Shown here: positions 1-64,000 of the stretch, piece by piece | How positions within the stretch are numbered: the first letter of the stretch is position 1 | Layout: the number at the start of each line of letters is the position of its first letter | Assembly: GCA_017470005.1 (NCBI GenBank) | Contig: JAFUFH010000086.1 | Span: 15,881 to 79,880, forward strand | Length of the DNA: 64,000 nt | From: Bacilli bacterium | GTDB taxonomy: Bacteria; Bacillota_I; Bacilli_A; RFN20; CAG-288 | Reading direction: 5' to 3' | Notes under the pieces: generated by a model | Seen by the model: only the letters and a program-made list of their open reading frames with translations | The model's database searches: none | What the model was told of the DNA's origin: nothing | Made by a program: the position numbers and the translations under genes

Positions 1-164
1 GATTGGGCAGCAGGGCTACCAATCTTTAATGTGGTTTCAATGGTGGTAGAAGGGGTGGTTGCAGCGCCTGTATCTTCGGCGGAAGTGGGAGTACTAGTTT
101 GACCACCGCAAGAAGCTAAGAGAGCGACCATGCCTAATAAGGCGACTAATTTTGTTCTTTTCAT
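1..164 (-). CDS. Lipoprotein, N-terminal fragment (gene continues past the left edge); probably a sugar ABC transporter solute-binding protein
   Basis: Reverse strand reads MKRTKLVALLGMVALLASCGGQTSTPTSAEDTG...: a basic n-region, hydrophobic core and LASC lipobox. A GGAGG RBS lies 8 nt upstream of the ATG at 162-164. It sits next to malQ. Confidence 0.5.
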   Translation of the reverse strand, partial: MKRTKLVALLGMVALLASCGGQTSTPTSAEDTGAATTPSTTIETTLKIGSPAAQ

Positions 165-252
165 AATACTTAATAATTCCTCCTATAATGAAAAGTAAAC
201 GTCCCGTATCGACTATATTTCAAGAGCCCTCATGACCAATGGCTCTTTGAAA

Positions 253-1773
253 TCAACAACGCCCGTATCTCTTGTTGAGAGCTAACATGTGCTTTGCAAG
301 AGCGGGAGTGAGATCCTCAGCGAGGATCCTGTATCGCCAATTGCCAAACATGGTGCCAGGAACATTGATTCTGCTTTCATTTCCTTGATGCAAGATGTCG
401 GGCATAGCGAGAATAGCAATTTTAGAGAGGGAAGCGAGATTTAATTCTAATAGAGCTTCGACTTGCTCTTCCACATTGTTATTATCCGGTTCTTCAATAC
501 CGAAGTGCCGGCAACATAAGTTCAATTCCCTATCCGCTTCTTTCTTTTCCATTGGGTTAAGCGATTCTATATACCCTTTTAAAGGCATACAATCATGGGT
601 GGAAGTGAATGAGACGCAGGTGTATGGGTAATTGGTGGGTTTATTGAAGTTTCCTATCTCTCTTGGGAATCCGAATTCTAGCACTCTCATATCGGGGATT
701 CTCAAGTCAGATAAGACTTCAATCATCGTGGAAGAACGGGAGTCAACATCCTCTGCAATGACTCTTTTCTTGTCAGAAACAAACTTGTCGACCACCTCTT
801 TTCCTTCTGTGACTTCCCATCTTCCGTTGAGTCCATCTTGGGCACCGATTGGGAGGAAATAATTTTCGATATATCCTCTGAAGTGATCTAACACGACGAT
901 GTCATAAAGAGACAGACAGAAGTTGAGTCTATCTTTGAAGAGACGGTAGTCATTCCTTTTCAAGTAATCGAAGTCGTATAGCGGGGTTCCCCAGACCTGA
1001 CCTTTGTCGTAGAAGACATCAGGTGGGTATCCAGCGACAACCTCCATCGAATAATCTTCGTCAAGAATGAAATTTCGATGATGCTTATAGACGTCGATGG
1101 AGTCGTAAGAGACATGCATGGGCATGCTTCCTATGAGAGAGATGTTCTTCTCGTGGGCATAAGCTTTCAATTTCTCCCACTGTTTTAGGAAGATGTACTG
1201 CGTCCAGATGTAGAACTCAATTTGGTCATGATATTGGTGTTTGAGTTCTTTGAACTTCTCTGGAGAGTACTCCTTGTACTCTGGCGGAAACTCATTCCAA
1301 GGCTTGTCTTCATTGATCTCTTTGAGAACCATGAAACAAGCGAAGTCTAAGAAACGGTTTTGTCTGAGGAAGGATGTATATCCTCTCTGGTAACCACCTT
1401 TTCCCTTCTTGAAGCGGGAGTAGGCGATTTTAAGAACCTTGATGCGGTTGAGATAGATTTTTCCGTAATCTACTTTTCTAGGGTCATCTCCCCAATCGAT
1501 TCCCGTGAGATCTTTCTTCTTCAAGAGGTCTTGATCGATCAAATCATCTAAATCGATGAAATAGAAGTTTAAGGCTCTAGAAGAGAAGGATTGGAATGGG
1601 GAATCTCCGATGGAGGTTGGACCTAACGACAAAATAGACCAGTAGGAGAAACCTGAGGCAGAGAGGAAGTCGATGAATTCCTTAGCGCTCTTTCCTATCG
1701 TTCCAATTCCATACTCGCTCGGAAGAGAAAAGATAGACAAAGACACACCGCTAGCTTTTAAGTTGTTCACCAT
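253..1773 (-). CDS. malQ: 4-alpha-glucanotransferase (amylomaltase, GH77)
   Basis: 506 aa with the GH77 N-terminal signature SLPSEYGIGTIGKSAKEFIDFL and full-length similarity to MalQ. Confidence 0.9.
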   Translation of the reverse strand: MVNNLKASGVSLSIFSLPSEYGIGTIGKSAKEFIDFLSASGFSYWSILSLGPTSIGDSPFQSFSSRALNFYFIDLDDLIDQDLLKKKDLTGIDWGDDPRKVDYGKIYLNRIKVLKIAYSRFKKGKGGYQRGYTSFLRQNRFLDFACFMVLKEINEDKPWNEFPPEYKEYSPEKFKELKHQYHDQIEFYIWTQYIFLKQWEKLKAYAHEKNISLIGSMPMHVSYDSIDVYKHHRNFILDEDYSMEVVAGYPPDVFYDKGQVWGTPLYDFDYLKRNDYRLFKDRLNFCLSLYDIVVLDHFRGYIENYFLPIGAQDGLNGRWEVTEGKEVVDKFVSDKKRVIAEDVDSRSSTMIEVLSDLRIPDMRVLEFGFPREIGNFNKPTNYPYTCVSFTSTHDCMPLKGYIESLNPMEKKEADRELNLCCRHFGIEEPDNNNVEEQVEALLELNLASLSKIAILAMPDILHQGNESRINVPGTMFGNWRYRILAEDLTPALAKHMLALNKRYGRC

Positions 1774-1996
1774 AGTCTAAAACTGACAAAATTTTATCTC
1801 ATATGCACGCTTATACAAAACAAAACGGAAAATGTTATATTTACATTATAACACTAGAAAGTATCGATATTTTGTTAACTTTTTTATATACAAATTGTTA
1901 ACAAAAAATATGTTGTTTTACCTATATAAATAAAGCAAAAACGAGTTTTTGCAGGCTTTTTTGGAGGATATGAGATGTTTTTATCGTCTAAAAAAA

Positions 1997-2019
1997 GCCC
2001 GATTTCTCGGGACTTTTTC
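1997..2019. terminator. Weak bidirectional hairpin terminator (cccga-tttc-tcggg) flanked by an A-run and a T-run
   Basis: aaaaaaagcccgatttctcgggactttttc. The T-run lies on the minus-sense side, about 180 nt downstream of the mazG stop. Confidence 0.35.
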
Positions 2020-2200
2020 GAAATCGATTTCAAAAATATTTCGATTTTTTGACACTTTTTTCAAATGTAAAATTTAATGGTTTTTCTTTTTTTACTATAT
2101 TCTTTTTACAAACGACAGATTTTGTCGGAAATCTAGAAAGATTTCACGCGTTTGCTATTTTCTTTCTTTTTTCCCTTCAATTCGGGCTTTTTAGCTCCTT

Positions 2201-2548
2201 TCAATCTTTGTCCTCTCTATGGATAGAGCCCGAGGCGGAAAAAGTGTGGCCATGATACCTTTGATAGAGCTTATCGAGATTGGTTTTGGCTACCTCTTCT
2301 AAGCTCACTCCTAAGCCTTTACAGACTTCGGCGATATACCAGAGAACATCTCCTAATTCCTTGACCATCTTCTCTTTATCAAAAGGATGTCCTTGGAAGA
2401 GATATTTCTTATAAAGATCGGCGCATTCTCCCGCTTCCCCTGTCAAACCTAATACTCCATTTAAAAGAGGTTCTTTCTTAGCTTCTTCCGACATGAGCTC
2501 ATTAGCTCTCTCTTGATATTCGTTAAAGGATAAGGTCTCTTTCATCAA
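2201..2548 (-). CDS. MazG-like nucleoside triphosphate pyrophosphohydrolase
   Basis: 115 aa, all-alpha MazG fold with the EAGE motif (GLTGEAGECADLYKK). It overlaps the upstream NUDIX gene by 4 nt. Confidence 0.8.
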   Translation of the reverse strand: MMKETLSFNEYQERANELMSEEAKKEPLLNGVLGLTGEAGECADLYKKYLFQGHPFDKEKMVKELGDVLWYIAEVCKGLGVSLEEVAKTNLDKLYQRYHGHTFSASGSIHREDKD

Positions 2549-3036
2549 TCTACCTCCACTTCAAAGTTTTTCTTTAGATATTTCTGTATGGGTTCCATCG
2601 TACCTCTAAGCATCTCTTCAACTTTAGGAAGAGAAGCAAGAGAGACAAAGGAGATGCTAGTGGATTCTTCATCTTGAGCTTTTAACGTGACATCCTTAGA
2701 ATTCACTCTCACAAAGAACACCAGATCACAATAATCGGTGACATCCCCATTAGGATAGACAATCTCCATCTCTTTTCCGCTCTTGATCATGAATAGATGC
2801 AAGTCTTCTTTCTTTAATAATAATCCGGTCTCTTCAAAGACTTCTCTGATGACACCTTCTTTGACTTTCTCATCTAAGTCAATACTTCCTCCTGGAAGAC
2901 AATATAGTCCGTTATCGCTTCTCTTCTCTAAGAGAACTTCTTCTTTTTCATTGATGATGAGAGCACTTAATCCCACAGAGAGCATTCTCTCATGCCCGAT
3001 CATCTTTCTCATATAAGGAATATAATCAATAGCCAT
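2545..3036 (-). CDS. NUDIX hydrolase
   Basis: Nudix box GGSIDLDEKVKEGVIREVFEETGL (GX5EX7REVXEEXGU). Confidence 0.85.
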   Translation of the reverse strand: MAIDYIPYMRKMIGHERMLSVGLSALIINEKEEVLLEKRSDNGLYCLPGGSIDLDEKVKEGVIREVFEETGLLLKKEDLHLFMIKSGKEMEIVYPNGDVTDYCDLVFFVRVNSKDVTLKAQDEESTSISFVSLASLPKVEEMLRGTMEPIQKYLKKNFEVEVD

Positions 3037-3098
3037 AGTTCACCTTCTTTTCTTCATTAATTATAACAAAACAGAGAGTGCTCTCCGCTCTCTTTCTT

Positions 3099-3108
3099 AT
3101 GATATAAT
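3099..3108 (+). promoter_or_regulatory. Extended -10 (TGaTATAAT), 7 nt before ATG 3116; implies a leaderless transcript
   Basis: tgatataat at 3100-3108. There is no Shine-Dalgarno sequence between it and the ATG. Confidence 0.4.
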
Positions 3109-3115
3109 CTTTTCT

Positions 3116-3385
3116 ATGAACGAAAACGAAAAGATAGAAGTCAAAAGAGCCCTGTCTCTTTTAAAAGCCGGATATCACTTATACACTCTCATCAATAAGA
3201 AAGAAGAACACTTCTTTTATCAGAAAGAAAAAGTCTTAGTCAGAAGCGAAGAAAAAGGTCTCACTCTCTCCCCTTTCTCCTTCTTAGAGCTCTATCAAGA
3301 CGCCCTTTTTGAGATCTATGATGATGAGAAAGAAGAGGTGGTCGATCCTAAAAAAGATGAAGAATATTATTCTTGGCGTCAGTAA
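3116..3385 (+). CDS. Hypothetical protein (89 aa, acidic C-terminus)
   Basis: ORF with an adjacent extended -10. No recognisable domain. Confidence 0.5.
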   Translation: MNENEKIEVKRALSLLKAGYHLYTLINKKEEHFFYQKEKVLVRSEEKGLTLSPFSFLELYQDALFEIYDDEKEEVVDPKKDEEYYSWRQ

Positions 3386-3388
3386 GAC

Positions 3389-3416
3389 TTGCAAAAAAAG
3401 CTTTTTTCGTTATAAT
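3389..3416 (+). promoter_or_regulatory. SigA-type promoter TTGCAA-N16-TATAAT for the small ORF 3453-3596
   Basis: ttgcaa at 3389-3394 and tataat at 3411-3416. The spacing puts the transcription start near 3423. Confidence 0.5.
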
Positions 3417-3452
3417 ATTTGAGCGCGCAAAGTAGAATAGAGGTATATACAC

Positions 3453-3596
3453 ATGGGTAAAGCAAAATTTGAAGCCAGAGGCTTCGCCGATGAATGGGCC
3501 GTTAGAAGAGAAAAAAGAGAAAAGAAATTAGCCAAAAAGAACGCTGCCATGAAAGCCAAAAAACAGGCTGCCAAGGCTGCTGCTAAAGCGGAATAA
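3453..3596 (+). CDS. Unannotated small basic protein (47 aa, K/A/E/R-rich): MGKAKFEARGFADEWAVRREKREKKLAKKNAAMKAKKQAAKAAAKAE
   Basis: It has an AGAGG RBS 9 nt upstream, its own promoter, and is followed immediately by a hairpin plus T8 terminator. It falls below the ORF-track size cut-off. The overlapping 130-aa minus-strand ORF looks spurious. Confidence 0.55.
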   Translation: MGKAKFEARGFADEWAVRREKREKKLAKKNAAMKAKKQAAKAAAKAE

Positions 3597-3614
3597 TTTT
3601 TTCTTAGATAACAC

Positions 3615-3641
3615 CCGGAGACATTTGTCTCCTTTTTTTTA
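3615..3641 (+). terminator. Rho-independent terminator (ggagacatttgtctcc + T8)
   Basis: Perfect 6-bp stem, 4-nt loop, followed by tttttttt. Confidence 0.6.
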
Positions 3642-3643
3642 TC

Positions 3644-3675
3644 AAAAAAGGTCGCTTCGAATGGGGCGACCTTTT
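3644..3675 (-). terminator. Rho-independent terminator for the 1231-aa GGDEF/EAL gene (ggtcgc...gcgacc hairpin)
   Basis: aaaaaaggtcgcttcgaatggggcgacctttt. The A-run gives the T-tract on the minus strand. Confidence 0.55.
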
Positions 3676-3678
3676 CCT

Positions 3679-6600
3679 TTATTCTTTTCCTTGTTCTTCT
3701 TTTTGTTTCTTCCATCTCTTTTGATCGTAAAGATCGCCATCCGCAATAGGATAGAGAGCAGAGAAGCAACTTCCATTCTCTGGCATCAAAGCGATACCGC
3801 AAGATACGTGAAGTTCTTGATCGAGACCGACATCGTATCCGATATCTTTCATCACATCCGATAATTCTTTTCTCATCGCTTCTTTGTCGAAGTTTTCTCC
3901 GCGTTGTTTGAGTAAGATACAGAATTCATCTCCACCCATACGGGTTGCGAATTCAAAACGATTTCCTAAGCGCAAGAATCTCTCCTTGATCTTTCCTAAG
4001 ACTTTATCGCCGATAGGATGTCCATACGTATCGTTGAGAACCTTGACTTTGTCAATATCCATGATAAGGAGGGCAGCAGGATCTAGTAAGTGTTGTCCTA
4101 AATAGTTATCGATGAGATTCTTACCTGTAGTTCTATTGAGACAATTGGTAAGAGCATCGTATTCGCTCATCTTGGATTCTGTGATATCTTCTACAAAGTA
4201 ACACGCGTAATGGTGACCGCGGTCGAAATAGAATTTGATACGGCATCTTCGGAATTCCATCTTGCCATACAACTTGTATGTCATTTCAAAAGGTGCTAAA
4301 GAACCAGCGCGGTCTTTCAACGACTGAATATTCATGAAGCTCTCCACTTTTCTTCTCTCGTTATCCGAGATGAGAGAGAGAAGCTTCGGATAGAACTCTT
4401 GGCTGTAATTTCCGCTGACTAACGGATTCTCATAAGCGCTGTTTAACTGTAGACGCGTGCAGTAATCTAAGTCTAAATCAATCTCGACATAATAGGTGGC
4501 CACTTTCTCTAAAGTAGAGAGAATTCGGTCGTAGAATTTGAAACCAGAATCGGTGGTTTCCACGATATATTTGTTCGGGTTGCCCAGTTTAGAGAAGATG
4601 AACAAATTGCATTCTTTGCCCTGGAAATGGGTGACTGTGCAACTGGCTTCAAAGACAAGATTGGAAGTCTTACAGAAGACTCTCTTTCTTCCTATAGTAG
4701 TGGAGAACTCTTGTCCGAACACTTCTTCAAATGACTTGCCTTCCGTCAAATCAGCGAAATCTGCTTTTAAAGTCTTGTTATAAGTCAAAACAATACCACT
4801 CTTATCGGTGAGAAGGACACCATAGAGAGGAGAGCTGAATAATTCTAATAATTCTTTCTCTTCGATTTTGTTTCCTTTTGCGGAATCTTTAAGATTCGGG
4901 AATCCGATAACAAAATAATAACGGCAATTGCTACCTGTACGAACTAACATGGAAGAAATCGCAATACGATACACTTCTAAACCGAAAGTGAAAGGTATCT
5001 CTTTGAATTCCGTAAATTGATAAAGTTCTCTTGCTCTTTTTAAACAATCCAAACATTTTTGTTGATAAGAAGGAGAGACAAAATCGATGAGTGAGGAGTT
5101 TTGGAATAGATCTAAAGCGCCTAAATAAGAGAGAGAATCTCTTCCTTTCTTATTCAAGAACTGACAATACATTCCGTTGTCATCCAAGCGGAAAATACCG
5201 CAAGGATTGGCGAATTGTTCCATGAGGAAATGCACGTTGCTACGAGCATCTAACAAATCGTTCAAAATCAATTTGGTATCGTCATTGATGGAGACATCAT
5301 GGATTCTCTTCTTGTTGAGAATCTGTTCGAATTCTTCCATAGGCATCGGTTTACCAAAGAGGTAACCTTGGATGTAATAAACACCTAAAGAGCGGAAATA
5401 TTCGGCTTCCATTCTCGTTTCCACACCTTCTACGATGATAGGAACATCGATAGAGCGAGCTAAAGCGACAACCGCTTCAATGACTTTTCTTTCTTTCTTT
5501 TGGTTTTGGCTGTGAGAAAGGAATTTGCAATCGAGCTTCAAGATATCAAAGTTGAGATATCTCAAAGAATTCAAGGAGCTTTCTCCCGAACCGAAGTCAT
5601 CCATCAAAACACGTATTCCCGCTTCAGAACACTTCTTGACGAAAGCGAGGATTTGAACTTCGAAATCCACATAAGCGGATTCTGTGATTTCCACTTCAAT
5701 CAAATCGGTAGGAATGCGGTATTCTTTCAAAGTGAAAAGAATATGTTCAAAGATGGTGGGATCACCAAAGTCTGCACGAGAGAAGTTCACAGAGATAGGA
5801 ACGACTTTTTCAGGTTCGGTATCTAACCATCTACGAAGAGTCTTACAAACCTGTTTCAAAACATAGAAATCTAATTCACGGCATAAACCATTGGATTCAA
5901 ATAAAGGAATGAAATCTCCAGGAGGGACAAGTTTACCATTCAGATTCCATCTCACCAAGGCTTCACCACCAAAATAGGCTTCCGTTTCTAAATTATATTT
6001 CGGTTGGATATAAACTAAGAATTCTCCCTTTTCAATGGATTGATGGAAACGGGAAGAATAGAACTGAGACTTTATTTCCACTTTATCCATTTCGTCATCA
6101 AAAATACGGATTGGAATAAGGATATCCTCTTTGGCATAACGATGTGCAAATGATGCTTTCAATAAACATTGTCCAAATTCTTCGCTCTTATCTTTCACCT
6201 GATAGATACCGACAGCGATATGAAGGGCAAGCTCTTGGAATTGAGAGGTGATCTCTTCTCTGATCTTGCTTACTTCTAAGGCGATATTTTCCGCAACACC
6301 TGTCGTGACGATGACAAAATTATCGGAGCCGTTCTTTCTCGCTAATAGAGAATGAGTATATCTAGAAGTTAAAACAGCTGCGGTCTTTCTTAACACTTCA
6401 TCCGCAAATACGGTTCCATAACTTCGATTGATGTTTCTGAAGTGATGGAAATCCATATCCAAAATGACGATTGGCTTATCTTTATGCTCTTTCAAATATT
6501 CTGGATAGAAATTGTTTAAAACGTTTAACCAAGGTAAATCGGTGATGTGATCAAAATATAGTTTGGAATATAAGAAACCACGATATAAGAGAGCACCGAT

Positions 6601-7374
6601 ACTATTGGCAGCATAGTCTGCTAAGAACAAATCGAGCTTTCCATCCACTCTCTTAGGGTTAGAGAAGGTGAAGAAACCACACAATTCTCTTTCCATGAAC
6701 AAAGGAATGATGATGACGGTATTGATTCCTCTCTCGATAAATCTTTGATAAAGAACAGAATCGAAAGCATCAAAACCTTTCATATCTTCACAAACAAGAG
6801 AGAAGCCTCTCTCATAGTAGTTAGGAAGGGAATTGAACCAATAATCATTGAGTGATATGGATTTTGGCAAAGGATTTTTGTAATCTCCTCTGCGATATTG
6901 GTACAGTTTTCCGTTTTGATAAGGGTCATTGTTAGTGAAAATAAAGAGTTGAGCATATTCACTCTCATAAAAGTCCATCATCTTATAGATGACAGAATCA
7001 ATCAATATATCATGAGTTTTTTTGCCGTTTTCTACATACAAATAAGCACTTTGAAGTTCAGAACGCATATCATTTTCAATATCAGAAATGATCGTTCTAG
7101 CATCCATGTTATAAGAAGAAGTGGTGACAGGGAGGATGGATTTTGCAACTTCAATAACAACTTTTCTTCCTTCAATAGTAGAGATATGAGAGTTGATACT
7201 AATAAAACGCTTGTCAAAAGTGGGTAACTTTTTCCCTAATTCAGGTACACTCTCCATCCATGCACGGTTTTTGTAGAGAATTTCACGAGTTTCCACATCT
7301 TCAATCAAGATTAAATCAGGGAGTTCATCGAAATCGCTGAAGTGTTTCAATTGGAGAATATTATCTGCTTCCAT
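3679..7374 (-). CDS. Cytoplasmic multidomain c-di-GMP signalling protein: sensor region, degenerate GGDEF, EAL, PAS-like region and a C-terminal catalytic GGDEF
   Basis: 1231 aa. EAL motifs are EVEITES and DDFGSGESS...QGYLFGKP. The C-terminal domain carries an intact RMGGDEFCILL. The internal GGDEF-like domain lacks the GGDEF signature. No TM segments. Confidence 0.9.
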   Translation of the reverse strand: MEADNILQLKHFSDFDELPDLILIEDVETREILYKNRAWMESVPELGKKLPTFDKRFISINSHISTIEGRKVVIEVAKSILPVTTSSYNMDARTIISDIENDMRSELQSAYLYVENGKKTHDILIDSVIYKMMDFYESEYAQLFIFTNNDPYQNGKLYQYRRGDYKNPLPKSISLNDYWFNSLPNYYERGFSLVCEDMKGFDAFDSVLYQRFIERGINTVIIIPLFMERELCGFFTFSNPKRVDGKLDLFLADYAANSIGALLYRGFLYSKLYFDHITDLPWLNVLNNFYPEYLKEHKDKPIVILDMDFHHFRNINRSYGTVFADEVLRKTAAVLTSRYTHSLLARKNGSDNFVIVTTGVAENIALEVSKIREEITSQFQELALHIAVGIYQVKDKSEEFGQCLLKASFAHRYAKEDILIPIRIFDDEMDKVEIKSQFYSSRFHQSIEKGEFLVYIQPKYNLETEAYFGGEALVRWNLNGKLVPPGDFIPLFESNGLCRELDFYVLKQVCKTLRRWLDTEPEKVVPISVNFSRADFGDPTIFEHILFTLKEYRIPTDLIEVEITESAYVDFEVQILAFVKKCSEAGIRVLMDDFGSGESSLNSLRYLNFDILKLDCKFLSHSQNQKKERKVIEAVVALARSIDVPIIVEGVETRMEAEYFRSLGVYYIQGYLFGKPMPMEEFEQILNKKRIHDVSINDDTKLILNDLLDARSNVHFLMEQFANPCGIFRLDDNGMYCQFLNKKGRDSLSYLGALDLFQNSSLIDFVSPSYQQKCLDCLKRARELYQFTEFKEIPFTFGLEVYRIAISSMLVRTGSNCRYYFVIGFPNLKDSAKGNKIEEKELLELFSSPLYGVLLTDKSGIVLTYNKTLKADFADLTEGKSFEEVFGQEFSTTIGRKRVFCKTSNLVFEASCTVTHFQGKECNLFIFSKLGNPNKYIVETTDSGFKFYDRILSTLEKVATYYVEIDLDLDYCTRLQLNSAYENPLVSGNYSQEFYPKLLSLISDNERRKVESFMNIQSLKDRAGSLAPFEMTYKLYGKMEFRRCRIKFYFDRGHHYACYFVEDITESKMSEYDALTNCLNRTTGKNLIDNYLGQHLLDPAALLIMDIDKVKVLNDTYGHPIGDKVLGKIKERFLRLGNRFEFATRMGGDEFCILLKQRGENFDKEAMRKELSDVMKDIGYDVGLDQELHVSCGIALMPENGSCFSALYPIADGDLYDQKRWKKQKEEQGKE

Positions 7375-7565
7375 ATAATCGAGTTCCTAATGCATTATAT
7401 CTTCTTAGTAAGTATACCATAAATATTGTTTCAATTCCAAAAATAATATTGAAATATATATCTAGTAAGCTAGCTTTTATATGTAAATATGATATACTAC
7501 TGATACAATTATATGTCCTCTTCTCTCCTCTATCTAAAGGACATTTATTGTCGCCGAGTAACAAA

Positions 7566-9479
7566 ATGAATTTTATCCTTTACTTTGATTATGCTGCTAT
7601 CGTCATCCTAGCTTTCCAGTTTTTTGCTGTTTTAATGCGTAAACAAACCGAAGGAATCAATAACAAACTTTACCTAATTATGTTAGGTTTGTCCTTCCTA
7701 GCTACGACATTTGATATTGTTTCTTCTTTTGATTTTGTTCCTTTACAAGGTCTAACAATTCTTTGTTCATTCTATTTCCTATTTAGAAATACGATTGCTC
7801 TCTTCTTGTTCCTATATTCTTTATCTCTTTCTAAAATTTATTACGAATTCCAAAAAAAGAAATATTTGTTCTTGCTCATCTTACTTCCTATCACCATTTA
7901 CACGGTTCTCTTGATTGTCAACTTCTTCTACCCTCTTCTCTTCTATTATGAATCTGGACCCGCTTTTTTCCGTGGGGCTCACGCTTGGATCACTTATACT
8001 GTCGGTTATACCTATTTCTTTGGTGGTCTCTTTATTTTTTTTCGTTTCCGAAACAATTACTCCAAATCCAAGTTGGTCCTAATCGCTTTAGCGCTCATCA
8101 TGCAAACTAGCTCTTCTGTCTTTCAAATCTTCTTCAGCAAAGTGTTAGTTGAAATGTTCTTCTCTGCCCTCTCTCTCCTCTTCCTCTCGGTATTTGTTGA
8201 GAAAGCGGAAGATTACATCGATTATAGAACCATGCTGCCCAACACCAATTCCTTCCACGATTTCATCAAGAGAAATATCGAAGTCAAACACCCCTTCTCT
8301 GTCTACATCATGCACCTTTCTAATCTACCCAATATCTACAATGTCTACACCTATGATGATGCCATCGCTTACTTAAGATTATTAGGTAATCGAATCACCT
8401 CTACCGCAAAAGGAAGCGACCCTAAAGCTGTCAGTTATTTCTTTGATCCTGACTCCTTTGTCATCGCCTTCCCCAACAAGGAAAACGGAAAGAAAATCCA
8501 ATCGGAAATCACATTGTTATTAAGAACATTCATCTACACTAAAAATCCGCAACCTTTCCACTTAGAAGGAAAAGACATCTTAGTACATTACCCACAAGAT
8601 TTCCAAGTTCCTGGACAGATATTAACCTTCATTGCTTCCTTCTATTCCTTGCTGAGCAACACCAGTGCAAATGGCGTGCTCAGTCAGACTTCTGTTCAAA
8701 ACCAAAACCATCTCTTATTCAACTTAGAAATGATCCTCGATGACGCAATCAAAAACAAGACATTCGAGATGTATTATCAACCGATCTTCTCTATCAAAGA
8801 GAACAAATTCCTCTCCACAGAAGCGCTTGTCAGACTTCCTTACAACGGGAAATTCATCTCTCCCGCTCTCTTCATTCCTTTTGCAGAACGTTTCGGTAAG
8901 ATGAACCAGATCGGAAATATCATCTTAGATAAGACATTTGCCTTTATCCGCAGTGAAGAATACCACTCTAGTGGCATCCAATATACGAATATCAATCTCT
9001 CTATCACGCAGTTGTTAGATGAAAAATTCATCGAGAGACTCGAAGATAAGAGAATGGAAAATCACTTAGATAGATCGGAGATTTGTCTTGAATTGACAGA
9101 AGGTGTCGCCATCTCTGGCGATAAGACCATCGAAGGAAATATCTACGGCTTAAATGAAGCGGGATATCACATCTCCTTAGATGACTTCGGCGTGGGTTAT
9201 TCTAATATCGCAAGATTGACCAAGCTTCCTGTCTCCCTCCTTAAATTCGATAAATCCCTCGTAGATCAATTGAATGATTCTCACATCAAATCCTTCCTCA
9301 TCTCTTTAATTCAGATCGTCAAGGACTTCGGTATGGAAGTGCTAGTAGAAGGCGTAGAGACCAAAGAGAATGCCGACTTCTTGAAAGAACATGATGCCGA
9401 TAAGATTCAAGGTTTCTATTATTCCAAGCCTCTCTGTGAAAAAGACTTGATTGAATTCTTAAAACAACACAATCAATAA
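7566..9479 (+). CDS. Membrane c-di-GMP phosphodiesterase: multi-TM sensor, degenerate GGDEF-like domain and an EAL domain
   Basis: EAL motifs are EALVRLP, ELTEGV, LDDFGVGYS and QGFYYSKP. The N-terminus has 8 or more hydrophobic helices. The track ORF starts at TTG 7449; the first ATG (MNFILYF...) is at 7566. Confidence 0.8.
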   Translation: MNFILYFDYAAIVILAFQFFAVLMRKQTEGINNKLYLIMLGLSFLATTFDIVSSFDFVPLQGLTILCSFYFLFRNTIALFLFLYSLSLSKIYYEFQKKKYLFLLILLPITIYTVLLIVNFFYPLLFYYESGPAFFRGAHAWITYTVGYTYFFGGLFIFFRFRNNYSKSKLVLIALALIMQTSSSVFQIFFSKVLVEMFFSALSLLFLSVFVEKAEDYIDYRTMLPNTNSFHDFIKRNIEVKHPFSVYIMHLSNLPNIYNVYTYDDAIAYLRLLGNRITSTAKGSDPKAVSYFFDPDSFVIAFPNKENGKKIQSEITLLLRTFIYTKNPQPFHLEGKDILVHYPQDFQVPGQILTFIASFYSLLSNTSANGVLSQTSVQNQNHLLFNLEMILDDAIKNKTFEMYYQPIFSIKENKFLSTEALVRLPYNGKFISPALFIPFAERFGKMNQIGNIILDKTFAFIRSEEYHSSGIQYTNINLSITQLLDEKFIERLEDKRMENHLDRSEICLELTEGVAISGDKTIEGNIYGLNEAGYHISLDDFGVGYSNIARLTKLPVSLLKFDKSLVDQLNDSHIKSFLISLIQIVKDFGMEVLVEGVETKENADFLKEHDADKIQGFYYSKPLCEKDLIEFLKQHNQ

Positions 9480-9485
9480 GCAAAA

Positions 9486-9516
9486 GAAAGGGGCAACGAT
9501 TCGTTGCCCTATTTTG
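9486..9516. terminator. Bidirectional terminator (gggcaacg-att-cgttgccc) between convergent genes
   Basis: 8-bp GC-rich stem with T-runs on both strands. Confidence 0.65.
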
Positions 9517-9521
9517 ATGCG

Positions 9522-9890
9522 TTAATTTTCTTTGGAGAAGTCTAAGTCGGTTTCTTCTAAGATTCTTCTTCTTTCTTCTCTTCTTCTCTCTGCAGCGACT
9601 TCGTTTGTTGCCTTGCTAGAATAAACAAAGATGACGATTAAGAAGGCGATCATCGCAACAAGCATGACACCAGTGCCCCAGAGACGGAAGTCCATGACGC
9701 TCTCCTTCATACCAAAGAAGGCAGCGAAGGATTTCTGTAAGGCGTAGAGGCCATTGTTGCTAAGCTTTCCATAGTTGTAAGCAAAGACACCTAAGATAGC
9801 GAAGACAAAGCCAGTGAGCCATAAGAGAGCGATGATGACATAGAGAACAAGTTCAGAAGTATAAATTTTTCTTTTCTGTTTTTCAGCCAT
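9522..9890 (-). CDS. Small membrane protein (2 TM helices, RRREERRR C-terminal tail), unknown function
   Basis: 122 aa. GGAAGGAG RBS. Separated by 3 nt from the upstream 299-aa gene. Confidence 0.55.
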   Translation of the reverse strand: MAEKQKRKIYTSELVLYVIIALLWLTGFVFAILGVFAYNYGKLSNNGLYALQKSFAAFFGMKESVMDFRLWGTGVMLVAMIAFLIVIFVYSSKATNEVAAERRREERRRILEETDLDFSKEN

Positions 9891-9893
9891 AAA

Positions 9894-10793
9894 TTATTCT
9901 CCTTCCACATTTTCGCCACGAGCCTTAGCATCATCGTGAAGCTTTTGACCAAAGGCTTGGAAGAGACCATTCAATTTGCCTTGAGTGGCATCGATGATCT
10001 TATCGAAATAAGAAGTGAAGACACGGAAGTAAGCGTTCAAGTCGGTAGTCTGTTTCTTGCCAGTAAAGAGTTCACAATCCGCATAGACAGATTCTCTAGC
10101 GAAATTGAAGTCCACATCATCGTTGTAAGAATTGAGAACAGTGACCATGTCGTTGTTGAGCTGATGGAATTCGTTTTCAATCATACGGAAGGAAGGATCC
10201 TTTCTCACATCGAATTCGGGATCGCTTTGAGGATTGATTCCGTTGTGAGACTTAGAATAGTTCTGAGCGTATGTATTAGCGTTTTGATTGAGTTCCATGA
10301 ACTTATCGGCGATGAGGATGCAAGAGATCTTACCAGCGAAAGCGTGATAATATTTTACATCGGTGAGAAGCAATTCCTCAAAGTCAGGTTCACTCGTTCC
10401 TCTCTCTTTCAAAGTTCTCAAAGCGGAACCTAAGAAACCTTCTAAGATGGCTCTGATCTTGACGATAGAGGAGAAGAGTTCACAAATCAAAGATTTCTCC
10501 ACGCGAATCTTGTTGTCTAAGCCGACAGAGACGATTCTGCCGTTTTCGCCATAGACATCCTCGATGAGATATTGAACTTCTTCTTTCAAAGTCTGTCCAA
10601 TTTCGCCGTTGTTATCGGCGTTGACCGCAAAGGGAGAACCCTCGCTTGTCAAAGCAGTTAAAGCAGCGCAACGAGCGGTTCTTTCTTGAACGGAAAATTC
10701 ACCGCTTCTAGGAGGAAGGCAATACCAAAGAGTGCTTTCCACAATTCTTGCAATCGTGACGATTGTCATTACATTTCTAATTTCATCATTCAT
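9894..10793 (-). CDS. Hypothetical cytoplasmic protein (299 aa), no recognisable domain
   Basis: Clean ORF with a GAGG RBS. It lies in a two-gene cassette with the downstream membrane protein. Confidence 0.55.
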   Translation of the reverse strand: MNDEIRNVMTIVTIARIVESTLWYCLPPRSGEFSVQERTARCAALTALTSEGSPFAVNADNNGEIGQTLKEEVQYLIEDVYGENGRIVSVGLDNKIRVEKSLICELFSSIVKIRAILEGFLGSALRTLKERGTSEPDFEELLLTDVKYYHAFAGKISCILIADKFMELNQNANTYAQNYSKSHNGINPQSDPEFDVRKDPSFRMIENEFHQLNNDMVTVLNSYNDDVDFNFARESVYADCELFTGKKQTTDLNAYFRVFTSYFDKIIDATQGKLNGLFQAFGQKLHDDAKARGENVEGE

Positions 10794-10848
10794 ATGAAGT
10801 ACCTCGAGTTTTGAATATGCACACGTACTAGTAAATAATTATATACAA

Positions 10849-11748
10849 TTAATCATCTTTTTCCAAAGCTTTTTGGAAGTTAACACGTTTGATGACATCA
10901 TTTTCTAACCATTCGGGATGATTTAAATAATCTTCTAAGTCCGAAATACGCTTGATGACATGGTTAGCTTGAGATTTGAAATGGTCCGGAGATTGAGCCA
11001 TAGCGAAGGAGTGAGGGAAGCAATCAAACATATATAAATCGTTTCCGCTATCCCCGCAGACAAGAACTTCATCCTTGGTGTATCCATTCGCTTTGATGTA
11101 GTTTTCTAGACCGAATCCTTTGTTGATTCCCTTCGCAGTGACTTCAATGGCGTTGCCAGAGACTGCGACTTCAAAGGAATCTCCAAAGCGAGAGATGATG
11201 GAAGGAGCGGCTTGCTCCGCTTTTCTTCTACCCGCTTCTTGTAAACCGAAAGCCATCAAGATTTTGTAATTGTCATGCTCTGCAATCCTCTTCAAGAAGA
11301 GAGAATCATCACGGATGAGCTTCTCCGCAAAGTAAAGGTTCATATTGTTTCCGTATTGGAAGCCAAGCTCTACCCACTTAGGAATATTGGAAGTGTTGCA
11401 ATAAAGATAATCATCTTCATCAAACAACATCCAAAGCCAAACACCGAAATCTCTGTGGAAAGTAGCAAACAGTTCCGCTAACTTCTTTCTGTCCATCGGA
11501 TATTTGTCATAGGTCTTACCATCTTGTTTAAAATAAGCCCCGTTACAACCGATGAGAGATATCTTGTGATGGAGTTGTCTTTCCACCCTAGGAATGATTC
11601 CACCGTTTCTACCAGAAACACAAACAAGATGCCCTCCGTTATCCAAATAACGGCGCAAGAACTTCTTGTTGCAATCGGGTATACCGCGAATTCTCTGTTT
11701 GGGATAGAAGAGAGTTCCATCCATATCTGTGGCAATCAATTTTATCAT
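10849..11748 (-). CDS. Cof-type HAD-IIB family hydrolase (sugar phosphatase)
   Basis: DMDGTL motif I near the N-terminus and GDSGNDLYMF motif IV. About 300 aa with a Cof-like cap. Confidence 0.85.
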   Translation of the reverse strand: MIKLIATDMDGTLFYPKQRIRGIPDCNKKFLRRYLDNGGHLVCVSGRNGGIIPRVERQLHHKISLIGCNGAYFKQDGKTYDKYPMDRKKLAELFATFHRDFGVWLWMLFDEDDYLYCNTSNIPKWVELGFQYGNNMNLYFAEKLIRDDSLFLKRIAEHDNYKILMAFGLQEAGRRKAEQAAPSIISRFGDSFEVAVSGNAIEVTAKGINKGFGLENYIKANGYTKDEVLVCGDSGNDLYMFDCFPHSFAMAQSPDHFKSQANHVIKRISDLEDYLNHPEWLENDVIKRVNFQKALEKDD

Positions 11749-11812
11749 GGGCTATATTCTATTACTTTTTGGAACAAAAAAAAAGAGAGAGGTATAACCT
11801 CTCTCAAGATTG

Positions 11813-12358
11813 TTATTTATCGATTTCAATCACACCGTATCCGTGGTCTTCTCTTTCATAGAGAACATTGACCAAACCGGTGGCGGAATCTAAGAAGATG
11901 AAGAAGGAATGTCCGAGGGCGTCCATTCTATCTAAGGCTTCATCGACATCCATAGGAGCTAAAGATAATTTCTTTTTCTTAACGATATCCAAATCCTCAT
12001 TGACAGCATCGTTTTCTATTTGTTCGAGGAGGAAGTTTTCGGAGACGGAATTCTTTTTCTTGGTTTTGTTGACTCTGGTTTTGACTTTTCTCATCTGACC
12101 AGTGAGCTTCTCGGCAATGACATCGATAGCATCATAGAAGTCGGGATTGGAGGTTTTGGCTCTGAGGTATACTCCGTCAGGGCTAGACATAGAAACTTCA
12201 ACGGATTTGTTTTTGTTGGCGAGATCGGTGATCGTCACTACACATTTGATTTGATTAGAAGAGCGGAAGTAATGGTCGAATTTTGTGAGTTTGTCCTCAC
12301 AGGACCTCTTCATCGCAGCGGTGAAGGCGTCATCTTTGCACACATAGTTGAATAACAT
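11813..12358 (-). CDS. hpf: Ribosome hibernation promoting factor, long form
   Basis: 181 aa. The N-terminal S30AE/RaiA fold aligns to MxFNIRGEN..YF, and there is a C-terminal dimerisation domain (HGYGVIEIDK). Upstream are TATAAT and an AAAGGAG RBS. Confidence 0.85.
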   Translation of the reverse strand: MLFNYVCKDDAFTAAMKRSCEDKLTKFDHYFRSSNQIKCVVTITDLANKNKSVEVSMSSPDGVYLRAKTSNPDFYDAIDVIAEKLTGQMRKVKTRVNKTKKKNSVSENFLLEQIENDAVNEDLDIVKKKKLSLAPMDVDEALDRMDALGHSFFIFLDSATGLVNVLYEREDHGYGVIEIDK

Positions 12359-12493
12359 AATGGAAACTCCTTTCTGTGTTCACTAATATTATATTCTATT
12401 TGATTAAGTCTTTAAAGAAATTACACGAATATTTTGTTTTTTTCTTCTCTTCTTTCTTTGGAAAACGAAACTTGTCCTCTTTTTGGACAAAAC

Positions 12494-12529
12494 GAAAAAC
12501 TTCACATGTCCAATAAAGAGCATGTGAAG
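12494..12529 (-). terminator. Terminator downstream of metK (cttcacatg...catgtgaag, 9-bp stem)
   Basis: Hairpin followed by a T5 tract on the minus strand. Confidence 0.55.
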
Positions 12530-12556
12530 GGTTGAAATTCGTTAACAACTTTGAAA

Positions 12557-13738
12557 TTACAGACAAAGTTTCTTTAACAATTCTACTTTGTCTAAACGCT
12601 CATAAGGAAGAGTGAGGTCAGGTCGTCCAAAGTGACCATAAGCGCTCAAATCCTGATAGCGGAAAGAGGGGTGAGTCAAGGAGAACTGAGAGATGATACC
12701 CGAGGGAGTGAAATCGAAGACTTTCTCATCGATTAAGCAAGCTAAGATCTTATCTTTGCTCACCTTTTCACTTCCGTAAGTCTCAATGGAGATAGAGACC
12801 GGTTCGGAAACTCCGATGGCATAAGAGAGTTGAATCATACAGCGTTTGGCAAGTCCTGCTGCCACAATATTCTTTGCGGCGTATCTAGCGGCATAAGCAG
12901 CGCTTCTATCCACCTTAGTGGGATCTTTGCCAGAGAAGGCTCCGCCACCGTGAGGGGCGCTTCCGCCATAAGTGTCGACAATGATCTTTCTTCCGGTGAG
13001 TCCTGTATCACCTAAAGGACCACCAATTTCAAATCTTCCTGTGGGGTTGATATAGATTTCAAATCCTTCAGAAATATCGACAGGGAAAGAAGAAACAACA
13101 GGATAGATGACTTTCTCTTTGATTTGTTTTCTCAATTCTTCAATCTCAATATCGGGATTGTGTTGGCAAGAGAAGACCACAGCATTGAGCTTAGGATGAT
13201 CCGGAGTAGTGTAGTCGATGGTGACTTGGCTCTTCATATCCGGACGAGCGAAAGTGAGCTCTCCATTCTTTCTAAGCATCGTAGCATAACGGACTAATTT
13301 ATGAGACACAACCAAAGGTAAAGGCATATAGTTTTCGGTCTCATCGGTAGCATAACCGAACATGATACCTTGATCGCCAGCACCGATAGATTTGCTATCA
13401 AAGGAGGAATCTACACCTTGAGCGATGTTAGGGGATTGGGTGACGATGTAAACTTCTACATCCATGGTATCGGCACCGATACCAAGCTCAGGAGAAGTGT
13501 AGCCGATCTCTCTGACGACATCTCTAGCAATCTTTTCGTAATCCACCTTGGTCTTGGTGGTGATTTCACCAGAGATGATGATCTTTTCTCTTGTGGCCAT
13601 TGTTTCCACAGCGACTCTAGATTGAGGATCTCCTTGGATACAGGCATCTAAAATGGCATCCGAAATGCGGTCACAGACCTTATCAGGATGACCTTCTGAA
13701 ACGGATTCAGAAGTGAATAATTGTTTGATTTGACTCAT
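12557..13738 (-). CDS. metK: S-adenosylmethionine synthetase
   Basis: MSQIKQLFTSESVSEGHPDKVCDRISDAILD... and GGGAFSGKDPTKVDRSAAY. The start is set at the internal ATG 13738, which overlaps the TSCPD stop as ATGA. The track extension to 13795 is rejected. Confidence 0.93.
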   Translation of the reverse strand: MSQIKQLFTSESVSEGHPDKVCDRISDAILDACIQGDPQSRVAVETMATREKIIISGEITTKTKVDYEKIARDVVREIGYTSPELGIGADTMDVEVYIVTQSPNIAQGVDSSFDSKSIGAGDQGIMFGYATDETENYMPLPLVVSHKLVRYATMLRKNGELTFARPDMKSQVTIDYTTPDHPKLNAVVFSCQHNPDIEIEELRKQIKEKVIYPVVSSFPVDISEGFEIYINPTGRFEIGGPLGDTGLTGRKIIVDTYGGSAPHGGGAFSGKDPTKVDRSAAYAARYAAKNIVAAGLAKRCMIQLSYAIGVSEPVSISIETYGSEKVSKDKILACLIDEKVFDFTPSGIISQFSLTHPSFRYQDLSAYGHFGRPDLTLPYERLDKVELLKKLCL

Positions 13739-14007
13739 GCCTGTTTCCTCATTTCTAGATAAGACTTCAACCCTAAAGCGAGTTGGTCTGGGCAAGAGGT
13801 GGGTTTAGCACCACACTTTACCCCTTCTAATTTGCTAGCGACATCACTAGCCTTCATTCCGATGATGAGTCTACGAATGCCTTGTAAGTTTCCAGGGCAT
13901 CCACCCATCACTTGGAAATCGACGATGGTGTCATCTTTGTCTTCAATTTGAAACTGCATTCTCACAGAGCAGGTTCCTTTGGGACTGAATGTGTAAGTTT
14001 GAACCAT
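13735..14007 (-). CDS. TSCPD-domain protein (TIGR03905-like stand-alone 4-Cys domain)
   Basis: 90 aa with CS...GGCPGNLQGI...KCG.KPTSCPDQLA. A strong AAGGAGG RBS lies 6 nt upstream of ATG 14007. Its stop overlaps the metK start. Confidence 0.7.
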   Translation of the reverse strand: MVQTYTFSPKGTCSVRMQFQIEDKDDTIVDFQVMGGCPGNLQGIRRLIIGMKASDVASKLEGVKCGAKPTSCPDQLALGLKSYLEMRKQA

Positions 14008-14037
14008 ACACACCTCCTTTCTAAATTAAGGTTTCCC

Positions 14038-15006
14038 TTATTTTTGTTTCTTGTGATACACCCACTTTTCTCCGATAGGTGTTCCATAATAATTGAGATT
14101 GTTGAAGTATTTCTCAAAAGTCTCATAATTGAAACCATATTTGAGAATATCGAGATAACAATCTTGTAATAAGTCAAAGGCACGATTGGATAATTCTAAG
14201 AAGGATTCGTGTCTTTTCTTTCCTGTGACAGGATCTAACCATTCTCTTCTCTCTTCGTTGAGAACAGAGATGTCTTCCTTCTTGGGAAGACGCTGAGCGG
14301 AGAGAGAGGATTTGAAGGTGAGATAGACTCTCAGTCTCGTTCCTTTGTTGATGAAGTGAATACAACTCTTCATATTATTGATCGCATTAGAATAGCAGTG
14401 CTTGGGAAGTCTTGTATCAAACATCTTCGAAAGAACAGGAACTAAGTGATGGTCGAGCATATCGAGAGACTTCTGATTGAAGGGAATCAAGGAAGATGGA
14501 TCGTTTAAGAAATCAATCATGTTGTATTTCTTAGCAAGACAGGCATCGATATTGGCTTCAAAGAAGGCGTGGTCATAATGATAATGACCTGTGATTCTTC
14601 CATCACTATCAAATCCCGATTCGTAAAGGATATAGGGATGAGCTTCTCGATCTAAAAGATAGTGAGCGAATTGACCAAAGGTAAACGCCATGAACGCTTT
14701 TTGATCTTTATCATTGTTATCGACCGCTTCCACTTGATAACACTTATTGATGAGTTCTTTAAAGAACTCTCTTCCATCTAATTTGTGTAGTTTATTGCCA
14801 ATCTTCTTCAAAGCGGTAGGTATATGTAGACCATGGGTAGGAACAATTCCCACATAAAAGAGTGCATCTGGACCTTGAGCTCCCCAGAGGAAGTAATCGT
14901 AGTTACCCTTCAAAAAGGAGTTGTCAAAATGAAACTCTTTATTGAGCTCATTCTCTTTCAAGGCAAAGCGTTTGGCTAGAAGAGAGTGGGCGAGAAGATT
15001 TGGCAT
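14038..15006 (-). CDS. Zinc-dependent phospholipase C-like family protein (putative)
   Basis: 322 aa. FGQFAHYLLDREAHPY resembles the HYFGD...PYHP zinc-binding motif. The RBS lies within the pduL 3' end. Confidence 0.5.
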   Translation of the reverse strand: MPNLLAHSLLAKRFALKENELNKEFHFDNSFLKGNYDYFLWGAQGPDALFYVGIVPTHGLHIPTALKKIGNKLHKLDGREFFKELINKCYQVEAVDNNDKDQKAFMAFTFGQFAHYLLDREAHPYILYESGFDSDGRITGHYHYDHAFFEANIDACLAKKYNMIDFLNDPSSLIPFNQKSLDMLDHHLVPVLSKMFDTRLPKHCYSNAINNMKSCIHFINKGTRLRVYLTFKSSLSAQRLPKKEDISVLNEERREWLDPVTGKKRHESFLELSNRAFDLLQDCYLDILKYGFNYETFEKYFNNLNYYGTPIGEKWVYHKKQK

Positions 15007-15016
15007 AAAACCTCAC

Positions 15017-15655
15017 TTAGAATTTGACAATGGTACCAGTGACACCTGTAGCGGCACCACCGACAGCGTTGCTTTCATCGGTATCGATGTGCATAGCAAG
15101 AGCGTAGCTAGGGCTGACTCTGACAACGGTATCGCCTAAGATGGCGCTTCTTCCATTGGAAGAGACGATCTTGACAGCGACGATATCACCATTCTTGACA
15201 TGGAAGTTTTCAGCATCTTCAGGAGTCATGTGAATGTGACGTTTGGCGATGATCATACCTCTAGGGCAATCGACTTTGTTGCCGTTGAGAGGGTTGACTA
15301 AAGTGACAGGAGCGGAGCCTTCTAAATCACCACTTTCTCTGACAGGAACATTAGCTTTCAAAGTTCTAGCTTCGGTCATGGAGATTTCGACTTGGTTCTC
15401 TTTTCTGACAGGTCCTAAGATGGACATATTCTTGATGGTGGTATCTTTGTATTCGATCTCACCAGTGACTTTGTTCTTCACTTGAGCGTGATAAACGATA
15501 TCTAATCTTTGATCAGAAGCGAACTGACCAGGTTGACTAAGATATTTCTTAACGGTTAATTGTGCGCCTTCTCCAAAGAGAGCTTCCAAGGTCTCTTGTG
15601 TGACATGGATGTGATGAGCGCTAGTTTCGACAATAAAAGATTTTTCTTCAGACAT
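15017..15655 (-). CDS. pduL: Phosphate propanoyl/acetyl-transferase, PduL family
   Basis: 212 aa with a duplicated PduL-type fold (HIH..ETLEALFG ... RHIHMTPEDAENF). Confidence 0.8.
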   Translation of the reverse strand: MSEEKSFIVETSAHHIHVTQETLEALFGEGAQLTVKKYLSQPGQFASDQRLDIVYHAQVKNKVTGEIEYKDTTIKNMSILGPVRKENQVEISMTEARTLKANVPVRESGDLEGSAPVTLVNPLNGNKVDCPRGMIIAKRHIHMTPEDAENFHVKNGDIVAVKIVSSNGRSAILGDTVVRVSPSYALAMHIDTDESNAVGGAATGVTGTIVKF

Positions 15656-15747
15656 TTTGATTTATACCTCGTTATTAAATTCTATCACATTAAAACTATT
15701 ATAGGGTGGGAAAAAGAATATAATTCTTTTATAGCTTAAAAAATGCA

Positions 15748-15779
15748 AAGATAAAACACCATTTTGGCATGGTGTTTCT
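15748..15779 (-). terminator. Terminator after the trigger-factor-like gene (aaacaccat-tttggc-atggtgttt)
   Basis: 9-bp stem with a U-rich tract on the minus strand. Confidence 0.5.
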
Positions 15780-15789
15780 TTCTTCACGA

Positions 15790-16725
15790 TTAATCGTTGT
15801 TCTCTAATAAGAAATTTGCGACTTTTTCCGCAGAGAGATCTTGGATCAAATCTTCTCTGTGATTGCGAATGAATTCATTGACTTGTTCATCGGAGAGTTT
15901 GTAATGGTTACGAATGTCAGAGATGGCTTTGTTGATTTCCGCTTCGCTAGGAATCAAGTTTTCTCTATTCGCGATATATTGAGTCAAAGCACTGGTTTTA
16001 GCACCTTGGATGGCTTCTTTATCCATAGCCGCATCAAATTGTTCTTTACTCATTCCAATCGCTTGGATATAAGCATCTAAAGTCATTCCGTATTGAGCGA
16101 CAGAGTTGGTGTAGAAATTGAGAGTTCTTTGTCTAGATTTTTCAATTTCTTCCGGGCTGACTTCAATGGTAGAAGCGGAGACAATTTGAGCGATCAATTT
16201 ATCTAAATATTCTTTATCGATATCATTTTGTTTATGATGGTTGATCTGTTCTTCCATCTTTGTCTTTAATTCTTCCACAGAAGAAAGTCCTAAATGAACA
16301 GCAAATGCATCATTGAGTTCCATTCTCTCTTCTTCTTTGACTTCATGAACTTTGCAATGGAAGACCACGGCTTTACCAGCAAGATGGCTGGCGTGATATT
16401 CTTTAGGAAAAGAAACATTGACATCAACTTCCTCTCCCGCCTTTTTTCCAATGAGTTGTTCTTCAAATCCAGGGATAAAAGTGTGAGAACCTAATTTCAA
16501 ATCATAGTGTTCCCCTTTTCCACCATCAAAAGGAGTCCCATCTAAGAAACCTTCATAATCGATATTGACGATATCGCCTTCTTTTGCTTCCCCTTCTTTT
16601 GTGTGACTATGAACATGATGCTCAAGTAAATGTTGTAATTCTGCGTTCACTTCTTCTTGAGTAGCAGGCGTTATCTTTCCTTTACCAAGATGATTTTGTG
16701 TATAAGCAGCAAAAAGATTATTCAT
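15790..16725 (-). CDS. Trigger factor paralogue lacking the N-terminal ribosome-binding domain (FKBP-type PPIase plus Tig C-terminal domain)
   Basis: 311 aa. The PPIase core GDIVNIDYEGFLDGTPFDGGKGEHYDLKLGSHTFIPGFEEQLIGKKAGEEV aligns to the Tig middle domain. No room upstream for the missing roughly 118-aa N-domain. Confidence 0.75.
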   Translation of the reverse strand: MNNLFAAYTQNHLGKGKITPATQEEVNAELQHLLEHHVHSHTKEGEAKEGDIVNIDYEGFLDGTPFDGGKGEHYDLKLGSHTFIPGFEEQLIGKKAGEEVDVNVSFPKEYHASHLAGKAVVFHCKVHEVKEEERMELNDAFAVHLGLSSVEELKTKMEEQINHHKQNDIDKEYLDKLIAQIVSASTIEVSPEEIEKSRQRTLNFYTNSVAQYGMTLDAYIQAIGMSKEQFDAAMDKEAIQGAKTSALTQYIANRENLIPSEAEINKAISDIRNHYKLSDEQVNEFIRNHREDLIQDLSAEKVANFLLENND

Positions 16726-16801
16726 GTGATTTCTCCTAATTTTTATTCGCTATATCATAACGGAATACTATGAAAAGAGCCACAAAAATTTTAAAAAAAT
16801 A

Positions 16802-16826
16802 TTAAAAAAAGTCCCATTTGGGACTT
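16802..16826 (-). terminator. Terminator overlapping the nifU stop (gtccca-aat-gggac + T7)
   Basis: aaaaaaagtcccatttgggactt. Acts on both strands. Confidence 0.6.
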
Positions 16827-17178
16827 AGTTATTGCGATTGCGATTGTATTCGCTCAACTCCGCATTGGCTCTCTCTTCTTCTTGAAGACGGCGGAGCATG
16901 TCTTGGAAAGACATACCTTCCGGTTGAACCAATTGGACATGTTTGATTTCAGGGATCTCATCCATGAGGAGAACTTCAATCGAGTCAGAGACATCGCTCT
17001 CTGCCATATAGCAACCATTGCAAGCGCCGCTCATGGTCACATAGCAAATACCCGTATCCAAATCAAAGCGCTCCAAATGGATATTACCACCTTCTCTTTG
17101 AAGGAAGGGACGGAGACGATCTAAGACATCTTCGATCTGTTGATTGAGCTGATTTAATTTTTCTTGTTCTGCACTCAT
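16825..17178 (-). CDS. NifU/Nfu-family Fe-S cluster scaffold domain protein
   Basis: GACNGCYMAESD CxxC motif. The start is taken at MSAEQEK, which has an AGAGG RBS. The longer track ORF is rejected. Confidence 0.7.
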   Translation of the reverse strand: MSAEQEKLNQLNQQIEDVLDRLRPFLQREGGNIHLERFDLDTGICYVTMSGACNGCYMAESDVSDSIEVLLMDEIPEIKHVQLVQPEGMSFQDMLRRLQEEERANAELSEYNRNRNN

Positions 17179-17247
17179 ATACACCTCTAAATTTTCAACG
17201 AAGGAATTATAACACCAAGAAAGAAAAGGTGTTAGCAATATGATTAT

Positions 17248-18435
17248 TTATTTTAAAATTGCGATGACGTGTTCTTGTCTTCCCCCGACCATGACAGGAT
17301 TTCTATTCTCATCGATATAGATATCGGTTTCACTTCTCATACCAAAATCCGGAGCATAAATACCTGGTTCTAAAGAGAAGGAGACACGAGGAAGAATCTC
17401 TCTTGTATCATGAGATTCATAATTGTCCATATTCACACCAGGACCATGGACATCACTTGCGATACAGTGTCCGGTTCTATGAGTGAAGTATTGACCGTAT
17501 CCAGCTTCTTCTACCACAGAGCGGGTGATGTCATCCACTTCATATCCTTCCACTCTTCTGTTAGGAAGATTCTCTTGTAAGAAAGAGAAAGCTTTATCCA
17601 CAGCTCTTCTTAAGACTTGGAATCTTTCTTCATAAAGAGAGGGAACTTCTTCACCGACATATCCCATCCAAGTGATATCAGCATAGATATTTTCTTTCCC
17701 GATCTTCTTTGCCCACATGTCAATCAAAACAGAATCACCTCTGACAATCTTTGAGTGATTTTCTTTGGTAGGACCATAGTGAGGATTCGAGGCTCTTTCA
17801 TTGACAGCAACTATCGCAGGATCATCAAATTCCATTCCTTCTTCTTGAAAACGAGTAGCAATGAATTGTTGAATCTCAAATTCGTCGCTGTAACCTTGCG
17901 TTAAGATGTCCTCTTTAATCTTTGCAAAAGCTTGATCTTTGATCTCTAATGCTTTCTGACAAGCCCATTTTTGACTCTCATAAGCAGCGGGAGAAAACTG
18001 AGAAGAGAAACGGGAGAGAATATCCATAGAAGAGAGGATATTCAATCCTAATTTTTGAATGAAATCCACCGAACCAAAGTCGGCTAGTGAGACTCTAGGA
18101 AGAAGTCCATTTTCAGAGATATCCATCAAAACGTTTTTATACGAAGCAAAAGATTCTCTTTCAATTTGAAGCATTTCTTTCCATGTGTGATACACTTTCA
18201 AATCAAAGTTTTTTGACACATCTTCATCACTTAAAAACACGGTGTCGATACTGTGAGTGATCAGATAGGATTTCCCCACTCTTGGGATGACTAAGAAGAT
18301 CTTTCTTGTCAACATCTTCTCGCCTAAAAAGGAGACCAGAGTAGGATTTCTATTCTCATAATCTACCATGATCCAAGCGTCAACATTCTTCTCGTTTAAA
18401 TAGGATTTTACTGTTTCAATGGAATTCATAAGCAC
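17248..18435 (-). CDS. M24 family metallopeptidase (Xaa-Pro aminopeptidase/dipeptidase)
   Basis: 395 aa. HRTGHCIASDVHGPG, plus a pita-bread fold with creatinase-like N-domain. Confidence 0.85.
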   Translation of the reverse strand: MLMNSIETVKSYLNEKNVDAWIMVDYENRNPTLVSFLGEKMLTRKIFLVIPRVGKSYLITHSIDTVFLSDEDVSKNFDLKVYHTWKEMLQIERESFASYKNVLMDISENGLLPRVSLADFGSVDFIQKLGLNILSSMDILSRFSSQFSPAAYESQKWACQKALEIKDQAFAKIKEDILTQGYSDEFEIQQFIATRFQEEGMEFDDPAIVAVNERASNPHYGPTKENHSKIVRGDSVLIDMWAKKIGKENIYADITWMGYVGEEVPSLYEERFQVLRRAVDKAFSFLQENLPNRRVEGYEVDDITRSVVEEAGYGQYFTHRTGHCIASDVHGPGVNMDNYESHDTREILPRVSFSLEPGIYAPDFGMRSETDIYIDENRNPVMVGGRQEHVIAILK

Positions 18436-18443
18436 CTCTAAAA

Positions 18444-18472
18444 AACTCCAATGATTATACCACCATTGGAGT
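18444..18472 (-). terminator. 10-bp inverted repeat (AACTCCAATG...CATTGGAGTT) between the Fic gene and the peptidase. A minus-sense TGGTATAAT lies in its loop.
   Basis: Hairpin followed by a T-run that runs directly into the AGAGG RBS of the peptidase. It could instead be a promoter-embedded operator. Confidence 0.45.
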
Positions 18473-18493
18473 TATTCTTGTGTGATTTGCTTA

Positions 18494-19195
18494 TTAATCT
18501 TCGTCCACGTAAGGGAGTCTAGGATCGGTGTAGAAGCAATTGTTGTAGATGAAGAGTTTTAATTTCTCGGGATCATTCGTTTCATAGAATTCGACTAAGA
18601 GCTTTAAGAATTCATCATTGCTTTCAGGACGGATAGAGAAGATACCCTGTCCGTGACGGAGAAGGAATTGATTGGTCAAAATATTTGCGCATCTCTTATT
18701 GCCATCGAGGAAGACTTGGGTTCTCATCAAATAGCAATAAAGATCTAATCCTCTTTCAATGAAAGTTTTCTTTGCTTCCACGATATCACGGATTCTGTTG
18801 TTGACTTCAAAGGAATCGGGAATTTGAGGGACATATTCCGTACCGGTGATGGTGACAACAGAAGTTCTCACTCTACCTGCATCATCGCTTAAGCCTCTAC
18901 CGTTGACGATTCTATGGATGACACAAAGAGTAGATAAGTCGGTAGGCATGTCGAGTAAGAATCCATCTTGTAAACGGTGATAGACGGTACGAAGGTTTTG
19001 GAGTTTCTTCAGTCCAGAGGGACGGGGAGAGGCGGGGAGTTCATCGTGTTTGATGTAAGCTCTGGCTTCCACGAAATTCATTCTCACACCTTCTAAATAA
19101 GCAGCATTGTAGACCAAATCGACCAAATTATCTTCGATCAAATCTACTTTCTGCTGCTCATTCATTTCTGCTTGGTCTTTAAAAACGGAATTCAT
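18494..19195 (-). CDS. Fic/Doc-family protein with a non-canonical active-site motif (QVFLDGNKRCAN)
   Basis: 233 aa with a Fic fold. The motif matches the Doc type, FxDGNKR, but the catalytic His is replaced by Gln and the second Arg is missing. Confidence 0.65.
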   Translation of the reverse strand: MNSVFKDQAEMNEQQKVDLIEDNLVDLVYNAAYLEGVRMNFVEARAYIKHDELPASPRPSGLKKLQNLRTVYHRLQDGFLLDMPTDLSTLCVIHRIVNGRGLSDDAGRVRTSVVTITGTEYVPQIPDSFEVNNRIRDIVEAKKTFIERGLDLYCYLMRTQVFLDGNKRCANILTNQFLLRHGQGIFSIRPESNDEFLKLLVEFYETNDPEKLKLFIYNNCFYTDPRLPYVDED

Positions 19196-19269
19196 ATTTT
19201 ATCCTCCTTTTGCTCTAGGATTAAAACTACCTTTATTATACTTCAATTGCGCCTATTTAGCGAGTAAGA

Positions 19270-19851
19270 TTATGCTTTCCAGATTCTTTTTTTGACCTCT
19301 TCTATCTTCTTGATCAATTTAGAATAAACTCTTTCCATCATCCATTTTTCACTGACATAATTTTCTAGTTCATATAGTGGAATCCACTTTACTCCAGTAT
19401 TCTCTTCTTCGTTGACAAAAAGGACATCTTCCTCACTTGCAAGAAGAAGATAGGTGACATTCATATGAAGATGAGAATTGACATATTGTTCTCTTTTGAT
19501 GTGACCAGAAACGGGTAAGACTTCAATGGAAAAAGGAGCTTCATCTAACAGATGGATATTCTCTACTCCACTCTCTTCTCTAGCTTCTTTCATGGCGACA
19601 AGAGAGAGGTTTTCCTCTCCATCCGCATGACCGCCAAGCCATGCCCAAGAGTTATAGATTTTGTGATAGGCAAATAAAACTTTATCTAAGGAAGAATTCA
19701 CCACAAAAGCGGAGGCGCTCATGTGAGCAAGAGTGTTGCTTCTTAAAAAAGCATTTTCGTTGGTATAGAGAAAATGAAGGATGACTTCCTTATCGATTCT
19801 CTCTTGTTCATCAAAGGGTTTATATTCCTGTAATTGTTCAACAATTGTCAT
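19270..19851 (-). CDS. NUDIX hydrolase
   Basis: GGHADGEENLSLVAMKEAREESGV nudix box. Confidence 0.8.
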   Translation of the reverse strand: MTIVEQLQEYKPFDEQERIDKEVILHFLYTNENAFLRSNTLAHMSASAFVVNSSLDKVLFAYHKIYNSWAWLGGHADGEENLSLVAMKEAREESGVENIHLLDEAPFSIEVLPVSGHIKREQYVNSHLHMNVTYLLLASEEDVLFVNEEENTGVKWIPLYELENYVSEKWMMERVYSKLIKKIEEVKKRIWKA

Positions 19852-19865
19852 ACTTCTATTATAAA

Positions 19866-20669
19866 TTATCCTAAAGCAATATCCAATATCATCATCAAGA
19901 TAAAGCCAAAGATAAAGGAGAAAACACCATAGTGAGAAGAATTGTTATCTTTCAAATCCGGAATCATCTCTTCTGCGACAACATAGATCATACAACCAGC
20001 GGCAAAAGAAAGAGCCCAAGGCATGATGGCTTGAATGGATAAAGCTAAGAATAATCCAGCGACAGCAGCGATAGGTTCCACCGCACCTGAGAACATACCA
20101 AATAAGAAAGCTTTCTTTTTATTACCTGTTTCAGAACGAACCGGAAGAGAGACCACAGCACCTTCTGGGATATTTTGTAATCCGATACCTAAAGCGAGCA
20201 TAAAAGCCGAAGTCATCACACCCATAGGACTTCCATCAGCGAGAGAAGCTAAAGCGACACCAAAAGCGATACCGACAGAGAGTCCTTCCGGGACATTATG
20301 GATAGTAACGGCTAAAAACATCTTAGAAGTTTTGGATAAACGTCTTGTCTGAATTCCCTCTTCTTCATTCTCTTTGACATGAAAGTGAGGAACAATCTTA
20401 TCGATGCCGTATAAGAAAAGTGCACCTAATAAGATAGAGATACCGACCACCAACCAGATAGGCATATAAGTGACTTCTGTCTCTAAAGAAGGAAGAATCA
20501 AAGAGAAAAAGGAAGCCGCTAACATGATACCTGCAGCAAAGCCGGTGAAGATTTGAGATACTTTATTCGAGATTTCTTTCTTTGGGAAAAAGAAGACAAC
20601 AGCACTGCCGAGTGTCGTGCAAAGAAAGATGAATGAGATTCCAAGAATCGTGGTTAAGATTGGGGACAA
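19866..20669 (-). CDS. zupT: ZIP family zinc/metal transporter
   Basis: 267 aa, 8 TM helices, HNVPEGLSVG motif. Confidence 0.85.
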   Translation of the reverse strand: MSPILTTILGISFIFLCTTLGSAVVFFFPKKEISNKVSQIFTGFAAGIMLAASFFSLILPSLETEVTYMPIWLVVGISILLGALFLYGIDKIVPHFHVKENEEEGIQTRRLSKTSKMFLAVTIHNVPEGLSVGIAFGVALASLADGSPMGVMTSAFMLALGIGLQNIPEGAVVSLPVRSETGNKKKAFLFGMFSGAVEPIAAVAGLFLALSIQAIMPWALSFAAGCMIYVVAEEMIPDLKDNNSSHYGVFSFIFGFILMMILDIALG

Positions 20670-20688
20670 AACAGACCTCCTTTCAAAT

Positions 20689-20717
20689 AGTTAGTTTGAA
20701 CTAACTTGCAAGATTAT
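20689..20717 (-). promoter_or_regulatory. zupT promoter -10 (minus-sense TATAAT at 20712-20717) overlapped by the palindrome AGTTAGTT-tg-AACTAACT (20689-20706); putative metal-responsive operator
   Basis: An 8+2+8 perfect inverted repeat sits between the -10 and the GGAGG RBS. Confidence 0.4.
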
Positions 20718-20801
20718 AACCCCCTCTTTTCTCATTTGCAACAAGAACACACTTTGTTTTATTTCTATTTCGTTTTAAAATATTTGCTAGATGTAAAAAT
20801 T

Positions 20802-21530
20802 ATGGCTAAGGCTTGTAGAGAAGATTTTGACCCCAAGTTCTTTAAAGGGGTAGCTCATCGTGGACTTCACAATGAACAATTTACAGAAAATGGATTAAAC
20901 GCATTTCAAAATGCGATCGATCACGAATTATCTTTTGAATTAGATATTCATCTCACCAAAGACAATGAATTGATTGTCTGTCATGATCCTGATTTAAAAA
21001 GAACCACTGGAAAAGAAGGAATCATCGAACATCTTACCAGCAAAGAGATTCGAGAGAATTATCGACTCTTAGATGGTGAGGTTGTTCCCACTCTTCAAGA
21101 AGTTTTAGATCTCAATAAGGAGAGAGAACTTATCGTTGTCGAATTGAAACCTTTAGAAAAGAATCATAAAGCACTCGCGAAGAAAGCGCTAGAAGTCTTA
21201 GAACAGATTCAAGATAAAAAGAAGATTACTCTCATCTCCTTTGATCCTAGAGCCCTTTGGCCTTGCAAAAAGTCTCCTTTCACTCGTGGACTTCTTTTAG
21301 CCAAGGTGAGATATGATGTCGCTTTCTTTAGAAATACGGTGGATTACATCGATATTGAAGATGTCTTAGTAGATGAACCTAAGATGAAAAAATACCGCCA
21401 AAAAGGTGGTATTGTCAATTGTTGGACCATCCGTACTCCAGAACAGTTTGAAGCGGTCAAAGAGAAAGTGGATACGGTCACATTTGAACTGATGGATGAT
21501 CAAATCGTCAAAGATTATTACAACAAATAG
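20802..21530 (+). CDS. Glycerophosphodiester phosphodiesterase family protein
   Basis: HRGLHNE...ENGLNAFQNAIDH...FELDIHLTKDNELIVCHDPDLKRTTG. The start is set at ATG 20802; the TTG-extended track ORF is rejected. Confidence 0.8.
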   Translation: MAKACREDFDPKFFKGVAHRGLHNEQFTENGLNAFQNAIDHELSFELDIHLTKDNELIVCHDPDLKRTTGKEGIIEHLTSKEIRENYRLLDGEVVPTLQEVLDLNKERELIVVELKPLEKNHKALAKKALEVLEQIQDKKKITLISFDPRALWPCKKSPFTRGLLLAKVRYDVAFFRNTVDYIDIEDVLVDEPKMKKYRQKGGIVNCWTIRTPEQFEAVKEKVDTVTFELMDDQIVKDYYNK

Positions 21531-21536
21531 CAAATT

Positions 21537-21562
21537 AAAGAGCGGACAACCCGCTCTTTTCT
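21537..21562. terminator. Bidirectional terminator (aagagcgg-acaac-ccgctctt) between convergent genes
   Basis: 8-bp stem with a T-run. Confidence 0.6.
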
Positions 21563-22560
21563 TATTCTTGATAATCGAAGAAAATATTGTTGTCGTGATA
21601 GGAGACAACACATCTTGCCCCACTCTTGATAGGAACCATCGGAGGAATGTGACCTAAATCGACATCGAAGAGAATCGGAATCTCTTTTCCTAAGATATCG
21701 GTGACTGCCGTAAACTTATTCACACCGAGAATATCTCTATCTAAACATAAAGGTCTACCAAAGATAAATGCTTTGGTATTTTTAAACCATCCCGCTTCTT
21801 TTAACTGGAACAAACCGCGTCGAATCTGAAGCGGATTTAAATCACAAGCTTCTAAGAAGAAGATATTTTCTTCGTGTCTTTCATTGAATTCTTTCATGTG
21901 GTCATATTTAGTGCCACAGATGGTGAGAAGACAATCTAAACATCCACCCACTAAGATTCCTTCTTCTTTCTCAAAGTTTTGAGAGATGATCTTCTTTTCT
22001 TTTCTTAGGACAAGGCGGTGGAAAGGACTCTTTGGATTATTGACTTCTCCGGAATATTTTTCAAATCCTTCTAAATGCTTCTCTCCTTTTAATAGATCAA
22101 AGACTTGTTTCTCCCCTAATCTCATGGGCTTCTCATAATAGGTAGTGAAGCAAGGACCATAAATAGAGATGACATCACAGATGGTAGTCAAAGTGAACGT
22201 GAGATTGGTGTTATCGCTGTAGCCGATAAACCATTTGGGTTGAGCTTCTTTGATTCTTTCAAAGTCGATGAAAGGAAGAATATCACACATCGTTTCTCCT
22301 CCACCCACAGAGAAGAGAACATTGCTTTCTTCATTCAAATAAGCGTCCATGAATTCTTTTGCTCTCAACTCTGGAGTATTTGAGGATAACACACCTTCAT
22401 TGAGATGAACATTCTCTCCTTCAACGACAGTATATCCTAATCGTTCTAATCGATATTTGGTTTTCTCATATCTCTCTTTATAAGGAGAAGTAGTCACACC
22501 AAAAGAAGGGGCTATTGTATATAAACGCTCGTTATATCGAATCCATTTTGCTTGTTTCAT
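21562..22560 (-). CDS. LD-carboxypeptidase (peptidase S66, LdcA/MccF-like)
   Basis: 332 aa. The GYSDNT nucleophile motif and the two-domain S66 layout. Confidence 0.75.
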   Translation of the reverse strand: MKQAKWIRYNERLYTIAPSFGVTTSPYKERYEKTKYRLERLGYTVVEGENVHLNEGVLSSNTPELRAKEFMDAYLNEESNVLFSVGGGETMCDILPFIDFERIKEAQPKWFIGYSDNTNLTFTLTTICDVISIYGPCFTTYYEKPMRLGEKQVFDLLKGEKHLEGFEKYSGEVNNPKSPFHRLVLRKEKKIISQNFEKEEGILVGGCLDCLLTICGTKYDHMKEFNERHEENIFFLEACDLNPLQIRRGLFQLKEAGWFKNTKAFIFGRPLCLDRDILGVNKFTAVTDILGKEIPILFDVDLGHIPPMVPIKSGARCVVSYHDNNIFFDYQE

Positions 22561-22632
22561 AATTGAATTCTCCTTTCAAAATTATACCATACAAAAACCG
22601 CTCCCGAAGGAGCGGCTTATCAATTTTGCTTA

Positions 22633-24558
22633 TTAAGCGGCTTTGCCGTAATCAAGAGGAGGAATTTCTCTTCCGGTAGCGACTCTGAGTTCTTCCAAGA
22701 TAGCTCTAGCTTCTTCGTCTTCTTTGGCGATCTTTTCAGCCTTAGCAGCTTCTTTTGCTTTCTGCTCAGGAGTCTTAGCAGCTTCTTTTTCTGCTTTCTT
22801 AGCTTCAGCAGCGGCTTTCTTTTCTTCTGCAGCTTTCTTGGCAGCAGCTTTCTGCTCGTTGAGTTTTGCTAATTCTTCTTCGTAATTGAGTCCCTTCTTT
22901 TGGCAGGTGACTTCTAATTCTTTGACTTCAGCTTCATAAGCTAACTGTTCGTCTCTTTCGGCATCCATAGCCATCTTAGTTTCGGGATCAACATAAGTTC
23001 CACCTTCTTTTTCCGTGAAGTACTTCTGATCTCTTTGGATAGCTTCGTGAGCGACATTGTTGAATTTTTCAACGTTCATGAAGATGAACATGAGGGCGAT
23101 AATCAAGTAGCAGACAACTTCGCCACCGAAGAAGAGAGAGGTGTTGAGGACTTGGTTGGGGACAGGATCAGCAACATTGTAAGGGATAGCAGCATTCAAA
23201 CCGGCGATGATACCATTGGCGATACCAGTCATACCGACCATGATGGAACCATATAATGCCATAGTGAAGCCGTCAGTTCTGACACCGTGGACAGCTTCTT
23301 GACGATCGAGGACGTCAGCCATTAAGGCCATAGAGATGTACATAGCAGGGCCAGTACCTAAAGCCTTGAGACAGAAGGCAGCGATGGAGACACCATAGAG
23401 ACCACCAGTGCTTCCGCCGATAGCGGGGATGAGGACTAAGAAGCCTAATGCGCCAGTAACAACAGCGAAGAGGGCGCCTAAACGGATAGCACCAGCTTTT
23501 CTGAACTTAGCAGCAAGAGGCCAAACAATAACCATACCTAATGCGGTAGGGATAGCACCGACAGTAGAGATGAGACCAGCTAATGCGATTTGGTTGTTGC
23601 CTAAGAAGGCTTGAGAGAACCAAGAGGCATCATTGTTCTTTAACATACCACCTAATTGATAGAAGAAGTAGAAGAGGATGATCAACCACCAATATTTATC
23701 TTTGGTACAGATCTTGATTTGTTCCTTCATAGGAATCTTCTTGACTTCTTTTTCTTCAGCAACATCAGCTCTTTCTAAATTGTTGAATTTTTCTTCGGTG
23801 ATTCTTTCACGAGTGAAGAAGTATTCTAATAAACAACCTAAGACTAAGGAGGCGATCATGACGATCATCAAGATAGTCCATTTACCATTACATTCAAGAC
23901 GTTCAGCTTCGTTGGTGAGCATATCGGTGTTCTTAGGAAGTAAACCGATAGCATCAACAAGGAAGGGACCGACCATACCAGCAAGACCAGCAGCACCAAG
24001 TTGGGCACCGTTTGCGGCAGTGGCTAAGAGAGAACGCTTTCCACCATCACGGGTAGAAAGGGAGACTAATGCAGAGTGAGAAGTGTAGTAGAAGGGCCAG
24101 GCAATAGCGTAGTAGAGGTTGTAACCGACGGCGACAAAGACTAAGGATAAGATGTTAGGCTTATCCGCAGTTGCACCTTCAGGGAAGGGGACTAAGAATA
24201 ATGCTAATAAAGCGACAGCGATTAAAGGTAAGCCGAGCAAGATCAAAGGTCTAGCTTTACCTGCGACGGAAGGTTTTCTTTCCATCAAACGACCAACGAA
24301 CAAGTTACCAATGACGATGACAATCGCAGAGATAACCGGTAACAATGTTTCGAAGATAGGAGCCCAAGTTCCTAAGCCTAAAACCTTGTCCCAATACTGC
24401 AAGACGTACGTGTTGACGACACCATTCGCGAGCATTGCGAGCATAGGACCAAGTAGGTAGCCTAAAGCAGTTTCAGGGAATAGTGACACTTTAGCGGATT
24501 TGATCTTCGTTGAGAGGAGCGGAGTTTCAAATACGCTTTTCTTCTTGGCTTTTTCCAT
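22633..24558 (-). CDS. MFS transporter (GPH-type sugar:cation symporter-like) with a roughly 110-aa K/A/E-rich cytoplasmic C-terminal tail
   Basis: 12 predicted TM helices. The tail reads KAAAKKAAEEKKAAAEAKKAEKEAAKTPEQKAKEAAKAEKIAKEDEEARAILEEL. GGAGG RBS. Confidence 0.75.
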   Translation of the reverse strand: MEKAKKKSVFETPLLSTKIKSAKVSLFPETALGYLLGPMLAMLANGVVNTYVLQYWDKVLGLGTWAPIFETLLPVISAIVIVIGNLFVGRLMERKPSVAGKARPLILLGLPLIAVALLALFLVPFPEGATADKPNILSLVFVAVGYNLYYAIAWPFYYTSHSALVSLSTRDGGKRSLLATAANGAQLGAAGLAGMVGPFLVDAIGLLPKNTDMLTNEAERLECNGKWTILMIVMIASLVLGCLLEYFFTRERITEEKFNNLERADVAEEKEVKKIPMKEQIKICTKDKYWWLIILFYFFYQLGGMLKNNDASWFSQAFLGNNQIALAGLISTVGAIPTALGMVIVWPLAAKFRKAGAIRLGALFAVVTGALGFLVLIPAIGGSTGGLYGVSIAAFCLKALGTGPAMYISMALMADVLDRQEAVHGVRTDGFTMALYGSIMVGMTGIANGIIAGLNAAIPYNVADPVPNQVLNTSLFFGGEVVCYLIIALMFIFMNVEKFNNVAHEAIQRDQKYFTEKEGGTYVDPETKMAMDAERDEQLAYEAEVKELEVTCQKKGLNYEEELAKLNEQKAAAKKAAEEKKAAAEAKKAEKEAAKTPEQKAKEAAKAEKIAKEDEEARAILEELRVATGREIPPLDYGKAA

Positions 24559-24867
24559 AAAAAAAATTTCCTCCAGTTTCTAAGATAAATTTTAATACAT
24601 TTTGTAAGCGGTTAAAATCTTTTTTTGTAAAAAAGCGAAATAAATATTTCATGAACCAAATTTGACAGTGAATATCTTTTGACAAAAAGGGGTCATTTGT
24701 CTTATTTTTGCCATTCTGCTCGATTTTAAGGGCGTAGTTTAAAAAAGAGATTGAAAGAGAAGGAAAAACAAATTTCTTCCGAAATCACGCGATATTTTTA
24801 AGAGAGAAATACATCTCTATTGATGTAAATTATCCCTCTTCGTGATAAAATCTCATGGAGTAGAATT

Positions 24868-26061
24868 ATGGTCAATCAGGAAATGCTCTCTTATGGGAAA
24901 CAAGCCTCCGTGATTCGAGAATTGTTTGAACAAGCAAAAAGAGAGAAGAAACTCATCGGTGAAGAAAATGTTTTTGACTTTTCTATCGGCAATCCTTCCA
25001 TTCCCACTCCCGAAAAGGTCAATCAAACGCTAATCGATCTTCTACAAAAAGAAGATAGTGTTCTTTTGCATGGCTACACTTCTTCTGCGGGTGACCTAAC
25101 TTCTAGAGAAGCTATCGCTACTTATTTAAATCAAAAATATCAGGCGAATTTATCTGGTAATCATATTTATATGACCGTAGGAGCTGCCGCTTCTTTAACC
25201 ATTTGTTTCCACGCATTGATAGAAGAAGGAGAGGAGATTCTTTGCTTCGCTCCTTATTTCCCAGAATATTCTGTCTTTGCTCATAAAGCAAAAGCCATCT
25301 TTAAACCGGTGAAATGCGATAAAGATTTCTTCCCAGATGTGCAAGATTTAGAAGCAAAGATCACAGAGAAGACCAAGATTGTTCTTTATAATTCTCCGAA
25401 CAATCCTACTGGCGCTGTCTATCCTAAGGAAAGATTAGAGGAGATTGCTGCTCTTTTAGAAAAGAAACAAAAAGAATATCATCATGAAATCTATTTAATT
25501 TCGGATGAGCCCTATAGAGAATTAATCTACACTTCTACCCCTTATCCTTTCATCACCAACATCTACGACAATTCTCTGGTTTGTTATTCCTTCTCTAAAT
25601 CTCTATCCTTACCCGGAGAGAGAATCGGATATATCGCGATGAGTGAGAAAATGAAAGATGTAGAAGATGTCTTTGCTGCTATTTGTGGAGCAGGAAGAAA
25701 TCTTGGCTTTGTTTGTGCCCCTTCTCTCTTCCAAAAATTGATTCCTTCTGTGTTAGGAATCACAACGGATATTTCCTTATATCAAGAGAATCGAGACTTG
25801 CTTTGTTCTATCCTTTCTCAATTAGGATATGAATATGTTAAACCCGATGGCGCTTTCTATCTCTTTTTGAAGGCATTAGAAGAAGATTCTCTTTCTTTTT
25901 CTAAGATAGCAACAAAATTCCATCTCTATTTGGTTCCTTCCGATTCCTTTGGATGCAAAGGATATGTCAGAGTTGCTTATTGCACAAAGAAAGAAACCAT
26001 ACAGCGTTCTAAAGATGCGTTTAGACAATTAAAAGAGTATTATGACGAGGTGAAGAAATGA
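24868..26061 (+). CDS. PLP-dependent aminotransferase class I/II (aromatic/aspartate aminotransferase), first gene of the aro operon
   Basis: 397 aa. The SFSKSLSLPGERIGY PLP-lysine motif. An upstream promoter TTGATG-N17-TGATAAAAT and a GGAG RBS. Confidence 0.85.
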   Translation: MVNQEMLSYGKQASVIRELFEQAKREKKLIGEENVFDFSIGNPSIPTPEKVNQTLIDLLQKEDSVLLHGYTSSAGDLTSREAIATYLNQKYQANLSGNHIYMTVGAAASLTICFHALIEEGEEILCFAPYFPEYSVFAHKAKAIFKPVKCDKDFFPDVQDLEAKITEKTKIVLYNSPNNPTGAVYPKERLEEIAALLEKKQKEYHHEIYLISDEPYRELIYTSTPYPFITNIYDNSLVCYSFSKSLSLPGERIGYIAMSEKMKDVEDVFAAICGAGRNLGFVCAPSLFQKLIPSVLGITTDISLYQENRDLLCSILSQLGYEYVKPDGAFYLFLKALEEDSLSFSKIATKFHLYLVPSDSFGCKGYVRVAYCTKKETIQRSKDAFRQLKEYYDEVKK

Positions 26062-27155
26062 GTGATTTAGAAAAGAATCGTGCTCTCATCAATGAGATCG
26101 ATGAGAAGATGGCCAAATTATTTGAAGAGAGAATGAAGGCGGTAGAAGGTATCGCCGAATATAAGAAAGAGAACTCTCTTCCAATTTTTGATGCCAAAAG
26201 AGAACAACAGCTTTTAGAGAAAAATACCAACTATATCTCTTCTCCTCTCATTCAAGAATATTATGTCCCTTATTTCCAAGGACTATTAAAAGCAAGCAGA
26301 GCTTATCAGGAAAGACTTCTTTCCACTTCTAAGATCGCTTATTGTGGAGTAGAAGGTGCTTACGCTTACTTAGCTGCAAAAAAAGCTGATCCGAAAGCTG
26401 AACTTGTCGCTTTCCCATCTTTTGAAAAAGCATACAAATCGGTCGTAGAAGGAACTTGTGATTACGCCCTTCTTCCTATCGAGAATTCCTTTGCTGGAGA
26501 TGTCGGAGATACCATGGACCTTGTCTTCAACGGAAATCTTTTCATCAACCGCATGGTCTCTTTAGAAGTAAGACACGCTCTCTTAGCCAAAAAGGGAACC
26601 AAGATGGAAGATATCAAGACGGTCGCCTCTCATCCTCAAGCTTTAGCCCAATGTTCTGATTTCATTCAACAACACGGCTTTGCTCAAATTGCAAGAAGCA
26701 ATACCGCTGTCGCTTGTAAAGAGCTTGTCGAAAGTGATGATGCTACTGTGGCTGTCATCGCTTCTCCTGAGAATGCTTCTTTATATGGATTAGATATCTT
26801 AGCTTCTCACATCAATACTTCCGAGAATAACACCACAAGATTTGCCCTCTTTTCTCGCGCTTTAGCCAAAGTCGATCCTAACTCTAAGATGGGAGAAAAC
26901 TTCATCTTAGTCTTCACCGTCTTAAATGAAGCGGGTGCTTTAGCAAAAACTCTTAATATCATCGGTGCGCATGGATTCAATATGAGAAACCTTCGCTCTC
27001 GTCCGATGAAAGGTTTGCTTTGGACCTACTATTTCTTTGTGGAATTAGAGGGAAATATCAATACCGTGGATGGAAAAGATATGCTAAATGAACTCTCTAC
27101 CATCACCGACAGATTAAAATTAGCGGGTGTTTATCACCTAAATGAGGATGAATGA
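26058..27155 (+). CDS. pheA: Bifunctional chorismate mutase / prephenate dehydratase (P-protein) with a C-terminal ACT domain
   Basis: N-terminal AroQ-type chorismate mutase helix bundle. PDT motifs (ESRP-like RSRPMKG). 4-nt overlap with the upstream gene. Confidence 0.85.
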   Translation: MSDLEKNRALINEIDEKMAKLFEERMKAVEGIAEYKKENSLPIFDAKREQQLLEKNTNYISSPLIQEYYVPYFQGLLKASRAYQERLLSTSKIAYCGVEGAYAYLAAKKADPKAELVAFPSFEKAYKSVVEGTCDYALLPIENSFAGDVGDTMDLVFNGNLFINRMVSLEVRHALLAKKGTKMEDIKTVASHPQALAQCSDFIQQHGFAQIARSNTAVACKELVESDDATVAVIASPENASLYGLDILASHINTSENNTTRFALFSRALAKVDPNSKMGENFILVFTVLNEAGALAKTLNIIGAHGFNMRNLRSRPMKGLLWTYYFFVELEGNINTVDGKDMLNELSTITDRLKLAGVYHLNEDE

Positions 27156-27156
27156 T

Positions 27157-28167
27157 ATGGTGTTAACCATGCAGTTAGAAGAACCTTATGATATCGTTGT
27201 CGAAAGAGGAGTGTTAGAAAAAGCTTCCTCTCTTCTCTCCTTAGAGAGAAAAGTTTTGCTTGTCAGCGATGATGGGGTTCCTTCTACTTATCAGCAAACT
27301 CTCTTAAAACAATGTAAACAAGGCTATCTCTATGTCATTCCTCAAGGGGAAGCGAGCAAGAGTTTTGAATCCTATCAGAGAATTCTCTCTTTCTTGATTG
27401 AAAAACATTTCACCAGAAGCGATTGTGTCATCGCTTTAGGCGGAGGTGTTGTGGGAGATTTGGCCGGTTTTGTTTCCGCCTCTTATATGAGAGGAATCGA
27501 TTTTTACAATATTCCTACTACCCTTCTCTCTCAAGTAGATTCTTCTATCGGTGGAAAGACAGCCGTGGATTTCATGGGAGTAAAAAATATCATTGGAGCT
27601 TTCTATCAACCCAAGAAAGTTCTCATCGATGCCAACACCTTAAAGACACTAGATGCTAGACAGTTCTCTGCAGGATTAGTGGAAGCCTATAAGATGGCTC
27701 TCAATTTCTCTTTACCCTTAATAGAAAAGATCGAAAAGAGCAAAGATATTCAAAAAGATATCGAAGATATCATCATCGAAGCCTTAAAGATCAAAAAGAT
27801 GGTGGTAGAAGAGGATGTCAAAGAAAAAGGATTAAGAAGTGTCTTAAATTTTGGCCACACCATCGGACATGCCATAGAAGCCTATGAGGAAGGAAGACTG
27901 CTTCATGGAGAATGTGTTGGTTTAGGTATGTTATTCTTCTCTTCTGAAGAAGTGAAAGAGAGAATCCTAAAATTCTTAAAGAAATACAATCTTCCAACTC
28001 GTGTAAGATTAGATAAAGATGCTATCTATGAAATCTTATCTCACGATAAGAAAACACAAGGTGAAAACATCCGTATCATCCTCTGTGAAAAAGCGGGGAG
28101 TTATCAGATTAAGAAGATTCCTTTAGAAGAGATTAAAACTTATATGGAGGCCAGTTATGAGAAATAG
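27157..28167 (+). CDS. aroB: 3-dehydroquinate synthase
   Basis: GGGVVGDLAGFVSASYMRGIDFYNIPTTLLSQVDSSIGGKTAVD. The start is at ATG 27157, which has a GAGGA RBS; in-frame ATGs also occur at 27142 and 27148. Confidence 0.88.
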   Translation: MVLTMQLEEPYDIVVERGVLEKASSLLSLERKVLLVSDDGVPSTYQQTLLKQCKQGYLYVIPQGEASKSFESYQRILSFLIEKHFTRSDCVIALGGGVVGDLAGFVSASYMRGIDFYNIPTTLLSQVDSSIGGKTAVDFMGVKNIIGAFYQPKKVLIDANTLKTLDARQFSAGLVEAYKMALNFSLPLIEKIEKSKDIQKDIEDIIIEALKIKKMVVEEDVKEKGLRSVLNFGHTIGHAIEAYEEGRLLHGECVGLGMLFFSSEEVKERILKFLKKYNLPTRVRLDKDAIYEILSHDKKTQGENIRIILCEKAGSYQIKKIPLEEIKTYMEASYEK

Positions 28168-29242
28168 TATCGGAAATATTCTCACCCTCACTCTCTTTGG
28201 AGAGAGCCACGGAAATAAAATCGGTGCCGTTTTAGATGGCTTTCCTGCGGGAATTCAAATCGATGAAGATTTCTTAAAAGAGTGCTTAACCAAAAGAAGA
28301 CCATCTCTTAAAGGAGAGACAGCAAGAGTCGAAGAAGATCATTATGAGATTCTTTCTGGTGTTTTTCATGGTTATTCTACTGGTGCTCCTATTGCCATCA
28401 CGATTGAAAATAGCAACACTCGTTCCAAAGATTATGACAAGATGAAAGATCTTGCTAGACCATCTCACGCCGATTATGTCGCACAAATGCGTTATAAAGG
28501 ATATCAAGATTATCGAGGAGGCGGTCACTTCTCTGGAAGAATCACCGCTCCGATTGTTGCTCTTGGCTCTTTAGCTATCTCTGCACTTAAAAAGAAAGGC
28601 ATCCTAATTGGAACTCACATCTTAAAATTAAAAGATATCGAAGATGTTCCTTATTCTAACGATAAAATCGATAAAGAGATCGAATGTGTCAATTCTAAGC
28701 TTTTCCCTGTGATTTCGGATGTGGAAGAACAGATGAAAGAAGTCATGAGAGAAGCAGCAGATTTAGGTGATAGTGTCGGTGGAATCCTTCAAGTTGGGGT
28801 TTCTCATCTTCCTGTGGGTGTGGGAGAGCCTTGGTTTTCTTCTTTAGAAGGAGAACTTTCTAAAGCCATGTTTTCTATTGGAGGAGTGAAAGGCATCGAA
28901 TTCGGTTTAGGATTTGGTTTTGCTTCTCTTCCTGGATCTAAAGCTAATGACGCCTATGAAGAAAAAGCAAAGACAAGAACCAATAATAATGGAGGAATCA
29001 ATGGGGGATTAAGCAATGGAATGCCCATTTTATTCAACCTTGCTGTCCGTCCTACTCCTTCCATCTCCTTGCCTCAAAATAGTGTCAATATGAAGACAAT
29101 GGAGAACACAAAGCTTGTCATTGAAGGAAGACATGATCCTGCTATCATCAGAAGAATGAGTATCGTCATCACTTGTATGACTGCCCTCACTCTCATGGAT
29201 TTATTGTTAGTCAAAGAAGGAGAAGGATATTTCCAAGACTGA
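28157..29242 (+). CDS. aroC: Chorismate synthase
   Basis: MRNSIGNILTLTLFGESHGNKIGAVLDGFPAG... Confidence 0.9.
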   Translation: MRNSIGNILTLTLFGESHGNKIGAVLDGFPAGIQIDEDFLKECLTKRRPSLKGETARVEEDHYEILSGVFHGYSTGAPIAITIENSNTRSKDYDKMKDLARPSHADYVAQMRYKGYQDYRGGGHFSGRITAPIVALGSLAISALKKKGILIGTHILKLKDIEDVPYSNDKIDKEIECVNSKLFPVISDVEEQMKEVMREAADLGDSVGGILQVGVSHLPVGVGEPWFSSLEGELSKAMFSIGGVKGIEFGLGFGFASLPGSKANDAYEEKAKTRTNNNGGINGGLSNGMPILFNLAVRPTPSISLPQNSVNMKTMENTKLVIEGRHDPAIIRRMSIVITCMTALTLMDLLLVKEGEGYFQD

Positions 29243-29243
29243 T

Positions 29244-30479
29244 ATGCAATACGGATTGATTGGAAAAACGCTGAAACACTCCTATTCTAAGGAGATTCAT
29301 GAAGCCCTTTATCATCAAGAATATCAACTCAAGGAAATCCCTGCGGATTCTTTGGATAGTTTTTTGAAGGAAAAAGATTTCAAAGCCATCAATGTCACCA
29401 TTCCATACAAAGAAAAGGTGATTCCTTATTTAGATTACATCTCTCCAGAAGTAAAAGAGATTGGAGCATGTAATACCATCGTCAATCAAAACGGAAAACT
29501 CTATGGATATAATACCGATACCTTAGGATTAGAAGATTTGATCGCCCATAACCAAATCGATGTGAAAGGCAAAACGGTTCTCATCCTTGGTACGGGTGGA
29601 ACTTCAAAGACCGCAAGATATACGCTCAACAAACTTGGAGCAAAAGAGATTTATTTTGCTTCTCGCTCTCAAAGCGAAGGTTGTATCTCTTATTGGAACT
29701 TAAATTCTATCGCTTCTAAAATTGAAGTAATTGTCAACACCACCCCTTGTGGAATGTGGCCCGCTTTAAACTGTGCACCTCTTTCTTTAGAACCTTTCTC
29801 TTCGTTAGAGGCTGTTGTAGATGTCATTTATAATCCTTTGAATACTAGACTTGTCTTAGAGGCAAGAAAGAGAGGAATCAAAGCATTAAATGGATTAAGA
29901 ATGCTTGTGGCTCAAGCTTTATTTGCTGCCGAAAAGTTCTTATCCACCACTTTTGATAAAGACTTTATTTCCTCTTATACAAAGAAACTTCAAAAAGAGA
30001 AACAAAATATCGTTCTTATCGGTATGCCTAGCTCTGGTAAAAGCACCATTGGAAAAAGAATTGCGGAATTGACTTCTCGTCCTTTCTATGATGTGGATGA
30101 AGAGATTGAAAAGAAGATCAAAATGACCATCAAAGAATTCTTTGAAGAATTTGGAGAAGAGTCTTTTAGAATTGTGGAAGAAGAAGTCATCAAATCTTTA
30201 TCTACTCTCACTTCTGCGGTCATCGCTACTGGTGGGGGAAGTATTTTAAGAGATGATAATGTTTTCTTATTAAAGAATAATGGTGCTCTTTATTTCTTGA
30301 ATCGTTCTCTTTCTCTTTTGATCACTACTTCTTCTCGTCCCTTATCTTCTAACGCAGAAGATTTAAAAAAGAGATACGAAGAAAGAATGGATCGCTATTT
30401 AACGGTTTCTGACTACATTGTCGATGGAGATAGAAGTGTAGAAGAGATCAGCAAAGATATCGCAGGAGGTGTGTTATGA
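29244..30479 (+). CDS. aroE/aroK: Fused shikimate dehydrogenase (N-terminal) / shikimate kinase (C-terminal)
   Basis: An AroE N-domain and Rossmann fold, followed by NIVLIGMPSSGKSTIGKRIAEL (shikimate kinase P-loop) through to the C-terminus. 411 aa. Confidence 0.85.
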   Translation: MQYGLIGKTLKHSYSKEIHEALYHQEYQLKEIPADSLDSFLKEKDFKAINVTIPYKEKVIPYLDYISPEVKEIGACNTIVNQNGKLYGYNTDTLGLEDLIAHNQIDVKGKTVLILGTGGTSKTARYTLNKLGAKEIYFASRSQSEGCISYWNLNSIASKIEVIVNTTPCGMWPALNCAPLSLEPFSSLEAVVDVIYNPLNTRLVLEARKRGIKALNGLRMLVAQALFAAEKFLSTTFDKDFISSYTKKLQKEKQNIVLIGMPSSGKSTIGKRIAELTSRPFYDVDEEIEKKIKMTIKEFFEEFGEESFRIVEEEVIKSLSTLTSAVIATGGGSILRDDNVFLLKNNGALYFLNRSLSLLITTSSRPLSSNAEDLKKRYEERMDRYLTVSDYIVDGDRSVEEISKDIAGGVL

Positions 30480-30913
30480 AATTCTTAGTGTTGAATGGAC
30501 CCAATATCAATATGTTAGGTTTAAGAGAACCTGCTATCTATGGAAGAAAGACTTATCAAGATTTGCTTTCTATGGTAGAAGAACACGCCAAAGAAATCGG
30601 AGTCGAAGTTCTTTTCTATCAAAGCAATCATGAAGGATCTCTTGTGGATAGAATTCAACAAGCTTATGAAGAGAATATCGATGGTATCATCTTCAATCCT
30701 GCTGCTTATACGCATACTTCTATTGCTCTTTTAGATGCCTTAAAAGCGGTAGGTATTCCTACGGTAGAAGTTCATATCTCTAAAGTGGAAGAAAGAGAAG
30801 ATTTCCGTCAGATTTCTTATGTTCGTAAAGCTTGTATCAAAACCATCACTGGACATGGATTAAAAGGATATGTGGAAGCATTGGATGAACTAGTAAAACA
30901 GTTATCCAAATAA
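30476..30913 (+). CDS. aroQ: 3-dehydroquinate dehydratase type II
   Basis: MKFLVLNGPNINMLGLREPAIYG. Confidence 0.9.
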   Translation: MKFLVLNGPNINMLGLREPAIYGRKTYQDLLSMVEEHAKEIGVEVLFYQSNHEGSLVDRIQQAYEENIDGIIFNPAAYTHTSIALLDALKAVGIPTVEVHISKVEEREDFRQISYVRKACIKTITGHGLKGYVEALDELVKQLSK

Positions 30914-30920
30914 AAAAGTT

Positions 30921-32120
30921 ATGATTGTTCATATTCATAAAGGACTTCCTATAGGAGAATTCAAAGCTCCTGCCTCGAAGTCATATTCTCATCGTTATTT
31001 GATTGCAGCAGGTCTAGCCAAAGATAGTGGAGTTTCTAATCTTATCTTCAGCAAAGATATCTTAGCTTCTCTTTCTTGTTTAGAAGCTTTGGATTGCTCC
31101 TATATTAAAAAAGAACGTTCTGTTTTCTTTGAGAACAAAGATAAAGTCATTCAAGATCCTGTCTTTGATTGTAAGGAGAGTGGAAGCACTCTTCGTTTCT
31201 TCTTACCTTTAGCATTAAGCAAGTATTCTCATAGCACCTTTATAGGTAGTGAGAGATTGATGGAAAGAGGAGTGAGTGTCTACCAAGATTTATTCAAAGA
31301 AGTCACTTTCACTCATCAAAATGGTGCTTTGATTTTAGATGGAAAGATTCATAGTGGAAGATATGAAGTTGTCGGGAATATCTCCTCTCAATATATCACC
31401 GGATTATTGTTTACTCTTCCCTTATTAGAAGGAGATAGTGAAATTGTTCTTACCACTCCTTTAGAGAGCAAAAACTATATCGATATCACTTTGGATGTTC
31501 TCTCTCAATTTGGTATTGAGATTGAAAGAAGAGAAAACGGATTCTATATCAGAGGAAACCAAACCTACCAAAAAAAGAATGTAGTAGTAGAAGGAGATTG
31601 TTCCAACGCTGCCTTCTTAGAAGCGTTCTCTTATTTAGGAGCCAAAACAAAAGTCACCGGTATTGTCCCCACTTCTCTTCAAGGGGATAAAATATACCAA
31701 GATTACTTTAAACAACTCGCTATTGGTAAAGCAAAGTTGGATATTTCTGATTGTATCGATTTAGGACCAGTTTTATTCTCATTTGCTTCCTTGTTCCATG
31801 GAGGAATATTCACAGGAACGAGAAGGCTTAGAATCAAAGAGAGTGACCGCGGGGAAGCCATGAAGGAAGAATTAGAAAAAGCGGGTGCGAGAGTTCTCAT
31901 TGACGAAAACTCCATTGAAGTTTATCCCTCTCATAGAAATCTTTCTTCTCTTACTTTCTCTTCTCACAATGATCATAGAATCGCAATGGCTCTCTCTTTA
32001 TATGCAACCATTTGTGATATCACAATAGTCCAAGCGGAAGCAGTAGAGAAATCCTTCCCCGATTATTTTGAACAACTATCTAATCACGCTATGGAGGTAG
32101 AATATGAAGATCGTCTCTGA
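30921..32120 (+). CDS. aroA: 3-phosphoshikimate 1-carboxyvinyltransferase (EPSP synthase)
   Basis: APASKSYSHRYLIAAGLA and the EPSPS two-domain fold. Confidence 0.85.
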   Translation: MIVHIHKGLPIGEFKAPASKSYSHRYLIAAGLAKDSGVSNLIFSKDILASLSCLEALDCSYIKKERSVFFENKDKVIQDPVFDCKESGSTLRFFLPLALSKYSHSTFIGSERLMERGVSVYQDLFKEVTFTHQNGALILDGKIHSGRYEVVGNISSQYITGLLFTLPLLEGDSEIVLTTPLESKNYIDITLDVLSQFGIEIERRENGFYIRGNQTYQKKNVVVEGDCSNAAFLEAFSYLGAKTKVTGIVPTSLQGDKIYQDYFKQLAIGKAKLDISDCIDLGPVLFSFASLFHGGIFTGTRRLRIKESDRGEAMKEELEKAGARVLIDENSIEVYPSHRNLSSLTFSSHNDHRIAMALSLYATICDITIVQAEAVEKSFPDYFEQLSNHAMEVEYEDRL

Positions 32121-32955
32121 TAATAGAATTCTCATTGTCGGTTTAGGCTTGATTGGGGGATCTTATGCCCAAGCTTTAACTTCTTTAGGATATGAAGTCT
32201 ACGCCTTAACCCGCACTCCTTCCACCATTACTTATGCCAAAGAAAATGGAATGATTAAAGATGGCATGACAGAGATTGATCCTGCTTTTATTTCTTCCTT
32301 TGATTTTGTAATCTTCTCTTTGTATCCTAACGCTCTATTCGATTGGATGAAGAAATTCCATTCTTATTTGAAAAAAGGCGCTCTCATCAGCGATGTCACT
32401 GGGGTAAAGAAAAGTATTGTTTATCCTATCCAAAAATTATTGAAAGAAGATGATATCGATTTTGTTGCTTCTCATCCAATGGCTGGTAAGGAAGTGTATG
32501 GCGTGAAGAATGCGGATAAAGAAATCTTTAAGAGAGCAAACTTCATAGTCACTCCCACAGAAAACAACAAAGAAGAAAATGTCAAACGCATTGAAGAATT
32601 AGGTAAGATTCTTGGTTTTAAGAATATTTCCCGTCTCAGTGTCGAACAACACGATAAGATGATTGCTTTCCTTTCTCAGCTCACTCACATCATCGCTGTG
32701 AGCTTGATGAACTGTCCTGACAGCTTAGATTATCAAAAATATACCGGAGATTCTTTCAGAGACTTGACTAGAATCGCTAATATCAACGAAAATATGTGGT
32801 CGGAATTATTCCTTCTCAACAAAGAAGAGCTTCTCAAGAGTATCGATAACTTCTCTTCTCAGTTAGATAGAATGAAAGAATATATTCAAAACGACGATAT
32901 AGAAGGCATGAAAGAGATGATGAGAACTTCCTCATCTCGTAGAAAAGAACTTTAA
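32104..32955 (+). CDS. tyrA: Prephenate dehydrogenase
   Basis: ILIVGLGLIGGSYAQAL Rossmann motif. TyrA dimerisation domain. Confidence 0.85.
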   Translation: MKIVSDNRILIVGLGLIGGSYAQALTSLGYEVYALTRTPSTITYAKENGMIKDGMTEIDPAFISSFDFVIFSLYPNALFDWMKKFHSYLKKGALISDVTGVKKSIVYPIQKLLKEDDIDFVASHPMAGKEVYGVKNADKEIFKRANFIVTPTENNKEENVKRIEELGKILGFKNISRLSVEQHDKMIAFLSQLTHIIAVSLMNCPDSLDYQKYTGDSFRDLTRIANINENMWSELFLLNKEELLKSIDNFSSQLDRMKEYIQNDDIEGMKEMMRTSSSRRKEL

Positions 32956-32970
32956 TCCAGAGGTATCCTT

Positions 32971-34038
32971 ATGAACATGACATTGAAAAGAAAACTTTTA
33001 ACTCCACAAGAATTACAGCAAATGTATCCTTTGGATGAAGAAAGCAAAGAAGTAAAAAGAAAGAACGATGAAGAGATTAGAAAAATCTTCATGGGAGAGA
33101 GTGATAACTTCCTTCTCATCATCGGACCTTGCAGTGCCGATAGAGAAGATGCGGTTTTAGATTACATGCATCGCCTAAAAGACATCTACCCTCTCGTTCA
33201 CGATGTCATCACCATCATCCCTCGTATCTACACCAACAAACCTAGAACCACTGGTGCAGGATACAAAGGTATGCTTCATCAACCTGATCCGAATAAAGAT
33301 CCCGATATGTTAAAAGGATTGATCGCTATTAGAAAGATGCACATGAGAGTCATCAAAGAGACAGGATTCTCTTGCGCAGATGAAATGCTCTATCCAGAAA
33401 ACCACCGCTATTTAGCCGATTGTCTTAGCTATGTTGCTGTCGGTGCAAGAAGTGTAGAAGACCAACAACACCGTCTCACCGCCTCTGGAGTGGATGTTCC
33501 TGTGGGAATGAAGAATCCAACCTCTGGTGATTTGACCGTCATGCTCAATGGTATCAATGCCGCTCAACATCCTCACACATTCATTTATTCTGGTTGGGAA
33601 GTAGATACCACTGGAAATCCTTTAACCCACGCTATCTTACGTGGTTATGTCAACGATGAAGGTAAGACTTTCCCAAACTATCACTACGAAGATCTCATCA
33701 ATTTGAGCAAAATTTATGATGAGACTCACTTCAAGAACCCTTCTATCATCGTCGATGTCAACCACTGCAATTCGGGAAAGCAATGCTTAGAACAACCTCG
33801 TATTTGTAAAGAGGTTCTCCATTCCATCAAACATAATGCCATTCTTCACAAGATGGTCAAAGGCTTGATGATTGAATCCTATATCGTGGATGGAAATCAA
33901 AAAGTCGGAGAAGGCGTGTATGGAAAGAGTATCACCGACGCTTGTTTAGGATGGGAAAAGAGCAAACAACTCATCTTAGATTTAGCCGAAGAACTCCGCG
34001 TCATCAAGAAGTTATATGAGGAAAAGCAAAATGCCTAA
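32971..34038 (+). CDS. aroG: 3-deoxy-7-phosphoheptulonate (DAHP) synthase, class I-alpha
   Basis: LIIGPCSADRED...KPRTTGAGYKGM...GARSVEDQQHRLTASG...GKSITDACLGWE. Confidence 0.88.
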   Translation: MNMTLKRKLLTPQELQQMYPLDEESKEVKRKNDEEIRKIFMGESDNFLLIIGPCSADREDAVLDYMHRLKDIYPLVHDVITIIPRIYTNKPRTTGAGYKGMLHQPDPNKDPDMLKGLIAIRKMHMRVIKETGFSCADEMLYPENHRYLADCLSYVAVGARSVEDQQHRLTASGVDVPVGMKNPTSGDLTVMLNGINAAQHPHTFIYSGWEVDTTGNPLTHAILRGYVNDEGKTFPNYHYEDLINLSKIYDETHFKNPSIIVDVNHCNSGKQCLEQPRICKEVLHSIKHNAILHKMVKGLMIESYIVDGNQKVGEGVYGKSITDACLGWEKSKQLILDLAEELRVIKKLYEEKQNA

Positions 34039-35050
34039 GGCAAAGCATTTATTCCCTGTATTAACAATATTATTTACCTTATTATCTTGCACAGCTAACG
34101 CTTCTAGCGATAGCGCAATTTCTAATGAAGATTCTCAAAAAGCAACTTCTGTAGATGTCAGTGAAACAACAACGGAAAATACCACGATAGAAACAACTAC
34201 TCAAGAAACAACGATAGAAGAAACTACTCAAGAAACCACGGTCGATCAAACTAGTGAAGATTCTACAACAGAAACTACTACCACCACTACCACAGAAAAC
34301 ACTTCTACCTCCGAAAATACTGCTAAAGATATTTATTATGACGGTTTTGATTTCACTCTTTCTGGTGCCTCTTTAAAGACCGCCCTCTTTGATTTGATCA
34401 AAAATCCTACGGTCACCAGTTATGCTGGTTTATACACCGCTTACTATAAAACGGATTGCCGCCCGGATGGTATTCATGTCTGGGATATGTATTCCGCTTG
34501 TGAATTTGAATTAGGAAAGGATGAAAATCATTCTAGTTATTCCAAAGAAGGCGATAACTATAACCGTGAACACACCATCCCTCAAAGTATCTTCAAGAAG
34601 TCCTCTCCGATGGTTTCTGACCTCTTCCATGTCTATCCCACCGATTCTAAAGTGAATGGTATCAGAAGCGATTATCCTCATGCGATGGTGTCTGTTGCTT
34701 CTTACACTTCCACTAACGGAACAAAGATTGGTACTAGTGCAACCGAGAATGTTTCTGGGGATGTTTGTGAACCTATCGACGAATATAAGGGGGACTTTGC
34801 GAGAACATATTTCTACTTTGTCACCTGTTATCAAGATAAAATGCCAAACTATACTTTCTCCACCTTCTCTAAAGACACTTATCCCTCTTTAGCTAAGTGG
34901 GCAATCAAGCTTTATCTACAGTGGAGTGAAGAGGATCCTGTCTCGGAAAAAGAAATCAACAGAAACGAGGAAGTCTACAAAATTCAAAAGAATCGAAACC
35001 CCTTCATCGATTACCCTGGCATTGAAAAATCCATTTGGTCTGTCGCTTAA
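34031..35050 (+). CDS. Secreted lipoprotein: extracellular endonuclease I family (EndA/Dns-like) with a Ser/Thr-rich linker
   Basis: Signal/lipobox MPKAKHLFPVLTILFTLLSCTA. The Thr-rich repeat ETTTQETTIEETTQETT. Endonuclease I motifs YNREHTIPQS and NRNPFIDYPG. The start is at 34031, with a GAGGA RBS; it overlaps the aroG stop. Confidence 0.75.
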   Translation: MPKAKHLFPVLTILFTLLSCTANASSDSAISNEDSQKATSVDVSETTTENTTIETTTQETTIEETTQETTVDQTSEDSTTETTTTTTTENTSTSENTAKDIYYDGFDFTLSGASLKTALFDLIKNPTVTSYAGLYTAYYKTDCRPDGIHVWDMYSACEFELGKDENHSSYSKEGDNYNREHTIPQSIFKKSSPMVSDLFHVYPTDSKVNGIRSDYPHAMVSVASYTSTNGTKIGTSATENVSGDVCEPIDEYKGDFARTYFYFVTCYQDKMPNYTFSTFSKDTYPSLAKWAIKLYLQWSEEDPVSEKEINRNEEVYKIQKNRNPFIDYPGIEKSIWSVA

Positions 35051-35076
35051 ACTACCTTTAAGGGTAGTTTTTCTTT
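35049..35076 (+). terminator. Terminator after the endonuclease gene (aactaccttt-aagggtagtt + T-run)
   Basis: Hairpin immediately 3' of the stop, followed by tttttcttttg. Confidence 0.55.
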
Positions 35077-35166
35077 TGTATGGAATTCTTTTCATTTTGT
35101 TCGTTCTCTCTCTTTCTTCTTTTACTCTATCCCTTTGAAATGGTAGAATAGCGGCAAGAAAGGTTT

Positions 35167-37539
35167 TTGTATATGAAACAATTTAAAACGATACCCGCTT
35201 CTGAAGAGTATCTTAAGAAGATGAATGCGTATTGGCGCGCCGCTAATTATCTTTCTGCTTGCCAACTTTATTTATTGGACAACCCTCTCTTGAAACGTCC
35301 TTTGGAATGGAGTGACATCAAGAAGAAAATCGTTGGACACTGGGGTACAGTCCCTGGTCAAAACTTTGTTTTTGTCCATCTAAATCGTGTGATTAAACTC
35401 TACGATCTCAATATGATCTTACTTTCCGGTCCTGGACACGGAGGTAACTTCTTTATCGCTAATGATTATTTAGATGGTTCTTATTCTGAGATTTATCCGA
35501 ATATCTCTCAGGATGAAGAAGGTATGAGAAAGCTGTTTAAACAATTCTCCTTCCCTGGAGGAATGCCTTCCCACTGTGCTCCTGAAACTCCTGGTTCCAT
35601 CAATGAAGGTGGTGAACTTGGTTATTCTATCGCTCACGGTTTTGGTGCTGTCTTTGATAATCCCGATTTGATCGCTACCGTTATCGTCGGTGATGGTGAA
35701 GCAGAAACTGGTCCTCTTGCCACTTCTTGGCAGAGTAATAAGTTCTTAAATCCGATTCACGATGGTGCTGTTCTTCCTATCCTTCACTTGAATGGATATA
35801 AGATTGCTAACCCTACCGTCTTCTCTCGTATGTCTCACAAAGAGATTGAATCTTATTTCTATGGATGTGGATGGAAAGCTTACTTTGTCGAAGGTGATGA
35901 TCCGATGACCATGCACGCTTTGATGGCAAAGACAATGGATAAGGTCATCAAAGAAATCAAAGAGATTCAAATGAAAGCAAGAGAAGAAAACGATGCCACT
36001 CGTCCTCTCTGGCCGATGATTGTTTTAAGAACTCCTAAGGGATGGACTGGTCCTAAGGTAGTGGATGGAAAGATGGTTGAGAATTCTTTCCGCGCTCACC
36101 AAGTTCCGATCTCTATGGAAAAGAAAGAACACTTACAGCTTCTTTCTGATTGGTTACACTCTTATCATGCAGAAGAGCTCTTTGATGAAAACGGCAAATT
36201 CAAAGCCGAGTTGAGAGAACTTGCTCCTGTCGGAGATAGAAGACTCGGTGCGAATCCTTACGCCAATGGTGGCAAACTCTTAAAAGATTTAAGAATGCCT
36301 GACTTTAGAAAATATGCGTTCCCTGTGAAAGGCCACGGAGAGAAAGATGGTCAGGATATGATCGAGCTTGGCAAATTCATCCGTGATGTCATCAAGCTCA
36401 ACCAAGAAGAGAGAAACTTCAGAGTCTTCGGTCCCGATGAGACTCTTTCTAACCGTCTCAATCACGTCTTTGAAGAAACCAACCGTCAATGGGATAGTGA
36501 AATCATCAACACCGATGAATTCCTTTCTAGCGATGGTAGAGTCATCGACTCTTACTTATCCGAACACATGTGTGAAGGTTGGTTAGAAGGTTATCTTTTG
36601 ACTGGTAGACACGGATTCTTTGCTTCCTATGAAGCTTTCATCCGTATCGTCGATTCCATGGTAGCTCAACACGCCAAGTGGTTAAAGGTTTGCAATCAGC
36701 TCACTTGGAGAGAAGAAATCGCCTCTTTAAACCTCATCTTAGCATCCAATGTCTGGCAACAAGACCACAACGGCTTCACTCACCAAGACCCTGGTATGAT
36801 GGATCACATCGCCAACAAGAAAGCTGACGTTGTAAGACTTTACTTACCTCCGGATGCTAACTGTCTCCTCTCTTGCATGGATCACTGCTTGAGAAGTAAG
36901 AATTATGTCAATGTCATCGTCGCTTCTAAACATCCTCGTCCTCAGTGGTTGACCATGGAAGAAGCAGTCAAACACTGCACACAAGGTATCTCTATCTGGG
37001 AGTGGGCAAGCAACGATCAAGGACAAGAACCTGATGTCGTCATGGCATGCGCGGGTGAGACTCCTACTCTTGAAACTCTTGCTGCGGTCTCTATCCTCAA
37101 TCAAGAACTTCCGGAAATCAAAATCAGAGTCATCAATGTCGTTGACCTTTTCAAACTTCAACCTCACAATGAACACCCTCACGGATTAACCGATGCCGAA
37201 TATGATATGCTCTTCACTTTAGATAAGCCCATCATCTTCAACTTCCACGGCTATCCTACTCTCATCCACGAACTCTGCTATCGCCGTCACAACAAGAACC
37301 TCCATGTCAGAGGTTATAAGGAAGAGGGTACCATCACCACTCCGTTTGATATGAGAGTCCAAAACGATATCGATCGTTTCCACCTCGTTCAAGATGTCTT
37401 ACTTAGACTCCCTCAATTAGGTAACAAAGGCGCTTATCTCTATCAGAAGATGTCCGATAAGCTCGTCGAGCACAAACAATACATCCACGAAGTCGGTCTC
37501 GACCTTCCTGAAATCGCCGATTGGAAGTGGAAAAAGTAA
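35167..37539 (+). CDS. xfp: Xylulose-5-phosphate/fructose-6-phosphate phosphoketolase
   Basis: 790 aa. [29 protein letters not shown]...[11 protein letters not shown]. The start could alternatively be ATG 35173. Confidence 0.92.
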
Positions 37540-37572
37540 TCAACCTTCGCTGTAAAATTTAAAATTGTTTCA

Positions 37573-37608
37573 AAGTAAAATGGTAGGCAGTTAGCCTACC
37601 ATTTTACC
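37573..37608. terminator. Bidirectional terminator (aaaatggtaggc-agtta-gcctaccatttt)
   Basis: 12-bp stem between the convergent xfp and GH3 genes. Confidence 0.7.
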
Positions 37609-37626
37609 ATTACAAGAAATTCTTTG

Positions 37627-40590
37627 TCACTTCTTTATACGAAGCAATACAAAGGTGACAGCAATAGACAAAGCAGCAAGAACGGTGAGAACGATGAAGA
37701 CGATTTCTAAGGTGTTGAGAAGGACAATCCATGCGGGAGTGACATCACGGATGATGATGCCTTCCGCAAGACCATTCATCGCATTAGAGTGAGCAACCAT
37801 GTAGAGCAATCTATGGGTGGCATCTCTCATTTCCCAAGCAAGACCTGCATAAGTATCGGCATCGGCATAAAGCTCTTCCTTGTTGGCTTGGCCATCAGGG
37901 AGATCATTACCATTATAGATACCGGCAGAGAGATTCATGTATTCTTTGTGGAAGAAGTCAGAAACAGCGATACCGCTCATTCCAAATTCTCCTCTTAAGA
38001 CATTCTTGATGAAGCCATGTGCACCAGTCCAAATGGTTCCTAAACGGTTGAAACCGGTCATGACAGAAGCACACTTTCCTTCTTCGATCGCAATCTGGAA
38101 GGGTTTGAGATAGATTTCACGAATGGTTTGTTCATTCGCCCAGGTGTTGACACCTTCTCTATTGGTTTCTTGATCGTTCAAGAAACAGTGTTTCAAGTAG
38201 GAATAGACACCCTTTTTAGCGAGACCTTTAATGACTTCGGAGACAATCTTACCAGAGAGGACAGGGTCTTCAGAATAATATTCGAAGGCTCTACCACCAT
38301 AGATACCTCTATGAATGTTCACAGCAGGTCCATATAAGCCAGAATAACCAGCCCAGAGACAATCTTCACCCCAAGTTAATCCATATTCATAGATCAATTC
38401 TTTGTTGTATGTCGCACTTGCCATGGAGTTAGCGGGATAGGCGATGGGGCTTTCCTTCTTATCGGGGTCATTGTTAGAGACGGCAAGACCTCTGTTGTTG
38501 TTTTCAGAGACGTTGTAGGGCATCATCGGACCAGTGGCACCATTGTGATCGATGGTGACCGGTTTGTTGATACTAGCCACAGCGGCAGTGGAACGAAGAC
38601 CAGCAGAGAGAAGAGAAGCTTGTTCGTCTAAAGTCAACTGATCTAACAATTTCTCCCACTTAGAATCATCATAGGCGATAGCATCGCCATTATCATCCAC
38701 AATCATATCGACTAAGGAATAAGATGTTTCTGTGCTTCCGTAAGTAGGGAAGTCCATTCTTTCATCATCTTCCATGCCGCGATAGTTGTAATAATCAGCA
38801 TCCGCAGCCATGTCGTCATTACCGGTTAACACGACTTGGTTCGCAAGAGCGTTTCCGTCCTTGGTATAACCGAATTTGACGGTTCCTTGCCAGTTATTTC
38901 TGCTGACATAGGTGACATGATTATTTCCAGCAAATTCATATTTGTTGATATCGACATCATCGAATTGATTGGTGATCTCTTGATCGGTGATGGCAAGAGA
39001 ATAGCTGACATCATCAAATTCATCAACGGTAATGCGATGGGTTAAATCGGCTTGACCAACGACATTAGAGCCTTTGGCGGAGAGAATGTTGTTGATGGCA
39101 CTATGAGCGTCTTTTGCTGCAGTGAAGTAATAATTTCCTTCATCGAGAATGTAAGTCAAGGAAGAGTTAGCGTCATAGCTAGCTAATTCGGATTTCTTGA
39201 CAGAAACTTTGAGATTTTGTTTTTCTCCAGGGCCTAATTCTCTCGTCTTAGCAAATTCGACCAAATCGATGGAGCTCTTTTCAATACCGTTTTCAATATC
39301 GTAAGTGGTGTAAGGCTTCTGGATATAGAATTGAACGGATTCTTTACCCGCTTTGCTGGTGGAAGTGTTGGTGACATCCACGCTCAACTGATAATCATCG
39401 CCTTCATCTTCGACTTCAAAATTCGAATAAGTGAAGGTGGAATAACTGAGACCATATCCGAAAGGATAAGAGACCGTATCTCCATAGGAGAAATCACCGA
39501 CATTGGCCCGATTTAAGATTTTATCTTCATAACGGGTCTCAGTATAACGATATCCGTTATAGATACCTTCCTGATAGACGATGTACTTGTTAGAGATCAT
39601 CAAATCAGAAACTTTGGTTCCAGAGTAGGTGTAATCACCAAAGTTGGCATAAACAGGGTTGAGACTGTTGTCTTTGAAGAAGGTGTCCACACTCTTTCCA
39701 GAAGGGTTGACTTTGCCAACTAAGATATCGGCAAAGGATTGTGCACCCACTTCACCTAAAGTCGGAGCCCAAAGAAGAGCGTCGACTCCGAATTCTTCCT
39801 CAAAGTCACACTGGATGGTGTTGGCACTGTTGATGAAGACGACAATCTTCTTCAATGTGCCGGCGTCTTTGAGTTGTTTCATGTGGGAGAGAACATCTCT
39901 CTCTTGAGGAGAAAGAAGCAAATAGTTACCCTTGGTGAGGTCATCTTGACTTCCTTGGGTGATATCTAAGTCTTTTCCTTCACCACCATTTCTACCGACG
40001 ATGAATAAACCGACTTCGGCGGAATTGTTCTTTGCATCGGGCAAAACGCTCCAAGGAGCTTCTTGCACCTTGAAGGAAGCACCGATACCAGAAGAAGCAC
40101 CTCTTCCGTAAGTTTTGTTATTCTTAGCTTCGGTATAGAAATCAAATAAATCTTTGTTTAAGGTAAGACCCGCTTCTTGGAACGCTTTATCTAAAGTGAC
40201 ACAAGAATCCGTGCTAGAAGCGCTAGAACCGGTACCAGAATAGACTAGATCTGCGCTAGTGATAGAGTAAGCGTTGACACTATCGCCACTCTTTAAAGGA
40301 AGGGCGTTGTTTTCATTTCTAAGTAAAGTGATACCTTCGTCAGAAACTTTTTTGGCGACTTCTCTAGCGTGAGCTTTCACTTCCTTGACGGAGTTAAAAT
40401 CAGAAGAATAATAGACCGCGTCTACGGGTTCTCCCTTTTCGTTGACGACTTCCTGTGTCTTAGCACCTAAAGCGTCATTGATGGCTTTGGAGTTTTCTAA
40501 AGCGATGACTCTACCAACAGTTAAGATACCCAAGGTGAGAGCGAAGACGTTGGTGAGGACTTTACTCAAACTGAATAATTTCGGGTTCAT
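37627..40590 (-). CDS. Membrane-anchored glycoside hydrolase family 3 protein with a circularly permuted domain order
   Basis: 987 aa. N-terminal signal anchor. The GH3 C-terminal alpha/beta-sandwich-like region comes first, then an Fn3-like region, then the GH3 catalytic TIM region (LKHCFLNDQE; GEFGMSGIAVSDFF nucleophile Asp). A C-terminal TM helix. AAGGAGG RBS. Confidence 0.8.
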   Translation of the reverse strand: MNPKLFSLSKVLTNVFALTLGILTVGRVIALENSKAINDALGAKTQEVVNEKGEPVDAVYYSSDFNSVKEVKAHAREVAKKVSDEGITLLRNENNALPLKSGDSVNAYSITSADLVYSGTGSSASSTDSCVTLDKAFQEAGLTLNKDLFDFYTEAKNNKTYGRGASSGIGASFKVQEAPWSVLPDAKNNSAEVGLFIVGRNGGEGKDLDITQGSQDDLTKGNYLLLSPQERDVLSHMKQLKDAGTLKKIVVFINSANTIQCDFEEEFGVDALLWAPTLGEVGAQSFADILVGKVNPSGKSVDTFFKDNSLNPVYANFGDYTYSGTKVSDLMISNKYIVYQEGIYNGYRYTETRYEDKILNRANVGDFSYGDTVSYPFGYGLSYSTFTYSNFEVEDEGDDYQLSVDVTNTSTSKAGKESVQFYIQKPYTTYDIENGIEKSSIDLVEFAKTRELGPGEKQNLKVSVKKSELASYDANSSLTYILDEGNYYFTAAKDAHSAINNILSAKGSNVVGQADLTHRITVDEFDDVSYSLAITDQEITNQFDDVDINKYEFAGNNHVTYVSRNNWQGTVKFGYTKDGNALANQVVLTGNDDMAADADYYNYRGMEDDERMDFPTYGSTETSYSLVDMIVDDNGDAIAYDDSKWEKLLDQLTLDEQASLLSAGLRSTAAVASINKPVTIDHNGATGPMMPYNVSENNNRGLAVSNNDPDKKESPIAYPANSMASATYNKELIYEYGLTWGEDCLWAGYSGLYGPAVNIHRGIYGGRAFEYYSEDPVLSGKIVSEVIKGLAKKGVYSYLKHCFLNDQETNREGVNTWANEQTIREIYLKPFQIAIEEGKCASVMTGFNRLGTIWTGAHGFIKNVLRGEFGMSGIAVSDFFHKEYMNLSAGIYNGNDLPDGQANKEELYADADTYAGLAWEMRDATHRLLYMVAHSNAMNGLAEGIIIRDVTPAWIVLLNTLEIVFIVLTVLAALSIAVTFVLLRIKK

Positions 40591-41018
40591 TAGGCGACCT
40601 CCTTCTCTTCTTTTCTAGGAGCGATGTAAAGTCCAAAGTTAGCAAGGACAATCGCAATGAGTTCAAACAAGAGAACGCAAATGAAGACAGGGGAGATATT
40701 GGCGATCGCTTGTAGAGAGATACCATCATAGAAAACCGTAGAAAGATAGAGATAGACATAACGAATGAAGAAAAGGAATCCTAAAAAAGTAAAGATTTCA
40801 TTCGCTAAAGCAGCAAAACGTTCTGTGGGTTTAAAAAAGATTAAACCAAAGAAAAGAACAGCGCCAATCAGTGGGAATAAGAACGGAAGAATGTTGTAAT
40901 AACTGCTTCCCATATATCCACTGATATAGATGATAGAAGCAATCAAAGAGAGAAGGGCAGCGACACAGGGAAGATAAAACCCGCGTATCGTGCGATTCTT
41001 GAAGAATTGAGCAAACAT
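40590..41018 (-). CDS. Small polytopic membrane protein (142 aa, 4 TM helices)
   Basis: GGAGG RBS. Its stop overlaps the start of the downstream GH3 gene by 1 nt. Confidence 0.55.
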   Translation of the reverse strand: MFAQFFKNRTIRGFYLPCVAALLSLIASIIYISGYMGSSYYNILPFLFPLIGAVLFFGLIFFKPTERFAALANEIFTFLGFLFFIRYVYLYLSTVFYDGISLQAIANISPVFICVLLFELIAIVLANFGLYIAPRKEEKEVA

Positions 41019-41076
41019 ATTTTTCCTCCAAATAGAGGAGATAGGAGGGGCTCTCCCTCCTATCTCTCATTGTTTT

Positions 41077-42516
41077 TTAGTAATTTGCGTAAGGATAACC
41101 TTTCACGCCATCCCAATCTAAGACGAAATCATCTGCGGTGAATTTGATGCAGTCGATCAAAGGAGCGTGAGCTTCCATGGTGGTACCGTTGATGCTATCG
41201 GTGTTGTTGGTGATGAGTTCAATGGTGTTGTTACCAGCTTTCAAGTTGATATTACCTAAATTGAAATCGGCGAAAGGAAGAGGAGTGGCGGTAGAATCTT
41301 GCATGGCAGGAACATTGGTGAAGGAGATTTCCGGATAGTTGATTTCTTCGCCATTGACATAGACAGCCCAATTCTCAGCAGTGTAAGAATAATCTTCGAT
41401 GAATTGAGAGAGTCTAGCCACGAAGGTGACACCTTCTTTTTTCACATCGCAGTTGAGCTGGAACTTCAATCCTAAACCCATCTGATAGAGATAAGAGACA
41501 TAACGGTCATTAGAAGCACCGTAATTGCTGTCGTTGATGATACAAGCAGTCTCAGTGGCAGTGCCAGAAAGTCCCTTACCGACGATGCCAGTGAAGTCGA
41601 CATCTTCGGCTTCAAAGATATAAGTTTGTTGTCCGACATATTCGGAAGAAGAACGAACCCAGTTCGCGGTTAAAACGATTCTATCCTCAACAGGTTCATT
41701 AAAGTTATATGCTGCTCCATCCTTGAACCAGCCTCCAAAATCATAGCCCTTTCTGGCGGGTTCAACAGAGATGGCTCTCACCATGTTACCTTTTTCCACA
41801 CGGAGGACTCTACTTTCGGGAATGGCACCATAATATCCGTAATCGAAGGTGACCATCATGATTTCTTTGCCTTCTTCTAACCATTTGGCATTGAGAGTAA
41901 AGGAGGTTTCGATGACGGTGCTTATATCATATTCGAGAGTGAGTTCTTCGTCGGTGAACCAACCATCGAAGACAAATCCAGCTTTGGTAGGTCTATTGGG
42001 AAGCTCTAAGGTCTTTCCTTTTTCGACTTCGACAGGATTGACTTCACTTCCGCCATTGCTGTTGAAGAAGATAGAGATCATCTCTTTGGTAACAGTAACT
42101 TTGAAAGAGACACTCTTTCCACCAAAGGTGGCTTTGATGGTCTTAGAACCGACAGATTTAGAATTTAAAGCGGTGTAGGTGATTCTAGAATCACTCATGT
42201 CGAGCTGCTTCGTGCTCTTATCTTCATAAGTGACTTTTAAGACACCACCGGTAGGATCAAAGCTATCTCCGAGGACATAGCTGACCTTGGTAGGCATCTT
42301 TTCCACAGCGATAGAGGCAACATGCTGATCGCTGACTGTGCCAGTATCATCTGTTTTCCCCGTATCTCCGGTATCTCCGCTAGGATTGACGGTAGTATCG
42401 GCAGTGGTAGGATTACCCCCAGTATTTGTGGTAGGGTTAGGTGTTTCTCCGCAAGAGAAGAGAGCAAGAGAGGCGGAAGAGAGAAAAACAACTTTAAGTA
42501 AATTTCTGAATTTCAT
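41077..42516 (-). CDS. Surface lipoprotein with a Thr-rich linker, a bacterial Ig-like domain, Listeria-Bacteroides (Flg_new) repeats and a C-terminal beta-rich domain
   Basis: MKFRNLLKVVFLSSASLALFSCGE lipobox. GFVFDGWFTDEEL and YDFGGWFKDGAAYNF repeats. AGGAG RBS. The start is at ATG 42516, not the track start. Confidence 0.7.
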   Translation of the reverse strand: MKFRNLLKVVFLSSASLALFSCGETPNPTTNTGGNPTTADTTVNPSGDTGDTGKTDDTGTVSDQHVASIAVEKMPTKVSYVLGDSFDPTGGVLKVTYEDKSTKQLDMSDSRITYTALNSKSVGSKTIKATFGGKSVSFKVTVTKEMISIFFNSNGGSEVNPVEVEKGKTLELPNRPTKAGFVFDGWFTDEELTLEYDISTVIETSFTLNAKWLEEGKEIMMVTFDYGYYGAIPESRVLRVEKGNMVRAISVEPARKGYDFGGWFKDGAAYNFNEPVEDRIVLTANWVRSSSEYVGQQTYIFEAEDVDFTGIVGKGLSGTATETACIINDSNYGASNDRYVSYLYQMGLGLKFQLNCDVKKEGVTFVARLSQFIEDYSYTAENWAVYVNGEEINYPEISFTNVPAMQDSTATPLPFADFNLGNINLKAGNNTIELITNNTDSINGTTMEAHAPLIDCIKFTADDFVLDWDGVKGYPYANY

Positions 42517-42590
42517 GTAATGACTCCTATGTTTTTTAATAAAGCAACAGACCCTAAGCAAGGGCCTGTTGCAAAAGATTTGTAATGGAA

Positions 42591-45500
42591 TTAGGCGACG
42601 TTGAAGGTGACAGTACCAGTGTAGTGATTAGCTCTTGGAGTTCCTCTCATGAACAACCAACCAGCATAGTACATGGTAGTGTAGTAGACCAAGTCAACAT
42701 CGAAGGTGTAAGTGCCAGCGGCTAAGCTACCAGAGAGTTCGACATAGTCGGGAACTTCGTAAGTAGTACGGTTGGCTTTACCCATGACGGTCTTGTTGAC
42801 GACAGTAGAAGTGATGCCATCAGGGAGGTTAGAGATGGTATAAGCGTATTCTGCTTTTTCGACAGCTTTAGAAGCATCGGTGGTGATGATATCTGCAGCG
42901 GTCTTATCTTCGTCTCTGTTGTACCAAGTGCCGTTTTCGGCCTTGTAAGCGTTGACGATAAGGTTGCTACCGATCAAGGTGTAGTAAGCAAGGGCGGGGA
43001 CATCAACCTTCATGGTGAATTTTTCGTTGGCCTTTTCGGTGACGACAGGTTCACCAGTAGCGGCAGCGTTGCCATCGACGTGGATAGCGCTCTTGATGGT
43101 GATTTCGATGTTAGCTTGAGAGGAGACCCAACCATCTAACTTGTAGGATGCAGGAACGGTGACGACACCTTCGTTTTTAGGAGACCCAGTGATCAAACCG
43201 TTCTTGAAGGTTAAACCGGCATCTTTCAAAGTTTGAGTAGCTTCATCGGTAAAGGTGAAGTTACAGTCATCGTTAGTGATCTTGACCGCGTTGTTGACAC
43301 CTCTTTCGACTTCGACCTTGAAGGTCTTACCAGCGATAGCACCATTCTTGATGGCGACAGAGTTGGCTCTGTTGAAGAGGGCTCTCTGACACTTAGAACG
43401 GATACCGAAGTAAAGAGAAGAATCTTCTAAGGTATTCTCAGTAGCTTCTTCATCGGCTTTGACTAAAACATTGTTCTTTGTGGCATCCCAAGTACCATAA
43501 TCAAGGGCGTTCTTGGCATAGCCTTTGGCAGAACCATCTAATTGGTCGCCGCCAGAGAGAGCCATTCTATTGACAGGAACATAGTCCTTGGCCCAAGCGT
43601 CGGTAGAGACAACCGCCTTAGATCCCCATTCATCTCTTAAGAGGAATTGGTTGACAGCGTAAGAGTTGGCGGTGACTTCATATCCGATTCTGTTGAAGGA
43701 GGACATGACACCATTGGAATGACCAACCTTGATGGCCCACTCGAAGGGTTTGAGGTAGCTTTCTCTCATGGTTTGTTCATCGATGAGAGTGATAACTCCG
43801 CCGTAATCGGCTCTGTAAGATTCTTGATCGTTGAGGAAGAAGTGTTTGACTAAAGTGATGACACCTTTATCGGTGGCGCCACGGATACATTCGGCGACAA
43901 ATCTAGCAGAATGCCATCCGTCTTGAGAATAGTATTCGAAGTTACGGCCAGAGAAAGGAGATCTGTGTAAGTTACAAGCAGGACCTGCCCATAAGTTGTT
44001 GGAAGAGAAGATAGCTTCGTTACCAACGAAACGACCCATACGGTAAGCTAAAGTGGTGTTGTAAGTAGCGGCGATGATAGGAGCGGAGGGGAAGAGAGTT
44101 CCGCCAGCGTACTGGATAGGACCATTGGAATAACCATCAGCGGTCTTACCGATCTTATCGATAGCTTGAGAGCCAGGACCTTTGACAGAGTCACCAGCGA
44201 CAAGGGTACACATATCTTCCCAGGAGAGCTGGTTCATGAATTGTTTCCACTTCTGAGATCCCGCATCCTTACCTTCAACAGGTTGACCATCGACGATCTT
44301 GAGATCTTCATAATCGATACCGGCCATATCGGCAAGCATGATGTTGTTATTTGCGTTTTGAGTCCATCCTTCGGGAACCGTAGCGGTGTAATAAGGATCG
44401 GCTTCAGAAACTTCATAGTGGTTGTAGACGTCTTGATCTTCTAACATCTCTAAGACATCATCTGTGACGGTTCTTTCAGCCACGGAAGCGGGAGTAGGTT
44501 GAGTGAGACCACCATCCGCGCCTCTGGAGATCTGATGTTTGAGATATTCATCGGTAGCATAACGATAGATATCATCGTTGGAGAAGATGTTGTTGACATC
44601 TCTACCGGTGAGATAGTCTTTTCTCAACTGGAGGTCGTTCTTGAGAGTTCTAGTCATAGAGAGAACAGGAGTGTGAGAGTCTCTGTTAGCGGTGATAACA
44701 TAATCACCAGCTTCTAATTCATAACCTTCGAAGTTATTGTTGTTCTTATCGTTGTAGTCATAAGAAGCCATATCTTGGGCAATGAATTGGATGGTGACGA
44801 CATCGGATTCACCAGGTTTGAGCAACTTGGTCTTACCGAAGTTGACTAAGTTGTTGCTAGCCTTTTCGATTCCACCCTTCTTATAAGGAGCGGAATAATA
44901 GAGTTGGACGACATCCTTACCAGCGACTTCACCCGTGTTGGTGACTTTGACTTTGGCAGTGATGGTCTGGTTAGGTTGAGAGATTTCGGCAGTGCGTTTG
45001 ACCTCTTCCCATTCCCAAGAGAAAGTGGTGTAAGAAAGACCGAATCCGAAAGGATAAAGAACTTCATTTCTGTACCAGCTTTCTCCCTCGAGTCCACCTA
45101 AATCGGTAGAACGAGTCTCATAGAACTTGTAGCCGTTGTATAAACCTTCACGGTATTCAACTTCAGCGAAGTTGGTGATCTTGCCATTCTTGTCATAAAG
45201 CATGGCGTTCATTCTATCTTTGCCCGAATAGTTCTGAGAGTTGTAAGCGAAGTTGGTCCAAGAAGGATCATGTTTGAAGTTGGCAGTCCAGATGTCAGAG
45301 GTGTGGCCAGAGGGGTTGACCGTACCATCTAAGATTCTACCGATGGCTTCGGTACCATTGTTACCGACACCGCCCACCCAAAGGATGGCATCGACACCTA
45401 AGTTGTCGGGAGTCTTCTCTTCGGCAAGATCCGGGATTTCCATGATGTTGGAAGAGTTGATCAAGACGATGACTTTCTTGAAGTATTGTTTGGCGTGTTT

Positions 45501-46268
45501 GACCAAAGCTCTTTCGTTGTCATCTAATTGAAGGATGTGGTCATCTTCATCGGCGTGATCTTCAACAGAGTGAGTCTTCAAGTCAGCGTTTTCGGTACCG
45601 AAACGAGAGAAGGTTAACACAGCAGCTCCACCGTAAGCATAGTAAGAGGAGATGACGCTAGGAGTGTAGTTCTCCAAAGGAAGCTCATTGTTGATGATGC
45701 CTAAAGTTTGATACTTATTGTATAAAGAGATGGTGGTAGGGTTGACTTTGTAGCCAGCGTGTTGGAAAGCTTTTTCCAAAGTGGAATATTCGATACCGTG
45801 GTTACCAGTGGTACCAGCACCAGATCCACCGCCCGCTGTGACTAGGTTGACGGTATGCATACCTAAGAGTGTGACACTCTTTTCACTTTCAGAGAGAGGG
45901 AGAGCTCCATTCTCGTTCTTGAGAAGGACATCACCTTCTTCTGCGATGTTGACGACTAAGTCTCTAGAGGCCTGTTGTTCATCATCGATGGTGGCGTAGT
46001 CGGGGTAGAATTTACCCTTGGCATCTAAATTACCAGTCTTGGTATCTTCTGCTTGGTAAAGGGATTCTTCTACACCAGGGTTTTCATCTTCCCCAGAAGT
46101 AGTGGTGGAATCACTTGTGCCAGTAGAATCCGTTGCTGTAGTATCCGGATTGATTGTGGTATCTGAAATGGTAGAATCACCACCGGCAGTGGTCGTAGTT
46201 TCAGGATTTCCACAACTTGTCATGAATAATGCAGCAGCTAAGCTGATCAAAGTAATTGATTTTTTCAT
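42591..46268 (-). CDS. Large surface lipoprotein: circularly permuted GH3 glycoside hydrolase with extra C-terminal beta-sandwich domains
   Basis: MKKSITLISLAAALFMTSCG lipobox. A Thr/Ser-rich linker. Catalytic region VKHFFLNDQESYR and AVVSTDAW. It is a paralogue of the 987-aa GH3. The start is at ATG 46268. Confidence 0.8.
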   Translation of the reverse strand: MKKSITLISLAAALFMTSCGNPETTTTAGGDSTISDTTINPDTTATDSTGTSDSTTTSGEDENPGVEESLYQAEDTKTGNLDAKGKFYPDYATIDDEQQASRDLVVNIAEEGDVLLKNENGALPLSESEKSVTLLGMHTVNLVTAGGGSGAGTTGNHGIEYSTLEKAFQHAGYKVNPTTISLYNKYQTLGIINNELPLENYTPSVISSYYAYGGAAVLTFSRFGTENADLKTHSVEDHADEDDHILQLDDNERALVKHAKQYFKKVIVLINSSNIMEIPDLAEEKTPDNLGVDAILWVGGVGNNGTEAIGRILDGTVNPSGHTSDIWTANFKHDPSWTNFAYNSQNYSGKDRMNAMLYDKNGKITNFAEVEYREGLYNGYKFYETRSTDLGGLEGESWYRNEVLYPFGFGLSYTTFSWEWEEVKRTAEISQPNQTITAKVKVTNTGEVAGKDVVQLYYSAPYKKGGIEKASNNLVNFGKTKLLKPGESDVVTIQFIAQDMASYDYNDKNNNNFEGYELEAGDYVITANRDSHTPVLSMTRTLKNDLQLRKDYLTGRDVNNIFSNDDIYRYATDEYLKHQISRGADGGLTQPTPASVAERTVTDDVLEMLEDQDVYNHYEVSEADPYYTATVPEGWTQNANNNIMLADMAGIDYEDLKIVDGQPVEGKDAGSQKWKQFMNQLSWEDMCTLVAGDSVKGPGSQAIDKIGKTADGYSNGPIQYAGGTLFPSAPIIAATYNTTLAYRMGRFVGNEAIFSSNNLWAGPACNLHRSPFSGRNFEYYSQDGWHSARFVAECIRGATDKGVITLVKHFFLNDQESYRADYGGVITLIDEQTMRESYLKPFEWAIKVGHSNGVMSSFNRIGYEVTANSYAVNQFLLRDEWGSKAVVSTDAWAKDYVPVNRMALSGGDQLDGSAKGYAKNALDYGTWDATKNNVLVKADEEATENTLEDSSLYFGIRSKCQRALFNRANSVAIKNGAIAGKTFKVEVERGVNNAVKITNDDCNFTFTDEATQTLKDAGLTFKNGLITGSPKNEGVVTVPASYKLDGWVSSQANIEITIKSAIHVDGNAAATGEPVVTEKANEKFTMKVDVPALAYYTLIGSNLIVNAYKAENGTWYNRDEDKTAADIITTDASKAVEKAEYAYTISNLPDGITSTVVNKTVMGKANRTTYEVPDYVELSGSLAAGTYTFDVDLVYYTTMYYAGWLFMRGTPRANHYTGTVTFNVA

Positions 46269-46420
46269 GTTCTTTGTTTTTCCTTTTTCTGTTTTTTTAT
46301 GAAAATACGGGACAAGATTCCGGTCTATCTCATCCCGATAAGAAAATATCAAAACAGCAAAGAAATGAGTCAATGAAAGTGTGAAAGGGCTTTTTTACAT
46401 CGTGAAATGCACTTTCATCT

Positions 46421-46446
46421 AAAAAAAGTCTCCGCGAAGGAGACTA
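46421..46446 (-). terminator. Terminator overlapping the histidine-kinase stop (agtctcc-gcgaa-ggagact + T7)
   Basis: 7-bp stem with a TTTTTTT tract on the minus strand. Confidence 0.55.
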
Positions 46447-47757
46447 TTCTTGATGGGGTTTTAAGAGATAAATAGAGAGAATGAAGATATCATCTTTTAA
46501 AGAAACATGGATACCGCCCTCATATTTTTCGGCGATCTGTTGAATGCTTCTCATACCGTATCCATGATACCCAGGATCCACCTTCTTTGTGGTCTCTGGT
46601 AACCCGTCTTTGATGATAGGATGTTCGCTAGTGAAGTTGATGGTGTTGATATAGATGAAGTCTCCTTTCTCTTCCATGATGATAGAGATGCACCTCTTTG
46701 AAGATTGCTCAATCTTATCCACCGCTTCAATGGAATTATCGAGAGCATTTCCAAACAGAGAGAAGATATCCACAGGGGACATGAAGGAGAGAACTTGAGC
46801 ATCTCCCATGAAGGTCATGGAGATATTCTTAGCGATACAGGTGAGAGACTTTTCATTGAGAATGGTATCTAAGCCATCGATACCGGTCTGATACATACCG
46901 TCATAAATATCGAGATTCTTTTTGATGTTATCGATCTCTTCTTTGGAGATCTTATTCTCTAAGGCTAAAATTTGATGCTTGAGATCGTGGAATTTGATAT
47001 TGAGAATATCGATGTTTTCTTTTCTTAATTCATATTGCCTTTTGGTGTCTTCAAAGAGTTTCTTTCTGGTTTGACTCTCCGCGGAGACTTGAATGAATTT
47101 GTTTAAGAAGAACATGATGAAGAGAGAGAGGAAACAACAAGTTATCGCGTATAAACTACCAGCGACCGTGTAATAAAGGTTGTCGAAGATAAGTGCTCTT
47201 TGGTAGAAACGGGTGATACCGATACAGATGAGAATGATGATAGAGGAGATGATGATCAGTCTAGGATCATAATTTTCGTAATGTTTTTGTTTTTTTAAGT
47301 AGAAACCCATGGTGAAGAAGAAGAGAAGATAGACGACAATGACAATGATCAGTTCTAAACCGTGAGGAGGATTAAATGTCTTCAATCCTTCATTGAGAGC
47401 AAAGAGTCGATAGACATGATATCCAATGTGTTGAAGGGCGACACCGCCAGAGCAAGAAGATAAGAGAGCAACAAGTGGGATATCAAAGCTGATATACATC
47501 GCGGCCATGGAAACAAAGATGAGCACGAGCAAGAGCAAGAAACGAAGCACGGAAGTATAGGGGCTTGTCATATCCATCTGATAAATCAATAAATAAGAGA
47601 AGTAGGAGATGACCAAACAACAAAGAATCGATAAAGAAAGCCTTAAGGCAAACATCTTTCTTTTAGGAACAAAGAAGAGAAACACGAGTTCTCCTAAGAG
47701 AAGCTCAATCATATAATTGGTGTATTGCCACACCTGCATAAAACTAAAATCGCTCAT
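46444..47757 (-). CDS. GHKL-type sensor histidine kinase of the LytTR-associated (AgrC/VirS-like, HPK10) family, 6-7 TM helices
   Basis: 437 aa. H-box KFHDLKHQILAL, N-box LFGNALDNSIEA, G-box DPGYHGYGMRSI. ATGA overlap with the response regulator. Confidence 0.8.
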   Translation of the reverse strand: MSDFSFMQVWQYTNYMIELLLGELVFLFFVPKRKMFALRLSLSILCCLVISYFSYLLIYQMDMTSPYTSVLRFLLLLVLIFVSMAAMYISFDIPLVALLSSCSGGVALQHIGYHVYRLFALNEGLKTFNPPHGLELIIVIVVYLLFFFTMGFYLKKQKHYENYDPRLIIISSIIILICIGITRFYQRALIFDNLYYTVAGSLYAITCCFLSLFIMFFLNKFIQVSAESQTRKKLFEDTKRQYELRKENIDILNIKFHDLKHQILALENKISKEEIDNIKKNLDIYDGMYQTGIDGLDTILNEKSLTCIAKNISMTFMGDAQVLSFMSPVDIFSLFGNALDNSIEAVDKIEQSSKRCISIIMEEKGDFIYINTINFTSEHPIIKDGLPETTKKVDPGYHGYGMRSIQQIAEKYEGGIHVSLKDDIFILSIYLLKPHQE

Positions 47758-48464
47758 GCTACACCTCCCAAAAACACAGCAAAAGATTTCACGAAGTTTT
47801 TCTTTTGAGAGCGAGAAATCTCAATCTTGATATCATTCTTCAAATGACATTCTGAACCTTTGATGGCCTCGACATAACGCAGATTGACAATGGCTTGTCT
47901 TGAGGCGTAGATGAATTTTTCTTGGCTGACTTTCTTTAAAGCGGAGCCTAAGGAGATATATTCATCTAAATCCCCTTCATTGGTATGATAGGTCACATAG
48001 TGATCATTGACCGAAATGTAATAGATACTCTCACAACGGATAGAATGCATGTCTCCGTTGATATTGATAAGAATACTGGAATTCTTGTTGCGATTTAAAC
48101 GATTCAAAGGACGAGACATCTTCAATAAGAATTCTTCTTTTTGAATCGGTTTAATCAAAAAGTCTAAGGCTTCCACCTCATATCCTTTCAATACAAATTG
48201 GGCCATCTTGGTTTCAAAAATCAATAAAACATTGGAATCGATCGCTCTCAATCGATGAGCGGCAGCGATTCCATCCTCTCCTGGCATTTCAATATCCATA
48301 AAGATAAGGTCGAATTGACATTTAAAATCAAAGAAGAAAGCTTCCGAAGAAGGATATTCGTCGATACAAAAATCGACTCCCCTTTGTGAAGAAACATAAT
48401 CTAAGGCTTGCTTTAGATTTTCGCGTTCTTCTTCTAAGTCGTCAACAATAGCAACATGTATCAT
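47754..48464 (-). CDS. LytTR-family response regulator
   Basis: Receiver domain (IVDD...D) plus a C-terminal LytTR DNA-binding domain (ININGDMHSIRCESIYYISVNDHYVTYHT). Confidence 0.85.
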   Translation of the reverse strand: MIHVAIVDDLEEERENLKQALDYVSSQRGVDFCIDEYPSSEAFFFDFKCQFDLIFMDIEMPGEDGIAAAHRLRAIDSNVLLIFETKMAQFVLKGYEVEALDFLIKPIQKEEFLLKMSRPLNRLNRNKNSSILININGDMHSIRCESIYYISVNDHYVTYHTNEGDLDEYISLGSALKKVSQEKFIYASRQAIVNLRYVEAIKGSECHLKNDIKIEISRSQKKNFVKSFAVFLGGVA

Positions 48465-48571
48465 TTCTTATTACCTGTCTCAATCATAGTGAAAGACAAT
48501 CATTTTTGCAATAAACAAATATTTTTGTAGTAATAAATGCAATGTTTGTATCTTAAAATAAGTAATTTTTG

Positions 48572-48597
48572 CAAAAAAGAGCTCGCGAGGAGCTCTT
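48572..48597 (-). terminator. Terminator after the M6 protease gene (agagctc-gcgag-gagctct + T6)
   Basis: 7-bp stem with a T-run on the minus strand. Confidence 0.6.
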
Positions 48598-48599
48598 CA

Positions 48600-50882
48600 T
48601 TAAGCGATAGAATCAAAGTGAATCGAATAAGAGAAGGTCTTTCCGCAGTTGAATTCCGAATTGTTAAACTGAGCGGAGTAGCTAGATAAAGAGAAGGTGC
48701 TTCCCTTTTGGAAGAAAGAAGAAGCTAACGCTTTATTTTGATTGCTCAACATTCTCTTATCGGCGCTGATGAGACGAATTTCATCCCATGCGTTGGCACT
48801 TTCAGGAAGACTTGTATCATACTTATTCTCTGCTCTTTCTCCCGCTTCGGAATTGCTTATGCCACGGAAGACGCTGTATCTTCCTGTGCTTCTTGCTGCC
48901 GCATCAGGGTCCGTGCACATGGATAAGGCGCCACCAGAATATAACATCAAACGTCCATCCACGTGATAGATTCTTCCTCCCACAGTTTCGATAGGAGATT
49001 GATTATAGCAATCATATCCTTGCTCATAGAGATTGAGATTATTGTAAAGGTCTAAAACCAAATATTCATCGAAAGGATTGAAGACATATTTGTTATCACT
49101 ATTCTTTCTAAGGGTCTTGTCATTGTAAGGGATGACGATGAGAGCATTTCTTTTTTGACAAGAAGGAATCGTGATGGTGCAGTTTCCTGTGACCACATAA
49201 GGAGTGATCCAGTTATATAACATCTTAGAATAGGGATTGTGGTCTCCGTAGTTTTGATCCATCATGTCAAATCCACCCATAGGAGCATAGCCGCTATAAG
49301 AATAAGAATAATAATCGGCAAGACCTAACATGTGACCCGTTTCATGGATACAGACATGGGCGTCACATTCATGATTGACAAAACGACTTTGATATTCACT
49401 TCCATATTGAGAATCCACTAAGAAGGGGAAGGGAATCCATCCATAGTTATTAGTGGTAGGAGAATTGATATTTCCCGTTTGACCAGTGGAATGGTTAAAT
49501 GCCCAAAGCAAATTGCTGTTGCTATCCACTTTATCACTCATTCTCACTAACCACATGCCATCGAGGTAACCATCCGCATTGGAATCGTAATCGGTGGGAG
49601 TGATGTTGTATTTTTCTTGTGCCCAAGTCCATGCGTATTGGACGATAGTGGTGATGTGATTATCTGTGAACTCCTCTACTTTTGTCGGAAGTCCGTTGTA
49701 TCCTTTGATTTGGAAATAATCAGTGACATTTCCGGTGATATTGAGTTGACCAAAGGAAGATTTGTAATAATAAGAGTGGAGGGATTCAAAGTGTAAAGAA
49801 TCGGAGTTTCCAAAGAAAGCTTTATGAATCTTAGACCAGTTATCTTCGGTCATTTGAGCTTCTTCTCCAGGGAAAACAACTGGAACAATCAAGAAGGGAG
49901 TGTCTCCTTTGGTAGGACTGTTGACCTTACCCGTTGCCGCATGTTTGCTCATCCAATCCATGTCACTTTCAATGACCACTTCTTCGGGAGAATAATACCC
50001 TTTATCGGTATTGGACTTGGTAGGGTTAGAAATGGTGACTTGCATCTGATTACTATCTTCATTCCAGACGATGGTGTCATCATCATAGCTGATCGGAGTG
50101 AAGGTGGAATCGGAGATGTTGATGGTAAAGAAAGCAGAGAGTTCTTTCTCATATCCTTGATAAGAGACCGTAACTTTCACACTTCCTGCGGTAGAACAAG
50201 TGTAAGTAGAAGAATAATTTTCGTTACCTACTTTGATGGTCAAATCATCAAAATCAATGAATTCTGAATAATTGGCATCACTTTTGCTATATGCGGTTTT
50301 CTTTGTGATCAGTTGAACTTGTAAACCCGTGAAGTCTAATGCATCACCTACGTGATAATTCAACTTTGTCGGAGCAGTGAGTTGAATGGTTTGATTGAAG
50401 CTAGTGCACTTATCTACAGAGATAGGAATCTCAGAAGAGGTGAAGCCATCTTTACTGACTTCGATAGCAAATTCACCTTCATTCATCAATCTCTCTTCAA
50501 AATTAACTTCTTCTCCGTTGTGAGTCCAGGTGAGAATATAATCATCAATAGCTCGATTGAAGATGACTTTTCCATTCTCCATTCGATATTCGTTGACCAC
50601 CAAGTCTGAGAAATCTAAATGGTCATACTGGTAATAGAAAAGATTCGGAGAGACTTCTACATTCAATCCTTGCTTAACTTCTACAGTAGTGGAGTCATCA
50701 CTCGTGGTGGTAGTGGTAGTTTCAGTTGTGGTTTGATCCTCAGTGGTAGAATCTTCACTAGTAGCTGTAGTATCTTGGGCAGTTGTGGTTTCGTTAGTTT
50801 TTCCACTGACATTGACCACAATTTGACAAGAGCTCAAAGCAAATATAGCTAGAAATGCTAGAGCGAAGGAATGTCTTTTCAT
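48600..50882 (-). CDS. Secreted lipoprotein zinc metalloprotease (M6 / immune inhibitor A-like) with N-terminal Ig-like domains
   Basis: MKRHSFALAFLAIFALSSCQ lipobox. A Thr-rich linker. The HEXXH motif VCIHETGHMLGLADYY. AAGGAG RBS. Its start overlaps the nnr stop. Confidence 0.7.
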   Translation of the reverse strand: MKRHSFALAFLAIFALSSCQIVVNVSGKTNETTTAQDTTATSEDSTTEDQTTTETTTTTTSDDSTTVEVKQGLNVEVSPNLFYYQYDHLDFSDLVVNEYRMENGKVIFNRAIDDYILTWTHNGEEVNFEERLMNEGEFAIEVSKDGFTSSEIPISVDKCTSFNQTIQLTAPTKLNYHVGDALDFTGLQVQLITKKTAYSKSDANYSEFIDFDDLTIKVGNENYSSTYTCSTAGSVKVTVSYQGYEKELSAFFTINISDSTFTPISYDDDTIVWNEDSNQMQVTISNPTKSNTDKGYYSPEEVVIESDMDWMSKHAATGKVNSPTKGDTPFLIVPVVFPGEEAQMTEDNWSKIHKAFFGNSDSLHFESLHSYYYKSSFGQLNITGNVTDYFQIKGYNGLPTKVEEFTDNHITTIVQYAWTWAQEKYNITPTDYDSNADGYLDGMWLVRMSDKVDSNSNLLWAFNHSTGQTGNINSPTTNNYGWIPFPFLVDSQYGSEYQSRFVNHECDAHVCIHETGHMLGLADYYSYSYSGYAPMGGFDMMDQNYGDHNPYSKMLYNWITPYVVTGNCTITIPSCQKRNALIVIPYNDKTLRKNSDNKYVFNPFDEYLVLDLYNNLNLYEQGYDCYNQSPIETVGGRIYHVDGRLMLYSGGALSMCTDPDAAARSTGRYSVFRGISNSEAGERAENKYDTSLPESANAWDEIRLISADKRMLSNQNKALASSFFQKGSTFSLSSYSAQFNNSEFNCGKTFSYSIHFDSIA

Positions 50883-51730
50883 TTGGTTCTCCTTTCTTCT
50901 ATGATTTTTACAATTTCTTCTTTGGCATAAAGAATGTCCACAATGCCAGAAGAATATTGTTTTGCTGCTCTTAAAGCAGCTCTATGTATCATCTCATCCC
51001 CAAAAAGGATGAGGTTTTCTCTTTTCTCTTTCTTTGTTCCATAAGCGAGTAGACCAGCAAGATATCCAGCAAGCCCATCTCCACTTCCCGCCTTAGCTAG
51101 GCCAGGGCAAGGAGGATAACTGCTCTCATACACTTCCCCTTTCTCGTTGACAAGGATAGAGGAAGAACTCTTGAGAAGTATGCTGACACGCTCACTCTTA
51201 CAGAAAGCAATCGTTTCTTCTAAATAATCTTTCGAATCTCTAGATTTCTTATCGACTTGAAGCAGTTTTCTTGCTTCTCCTAAATGAGGAGTCAACAAGA
51301 TATTTCCCTTGTGAGAATGTAAAGCTTCTTTAGAAAGAAGAGATAACCCTGTCGCATCAATGATCAATTCATGCTCGTAAGAGAGTAATAGAGATGTTAA
51401 GAATTCTTGATTCTCTTTGTTTTCTTCCATTCCGTTTCCAAACAAGATACTAGAATACGTTTGATTGAGATCATCCGGATCTTTGGAGAATTCAAAGATT
51501 TGGGTCAGATATAACTTAGAAGCGACGATAGGATAGATTTCTTGAAGAACTTCTACGGCAGTAAATCCAACACCCGAAACTGAGGAAAGAGAAGCGGCGA
51601 GAGAAATGGCGTGAGGATATTTCACGCTTCCTCCGATTAGGCAAGTCTTTCCGTAATCGTTTTTGATGCTATTGTCCTCTCGATTCACATAAAGAAGAGA
51701 GAGGGTATTTTGAAATATTTCGTTTGTCAT
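50879..51730 (-). CDS. nnr: ADP-dependent NAD(P)H-hydrate dehydratase (YjeF C-terminal domain)
   Basis: GKTCLIGGS...LLTPHLGEARKLL...GSGDGLAGYLAGLLA. Confidence 0.8.
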   Translation of the reverse strand: MTNEIFQNTLSLLYVNREDNSIKNDYGKTCLIGGSVKYPHAISLAASLSSVSGVGFTAVEVLQEIYPIVASKLYLTQIFEFSKDPDDLNQTYSSILFGNGMEENKENQEFLTSLLLSYEHELIIDATGLSLLSKEALHSHKGNILLTPHLGEARKLLQVDKKSRDSKDYLEETIAFCKSERVSILLKSSSSILVNEKGEVYESSYPPCPGLAKAGSGDGLAGYLAGLLAYGTKKEKRENLILFGDEMIHRAALRAAKQYSSGIVDILYAKEEIVKIIEERRTK

Positions 51731-52578
51731 TTTTCTTCAGAGAATAACGCCTTGATCTCTTTGGCGTGGTTATCTTTGCACTTGCATCTTTTTTGTTCTT
51801 GTTTAAACTGTCTTTTGATGTGTGTGCGGTTGTGACGAAGAACACTTCGAGTGTATGGGTCGTCTTCTAGCTTGTCATATAATTTCTGTAACACATAGAT
51901 ATGATGACGTACTAAATCCGGACAAGAAGAAAGAGTCGAGCCTTCTCTTTGTCGATAAAGATAGGTGTCATCATTAGCAAAATAAACAGAATTACTGCGA
52001 TAGAAGACTTCCATGATGAACATAAGATCTTCAAAAACAGTGATCTTATATTCAAAATAAACATGATATTTCAAAAGGAAAGAACGTTTGATCAACGTGT
52101 TCCAACAATATCCACAGAAGGTTCTATTGACCACCAACGCTTGTACGGCTTCTCTACTTGTTAACTTTCCTTTTCCAATCGGAGCGACTCTTTTCTCTTT
52201 ATCTCCATAATACAAAGAATGAGCCCCTTGAATAGCTTCAACATCTTGATTCGTGTAGGAATAAAGTTTGGTAAGAGCATCTTTTCTTAACAGATCATCG
52301 CCATCCACAAATAGAACATATTCTCCAGAAGCGTGAAGAATACCTAGATTTCTAGCCATAGAGATCGAGTATGGTTTATCGTAATGGAAATGATAGATCT
52401 TTTCGGGAAATTCTTTTTGATATTTCTCACAAATTTCAAAAGAACCATCCGGACTTGCTGTCTCTACGAGAATGATTTGATAAGGCAACACAAAATCTTG
52501 GTCTAACAAAGACTCAATGCAAGAAGATAAATATTGTCTACTTTCATAGACAGGTACAATGATGGAAATAGCTGTCAT
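51727..52578 (-). CDS. Glycosyltransferase family 2
   Basis: ISIIVPVYESRQYLSSCIESLLDQ...VDGDD (DxD). The start is at ATG 52578, which has TATAAT 10 nt upstream and no SD. The track start is a TTG. Confidence 0.78.
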   Translation of the reverse strand: MTAISIIVPVYESRQYLSSCIESLLDQDFVLPYQIILVETASPDGSFEICEKYQKEFPEKIYHFHYDKPYSISMARNLGILHASGEYVLFVDGDDLLRKDALTKLYSYTNQDVEAIQGAHSLYYGDKEKRVAPIGKGKLTSREAVQALVVNRTFCGYCWNTLIKRSFLLKYHVYFEYKITVFEDLMFIMEVFYRSNSVYFANDDTYLYRQREGSTLSSCPDLVRHHIYVLQKLYDKLEDDPYTRSVLRHNRTHIKRQFKQEQKRCKCKDNHAKEIKALFSEEK

Positions 52579-52623
52579 ATCTAAAAATATTATAAGGCAA
52601 ACTAACAAAAAAGAGGAATAATT

Positions 52624-53328
52624 CTATTCCTCTTCAGAAACAGGGTGAATTCTTTTCTTATATGCGTCAATCATTCGATACAGTCGATATTTACAAGTAG
52701 AGTATGGAAGATTGACAATCTTAGAGATGGTACGAATGGAGTAAGAAGAAAGAAATAACTGGAAGATTTCTCTATCCTGGGAAGGATAAGAAGTTAAGAA
52801 TTGCTCGATATCCACTTTCTGAATGATGTATTTTTGGGGGTTCTCACTTTCTTTATCACACTCGTGAAGGAAACTTTCGTTCTCTAGTCTTATTCGTCTA
52901 CCAAACACCTTTAAATCTAATAGATATCTTTTGGTTTTATTGTAGCGCAATCGCTGTATTTGAAAGAAAAGCATCTTTCTTAATAAATGAACGAATGGGC
53001 CTTGTGTAATCTCATACTTTCTCACCGCCACTTTGCAAGTATCTAACATCAATTGATAGATGTCACTAGCATCATAATGGGTATCTAAAGCCACACGAAA
53101 AGAATAAGCTTTAAACCAACTGTTCAAGCGTTGAAACAACTCGTCAAAAGCTGAGCTGTCTTTCTTAGAGAGGGTAGCAAGCTCATCTAGTCCAACGCCG
53201 ATATATTCGTAACTGATGGGCGGAAATCTCTTATCATATTCCGCCATATTATTTTCTACTCTAATCTGATAAATTCTTTTACTCTCTTCACTGCCTTCAA
53301 TCGCGTAATTTTTGGTTTTGTTTTTCAT
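52624..53328 (-). CDS. Putative divergent sigma-70-family-like transcription factor (region 2 and region 4 HTH-like)
   Basis: 234 aa. The C-terminus IRTISKIVNLPYSTCKYRLYRMIDAYKK resembles a sigma region 4 HTH. The similarity is weak, so the call is tentative. Confidence 0.4.
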   Translation of the reverse strand: MKNKTKNYAIEGSEESKRIYQIRVENNMAEYDKRFPPISYEYIGVGLDELATLSKKDSSAFDELFQRLNSWFKAYSFRVALDTHYDASDIYQLMLDTCKVAVRKYEITQGPFVHLLRKMLFFQIQRLRYNKTKRYLLDLKVFGRRIRLENESFLHECDKESENPQKYIIQKVDIEQFLTSYPSQDREIFQLFLSSYSIRTISKIVNLPYSTCKYRLYRMIDAYKKRIHPVSEEE

Positions 53329-53382
53329 GATAGACAGAAAATACGCTTCCTTTTCACTTCGCTCGTATTCTGTATTTGAAGA

Positions 53383-54114
53383 TTATTTTTTATTTCTGCG
53401 ATAAGAATTGATTTGACTTAAGAAAACCGCACAAGCGATAGATGCATTCAATGCCTTCACTTTTCCGGGTAAAGGAATGGAGGCGATGAAATCGGAATGC
53501 TCACGAACTAGACGAGAGACACCGAATCCCTCAGATCCGACGACAAGGACAATCTTTCCGGAATAATTGATCTGGTCATAGACGTCTTTGCCCTCTCCAG
53601 CAGAGGCGACTACCCAATACCCTTCTTTCTTTAATTCTTCGATGGTTTGAGTCAGGTTTGTCACTTGGATGATGGGAACGATCTCTTCTCCACCTGTAGC
53701 AATCTTAGAGACGGTGGCAGTCACAGGAACTTGACGATTCTTTCCGATGATAATGCCATCGACATCAAAGGCGCAAGAGGAACGGATGATAGAACCGAAG
53801 TTGACCGGGTCTTCTAATCCATCTAATAATACAAGAGTGGAATCTTTCTTCTCTCTGACCATGTCGAGAAGGTCATCTAGCTCCGTGTATTGGAATTGTG
53901 GTAAAGAAGCCGCGACTCCTTGATGATTCTTCCCCTCGGTCATGGTATTGAGAGTGCTAGGAGGAACAAGTTTTACCGCCACAGAATTCTTTCTAGCAAG
54001 AGAAAGAATCTCTTGATCGGGATGATCGGCATGCAAAAAGACACGAATCGGTTTTCTTTTTCCGACCAAAGCATTTTTGACAGGAATTTTTCCAAAGATG
54101 ATGTTGCTATCCAT
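53383..54114 (-). CDS. rlmB: TrmH/SpoU-family 23S rRNA (guanosine-2'-O)-methyltransferase (RlmB-like)
   Basis: SpoU methylase core (VLLDGLEDPVNFGSIIRS ... VVGSEGFGVSRLV ... LNASIACAV). The start is at ATG 54114 (MDSNIIFG...); the longer track ORF is rejected. Confidence 0.8.
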   Translation of the reverse strand: MDSNIIFGKIPVKNALVGKRKPIRVFLHADHPDQEILSLARKNSVAVKLVPPSTLNTMTEGKNHQGVAASLPQFQYTELDDLLDMVREKKDSTLVLLDGLEDPVNFGSIIRSSCAFDVDGIIIGKNRQVPVTATVSKIATGGEEIVPIIQVTNLTQTIEELKKEGYWVVASAGEGKDVYDQINYSGKIVLVVGSEGFGVSRLVREHSDFIASIPLPGKVKALNASIACAVFLSQINSYRRNKK

Positions 54115-54414
54115 GACTGTTCTCCTAACTATTAACAATATATCATGTTTCTTCTTAAACTGGGAAATCCCTTTTTCATAAACAAACATGAAAAGGCCCG
54201 AATTCTTCGACTTTTTCCATTTTTATGTCAAAGGAATGTCAAAAAAATAAGCATTACATATTAACGCAATGTCACTTTGTTTTCAACAAAAGGAAATCTT
54301 TGACAAAAAGAGAAAAGGAATCCATTCCATTCTTTAAGAGACATTAATCTCCCTAAGAGAAGAGAGAATGACAAATGAGAGAAAATCCTTTCTAAAATAG
54401 TTTATAATAAATAC

Positions 54415-57342
54415 ATGTATTTTCAATTGAACACTCAGTCTTCTTACGATTTTGGTTCATCCACGATTCTCCCTTCTTCTTATGCGAGTAGAGCGAAAGA
54501 ATTAGGGTATACAGGGATTGCGCTTTGTGATGTCTCTCTTTCCTCTTTCCCTTCTTTTAGCGATGCTTGTGAAGCAAACAAAATCAAAGGAATCTTTGGT
54601 CATCGATTAGATTTATTCTCTACTCACACCATTCCTTTCCACGCTTGTTTATATGTTAAAGATGAGCAAGGATATCGAAATTTGTGTAAGATTCTTTCTA
54701 GAAATGAAGAAGTGTGTTCTAAAGATACGCTCTCTCTTTATCACGAAGGTTTAATTTTAGTTCTCGCTTGTGATTCCGATCTCTTTTTTAGCGATGCCTT
54801 CTTAACCAGAATCTCTCCAGATATTCTTTTCTATAAAAAATTATTCCAAGATGACTTCTATTTAGGAGTTTGTCTTTACAATGAATCCGACTTCCAAGAA
54901 GTGCATCAACTTTATCAATTCATCGATGATAATGAATATTCCTCTGTGGCTTTTCCTTATGTTTGTTATTTAAAGAAAACAGATGCTTATAAAAAGAATG
55001 TTTTAGAAAAAGCTTTGAAGAAAGAACCTGCTTTAGATGTAGAAAAAGAAGGACCTTATTTCCTTCTCTCAGAAAAAGTCATCCAAAAGATTTATCGTGA
55101 GAAAGAAATCAACGCTAGTGAAGAGATTGCAAAGAAAATCTCTTTCTCTTTCTTTGAAAAGAGAGGAGAGCTCATCACTTTTGAAAAAGAAGATGAAGTC
55201 TTGAAAAAGAAATGTGAAGATGGATTGAAACACAAATTAGGAGAGATTCCGAAAGAATATCAAGATAGACTCTCTTATGAACTCTCCGTCATCCAAGAGA
55301 TGAAATTCTCTTCTTATTTCTTGTTAGTTTCGGATTATGTCCATTACGCAAAGACTCACGATATCAAAGTGGGACCTGGTAGAGGCTCCGCGGGTGGAGC
55401 TTTGACTTCTTTTGCTATGGATATCACAGAGATTGACCCTCTTTCTTTTCATCTCAGCTTCGAGCGTTTCTTGAATCCGAAACGTTCTTCTATGCCGGAT
55501 ATCGATATCGACTTTGAAACGAGAAAAAGAGACGATATCATTAGATATCTCAAGCAAAAATATGGGGAGAGACACTGCAGTAATATTGTCACATTTGAAA
55601 GATTAAAACCGAAAAAAGGACTGCAGTTGATTGGAGAAGCACTTTCTTTTAACAAGAACAGATTGAAACAGTTATCTTCTCTGATTTCTCCTTATGCAAA
55701 AGACTTTAAAGAAGCTTTGAAAGATAATTATTATGGTGCAGAACTAAGAAAGTTATATGAAGATCCTTATTACAAGAATCTTTGCGATTTAGTAGAATCT
55801 CTTTTAGATACTCCTATCAACACTTCTATTCACCCTGCCGGTTTGATTGTATCCAAAAATGACATTTATCAAACTTGCCCTGTCAGCGAGGGAATGAGTG
55901 GAATGGTCATGTATGAATATCCTTACATGGAAAGAATGGGATTCTTAAAGGTAGATATTCTCGCCTTAGATAATCTTGATTTTATTCGTGAGATTGAAAA
56001 TGAAATCCAAAAAGAAGGAAAGAAGATTCCTCCTTATCAAGAGAACCTCAACGATCCTAAGGTTTATGATGTCCTTAACGCTTTAGATACTAGCAATATC
56101 TTCCAATTAGAATCCTACAGCATGAGAAGAACCATTCAGCAAGTTCACCCTGTCAATTTTGAACAAATGGCAGCGGTCTCTGCTTTAAACCGTCCTGGTC
56201 CTAAAGCCTATATCCCTTTATATGCCAAACGTAAAAACGGGCAAGAAAAGATTCAATATAAACACCCTGTGTTACAAGAGACGTTAAAAGAGAGCCAAGG
56301 AATCATGATCTACCAAGAGCAGATCATCCAAGCGGTTCAGCTTTTGGCGGGCTTTTCTCTTTCAGATGCCGACCTTTTCCGTGCGGCCATCTCCAAAAAG
56401 AAACTGGATAAGATGGAAAAATACAAAGCGGATTTCATCAAAGGTTGCAAAGAAAAGAACAATATCGATGAAAAACTCGCTTTAGAGATTTATAACGACA
56501 TCGAACAATTCGCTTCTTATGGTTATAACAAAGCGCATTGTTTTGCTTATAACATGGTCACTTATCAGCTCTTATTCTTAAAGACTTATTTCCCCAAAGA
56601 ATTCTATTCTGCGGTGTTAAAAAGAACTTCTTTGAACAAGATCAATTCCATAGAAACGGAATTAAAAGAAAGAAATCTCAAATTGAAGAATCCAGATATC
56701 AATTTTTCCTTGCCGCAAGATTATTTCTTCCAAGATGGTAACATTTTCATTCCTTTCTTAAAAATTTCTAACGTGCAAGAAAAATTTGTTAACGCCATTG
56801 TAGAAGAGAGAAAGAAAGGAAAATACACTTCTTTCTATGACTTCTGTCAAAGAAATTATGATTTGATTGGAAACACGGAAGAAAAAGCCCTCCGTTCCAT
56901 GATTGATGCGGGATGCTTTGATTCTTTATGTAAGAGCAGAGTTGCGATGAAAGAGAAACTGACCGATTATCTTTCCTTCATTCGTCTCTCCTTCCCAGAA
57001 GACGCCCTTCCTCCGTTAAGCGATGAAGGCGAAGATATCGGAGAGATGTTATATTTAGAAAAGATTTGCTTAGGAAAAGTTTTATCCATCTCCTTGAATC
57101 GTATCTTCTATCGAAATCATTTCATCACGGCATTTGTGTCGGATACTTCTATGTTAGAGATTTCTCACACCATCAAGGTGGAAACGGAAGATAACTCTTA
57201 CACCGTACAATTAGATAAGAAAGAAGAAGTTCAGAAATTTGATTTTGTTTTGATACAAGCGGATTTCTCTAGTAAAAACAAAGGAAGAATCGTTCCTTAC
57301 CAAATGGTAAATATGAAGAAAAAGGTGGTGAAACATGGCTAG
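54415..57342 (+). CDS. dnaE: DNA polymerase III alpha subunit
   Basis: 975 aa. An N-terminal PHP domain, then the polymerase core GPGRGSAGGALTSFAMDITEIDPL and fingers/beta-binding regions. Compact, with no C-terminal OB extension. Confidence 0.9.
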   Translation: MYFQLNTQSSYDFGSSTILPSSYASRAKELGYTGIALCDVSLSSFPSFSDACEANKIKGIFGHRLDLFSTHTIPFHACLYVKDEQGYRNLCKILSRNEEVCSKDTLSLYHEGLILVLACDSDLFFSDAFLTRISPDILFYKKLFQDDFYLGVCLYNESDFQEVHQLYQFIDDNEYSSVAFPYVCYLKKTDAYKKNVLEKALKKEPALDVEKEGPYFLLSEKVIQKIYREKEINASEEIAKKISFSFFEKRGELITFEKEDEVLKKKCEDGLKHKLGEIPKEYQDRLSYELSVIQEMKFSSYFLLVSDYVHYAKTHDIKVGPGRGSAGGALTSFAMDITEIDPLSFHLSFERFLNPKRSSMPDIDIDFETRKRDDIIRYLKQKYGERHCSNIVTFERLKPKKGLQLIGEALSFNKNRLKQLSSLISPYAKDFKEALKDNYYGAELRKLYEDPYYKNLCDLVESLLDTPINTSIHPAGLIVSKNDIYQTCPVSEGMSGMVMYEYPYMERMGFLKVDILALDNLDFIREIENEIQKEGKKIPPYQENLNDPKVYDVLNALDTSNIFQLESYSMRRTIQQVHPVNFEQMAAVSALNRPGPKAYIPLYAKRKNGQEKIQYKHPVLQETLKESQGIMIYQEQIIQAVQLLAGFSLSDADLFRAAISKKKLDKMEKYKADFIKGCKEKNNIDEKLALEIYNDIEQFASYGYNKAHCFAYNMVTYQLLFLKTYFPKEFYSAVLKRTSLNKINSIETELKERNLKLKNPDINFSLPQDYFFQDGNIFIPFLKISNVQEKFVNAIVEERKKGKYTSFYDFCQRNYDLIGNTEEKALRSMIDAGCFDSLCKSRVAMKEKLTDYLSFIRLSFPEDALPPLSDEGEDIGEMLYLEKICLGKVLSISLNRIFYRNHFITAFVSDTSMLEISHTIKVETEDNSYTVQLDKKEEVQKFDFVLIQADFSSKNKGRIVPYQMVNMKKKVVKHG

Positions 57343-59965
57343 AACTTATATCGTTGATGGAAACTCTTTGCTCTTTAGAGCGTATTATTCCACTGCTTAT
57401 ACCGGTAATTTGATGATGACAAAGGATGGGATTCCTACCAATGCCATCTACGCTTTTCATAATTTGATTCGTAAGATCAAGGAAGGATTGAAAGAAGGGG
57501 ACCACATGTTTGTTTCTTTCGATACAGGAAAGCCTTCTTTTAGAAAACAAGAATTTGAAGAATACAAAGCCCAAAGAAGTAAAGCTCCGGATGAGCTTGT
57601 CTGTCAGATGCCTATGGCTAGAGAACTTCTCTCCGCGATGAATATCCATTGGAATGAAATCGAAGGATATGAAGGAGATGATTTGGCCGGTTCTATGGCA
57701 AAGCTTGCCGCATCTAACGGGGATGAAGTTACTCTTTTCACTTCCGATAAAGATTTCTTACAACTCTTATCTCTCTCTTCTCAAGTGCATGTTTGTTTCT
57801 TGAAGAAAGGCTTAAGTGAAACCATTGACTATACCAAAGATAACCTTCATTCTCTCTTTGGCTTAAATCCGGATCAAGTCACCGATTTTAAAGGAATCGC
57901 AGGAGATCCTAGCGACAACTATTTAGGAATCAAAGGTGTTGGAGAAAAGACTGCAATGAAACTTCTCAATGACTATGGTCATTTAGAGGATGTGTTAGCG
58001 TATTGTAGAGAGAATCCTAAACCCAAAGTGAATCAAAAGATCTTAGAAGGAGAGAAAGATGCTCTCTTCTTTAAGAAGCTTGCTACCATTGAAACCGATT
58101 TGGATATGAAGGAAGATTATCAAAAATCTCTTTATGCTCCTTATCAAAAAGGAAAGCTGAGCAAGTACTATATCAAATATCAATTGGCGCAATTCCTTCG
58201 CAATATCGATTCTTTAAGAGATATCCAAGACGGGGGAGAAATCGAAAGTGATGCTTTCCAAGAGGATATGCAAGTCCAGGAGATGATGGAGAGCAAATTC
58301 GTGGAAAGAAAGAATATCACCATCACTTCTTTTGAACAGATTCAAGAAAAGATCCTCGCCCTTGCTTTAGAGACAAGTTCCGATAATGAGAATACCGCTA
58401 CTCTTCATCGCTTTGCTTTTGCAAGCAAAGAGAATGTCTATCTCATCAATAAAGAGAACTTACAAGGAGATGAAGCTTTCTCTTCTTGGTTAGAGGAGGA
58501 AAAGAAAGATTTAGCCGTCTATGATATCAAAGGAATCCAAGTGCTACTTTCTCGAAATCAATTTCCGAAATTGAAAGGTGTCTCTTTTGATTTGTTGTTG
58601 GCTACTTATCTTATCAATCCGGATTCTGGACAAAAGAAGGCGGACTTATTCCTCTCTTATGGAGTCTCTTTAGATTTGAATAAAAATATCGCTTCTCAAA
58701 TTGTTTCTTATACCGCCGATTTAAGAAAGAGAGTCGAAGAAGATTTATTCAAGAACGAACAAATGCCTCTATTAAAAGAAGTAGAACTTCCTTTAGCCAA
58801 TATCCTTGCCGATATGGAATTAGAAGGATTCCCTATCGATAAAGATGTCTTAGAAGAGATTGGAGAAGAGTATGAAGGAATCCTTTCTTCTTTAGAGAAA
58901 CAAATCTTCACGTTAGCCAATCAAGAATTCAACATCAATTCCCCGAAGCAATTAGAAACTGTCCTCTTCACCGATTTAGGTATCTCTCGTCCTAAAGGAG
59001 AAAAAGGAACCGGCATTGAAGTGTTACAATATCACATCAATGACCATCCTATCATCCCTCTCATCATTCAATATCGACTCTATAACAAACTTGTATCTGG
59101 TTATACTACTGCGCTTCCTGAACACATCTCTGATGATGGTAAAATCCACGCTCTTTACAATCAAGCCTTGACGGCTACCGGACGTCTTTCTATGTCAGAA
59201 CCTAACCTTCAAAATATCTCTATTCGTAATGAAGAAGGAAAGAACATCCGAAAAGCGTTTTTCTATCCTAACAAAGAGTTTTATATCTTATCTTTAGATT
59301 ATTCTCAGATTGAGCTGAGAATGTTAGCTTCTGTTGCTCACATTCAAGCGTTAGAAGAAATCTTTGCCGAAGGAAAGGATATTCACGCCTCTACTGCCGC
59401 TCGTGTCTTCTCGGTTCCTTTTGAAGAAGTCACTCCCGATATGAGAAGAAAAGCAAAAGCGGTCAATTTTGGTATCGTTTATGGTATCTCCGCTTTTGGC
59501 CTATCCAATCAATTATCTATCTCACCGAAAGAAGCCGGAGATTTGATCAAACAGTTCAAAGAAGCCTTTGTAGGAATCGAAGATTTCCAGAATAAATGTG
59601 TCCAAGAAGCAAGAGATAATGGCTTTGTGAAGACCATTTTAAACAGAAGAAGATATTTGAGAGATATTCATTCTTCCAACCGTGTTTTAAGAGCCTTCTC
59701 CGAAAGAGCGGCTACCAATACCGTCATTCAAGGAAGTGCTGCGGACTTGATCAAAGTCGCCATGATTGAATGCGATAAAGCACTGAAGGGATATCAGAGT
59801 AAAATCGTGCTTCAAATTCACGACGAACTTCTCTTCAAAGTTCCCAAAAATGAGATCGATGAAGTTCTTCCAAAACTGAAATATGCGATGGAACACGCAC
59901 TAAAATTATCGGTTCCTTTAGAAGTGGATGGCACTTATGCTACCACATGGTATGAGGCTCATTAA
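57335..59965 (+). CDS. polA: DNA polymerase I
   Basis: 876 aa. A 5'-3' exonuclease domain, a (degenerate) 3'-5' exonuclease region and polymerase motifs (RRKAKAVNFGIVYGIS, QIHDELLF). 8-nt overlap with dnaE. Confidence 0.95.
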   Translation: MARTYIVDGNSLLFRAYYSTAYTGNLMMTKDGIPTNAIYAFHNLIRKIKEGLKEGDHMFVSFDTGKPSFRKQEFEEYKAQRSKAPDELVCQMPMARELLSAMNIHWNEIEGYEGDDLAGSMAKLAASNGDEVTLFTSDKDFLQLLSLSSQVHVCFLKKGLSETIDYTKDNLHSLFGLNPDQVTDFKGIAGDPSDNYLGIKGVGEKTAMKLLNDYGHLEDVLAYCRENPKPKVNQKILEGEKDALFFKKLATIETDLDMKEDYQKSLYAPYQKGKLSKYYIKYQLAQFLRNIDSLRDIQDGGEIESDAFQEDMQVQEMMESKFVERKNITITSFEQIQEKILALALETSSDNENTATLHRFAFASKENVYLINKENLQGDEAFSSWLEEEKKDLAVYDIKGIQVLLSRNQFPKLKGVSFDLLLATYLINPDSGQKKADLFLSYGVSLDLNKNIASQIVSYTADLRKRVEEDLFKNEQMPLLKEVELPLANILADMELEGFPIDKDVLEEIGEEYEGILSSLEKQIFTLANQEFNINSPKQLETVLFTDLGISRPKGEKGTGIEVLQYHINDHPIIPLIIQYRLYNKLVSGYTTALPEHISDDGKIHALYNQALTATGRLSMSEPNLQNISIRNEEGKNIRKAFFYPNKEFYILSLDYSQIELRMLASVAHIQALEEIFAEGKDIHASTAARVFSVPFEEVTPDMRRKAKAVNFGIVYGISAFGLSNQLSISPKEAGDLIKQFKEAFVGIEDFQNKCVQEARDNGFVKTILNRRRYLRDIHSSNRVLRAFSERAATNTVIQGSAADLIKVAMIECDKALKGYQSKIVLQIHDELLFKVPKNEIDEVLPKLKYAMEHALKLSVPLEVDGTYATTWYEAH

Positions 59966-59967
59966 TT

Positions 59968-61350
59968 ATGCCAGAACTCCCGGAAGTTGAGACCGTCAAA
60001 AGAGAATTAGAAAAGGTATTGATTGGAAAAACCTTCAATACTCCTATCGTCTATTACAAACCTTTGATTCATTCTCCTTATGAGGAATACATCAGCGCTT
60101 TAAAAGGAAAGAAAGTGACTCACCTCTCTAGAAGAGGAAAATTCCTTCTCCTTCATTTAGATGATGATCATAAACTCATCTTCCATTTGAGGATGGAAGG
60201 AAAACTCTTTGTGGTGAAAGAAGATCACTCTCTTTCTCATCTTTCTATGTATATTCCTTTCCTTGAGGAAGAAGGCGGACTTGCTTTTTATGATGTGAGA
60301 AAATTCGGTGTCACCTATTACTGTAAAGAAGAGGATGATTCCGTCTTTGCTCACCTTGGTCCAGAACCTTTTGAAATTGAAGATGATCTCTATTTATTCG
60401 CCCATTATCACAACAGCAACAAACACATCAAAGAACTCTTGTTAGATCAGAGCATCATGAGCGGATTAGGAAATATCTATGCGGATGAAGTCTTATTCCG
60501 TTCGCACATCTCTCCTTTCAAGAAGGGAAAGAAACTGACAAGAGAGGATTGTGATACCATCTTAGAGCAATCGAAGAAAGTGTTAACTCTTGCTATCGAG
60601 AGCAATGGGTCTACGATAAGAACATATTGGGCTAGCAAAAATGTCCATGGAAGCTTCCAGGATTTCTTGAGAGTGTACGGAAGACAAGGATTAGCGTGCC
60701 AAGAATGTAAGACACACAAGATTGAAAAGAAGATGATTTCTTCTCGCTCCACTTCCTATTGCCCACACTGTCAAAACACAGGTTATTCTGTAGCGATCAC
60801 AGGAAAGATTGCCTCCGGAAAGTCTTTGGCTCTCTCTTATTTTGCTAGCTGTGGCTTCTTGACTTTCTCTTGTGATGAGGAAGTTCACCGCTTATATAAA
60901 GACGAGAAATTTTTAGAAGAATTAAAAAAGAATTTCCCTCAAGTCTTCACTCCCACTTTAGATAAAGTTCTCATCACTTCTCTTCTTCAAAACGACAAAG
61001 CTTTTAAGAGAAAATATGAACACTTCATCTTCCAACGCGTCAAAAAGAGCGTGGATGATTTCTTGATGGAACATGATGGAGAAGATAAAGCAGTGGAAGT
61101 TCCCCTTCTCTTTGATGCCCACATGCAAGATATGTTCTCTTACACTTGTGGAGTAGAAACTACAAAACAAGAAGAACACTTGAAATCTAGAGGGGAAGAA
61201 AAATCGAGAAAAGCCTTCAATCAAATCAATTCTTATGATGAACATAGAAAAGAATTAGATTTTATTTTGAACAATGATTCTGGAAAAGATGAATTATTAA
61301 GCCAAGTGAAACAAGTCGTTTCTGCCATTCATAAGAATAAGATTTATTAA
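59968..61350 (+). CDS. mutM/coaE: Fused formamidopyrimidine-DNA glycosylase (Fpg/MutM) - dephospho-CoA kinase (CoaE)
   Basis: Residues 1 to about 270 read MPELPEVETVKRELE...zinc finger CQEC...CPHCQ. The CoaE P-loop AITGKIASGKS and the VPLLFD motif follow directly to the C-terminus, with no stop between the two domains. 460 aa. Confidence 0.8.
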   Translation: MPELPEVETVKRELEKVLIGKTFNTPIVYYKPLIHSPYEEYISALKGKKVTHLSRRGKFLLLHLDDDHKLIFHLRMEGKLFVVKEDHSLSHLSMYIPFLEEEGGLAFYDVRKFGVTYYCKEEDDSVFAHLGPEPFEIEDDLYLFAHYHNSNKHIKELLLDQSIMSGLGNIYADEVLFRSHISPFKKGKKLTREDCDTILEQSKKVLTLAIESNGSTIRTYWASKNVHGSFQDFLRVYGRQGLACQECKTHKIEKKMISSRSTSYCPHCQNTGYSVAITGKIASGKSLALSYFASCGFLTFSCDEEVHRLYKDEKFLEELKKNFPQVFTPTLDKVLITSLLQNDKAFKRKYEHFIFQRVKKSVDDFLMEHDGEDKAVEVPLLFDAHMQDMFSYTCGVETTKQEEHLKSRGEEKSRKAFNQINSYDEHRKELDFILNNDSGKDELLSQVKQVVSAIHKNKIY

Positions 61351-61438
61351 TATTTTATTGATTTTTTTCTTCGGTTTTAATTGACTATCGAACAATATAA
61401 GTTATATCTTATATTATATTTTTTGATATGGAGACTAT

Positions 61439-63391
61439 ATGAAAAAGAAAACATTACCTTTATTCCTTGCTCTTGTCGCCTTTGGGCTAACTGCCTGCGG
61501 AGAAGCAAGTTCCACCACTCCTACTTCTCAAGACACTACCCCTACACAGACCACTGACACTACTAAAGATACTACTGCTAGTGAAACCACATCCTCTACT
61601 ACAAAAGGTTGGGATGATGCAACGAAAAAACTTTTTAAAGATCATCTTCACAACATCGATCTCCCTTACTTCCAATTAAATAATCAGACCGTTAATTACC
61701 TCGAAGGAAGAGAACTTATCGTCTTTGAAGCTACCGATTTAGAAGAAGGAGATTTAGAAGAAATCTCTAATTTATTTGTTGAAGATGGCTGGGATGGAGG
61801 CGATGTCTCTCAAAACATGGGAATGGAAGAAGATGGATATCTTTATTCCTACATGATTTCCACTTCCACCGATGAAGGAAATCGCTTTGTAGAAGTTGAT
61901 TTCTATTGTTATGAAACTTTAGTGGATGAAGAAGACCCTTCTGTCACTTCTGAAACTTATGCAAAGTCTGGCAACTTCCGCTTGACCGCATATGATCCTT
62001 ACACTTATGAATTCCCTACAGAGGAAGCGGATTGGCTTGCCTCTATCGTCTCTACCAATTTCTTCGAGCACACTCCTGTTCCTAGTTATGATGGTGCAGA
62101 ATACTATAAGGTCATACAAAACTTATCTGCGATTGGCGCTTATAAGCCCGGCTTAAACTCTAATGATGGCGGTTATACCACCGTATTAGAAGAAGCTGGG
62201 TTCAGTGTTTCTTTCAGCGATCAATTTGGTGCCTATGTTGGTACCCCTGAAGATAAGGATTATCAAATCTTATATCGTTATGATTTGACCAGTGGTATGT
62301 TCATGATGATGTTCTTTGAATATGAAGAACCTCTTGTTCCGTATAACGCTTGGAATGAAGAACAGATCGCCAAATTATTTGAAGATTATGGTATTGAGAA
62401 TTTCTCTTACACCATTCCCGCTTTAAATGTAGAGGGAGCTACCTATTATTACACAGGTGAATATGCTTCTAGCACTGGTTACATCTTAGTGCAAGGCGTC
62501 GAAGAAAAAGACTTCACCTCTTATCAAGCCACTCTCAAGAGTGCTGGATGGGAAATCAGCGAAGATGAATTCGATGAAAATGCGGTTCAATTCTCTAAGA
62601 AGATTGATAATAGACTTCCTGTTAACACGCTCTCCTATAGTGAAACTAACAGCTCTATCACCATCACCTTACAACTCAACCCTGATGTTGCTCCTTATGA
62701 TACTTTCCCAAAAGATATCATCCAAGAAAACTTGGTTTCTATGTATGGAGACGGATTCACTTATCAGATTCCCGCTTACAGCGGACAAGGTGTCAAACAA
62801 TACAAGGTCAATGGTAATTGCTTCACCTTCATCTTAGAAGATGGTGCGGATTTAGACGTTGTCCTTGCCGGATACATGAAAGATTTGGTCGCTGCTGGTT
62901 TTGTCCAAAAAGATGAGGCTACCGCAGTCACTGCCGATGAAATCTATCGTATCCAAGCCGATTTAGATTATATCTTAGGCACGATCGAATTCATGGTTGA
63001 CCTTACACCAGAGCCTATCCCTGTCTTTAACACTTTCCCGAAAGATAAACTCATCGATGACTTCAAGACACACAATCCTGACTTCAATGACACCATTATC
63101 GCTTTAGATGGCGGTGATGAATATAGCTATATCATCAATGTGTATGAAACCGATGTCTTTGGCTCCATTGATTGTCTCTTCACCAAAGGAGATATGAGCA
63201 AGATTGTCGCCGATTATGAGAAGGCCTTAAAAGATGCTGGCTTCACCGATTATGATCAGGAAGAACCCGGAAACGGAGAATATCTCTCTCCTAAAGGCCA
63301 ATACAAGCTCCGTGTTGAAGCGGACGATGATTACACTGGATACTTTGTCATCTCTTTGAATTTTGATGACATTGTTGACGGAACTCTTTAA
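61439..63391 (+). CDS. Hypothetical surface lipoprotein with a Thr/Ser-rich linker (650 aa)
   Basis: MKKKTLPLFLALVAFGLTACGE lipobox. TTPTQTTDTTKDTTASETTSSTT linker. Acidic, with no recognisable domain. Confidence 0.65.
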   Translation: MKKKTLPLFLALVAFGLTACGEASSTTPTSQDTTPTQTTDTTKDTTASETTSSTTKGWDDATKKLFKDHLHNIDLPYFQLNNQTVNYLEGRELIVFEATDLEEGDLEEISNLFVEDGWDGGDVSQNMGMEEDGYLYSYMISTSTDEGNRFVEVDFYCYETLVDEEDPSVTSETYAKSGNFRLTAYDPYTYEFPTEEADWLASIVSTNFFEHTPVPSYDGAEYYKVIQNLSAIGAYKPGLNSNDGGYTTVLEEAGFSVSFSDQFGAYVGTPEDKDYQILYRYDLTSGMFMMMFFEYEEPLVPYNAWNEEQIAKLFEDYGIENFSYTIPALNVEGATYYYTGEYASSTGYILVQGVEEKDFTSYQATLKSAGWEISEDEFDENAVQFSKKIDNRLPVNTLSYSETNSSITITLQLNPDVAPYDTFPKDIIQENLVSMYGDGFTYQIPAYSGQGVKQYKVNGNCFTFILEDGADLDVVLAGYMKDLVAAGFVQKDEATAVTADEIYRIQADLDYILGTIEFMVDLTPEPIPVFNTFPKDKLIDDFKTHNPDFNDTIIALDGGDEYSYIINVYETDVFGSIDCLFTKGDMSKIVADYEKALKDAGFTDYDQEEPGNGEYLSPKGQYKLRVEADDDYTGYFVISLNFDDIVDGTL

Positions 63392-63396
63392 AAAAA

Positions 63397-63435
63397 ATAC
63401 AAGCTTTGACTCGAAAGAGTTGAAGCTTGTTTTGA
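63397..63435 (+). terminator. Terminator (acaagctt...aagcttgt compound hairpin + T4)
   Basis: 8-bp outer stem enclosing an inner actc-gaaa-gagt hairpin. Confidence 0.55.
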
Positions 63436-63488
63436 TTTAAAACGAATTTCAAAATTGATATACTACTAAGCAAAGAAAGGCATTATTT

Positions 63489-63812
63489 ATGAAACACACA
63501 AACTTAGTTGACTTCCTTCTAGATGATAATAATACGGAACCCTTGATTCTCTCCACAGAGAAGGGTGGCCGTTTCAGTTTCGAGAAGATTGCCGTCATTC
63601 CTCACGAGAAAGAACTCTATGTCATCATGCGTCCTTTGTATAAGATTGAAGGCATGAAAGAGAATGAAGCTATCGTTTGTAAATTGGTCGGAGAAGGGGA
63701 TGATCAAAGACTTGATTTTGTCGAGGATCAAGCTTTGATCAATCTCATCTTTCAAAAGTATTACGAAGTCTTAAATTTCCAAGTCAACCACCTTGTTGAC
63801 CAACAGAAATAA
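63489..63812 (+). CDS. DUF1292 (UPF0473/YrzB-like) family protein
   Basis: 107 aa. The pattern E.G..F.F..IA.I..E..LYV.MRP...E...E..I.K is typical of this small Firmicutes family. Confidence 0.5.
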   Translation: MKHTNLVDFLLDDNNTEPLILSTEKGGRFSFEKIAVIPHEKELYVIMRPLYKIEGMKENEAIVCKLVGEGDDQRLDFVEDQALINLIFQKYYEVLNFQVNHLVDQQK

Positions 63813-63824
63813 AGTTACCACGAA

Positions 63825-64000
63825 ATCGAGTAGAGCGGCGAGGGTTTAATCTCGCCCGCCCTCTCACACCACCATACGTGCGGTTTTCCGCATACGGCGG
63901 TTCCAATCAACATAGCGAGCTTCTCCGTTCGAGGTAGTAGTTCGCTTGCCTTTTCCTCCTTTCCGCTCGGACTCCACTCTCCCTACGCTTTCCATCGGGA
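63825..64000 (-). mobile_element. 3' end of a group II intron (domains V and VI) on the minus strand, continuing past the right edge
   Basis: GC content is about 55%, against about 37% elsewhere. Minus-sense 63902-63869 reads CCGCCGUAUGCGGAAAACCGCACGUAUGGUGG. That matches the canonical domain V: a 9-bp lower stem with G-U pairs, a CGC catalytic triad, the AC bulge, a 4-bp upper stem and an A-rich loop. Domain VI, at about 63866-63826, is a hairpin with a bulged A 7 nt before a GAU 3' end. The intron lies 13 nt beyond the DUF1292 stop, on the opposite strand. Confidence 0.6.
63907..63999 (-). CDS. Possible C-terminal 30 codons of the intron-encoded protein (RT/maturase), partial
   Basis: An open frame ...PDGKRRESGVRAERRKRQANYYLERRSSLC* ends just 5' of domain V. 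It is Arg-rich and GC-rich. A second overlapping frame is also open, so the assignment is tentative. Confidence 0.3.
   Translation of the reverse strand, partial: PDGKRRESGVRAERRKRQANYYLERRSSLC

Follow-up and report, generated by a model that had tools for sequence, protein, structure and literature searches.

Which genes does the two-component system of this locus control, and what does its kinase sense? A preliminary description of the window (the whole 64,000-nucleotide stretch that was analysed) placed a LytTR regulator and a histidine kinase inside a 13-kb same-strand block of secreted or anchored hydrolases and proposed that they control the block as one surface-enzyme regulon. We found all the ORFs of that description, with their coordinates and their shared minus strand. 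The extent of the regulon and the nature of the signal are weighed below.

A LytTR regulator paired with an AgrC-type kinase

The two-component operon has its own promoter and terminator:

48483..48511, minus strand: sigma-A-type promoter of the two-component operon, TTGCAA-17 nt-TATGAT (consensus scan)
47754..48464, minus strand: response regulator, 236 aa, REC plus LytTR DNA-binding domain (Pfam)
46444..47757, minus strand: histidine kinase, 437 aa, polytopic sensor plus HATPase_c_5, AgrC/HPK10 type (Pfam, hydrophobicity scan)
46427..46445, minus strand: intrinsic terminator 3' of the kinase gene, 7-bp stem plus U7 (-11.1 kcal/mol, z = -2.8)

We found that the regulator matches the Pfam families Response_reg (4.5e-14, 53 bits, cutoff 30.2) and LytTR (4e-15, 56.3 bits, cutoff 22.6) and that the kinase matches HATPase_c_5 (7.3e-21, 74.4 bits, cutoff 22), so the two-component identity given earlier is correct. 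The kinase start overlaps the regulator stop by 4 nt. Among NCBIfam models, the top matches of the regulator, LytR (8.5e-21) and BtsR (1.7e-14), are both far under cutoff, and the kinase has no match; HATPase_c_5 is the sole Pfam domain of the kinase at E<=0.001, with neither 5TM-Lyt nor His_kinase (PF06580) detected.

The kinase had been described as a 7-TM, AgrC/VirS-like protein. By hydrophobicity scan, its membrane part has six strong segments and a weaker seventh (residues 94-117), and sequence and scan together give short loops and no extracellular domain. A 7-TM kinase whose loops are all short would not readily be taken for a sugar receptor, a point against the carbohydrate-cue model set out below. 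The likeness to AgrC appears to hold at the family level only: AgrC (4BXI) is the best solved match of a profile of the kinase family (E=0.0025), with similarity confined to the ATP-binding domain, and the single kinase sequence alone gave no match. The H-box is FHDLKH, and H257 is invariant in an alignment of 39 homologs (A3), as are Q109 and H110 of the membrane domain; across a wider set of 85 kinases, H110 is found in 98% and Q109 in 87%.

Both hexamers of the two-component promoter are conserved in the closest relative (locus L001, ortholog 65% identical), whose regulator is 64% identical. LytTR boxes had been proposed for the spacer 48465-48599, which holds the sigma-A-type promoter and no box; the best repeat-pair score upstream of the two-component genes (48465-48640) is -5.4. 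Hence, an autoinduction loop appears to be lacking in the window.

A GH3 gene linked to the kinase across the Firmicutes

Of 84 related loci, 73 carry a gene for a permuted-domain GH3 no more than 3 kb from the kinase and regulator genes, and in each of them it is encoded on the strand of that pair. The remaining 11 comprise two with the GH3 gene at 3-4 kb, three lacking it and six on contigs that are too short. The 84 loci are non-redundant (kinases 30-65% identical) and span Oscillospiraceae, Gemmiger, Christensenellaceae, Lachnospiraceae (among L021-L082), Blautia, Robinsoniella, Erysipelotrichaceae and Bacilli MAGs. Six loci, reached via five kinase homologs of 39-65% identity, all encode the regulator, the kinase, a small membrane protein and a permuted GH3 of ~1000-1100 aa, in two different gene arrangements. 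By this synteny, the locus is an instance of a conserved, so far uncharacterised module that recurs in Firmicutes of the gut and rumen.

We found no transporter between 35167 and 54189 in the window, and no sugar transporter is consistently linked in the relatives, where ABC_tran was detected in just 3 of the 140 neighbour ORFs. The missing transporter is unusual for a nutrient-acquisition locus and also counts against the carbohydrate-cue model.

The predicted GH3 operon

Downstream of the two-component genes, the following features were found:

42591..46268, minus strand: GH3a, 1225-aa lipoprotein, permuted GH3 plus a C-terminal extension of ~300 aa (Pfam, lipobox FMTSC)
42544..42572, minus strand: hairpin 3' of GH3a, 12-bp, poor U-tract, UUUAUUAAA (-21.9 kcal/mol)
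41077..42516, minus strand: lipoprotein with Big_3, two Listeria-Bacteroides repeats and a C-terminal domain of no known type (Pfam, lipobox LFSC)
41038..41066, minus strand: 12-bp hairpin without U-tract after the Big3 gene (hairpin scan)
40590..41018, minus strand: small membrane protein, 142 aa, ~4 hydrophobic segments (hydrophobicity scan)
37627..40590, minus strand: GH3b, 987-aa permuted GH3 beta-glycosidase with N-terminal signal sequence and C-terminal TM anchor (Pfam)
37575..37607, no single strand: bidirectional terminator hairpin, 14-bp, between GH3b and a convergent phosphoketolase gene (-22.2 kcal/mol, z = -6.9)

These genes agree with the earlier account of two GH3s, an Ig-like/Listeria-Bacteroides-repeat lipoprotein and a small membrane protein, with the correction that the GH3 domain order is permuted: GH3_C, Fn3-like and GH3_N lie at 149-415, 487-565 and 754-927 in GH3a and at 87-347, 417-491 and 719-880 in GH3b (Pfam). 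GH3a starts at the ATG at 46268, which carries the lipoprotein signal (MKKSITL...TSCG); a TTG at 46373 was rejected as its start. GH3a is 80% identical to the ortholog at the same position in L001 and 30% identical to GH3b. The TM segments of GH3b are at 15-31 and 963-979. Among solved structures, GH3b is closest to T. neapolitana Bgl3B (2X40, 1e-70) and also matches the permuted GlyA1 (5K6L, 2e-59), with the barrel at chain residues 545-712. The GIAVSDF and GGEGKD motifs of GH3b align to GFVMSDW (nucleophile) and SGEGYD (acid/base) of Bgl3B, and VVSTDAW and GTENAD of GH3a align to the same two motifs. On the catalytic-residue assignment of Bgl3B, the nucleophile Asp and the acid/base Glu are kept in both enzymes.

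The Big3 lipoprotein matches Flg_new (4.7e-22) and Big_3 (1.2e-8) and is 65% identical to its L001 ortholog. The 142-aa protein matched no Pfam or NCBIfam family; its own conserved family has 27 aligned members, whose genes directly precede that of the GH3 in related loci, and in the window its stop and the GH3b start overlap by 1 nt (translational coupling). With homologs beside the kinase in 73/84 loci, GH3b is the enzyme to which the kinase family is conservedly linked.

A terminator had been assigned to each sub-block. Canonical terminators follow the protease and kinase genes (two of four), and the hairpins after GH3a and the Big3 gene lack a U-tract. The GH3a hairpin is probably leaky; the second is followed immediately by the RBS of the small membrane-protein gene, and read-through of it is likely. 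The small-protein and GH3b genes, the ancestrally linked pair, have neither a promoter nor a repeat site immediately ahead of them. Hence, control of this pair would depend on read-through of the two stable hairpins.

A predicted LytTR operator at the GH3-operon promoter

The spacer 46269-46443 had also been proposed to hold LytTR boxes, and there we found two 9-bp direct repeats separated by 12 nt:

46377..46410, minus strand: predicted LytTR operator, two direct repeats (PWM rank, L001 conservation)
46345..46373, minus strand: GH3-operon promoter, -35 TTGACT-17 nt--10 GATATT (consensus scan)
46308..46337, minus strand: 5'-leader hairpin followed by UAUUUU (-15.1 kcal/mol)

The repeats, GCATTTCACGATG (46410-46398) and CCCTTTCACACTT (46389-46377), are 21 bp apart start to start and are centred ~-67 and ~-46 relative to the inferred transcription start. 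This is the layout of a LytTR-type target promoter, with two direct repeats of ~9 bp, ~12 bp apart, upstream of the -35. The PWM was trained on 27 other loci, with the window not in the training set; these loci gave the de novo consensus GCAATTC[GA][CT][GT]CTG x2, 20-21 bp apart. The core of the family consensus, ACAGTTCGC/ACAATTCGC, resembles the LytTR consensus.

We found that this site ranks first of 127,932 window positions (17.1 vs 12.2 for the runner-up) and is the sole window site scoring >=17; it is on the correct strand, and the -35 begins 3 nt downstream of its second repeat. The score of 17.1 is non-significant alone, with Markov-shuffle maxima per 64 kb averaging 14.0 (sd 2.5, 95th percentile 18.3), and the second repeat is weak (4.4 bits). 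It is rank, position, strand and conservation that carry the case for the operator. The operator lies in a 43-nt block that is 36/43 (84%) identical to L001, with the rest of the spacer diverged, and its L001 counterpart is the top-scoring site of that locus too. For a subgroup of 32 loci (L002-L041, related loci excluded from the training set), the top site of the whole ~17-kb locus is in the GH3-operon promoter in 19 and ~100 bp upstream of the regulator gene in four more; a site at about this distance from the regulator gene is present in five relatives.

The -35 is degenerate in L001 (TCCACT), which fits an activator-dependent promoter. The 5'-leader hairpin may be an mRNA stabiliser or an attenuator; a hairpin and U-run are visible at the same leader position in L001.

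Proposed mechanism and extent of the module

The kinase and regulator adjoin membrane-anchored GH3 enzymes and, by activation, probably switch them on. We consider it likely, at somewhat less than three chances in four, that the LytTR regulator, once phosphorylated, turns on a single GH3a-Big3/Flg-4TM-GH3b transcript in response to a carbohydrate-linked cue, with the protease block excluded. The genes of the AgrC-type (HPK10) kinase and the LytTR regulator would be transcribed constitutively, and an extracellular or membrane-proximal cue would lead the kinase to phosphorylate the regulator. A regulator dimer would then occupy the two repeats upstream of the weak -35 and turn transcription on; we infer this binding, the activation and the co-transcription, as well as the nature of the signal. 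Transcription would run through GH3a, the Big3/Listeria-Bacteroides-repeat lipoprotein, the 142-aa membrane protein and GH3b, past the two internal hairpins, and the products would include cell-surface, membrane-tethered, permuted-domain GH3 exo-beta-glycosidases.

Upstream of the two-component operon lies one further feature:

48598-48576, minus strand: terminator 3' of the protease gene, 9-bp stem plus U6 (hairpin scan)

The wider regulon of the preliminary description would add the M6 metalloprotease, and possibly the sigma, GT2 and Nnr genes, to the GH3 genes. The genes are adjacent on one strand, and each of the four large products is either a lipoprotein or anchored in the membrane, but we regard this 13-kb regulon as very unlikely. 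Homologs of the protease, Nnr, GT2 and sigma genes were found in 0 of 85 related loci, and L001 has an AAA_14/DUF4143 gene upstream of the regulator in place of the protease. Since the protease start overlaps the Nnr stop, the protease belongs to the upstream operon, which the strong terminator listed above separates from the two-component genes; repeat-pair scores upstream of the protease operon are at most 3.6. The M6 assignment is itself weak (TIGR03296, 82.3 bits vs cutoff 110.8; no Pfam Peptidase_M6 match at E<=0.001), with the HExxH motif present as HETGHMLGLAD. By synteny, the protease and the sigma/GT2/Nnr genes are unrelated neighbours of the module and the 13-kb block is not one conserved unit; the regulon idea holds up for the GH3, Ig-like and small membrane-protein genes. 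At the other extreme, an orphan two-component system beside the glycosidase genes by chance is so improbable as to be negligible, given the frequency of the GH3 linkage, its two gene orders and the conserved repeat operator. The module extends over 37627-48511 in the window.

The signal

An autoinducer gene had been reported missing, and we also found none. AgrB (PF04647) was not found in the 50 window ORFs scanned against Pfam or in the Pfam lists of six related loci, and it is not recurrent among 140 neighbour ORFs of ~80 loci. No small ORF with an RBS lies in the spacers beside the two-component genes or beside the GH3 operon, and no AgrD-like gene was found among the ORFs assessed for such features; the sole RBS-bearing small ORF is at 54261-54374, in the rlmB/dnaE promoter region. 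The 64-kb window also has no double-glycine-leader ORF with an RBS and no C39/ABC exporter. The expectation of an AgrB/AgrD partner for most LytTR systems was too strong: within this kinase family, the lack of adjacent pheromone genes is the rule as judged from gene neighbourhoods, and we know of no adjacent peptide genes for LytSR, BtsSR, AlgZR and VirSR.

Peptide quorum sensing of the VirSR kind, with agrBD- or comC-type genes unlinked, a cyclic or linear peptide and the glycosidases as density-regulated public goods, is quite unlikely. AgrC is the best solved match of the kinase family, characterised HATPase_c_5/HPK10 kinases mostly bind peptides, secreted enzymes are classic quorum-sensing targets, and the search for peptide genes covered 64 kb of the genome. 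Against these points stand the AgrB, exporter and double-glycine results above and the membrane domain of the kinase, which is highly conserved, whereas the sensor domains of peptide receptors are hypervariable. Moreover, tight, order-independent linkage to one enzyme family across Firmicutes classes points to a substrate-specific rather than a density circuit. Marginally less improbable, though still unlikely, is that the kinase reads the state of the anchored GH3 through its C-terminal helix and/or the small 4-TM protein, much as BceS relies on BceAB and DcuS on DctA; the GH3 and the 4-TM protein would dock onto the kinase within the membrane and report substrate occupancy or turnover. Such a role would suit a kinase with no extracellular domain and a locus with no transporter linkage. 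The GH3 C-terminal TM helix is kept in nearly all loci, and its conserved TP-x-W motif and intramembrane D/E (36 of 61 homologs, with N/Q in 9 more) are unusual for a passive anchor; the 4-TM protein is conserved and translationally coupled to GH3 in closer relatives. However, the helix D/E and the kinase invariants do not covary, the small protein is missing from the more distant half of the family, and GH3a, the first enzyme that would be induced in the window, is a lipoprotein without such a helix. If this coupling were true, the cell would gauge the glycan flux that it can hydrolyse by means of a glycosidase-based 'flux sensor' of the Bce kind, and the HPK10/Agr kinase class would gain its first non-peptide input mechanism.

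To return to the carbohydrate-linked cue, sensing of an exogenous glycan, as first suggested, is plausible, and the cue is most likely tied to substrates or products of the enzymes (beta-linked oligosaccharides or glycosides) rather than to a local peptide pheromone.

Relation to known systems

Regulation of glycan use is much less understood in gut and rumen Firmicutes than in Bacteroidetes, and, to our knowledge, AgrC/LytTR systems are regarded as peptide quorum sensors in nearly all cases. The window locus shares with Agr (AgrBDCA), ComDE, BlpRH and PlnBCD an HPK10 polytopic HATPase_c_5 kinase and a REC-LytTR regulator, and its predicted operator, a pair of direct repeats spaced ~21 bp and adjoining the -35, has the Agr-type form. 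Unlike in Agr, the target is a glycosidase operon, with no AgrB, AgrD-like peptide, double-glycine peptide or exporter found, and the two-component promoter in the window lacks the LytTR boxes of Agr-type positive autoregulation. VirSR of Clostridium perfringens also combines an AgrC-like kinase, a LytTR-type regulator and paired direct repeats with no adjacent peptide genes; it controls secreted hydrolytic and toxin proteins, and VirS responds to an AgrBD-derived peptide encoded elsewhere. In contrast, the module in the window has no indicated peptide dependence, and its conserved target is GH3. LytSR and BtsSR (YpdAB) are peptide-free LytTR systems that control adjacent membrane-protein or transport genes; kinases of the LytS/BtsS type have 5TM-Lyt, GAF and His_kinase (PF06580) domains, whereas the window kinase has HATPase_c_5 only.

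For the enzymes, GlyA1 (5K6L, PMC5104943) and BrGH3A (PMC11233000) have the same order of alpha/beta sandwich, FnIII and TIM barrel and the same gut/rumen provenance. GlyA1 is a broad beta-glucosidase/beta-xylosidase on short oligosaccharides (PMC5104943). GH3a is lipid-anchored, GH3b is TM-anchored and both would be wired to a two-component system; the abstracts on this subfamily do not address regulation.

The machinery is not new: a LytTR-GH3 association was already noticed in 2010 and never characterised. In Butyrivibrio proteoclasticus B316, LytTR regulators are encoded close to secreted GH3s that carry a C-terminal TM helix, and PUL7 also has a 'hypothetical transmembrane protein' (Kelly et al. 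2010, PMC2914790). The LytTR regulator, the histidine kinase and the GH3 beta-glucosidase with C-terminal anchor are the same as here. That report is a one-sentence genomic remark on one genome, with no operator, kinase family, cross-taxon survey or experiments, whereas the window is from an uncultured Bacilli MAG, with an operon extended by a second GH3, itself a lipoprotein, and by an Ig-like lipoprotein. The module, in at least 73 loci of many families, would dedicate an AgrC/LytTR-type system to a surface beta-glycosidase. Its predicted operator is now available as the consensus above, and the module is open to study in the cultured carriers Robinsoniella peoriensis, Gemmiger sp. An194 and B. 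proteoclasticus. Should it be confirmed, the module would extend the Agr-type kinase family by an input class other than peptides, serve as a regulatory marker when permuted GH3 genes are annotated in metagenomes and supply a compact inducible promoter/regulator pair for anaerobe engineering.

Sheridan et al. in 2016 reportedly defined a gpPUL as a glycoside hydrolase, a transcriptional regulator and a carbohydrate transporter in one locus. Since a linked carbohydrate transporter is lacking in the window and does not recur in relatives, the window locus would not be a gpPUL by that definition. One Roseburia locus (Ros-7) with RR[LytTR] and HK is among the Gram-positive PULs (Sheridan et al. 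2016, PMC5320581).

Gene content of the kinase/GH3 region

Every gene of the kinase/GH3/protease region lies on the minus strand (window ORF coordinates), and by ORF coordinates and domain scans the gene inventory of the preliminary description was essentially right, with the corrections included below. The two-component system (TCS) and the glycosidase genes are arranged as follows.

Features of the TCS and GH3 half
47754-48464 (-), REC-LytTR response regulator
46444-47757 (-), 437-aa kinase with HATPase_c_5 as its sole recognizable domain; 4-nt overlap with the regulator gene
46445-46427 (-), second clean terminator, after the kinase gene
42591-46268 (-), GH3a, 1225 aa; true start is the ATG at 46268, lipoprotein signal MKKSITLISLAAALFMTSCG
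42572-42544 (-), stable hairpin after GH3a, without a U-tract
41077-42516 (-), Big_3/Listeria-Bacteroides-repeat lipoprotein
41066-41038 (-), stable hairpin after the Big3 gene, without a U-tract
40590-41018 (-), 142-aa membrane protein (4-TM protein), about four hydrophobic segments, no family
37627-40590 (-), GH3b, 987 aa; its first base is shared with the stop of the small gene (1-base overlap)
after GH3b, 14-bp bidirectional terminator

GH3a and GH3b are paralogs (30% identical) that share the permuted domain order GH3_C, Fn3-like, GH3_N (Pfam). GH3b carries a signal sequence at the N-terminus and a TM anchor at the C-terminus (hydrophobicity scan), and it retains the nucleophile and acid/base motifs in an alignment to solved GH3s; its best structural match is T. 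neapolitana Bgl3B (2X40, 1e-70), and the permuted rumen enzyme GlyA1 (5K6L) also aligns. GH3a is 80% identical to its ortholog in L001, the closest related locus (BLASTP). The spacers that hold the GH3a and Big3 hairpins are 74 and 58 nt, too short for promoters.

Synteny across related loci

The kinase was used as the most specific marker for locus search. Five kinase homologs of 39-65% identity led to six loci (two being near-duplicates of one contig), all of which have the regulator, the kinase, a 131-164-aa membrane protein and a permuted GH3 of ~1000-1100 aa, in the order regulator-kinase-small-GH3 or small-GH3-regulator-kinase. In L001, a Bacilli MAG, gene order from regulator to GH3b is identical to that of the window. 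A contig scan with the single kinase sequence gave no matches; scanning one genome per species with the kinase alignment added 79 loci, from Oscillospiraceae, Gemmiger, Christensenellaceae, Lachnospiraceae, Blautia, Robinsoniella, Erysipelotrichaceae and Bacilli MAGs.

In 73 of the 84 non-redundant loci, tblastn placed a GH3b homolog no more than 3 kb from the kinase/regulator pair, in every case on the same strand (58 downstream, 15 upstream). Two more loci have a GH3 at 3-4 kb, three have none despite adequate flanks, and six contigs were too short to judge; all these counts are based on the GH3b query. The proposed tie between the TCS and GH3 genes is thus upheld, in two gene orders. Nearly all partner GH3s keep the N- and C-terminal hydrophobic segments, and the small gene, whose 4-TM products form a well-aligned family of their own, sits before the GH3 gene in the closer half of the kinase family. 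No further neighbor recurs, the commonest Pfam family accounting for 4 of 140 neighbor ORFs. Extra N-terminal TM segments in Lachnospiraceae GH3s (NVEVAWEDVISV...) were considered as a Rosetta-stone fusion with the small 4-TM protein and rejected, being unlike the small-protein family.

On one contig (L005/L006, 652-20205), a stretch of under 21 kb contains three HATPase_c_5 kinase/LytTR regulator pairs. One pair adjoins a GH20b-like gene; another adjoins a small-protein/GH3 pair, and its called regulator is 172 aa with a receiver domain only. The kinase family seems to expand here in parallel with glycosidases.

The protease half is a coincidental neighbor

The preliminary description had treated the TCS, the GH3 genes and an upstream protease as one 13-kb block, for which the upstream genes are these.

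Features of the protease half
53383-54189 (-), SpoU/RlmB methylase
52624-53328 (-), sigma-70-family protein; SigW/ECF-like matches weak (40 bits), Pfam finds region 4 only
52635-52610 (-), hairpin and U-run
51727-52608 (-), GT2
50879-51730 (-), NAD(P)H-hydrate dehydratase (Nnr)
48600-50882 (-), 760-aa lipoprotein with Big_3 and an HETGHMLGLAD motif; its start overlaps the Nnr stop
48598-48576 (-), terminator after the protease gene, 9-bp stem and U6

Queries with the protease, Nnr, GT2 and sigma genes matched in 0 of 85 related loci, and L001 has an AAA_14/DUF4143 gene upstream of the regulator and no protease, so the block does not hold together as one unit. What is real and conserved is the glycosidase half, a regulatory module for which an operator is predicted; the protease half is a coincidental neighbor. 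Two smaller claims need qualifying. The M6 assignment of the protease is weak, with an HETGHMLGLAD motif, a sub-threshold domain match (TIGR03296, 82 bits vs a cutoff of 110.8) and no Pfam M6 match; a terminator for each sub-block is canonical after the protease and kinase genes and lacks the U-tract after GH3a and Big3.

In each of the region's three lipoproteins, the lipobox Cys is directly followed by a Thr/Ser/Asp-rich low-complexity linker (48600-50882 (-), residues 27-66; 42591-46268 (-), residues 20-60; and 41077-42516 (-)), one of which weakly matches 'New_glue'; these may be extended stalks keeping the enzymes off the membrane. The sigma-like gene comes straight after the SpoU/RlmB gene, which we take to be the same arrangement as rlmB...sigH in Bacillus, and its product may be a divergent SigH-like factor.

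A predicted operator precedes the GH3 operon

Between the window and L001, the kinase-GH3a spacer is diverged except for a 43-nt island of 84% identity, which holds TTTCAC-type 9-mers exactly 21 bp apart. Motif discovery on regions upstream of small/GH3 genes in loci other than the window and L001 showed 27 loci to share a pair of GCAATTC[GA][CT][GT]CTG copies 20-21 bp apart; the motif core, ACA[AG]TTCGC, is close to what we take to be the LytTR consensus. When related loci were withheld from training, the best whole-locus site on either strand fell in the GH3-operon promoter in 19 of the 32 loci of the subgroup L002-L041; in four more it lay ~100 bp ahead of the regulator gene.

With the PWM built from the 27 loci, the top match among 127,932 positions in the window is 46410-46377 (-), scoring 17.1 (runner-up 12.2). 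This site stops 3 nt before a promoter (TTGACT, 17 nt, GATATT), placing its repeat centers near -67 and -46. The score by itself is not significant against Markov shuffles, whose maximum per 64 kb averages 14.0 (sd 2.5). Hence, the argument rests on rank, position and conservation: the prior chance of the top site falling in the 176-bp spacer on the right strand is ~0.0014, and the L001 counterpart is the best site of its locus too. By PWM, no comparable site precedes the Big3 gene or the small gene, or lies before the GT2, sigma and rlmB promoters.

A search for LytTR boxes on both sides of the TCS genes had been proposed; 46269-46443 does hold the rank-1 pair, and the region upstream of the TCS genes scores -5.4. 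The TCS promoter there (TTGCAA, 17 nt, TATGAT) is conserved in L001. Four T[GA]CAAA[AC]AT copies in 48510-48573 were rejected as LytTR boxes, as L001 conserves only the -35 and -10 elements among them and the PWM score is the same low value.

In a kinase subgroup further removed, another direct repeat, (A/T)NTTTACG(A/C)C, stands at equal 21-bp spacing upstream of the GH3 gene (L044, L045, L047, L049, L053, L055, L059 and L066), which suggests that regulator and operator co-diversified within the module family. In L003, L016, L033, L063 and L067 the strongest repeat pair is found about 93-118 bp ahead of the regulator gene, a placement that implies putative positive autoregulation in those relatives; the window and L001 have no repeat pair upstream of the regulator gene.

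The GH3-operon leader (46308-46337 (-)) opens with a stable hairpin that has a short U-run behind it; in L001 a hairpin and U-run occupy the equivalent place (about 4170-4225). This could be a 5'-end stabilizer or a transcription attenuator acting as a second control layer.

No autoinducer gene found in the window

The earlier observation that no autoinducer gene accompanies the TCS holds across the 64-kb window. AgrB was matched by 0 of 50 window ORFs (Pfam), no ABC/C39 exporter or double-glycine-leader ORF with a ribosome-binding site was found in the window, and the spacers around the TCS genes and GH3 operon have no small ORF with a ribosome-binding site; the sole such ORF, 54261-54374, is in the rlmB/dnaE promoter region. 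AgrB is also absent from precomputed annotations of the six related loci and from the 25 most frequent Pfam families of the 140 neighbor ORFs. Absence of an autoinducer is the norm for the module, not peculiar to this locus.

Sensing and proposed mechanism

The kinase has six to seven TM segments with short loops only, and conservation of its membrane domain is strong: of 85 kinases, 98% have H110 and 87% have Q109, both in a weakly hydrophobic segment (94-117). Such conservation speaks against hypervariable recognition of peptides and for a shared ligand or partner. At E<=0.01 no solved structure was related to the single kinase sequence; AgrC was reached by the kinase-family profile only.

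The C-terminal anchor of the partner GH3 differs from a generic hydrophobic tail (window 37627-37740, TPAWIVLLNTLEIVF; homologs L001-L081). A juxtamembrane TP-x-W is conserved, and eight residues deeper in the helix there is an Asp/Glu in 36 of 61 homologs and an Asn/Gln in 9 more.

To the parts, synteny and operator position and conservation, which are observed, we add binding, activation, read-through and signal, which we infer. We think it likely that the kinase/regulator pair would be made from its own sigma-A promoter, that a cue would lead the phosphorylated regulator to bind the predicted repeat pair, and that the bound regulator would activate a single transcript from GH3a through Big3/Flg and the 4-TM protein to GH3b. 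The cue probably has to do with beta-linked oligosaccharides or glycosides; GlyA1, the characterized permuted GH3, prefers short cello- and xylo-oligosaccharides (PMC5104943). Sensing coupled to the enzyme itself would fit the TP-x-W and intramembrane Asp/Glu of the anchor helix, the translational coupling of the 4-TM protein and the absence of a linked transporter; we nevertheless consider it improbable. No helix/kinase covariation was found to favor it, R183, H110 and Q109 of the kinase being constant with or without the acid.

Relation to known systems

Judged by domain content and operator architecture, the module is a TCS of the LytTR/HPK10 type. It differs from Agr in lacking AgrB and AgrD (window) and, here, autoregulatory boxes, and from LytS/BtsS in that their 5TM-Lyt and His_kinase domains are absent from the window kinase. 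As we understand the definition of a gpPUL, the window module falls outside it, as it has no linked transporter.

Permuted GH3s are already an established subfamily (PMC5104943, PMC11233000). The LytTR-GH3 association was noted once before, in Butyrivibrio proteoclasticus by Kelly et al. (PMC2914790), whose supplementary table gives PUL7 as LytTR regulator, kinase, Bgl3A and hypothetical transmembrane protein. We found no functional study in the literature of LytTR systems with GH3, beta-glucosidase or polysaccharide utilization. An Agr-class TCS dedicated to surface GH3 enzymes had been noticed earlier and is uncharacterized.

Other features of the window

No link was established in the window between the module and the genes for an MFS_2 (GPH-type) sugar transporter (22633-24558 (-)) and a GH77 4-alpha-glucanotransferase (253-1773 (-)). 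In the related loci L002 and L003, an MFS_2 gene lies 1.3 kb downstream of GH3, with an AraC regulator in between.

Further ORFs of the window
3679-7374 (-), 1231-aa c-di-GMP protein, EAL and GGDEF
7449-9479 (+), 676-aa c-di-GMP protein, EAL
61439-63391 (+), 650 aa, no Pfam match at the thresholds used
9894-10793 (-), 299 aa, likewise
9522-9890 (-), 122 aa, likewise
3410-3802 (-), 130 aa, likewise

The two c-di-GMP proteins are divergently transcribed and have long N-terminal regions without Pfam matches. Genes for formamidopyrimidine-DNA glycosylase (Fpg) and CoaE are usually separate neighbors; a single 460-aa ORF at 59968-61350 (+) carries Fpg domains and a CoaE (dephospho-CoA kinase) domain and is an apparent fusion of the two genes.

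Follow-up and report, generated by a model that had tools for sequence, protein, structure and literature searches.

The GC-rich 3' end of a group II intron is found at the very edge of the 64-kb stretch of DNA analysed here (the window, 64,000 nucleotides), and the question that this locus raises is whether it belongs to a full-length element, with its reverse transcriptase (RT)/maturase gene just past the edge, or to something smaller. On the minus strand, the full RF00029 model (Intron_gpII, domains V/VI) matches positions 63825-63902 with 44.1 bits (E = 1.3e-6), over the gathering score of 40 bits that is its curated Rfam threshold, and this is the only above-threshold Rfam match in the 64-kb window. 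The initial annotation, which had proposed a group II intron seen from its 3' end on the minus strand together with an Rfam search of domains V and VI as a check, is borne out by this score. Domain V can be read directly in the sequence of the minus strand as CCGCCGUAU, the hairpin GCGG-AAAA-CCGC, an AC bulge and GUAUGGUGG, with CCGCCGUAU/GUAUGGUGG as lower stem and GCGG/CCGC as upper stem, and the CGC triad, the bulge and the upper stem named in that annotation are all there. The bulged A that it had placed 7 nt from a 3' end in ...GAU is found at 63831, the seventh nucleotide counted from the 3' end (...CUCUACUCGAU), and is the presumed branch point; among relatives, the domain VI stem shows compensatory variation and the CUCUAC branch motif is kept. 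The GC content amounts to 56.3% in 63825-64000 against 39.8% in the rest of the window, which agrees with the earlier figure of about 55% for the island and corrects that of 37% for the background. The coordinates of all features are collected in Table 1.

Table 1. Features of the intron locus (window coordinates unless L001 is indicated; L001 is the metagenome scaffold that extends the window).
Feature	Position	Strand	Remarks
3'-terminal 176 nt of the intron (intron positions 422-597)	63825-64000	-	L001 identity, collinear Rfam matches, empty sites
Intron positions 1-421	L001 10513-10933 (window-equivalent 64001-64421, past the window edge)	-	
5' arm of domain IV (DIVa-like stem-loops)	63944-64000	-	almost invariant in the family; helices 18-19 of the alignment
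Shine-Dalgarno AGGAGG of the lost RT gene	63955-63960	-	retained in domain IV; relatives have GGAAAGGAGGAAAAGACAAACGC then ATG AGC CTT CTC (MSLLEE...)
ORF deletion junction	63942/63943 (intron positions 479/480)	-	about 1.29 kb with the RT gene absent; BLAST breakpoint in relatives
RT/maturase ORF remnant	63907-63942	-	last 11 codons and stop, NYYLERRSSLC
Domain V	63869-63900	-	CCGCCGUAUGCGGAAAACCGCACGUAUGGUGG; CGC triad, AC bulge, 4-bp upper helix, AAAA loop
Domain VI helix	63828-63865	-	bulged A at 63831; direct reading and RF00029 match
Last three intron nucleotides, GAU	63825-63827	-	
3' exon start	63813-63824	-	UUCGUGGUAAC...; insertion point between 63824 and 63825
DUF1292 gene, convergent neighbour, not part of the intron	63489-63812 (stop 63810-63812)	+	PF06949, 28.3 bits, cut-off 24

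The remainder of the element was obtained from a 20-kb metagenome scaffold (ENA ERZ28656039:scaffold_228, L001), which was located through the exact DUF1292 protein and is 100% identical to the window across all 10,512 overlapping bases (window position = L001 position + 53,488). All sequence past 64000 is that of L001, and the deletion junction described below lies in the window itself. In this extension the GC-rich island continues to a length of about 600 nt, and the Rfam models D1D4-3 (domain I; 95.6 bits, threshold 32) and D1D4-1 (domains II-III; 44.8 bits, threshold 35) are found on the minus strand, collinear with RF00029 and, like it, over their curated thresholds. The 5' boundary GUGUG is located outside the window, at L001 10933-10929, so that the whole intron, GUGUG...CUCGAU, measures 597 nt. 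The expectation that domains I-III and a GUGYG start would be found past the window edge was thus correct.

Searching for homologues of the DUF1292 protein gave one cluster, which led to empty-site alleles in nine contigs of related strains (L004-L012; ...AATGCCGTTTTT/TTCGTGGTAAC...), in which the DUF1292 protein is 99% identical to that of the window. The empty alleles read ...CCGTTTTT/TTCGTGG..., and the filled allele carries the exact GTGTG...CTCGAT (597 nt) at the slash, with no target-site duplication and with a placement that is ambiguous by one T; its predicted joined exons read ...CCGUUUUU/UUCGUGG.... Both intron ends are therefore fixed independently of any model. Since the insertion is polymorphic between strains with a 99% identical DUF1292 protein, it must be recent. 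The first nucleotide of the 3' exon, a U, is the presumed IBS3. Short GC-rich hairpins are common beside gene ends and the RF00029 score is just 4 bits over its threshold, but the chance of a terminator-like or REP-like hairpin cluster with a fortuitous likeness to domain V, and of no intron at all, is practically negligible against two more collinear group II models (up to 95.6 bits), many homologues with RT genes, covariation that backs the fold and the precise boundaries given by the empty alleles. Two further observations were made at this locus. Just downstream of the insertion, the 3' exon of the intron allele is without the 5 nt CTCAA of the empty alleles L004-L012 (TAACTCAAACTTT versus TAACTTT). 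An independent assembly of the locus (L003, a Logan SRR12529371 contig of 980 nt) ends at window-equivalent 63849, 24-25 nt into the intron, as would be expected of an element present in several copies, or polymorphic, in the sample.

At the coding level, the evidence comes from the relatives of the intron. Similarity to it in BLAST breaks at positions 479/480 and resumes about 1.29 kb later in L019b, L024, L025, L026, L027, L028, L030, L032, L034, L035, L036 and L037. In L024, which shares 95.6% identity with the window copy over positions 1-479, the inserted segment encodes an intact 442-aa RT (MSLLEE...NPLKYYLKRREALC, stop), and the same holds, exactly at 479/480, for the inserts of L028, L034, L036 and others. 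The window copy has only 8 nt (AAAAGGCAAGCG) between the Shine-Dalgarno sequence and the 11 codons that are left of the gene, and the junction-specific sequence of this ORF-less form is GGAGGAAAAGGCAAGCRARCTACTACCTCGAA. The remnant (63942-63907; AAC UAC UAC CUC GAA CGG AGA AGC UCG CUA UGU UGA) corresponds to the C-termini of full-length relatives, ...KYYLERRKSLC in L019b and ...KYYLKRREALC in L024. In agreement with this, tblastn with the L024 family RT aligns residues 433-442 to window 63939-63910 and returns nothing beyond this 10-residue C-terminal remnant in the window and the 20-kb L001 extension, neither of which contains an RT-encoding partner. On the strand of the intron, ORFs reach 51 aa at most.

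The initial annotation had placed the body of the RT outside the window, to be sought on its right. The search carried out there with the family RT revealed no such body, and the ORF site proved to be inside the window, deleted, in an element of only 597 nt. Of the Arg-rich ORF tail that had been read just before domain V, the last 11 or so codons are genuine, and the Arg-rich part upstream of them is domain IV RNA and Shine-Dalgarno region that is in frame. A full-length autonomous intron, with the RT/maturase gene and domains I-IV just past the window, would account for the genuine domains V and VI and for the short stretch before domain V that is homologous to an RT C-terminus. However, it is highly improbable, given that the ORF site of the relatives falls within the window with just those 8 nt in it, and that on the identical scaffold the element is complete at 597 nt, its GUGUG abutting a terminator. 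The window element is very probably an ORF-less group IIC intron behind a terminator. It has retained, besides the Shine-Dalgarno sequence, the 5' arm of domain IV, which is the presumed maturase binding site by analogy with D4a, the maturase anchor in the structure of the Eubacterium rectale (E.r.) IIC RNP (PMC10190682).

On the protein side, the assignment to class C was examined in the full-length relatives only, through the domain content of their RT and the ranking of its PDB homologues. This family RT contains RVT_1 and GIIM domains only, with no HNH/En domain. Among solved structures, those nearest to it are 7uim, the IIC maturase of E. rectale (E = 1.2e-108 for L024 and 1.7e-157 for L019a), the R.i./E.r. 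RT domains 5hhj and 5hhl and the GsI-IIC RT 6ar1, all of them ranking far ahead of LtrA (IIA) and 6me0. The E.r. complex is a group IIC one (PMC10190682), and insertion behind an intrinsic terminator stem-loop (or an attC site) is the defining target of IIC introns (PMC4424553; PMC4748821). The class C character that had been read from the CGC triad and the insertion beside a gene end is in this way upheld, the family RT being nearest to solved IIC RTs, and the same proximity leaves the alternative classes E and F, also named at first, unsupported.

Pairing between the intron and its target provides another layer of evidence. The EBS1 loop GGC-AAAAA-GCG (positions 179-189, with AAAAA at 182-186) faces UUUUU at the end of the 5' exon and forms 5 bp with it. 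Across the family, this D1d terminal loop, GGC-NNNNN-GC, covaries with the last five bases of the 5' exon: beside AAAAA/UUUUU (the window copy, L024, L020 and L030), four compensatory variants are found, namely GAAAA/UUUUC in L028, AAAGA/UCUUU in L032, AAAAG/CUUUU in L017, L026 and L033, and CACAA/UUGUG in L019a. L035 and L037 do not fit this rule. No alignment column covaries with the +1 base of the 3' exon (U or C), and the candidate EBS3, by analogy with A231 of E.r., is an A of the coordination-loop region (GUAGA; A219/A221) that does not vary across the family.

The target itself is the terminator of a 92-aa gene (L001 10977-11255, minus strand; window-equivalent 64465-64743, shortly past the window edge). 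Read along the strand of the intron, the 5' exon ends in AAAACGGCAUU-UGUGC-AAUGCCGUUUUU, that is, in the terminator hairpin and U5 run of this gene, and a hairpin with a T-rich run precedes the intron in all 12 family copies whose 5' flank can be read. The terminator scan calls the hairpin on the plus strand only; the sequence also shows a T-run on the minus strand, that of the intron, so that the hairpin reads as bidirectional and probably serves both convergent genes. In the empty-site strains, the DUF1292 and 92-aa genes converge on a shared terminator hairpin across 61 nt. The intron 3' end lies 12 nt past the DUF1292 stop codon; it had been put at 13 nt, and the location on the strand opposite to that gene was correct. 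Insertion beside a gene end, which had also been noted, is likewise right, with the qualification that the relevant end is that of the 92-aa gene on the intron strand and not that of the DUF1292 gene. The terminator of the 92-aa gene is left in place, so that only read-through would carry transcription into the intron, the common situation for IIC introns. On the opposite strand, no other terminator-like site is predicted between the DUF1292 gene and the hairpin, and DUF1292 transcripts would have to run through 597 nt of intron in antisense on their way to it. As regards the neighbours, the 92-aa peptide, which has a 120-aa version in some strains, weakly matches Nif11-type leaders and has a GG motif (..AISGGG) as well as a zinc-ribbon-like C-terminal core (CxxC...CxxC), and in these sequence features it resembles a RiPP precursor. 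The plus-strand gene at window 61439-63391 encodes a predicted 650-aa lipoprotein with a signal peptide (LTAC), a Thr/Ser-rich linker and no Pfam match on record.

The integrity of the ribozyme was assessed against its family. More than 20 members were collected by using the 51-aa ORF that spans domains IV-V as a protein probe, with hits traced to contigs, and by two pattern scans and look-ups. Alignment A1 comprises 15 sequences over intron positions 1-479, and the structure tested on it combines the canonical D1 basal stems with RNAalifold helices; a local 5'-end pairing from unconstrained RNAalifold (columns 2-8 with 14-20) was replaced, as the canonical D1 basal stems covary better. In A1, 96.5% of the cells are paired and 36 of the 92 pairs show compensatory changes. 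None of 500 shuffles reaches these values, and slid partners give at most 49% pairing and at most 10 compensatory pairs. The window copy carries just two private substitutions at family-invariant columns of positions 1-479 (213 in D1 and 445 in domain IV) and has all core motifs intact, and nothing in its sequence points to inactivation. Its domain V lower stem contains one G.U pair (GUAUGG), which is G-C in nearly all relatives (GUACGG); this C-to-U change is rare and shared only by the window copy and the outer ORF-less copy of L015. The G.U pair or the AAAA loop of domain V, which is not a GNRA one, could weaken the ribozyme. The rare GUAUGG change also explains why an exact domain V-domain VI pattern scan of the genome contig collection found no match. 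A 23-mer from D1 was absent from the metagenome contig collection, this stretch being private to the window copy, and the phage collection contained no match to the intron.

An AT-richer expansion of about 50 nt in domain II (L001 10595-10668, intron 266-339, A1 columns 283-347) is carried by only part of the family, namely the window copy, the L015 outer copy, L024, L028, L029, L032 and L034; L029 and L032 join an L017-like D1 to a window-type D2, which indicates recombination between family members. In L024 (5189-5200, minus strand), the last 9 nt of domain VI and the 3' splice site are missing (...CCGCU/UUGCGCAAAUC), and judging from this sequence the copy probably cannot complete splicing despite its intact RT gene. 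Introns are also found within introns. In L019 (1520-3375) and L015 (1256-1350), a second IIC lineage, of the L019a type, is inserted within the first nucleotides of a resident family intron. Its junctions read ...hairpin-UUUUU-GUG/GUAUGACGGG...CUCGAU/UGACGGGCACG..., the resident GUGUG being split between G3 and U4, and they are found in front of two distinct resident introns, of which one has the ORF and the other lacks it. The EBS1 loop of L019a, CACAA, complements UUGUG, which suggests homing into the junction between a terminator and the 5' end of another intron. A twintron is present in L015 (1702-3669), where an intron of a different class (Rfam D1D4-6, 102 bits; AGC triad; domain V 53.7 bits; 441-aa RT) occupies domain III (CAUAGU/A) of an ORF-less intron with 98% identity to that of the window.

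The ORF-less form is not restricted to the window. The deletion junction is identical in three copies, those of the window, L014 and the L015 outer copy, and their 3' exons differ (TTCGTGG... in the window versus TTATGCC... and CCTTTTC... in the L015 outer copy and L014). Identity to the window intron is 98% over positions 4-358 and 92.6% over 355-597 in the L015 outer copy, and 83% in L014. The occurrence of the same junction with different 3' flanks argues that the deletion preceded at least some of the insertions, and it suggests that the ORF-less form spread after the deletion, presumably with an RT acting in trans. One deletion followed by several insertions, which implies RT mobilisation in trans, is the simplest reading, although recombination or gene conversion among resident copies could instead account for the shared junction, and the family does show mosaicism. 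With regard to a source of RT, relatives with an intact gene occur in rumen/gut MAGs of uncultured Bacilli, Ca. Enterosoma and Lachnospiraceae, and the MAGs that carry family members, together with the sample names, point to an uncultured Bacillota/Bacilli organism from ruminant gut as the probable host. Close RT homologues are for the most part on short contigs, of 1.5-3 kb, and all three of those examined on long contigs come from other samples than L001.

The main rival to a mobile element is a dead relic, that is, an intron that was inserted at full length, lost its ORF in situ and is now inert, neither splicing nor moving. In favour of this reading, the window copy lacks an RT in cis, its surroundings (the window and the 20-kb extension) contain no RT-encoding partner, its domain V has both the G.U variant and the non-GNRA loop, and another ORF-less copy, L014 (1-426), has lost 52 nt of domain I with the conserved GAACAGGAAC...AAGGCG segment and is evidently decaying. 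Loss of the ORF in situ is nevertheless hard to reconcile with one deletion junction in three copies with different 3' flanks, and an inert state with a recent insertion that is still polymorphic among strains and with so few private changes at family-invariant positions in a ribozyme of intact core motifs. A relic is consequently regarded as unlikely, without being remote. As to whether the window copy is still splicing-competent and mobilisable in trans, its sequence leaves the matter evenly poised. With a confidence that falls slightly short of even, it can be proposed that the ORF-less form is a non-autonomous, trans-mobilised IIC element, in effect a 'MITE' of group II introns, which has kept the domain IV arm for maturase binding and the EBS1 for terminator targeting and, with the RT of full-length relatives, is now spreading among uncultured rumen/gut Bacilli; this would explain both the single junction at three loci and the presence/absence polymorphism between strains.

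From the IIC literature we infer how such an element would move; its current catalytic competence, its mobilisation in trans and the origin of its RT are likewise inferred. A lariat RNA-RT particle would recognise the single-stranded DNA stem-loop, the intron AAAAA would pair with the UUUUU of the exon through the 5 bp of EBS1-IBS1, and the first U of the 3' exon would probably contribute a one-base EBS3-IBS3 pair. The RNA would then reverse-splice into DNA and be copied from a replication-fork primer, as class C RTs have no endonuclease domain. Since the window copy encodes no protein, lariat splicing or any further mobility must use an RT in trans, and that of a full-length relative would bind the retained and highly conserved domain IV arm. 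The host would not need splicing and the element would be essentially neutral cargo, because it sits behind a terminator and outside coding sequence.

Among known systems, the closest is the IIC intron and maturase of E.r. (7UIM/7UIN; PMC10190682), with which the family RT aligns end to end. The target logic is alike: a DNA stem-loop, a short spacer, an EBS1-IBS1 pairing of 4-5 bp on a U-rich run and a T of the 3' exon as IBS3. The position of EBS1 also agrees, 182-186 in the window intron and A184-A188 in E.r., the E.r. RNA being compared through its published positions (PMC10190682). Unlike E.r., the window copy has no maturase gene, its D2 is expanded by about 50 nt and its domain V loop is AAAA. 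O.i.I1 of Oceanobacillus iheyensis and B.h.I1 of Bacillus halodurans are IIC introns that insert after Rho-independent terminators (PMC4748821; PMC4424553). The window intron shares with them a location directly behind an intrinsic terminator, a small ribozyme and, in its family, an RT that lacks an En domain. Its CGC triad and J2/3-domain III motif (GUCAGCAGA...CAUAGUACCC) are, we presume, similar to those of O.i.I1 as well. However, O.i.I1 and B.h.I1 encode an RT and their ORF-less forms are laboratory constructs, whereas here the loss of the ORF is natural and common to several genomic copies. The group IIC-attC integron introns of enterobacterial plasmids (PMC3001079) are about 85% identical over 79 nt of domains V and VI at more than 200 plasmid loci, and the matches in the plasmid collection are confined to domains V/VI of introns of this type. 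They differ in that the similarity is limited to these domains, in their attC rather than terminator targets and in encoding an RT.

The remaining comparison is with the ORF-less group II introns of bacteria, an uncommon but already documented kind; existing knowledge of group II introns is unchanged by this example. Such introns are rare and are nearly always found in genomes that also carry related introns encoding an intron-encoded protein (IEP) (PMC4424553). The window intron resembles them in having all six ribozyme domains but no IEP (Simon et al. 2008, RNA 14:1704; PMC4424553). Like them, it is derived from RT-encoding introns (up to 95.6% identity), whose protein could act in trans. 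It differs from them in belonging to class C, in lying behind a terminator and in keeping a Shine-Dalgarno sequence and 11 terminal codons. For annotation, this means that a domain V/VI match at the edge of a contig does not imply that an RT gene follows. Its ribozyme motifs are intact, its insertion polymorphism can be dated and its sister copies bear the same deletion, and the window intron would make a convenient natural case for studying the mobilisation in trans of IIC introns by a related maturase.
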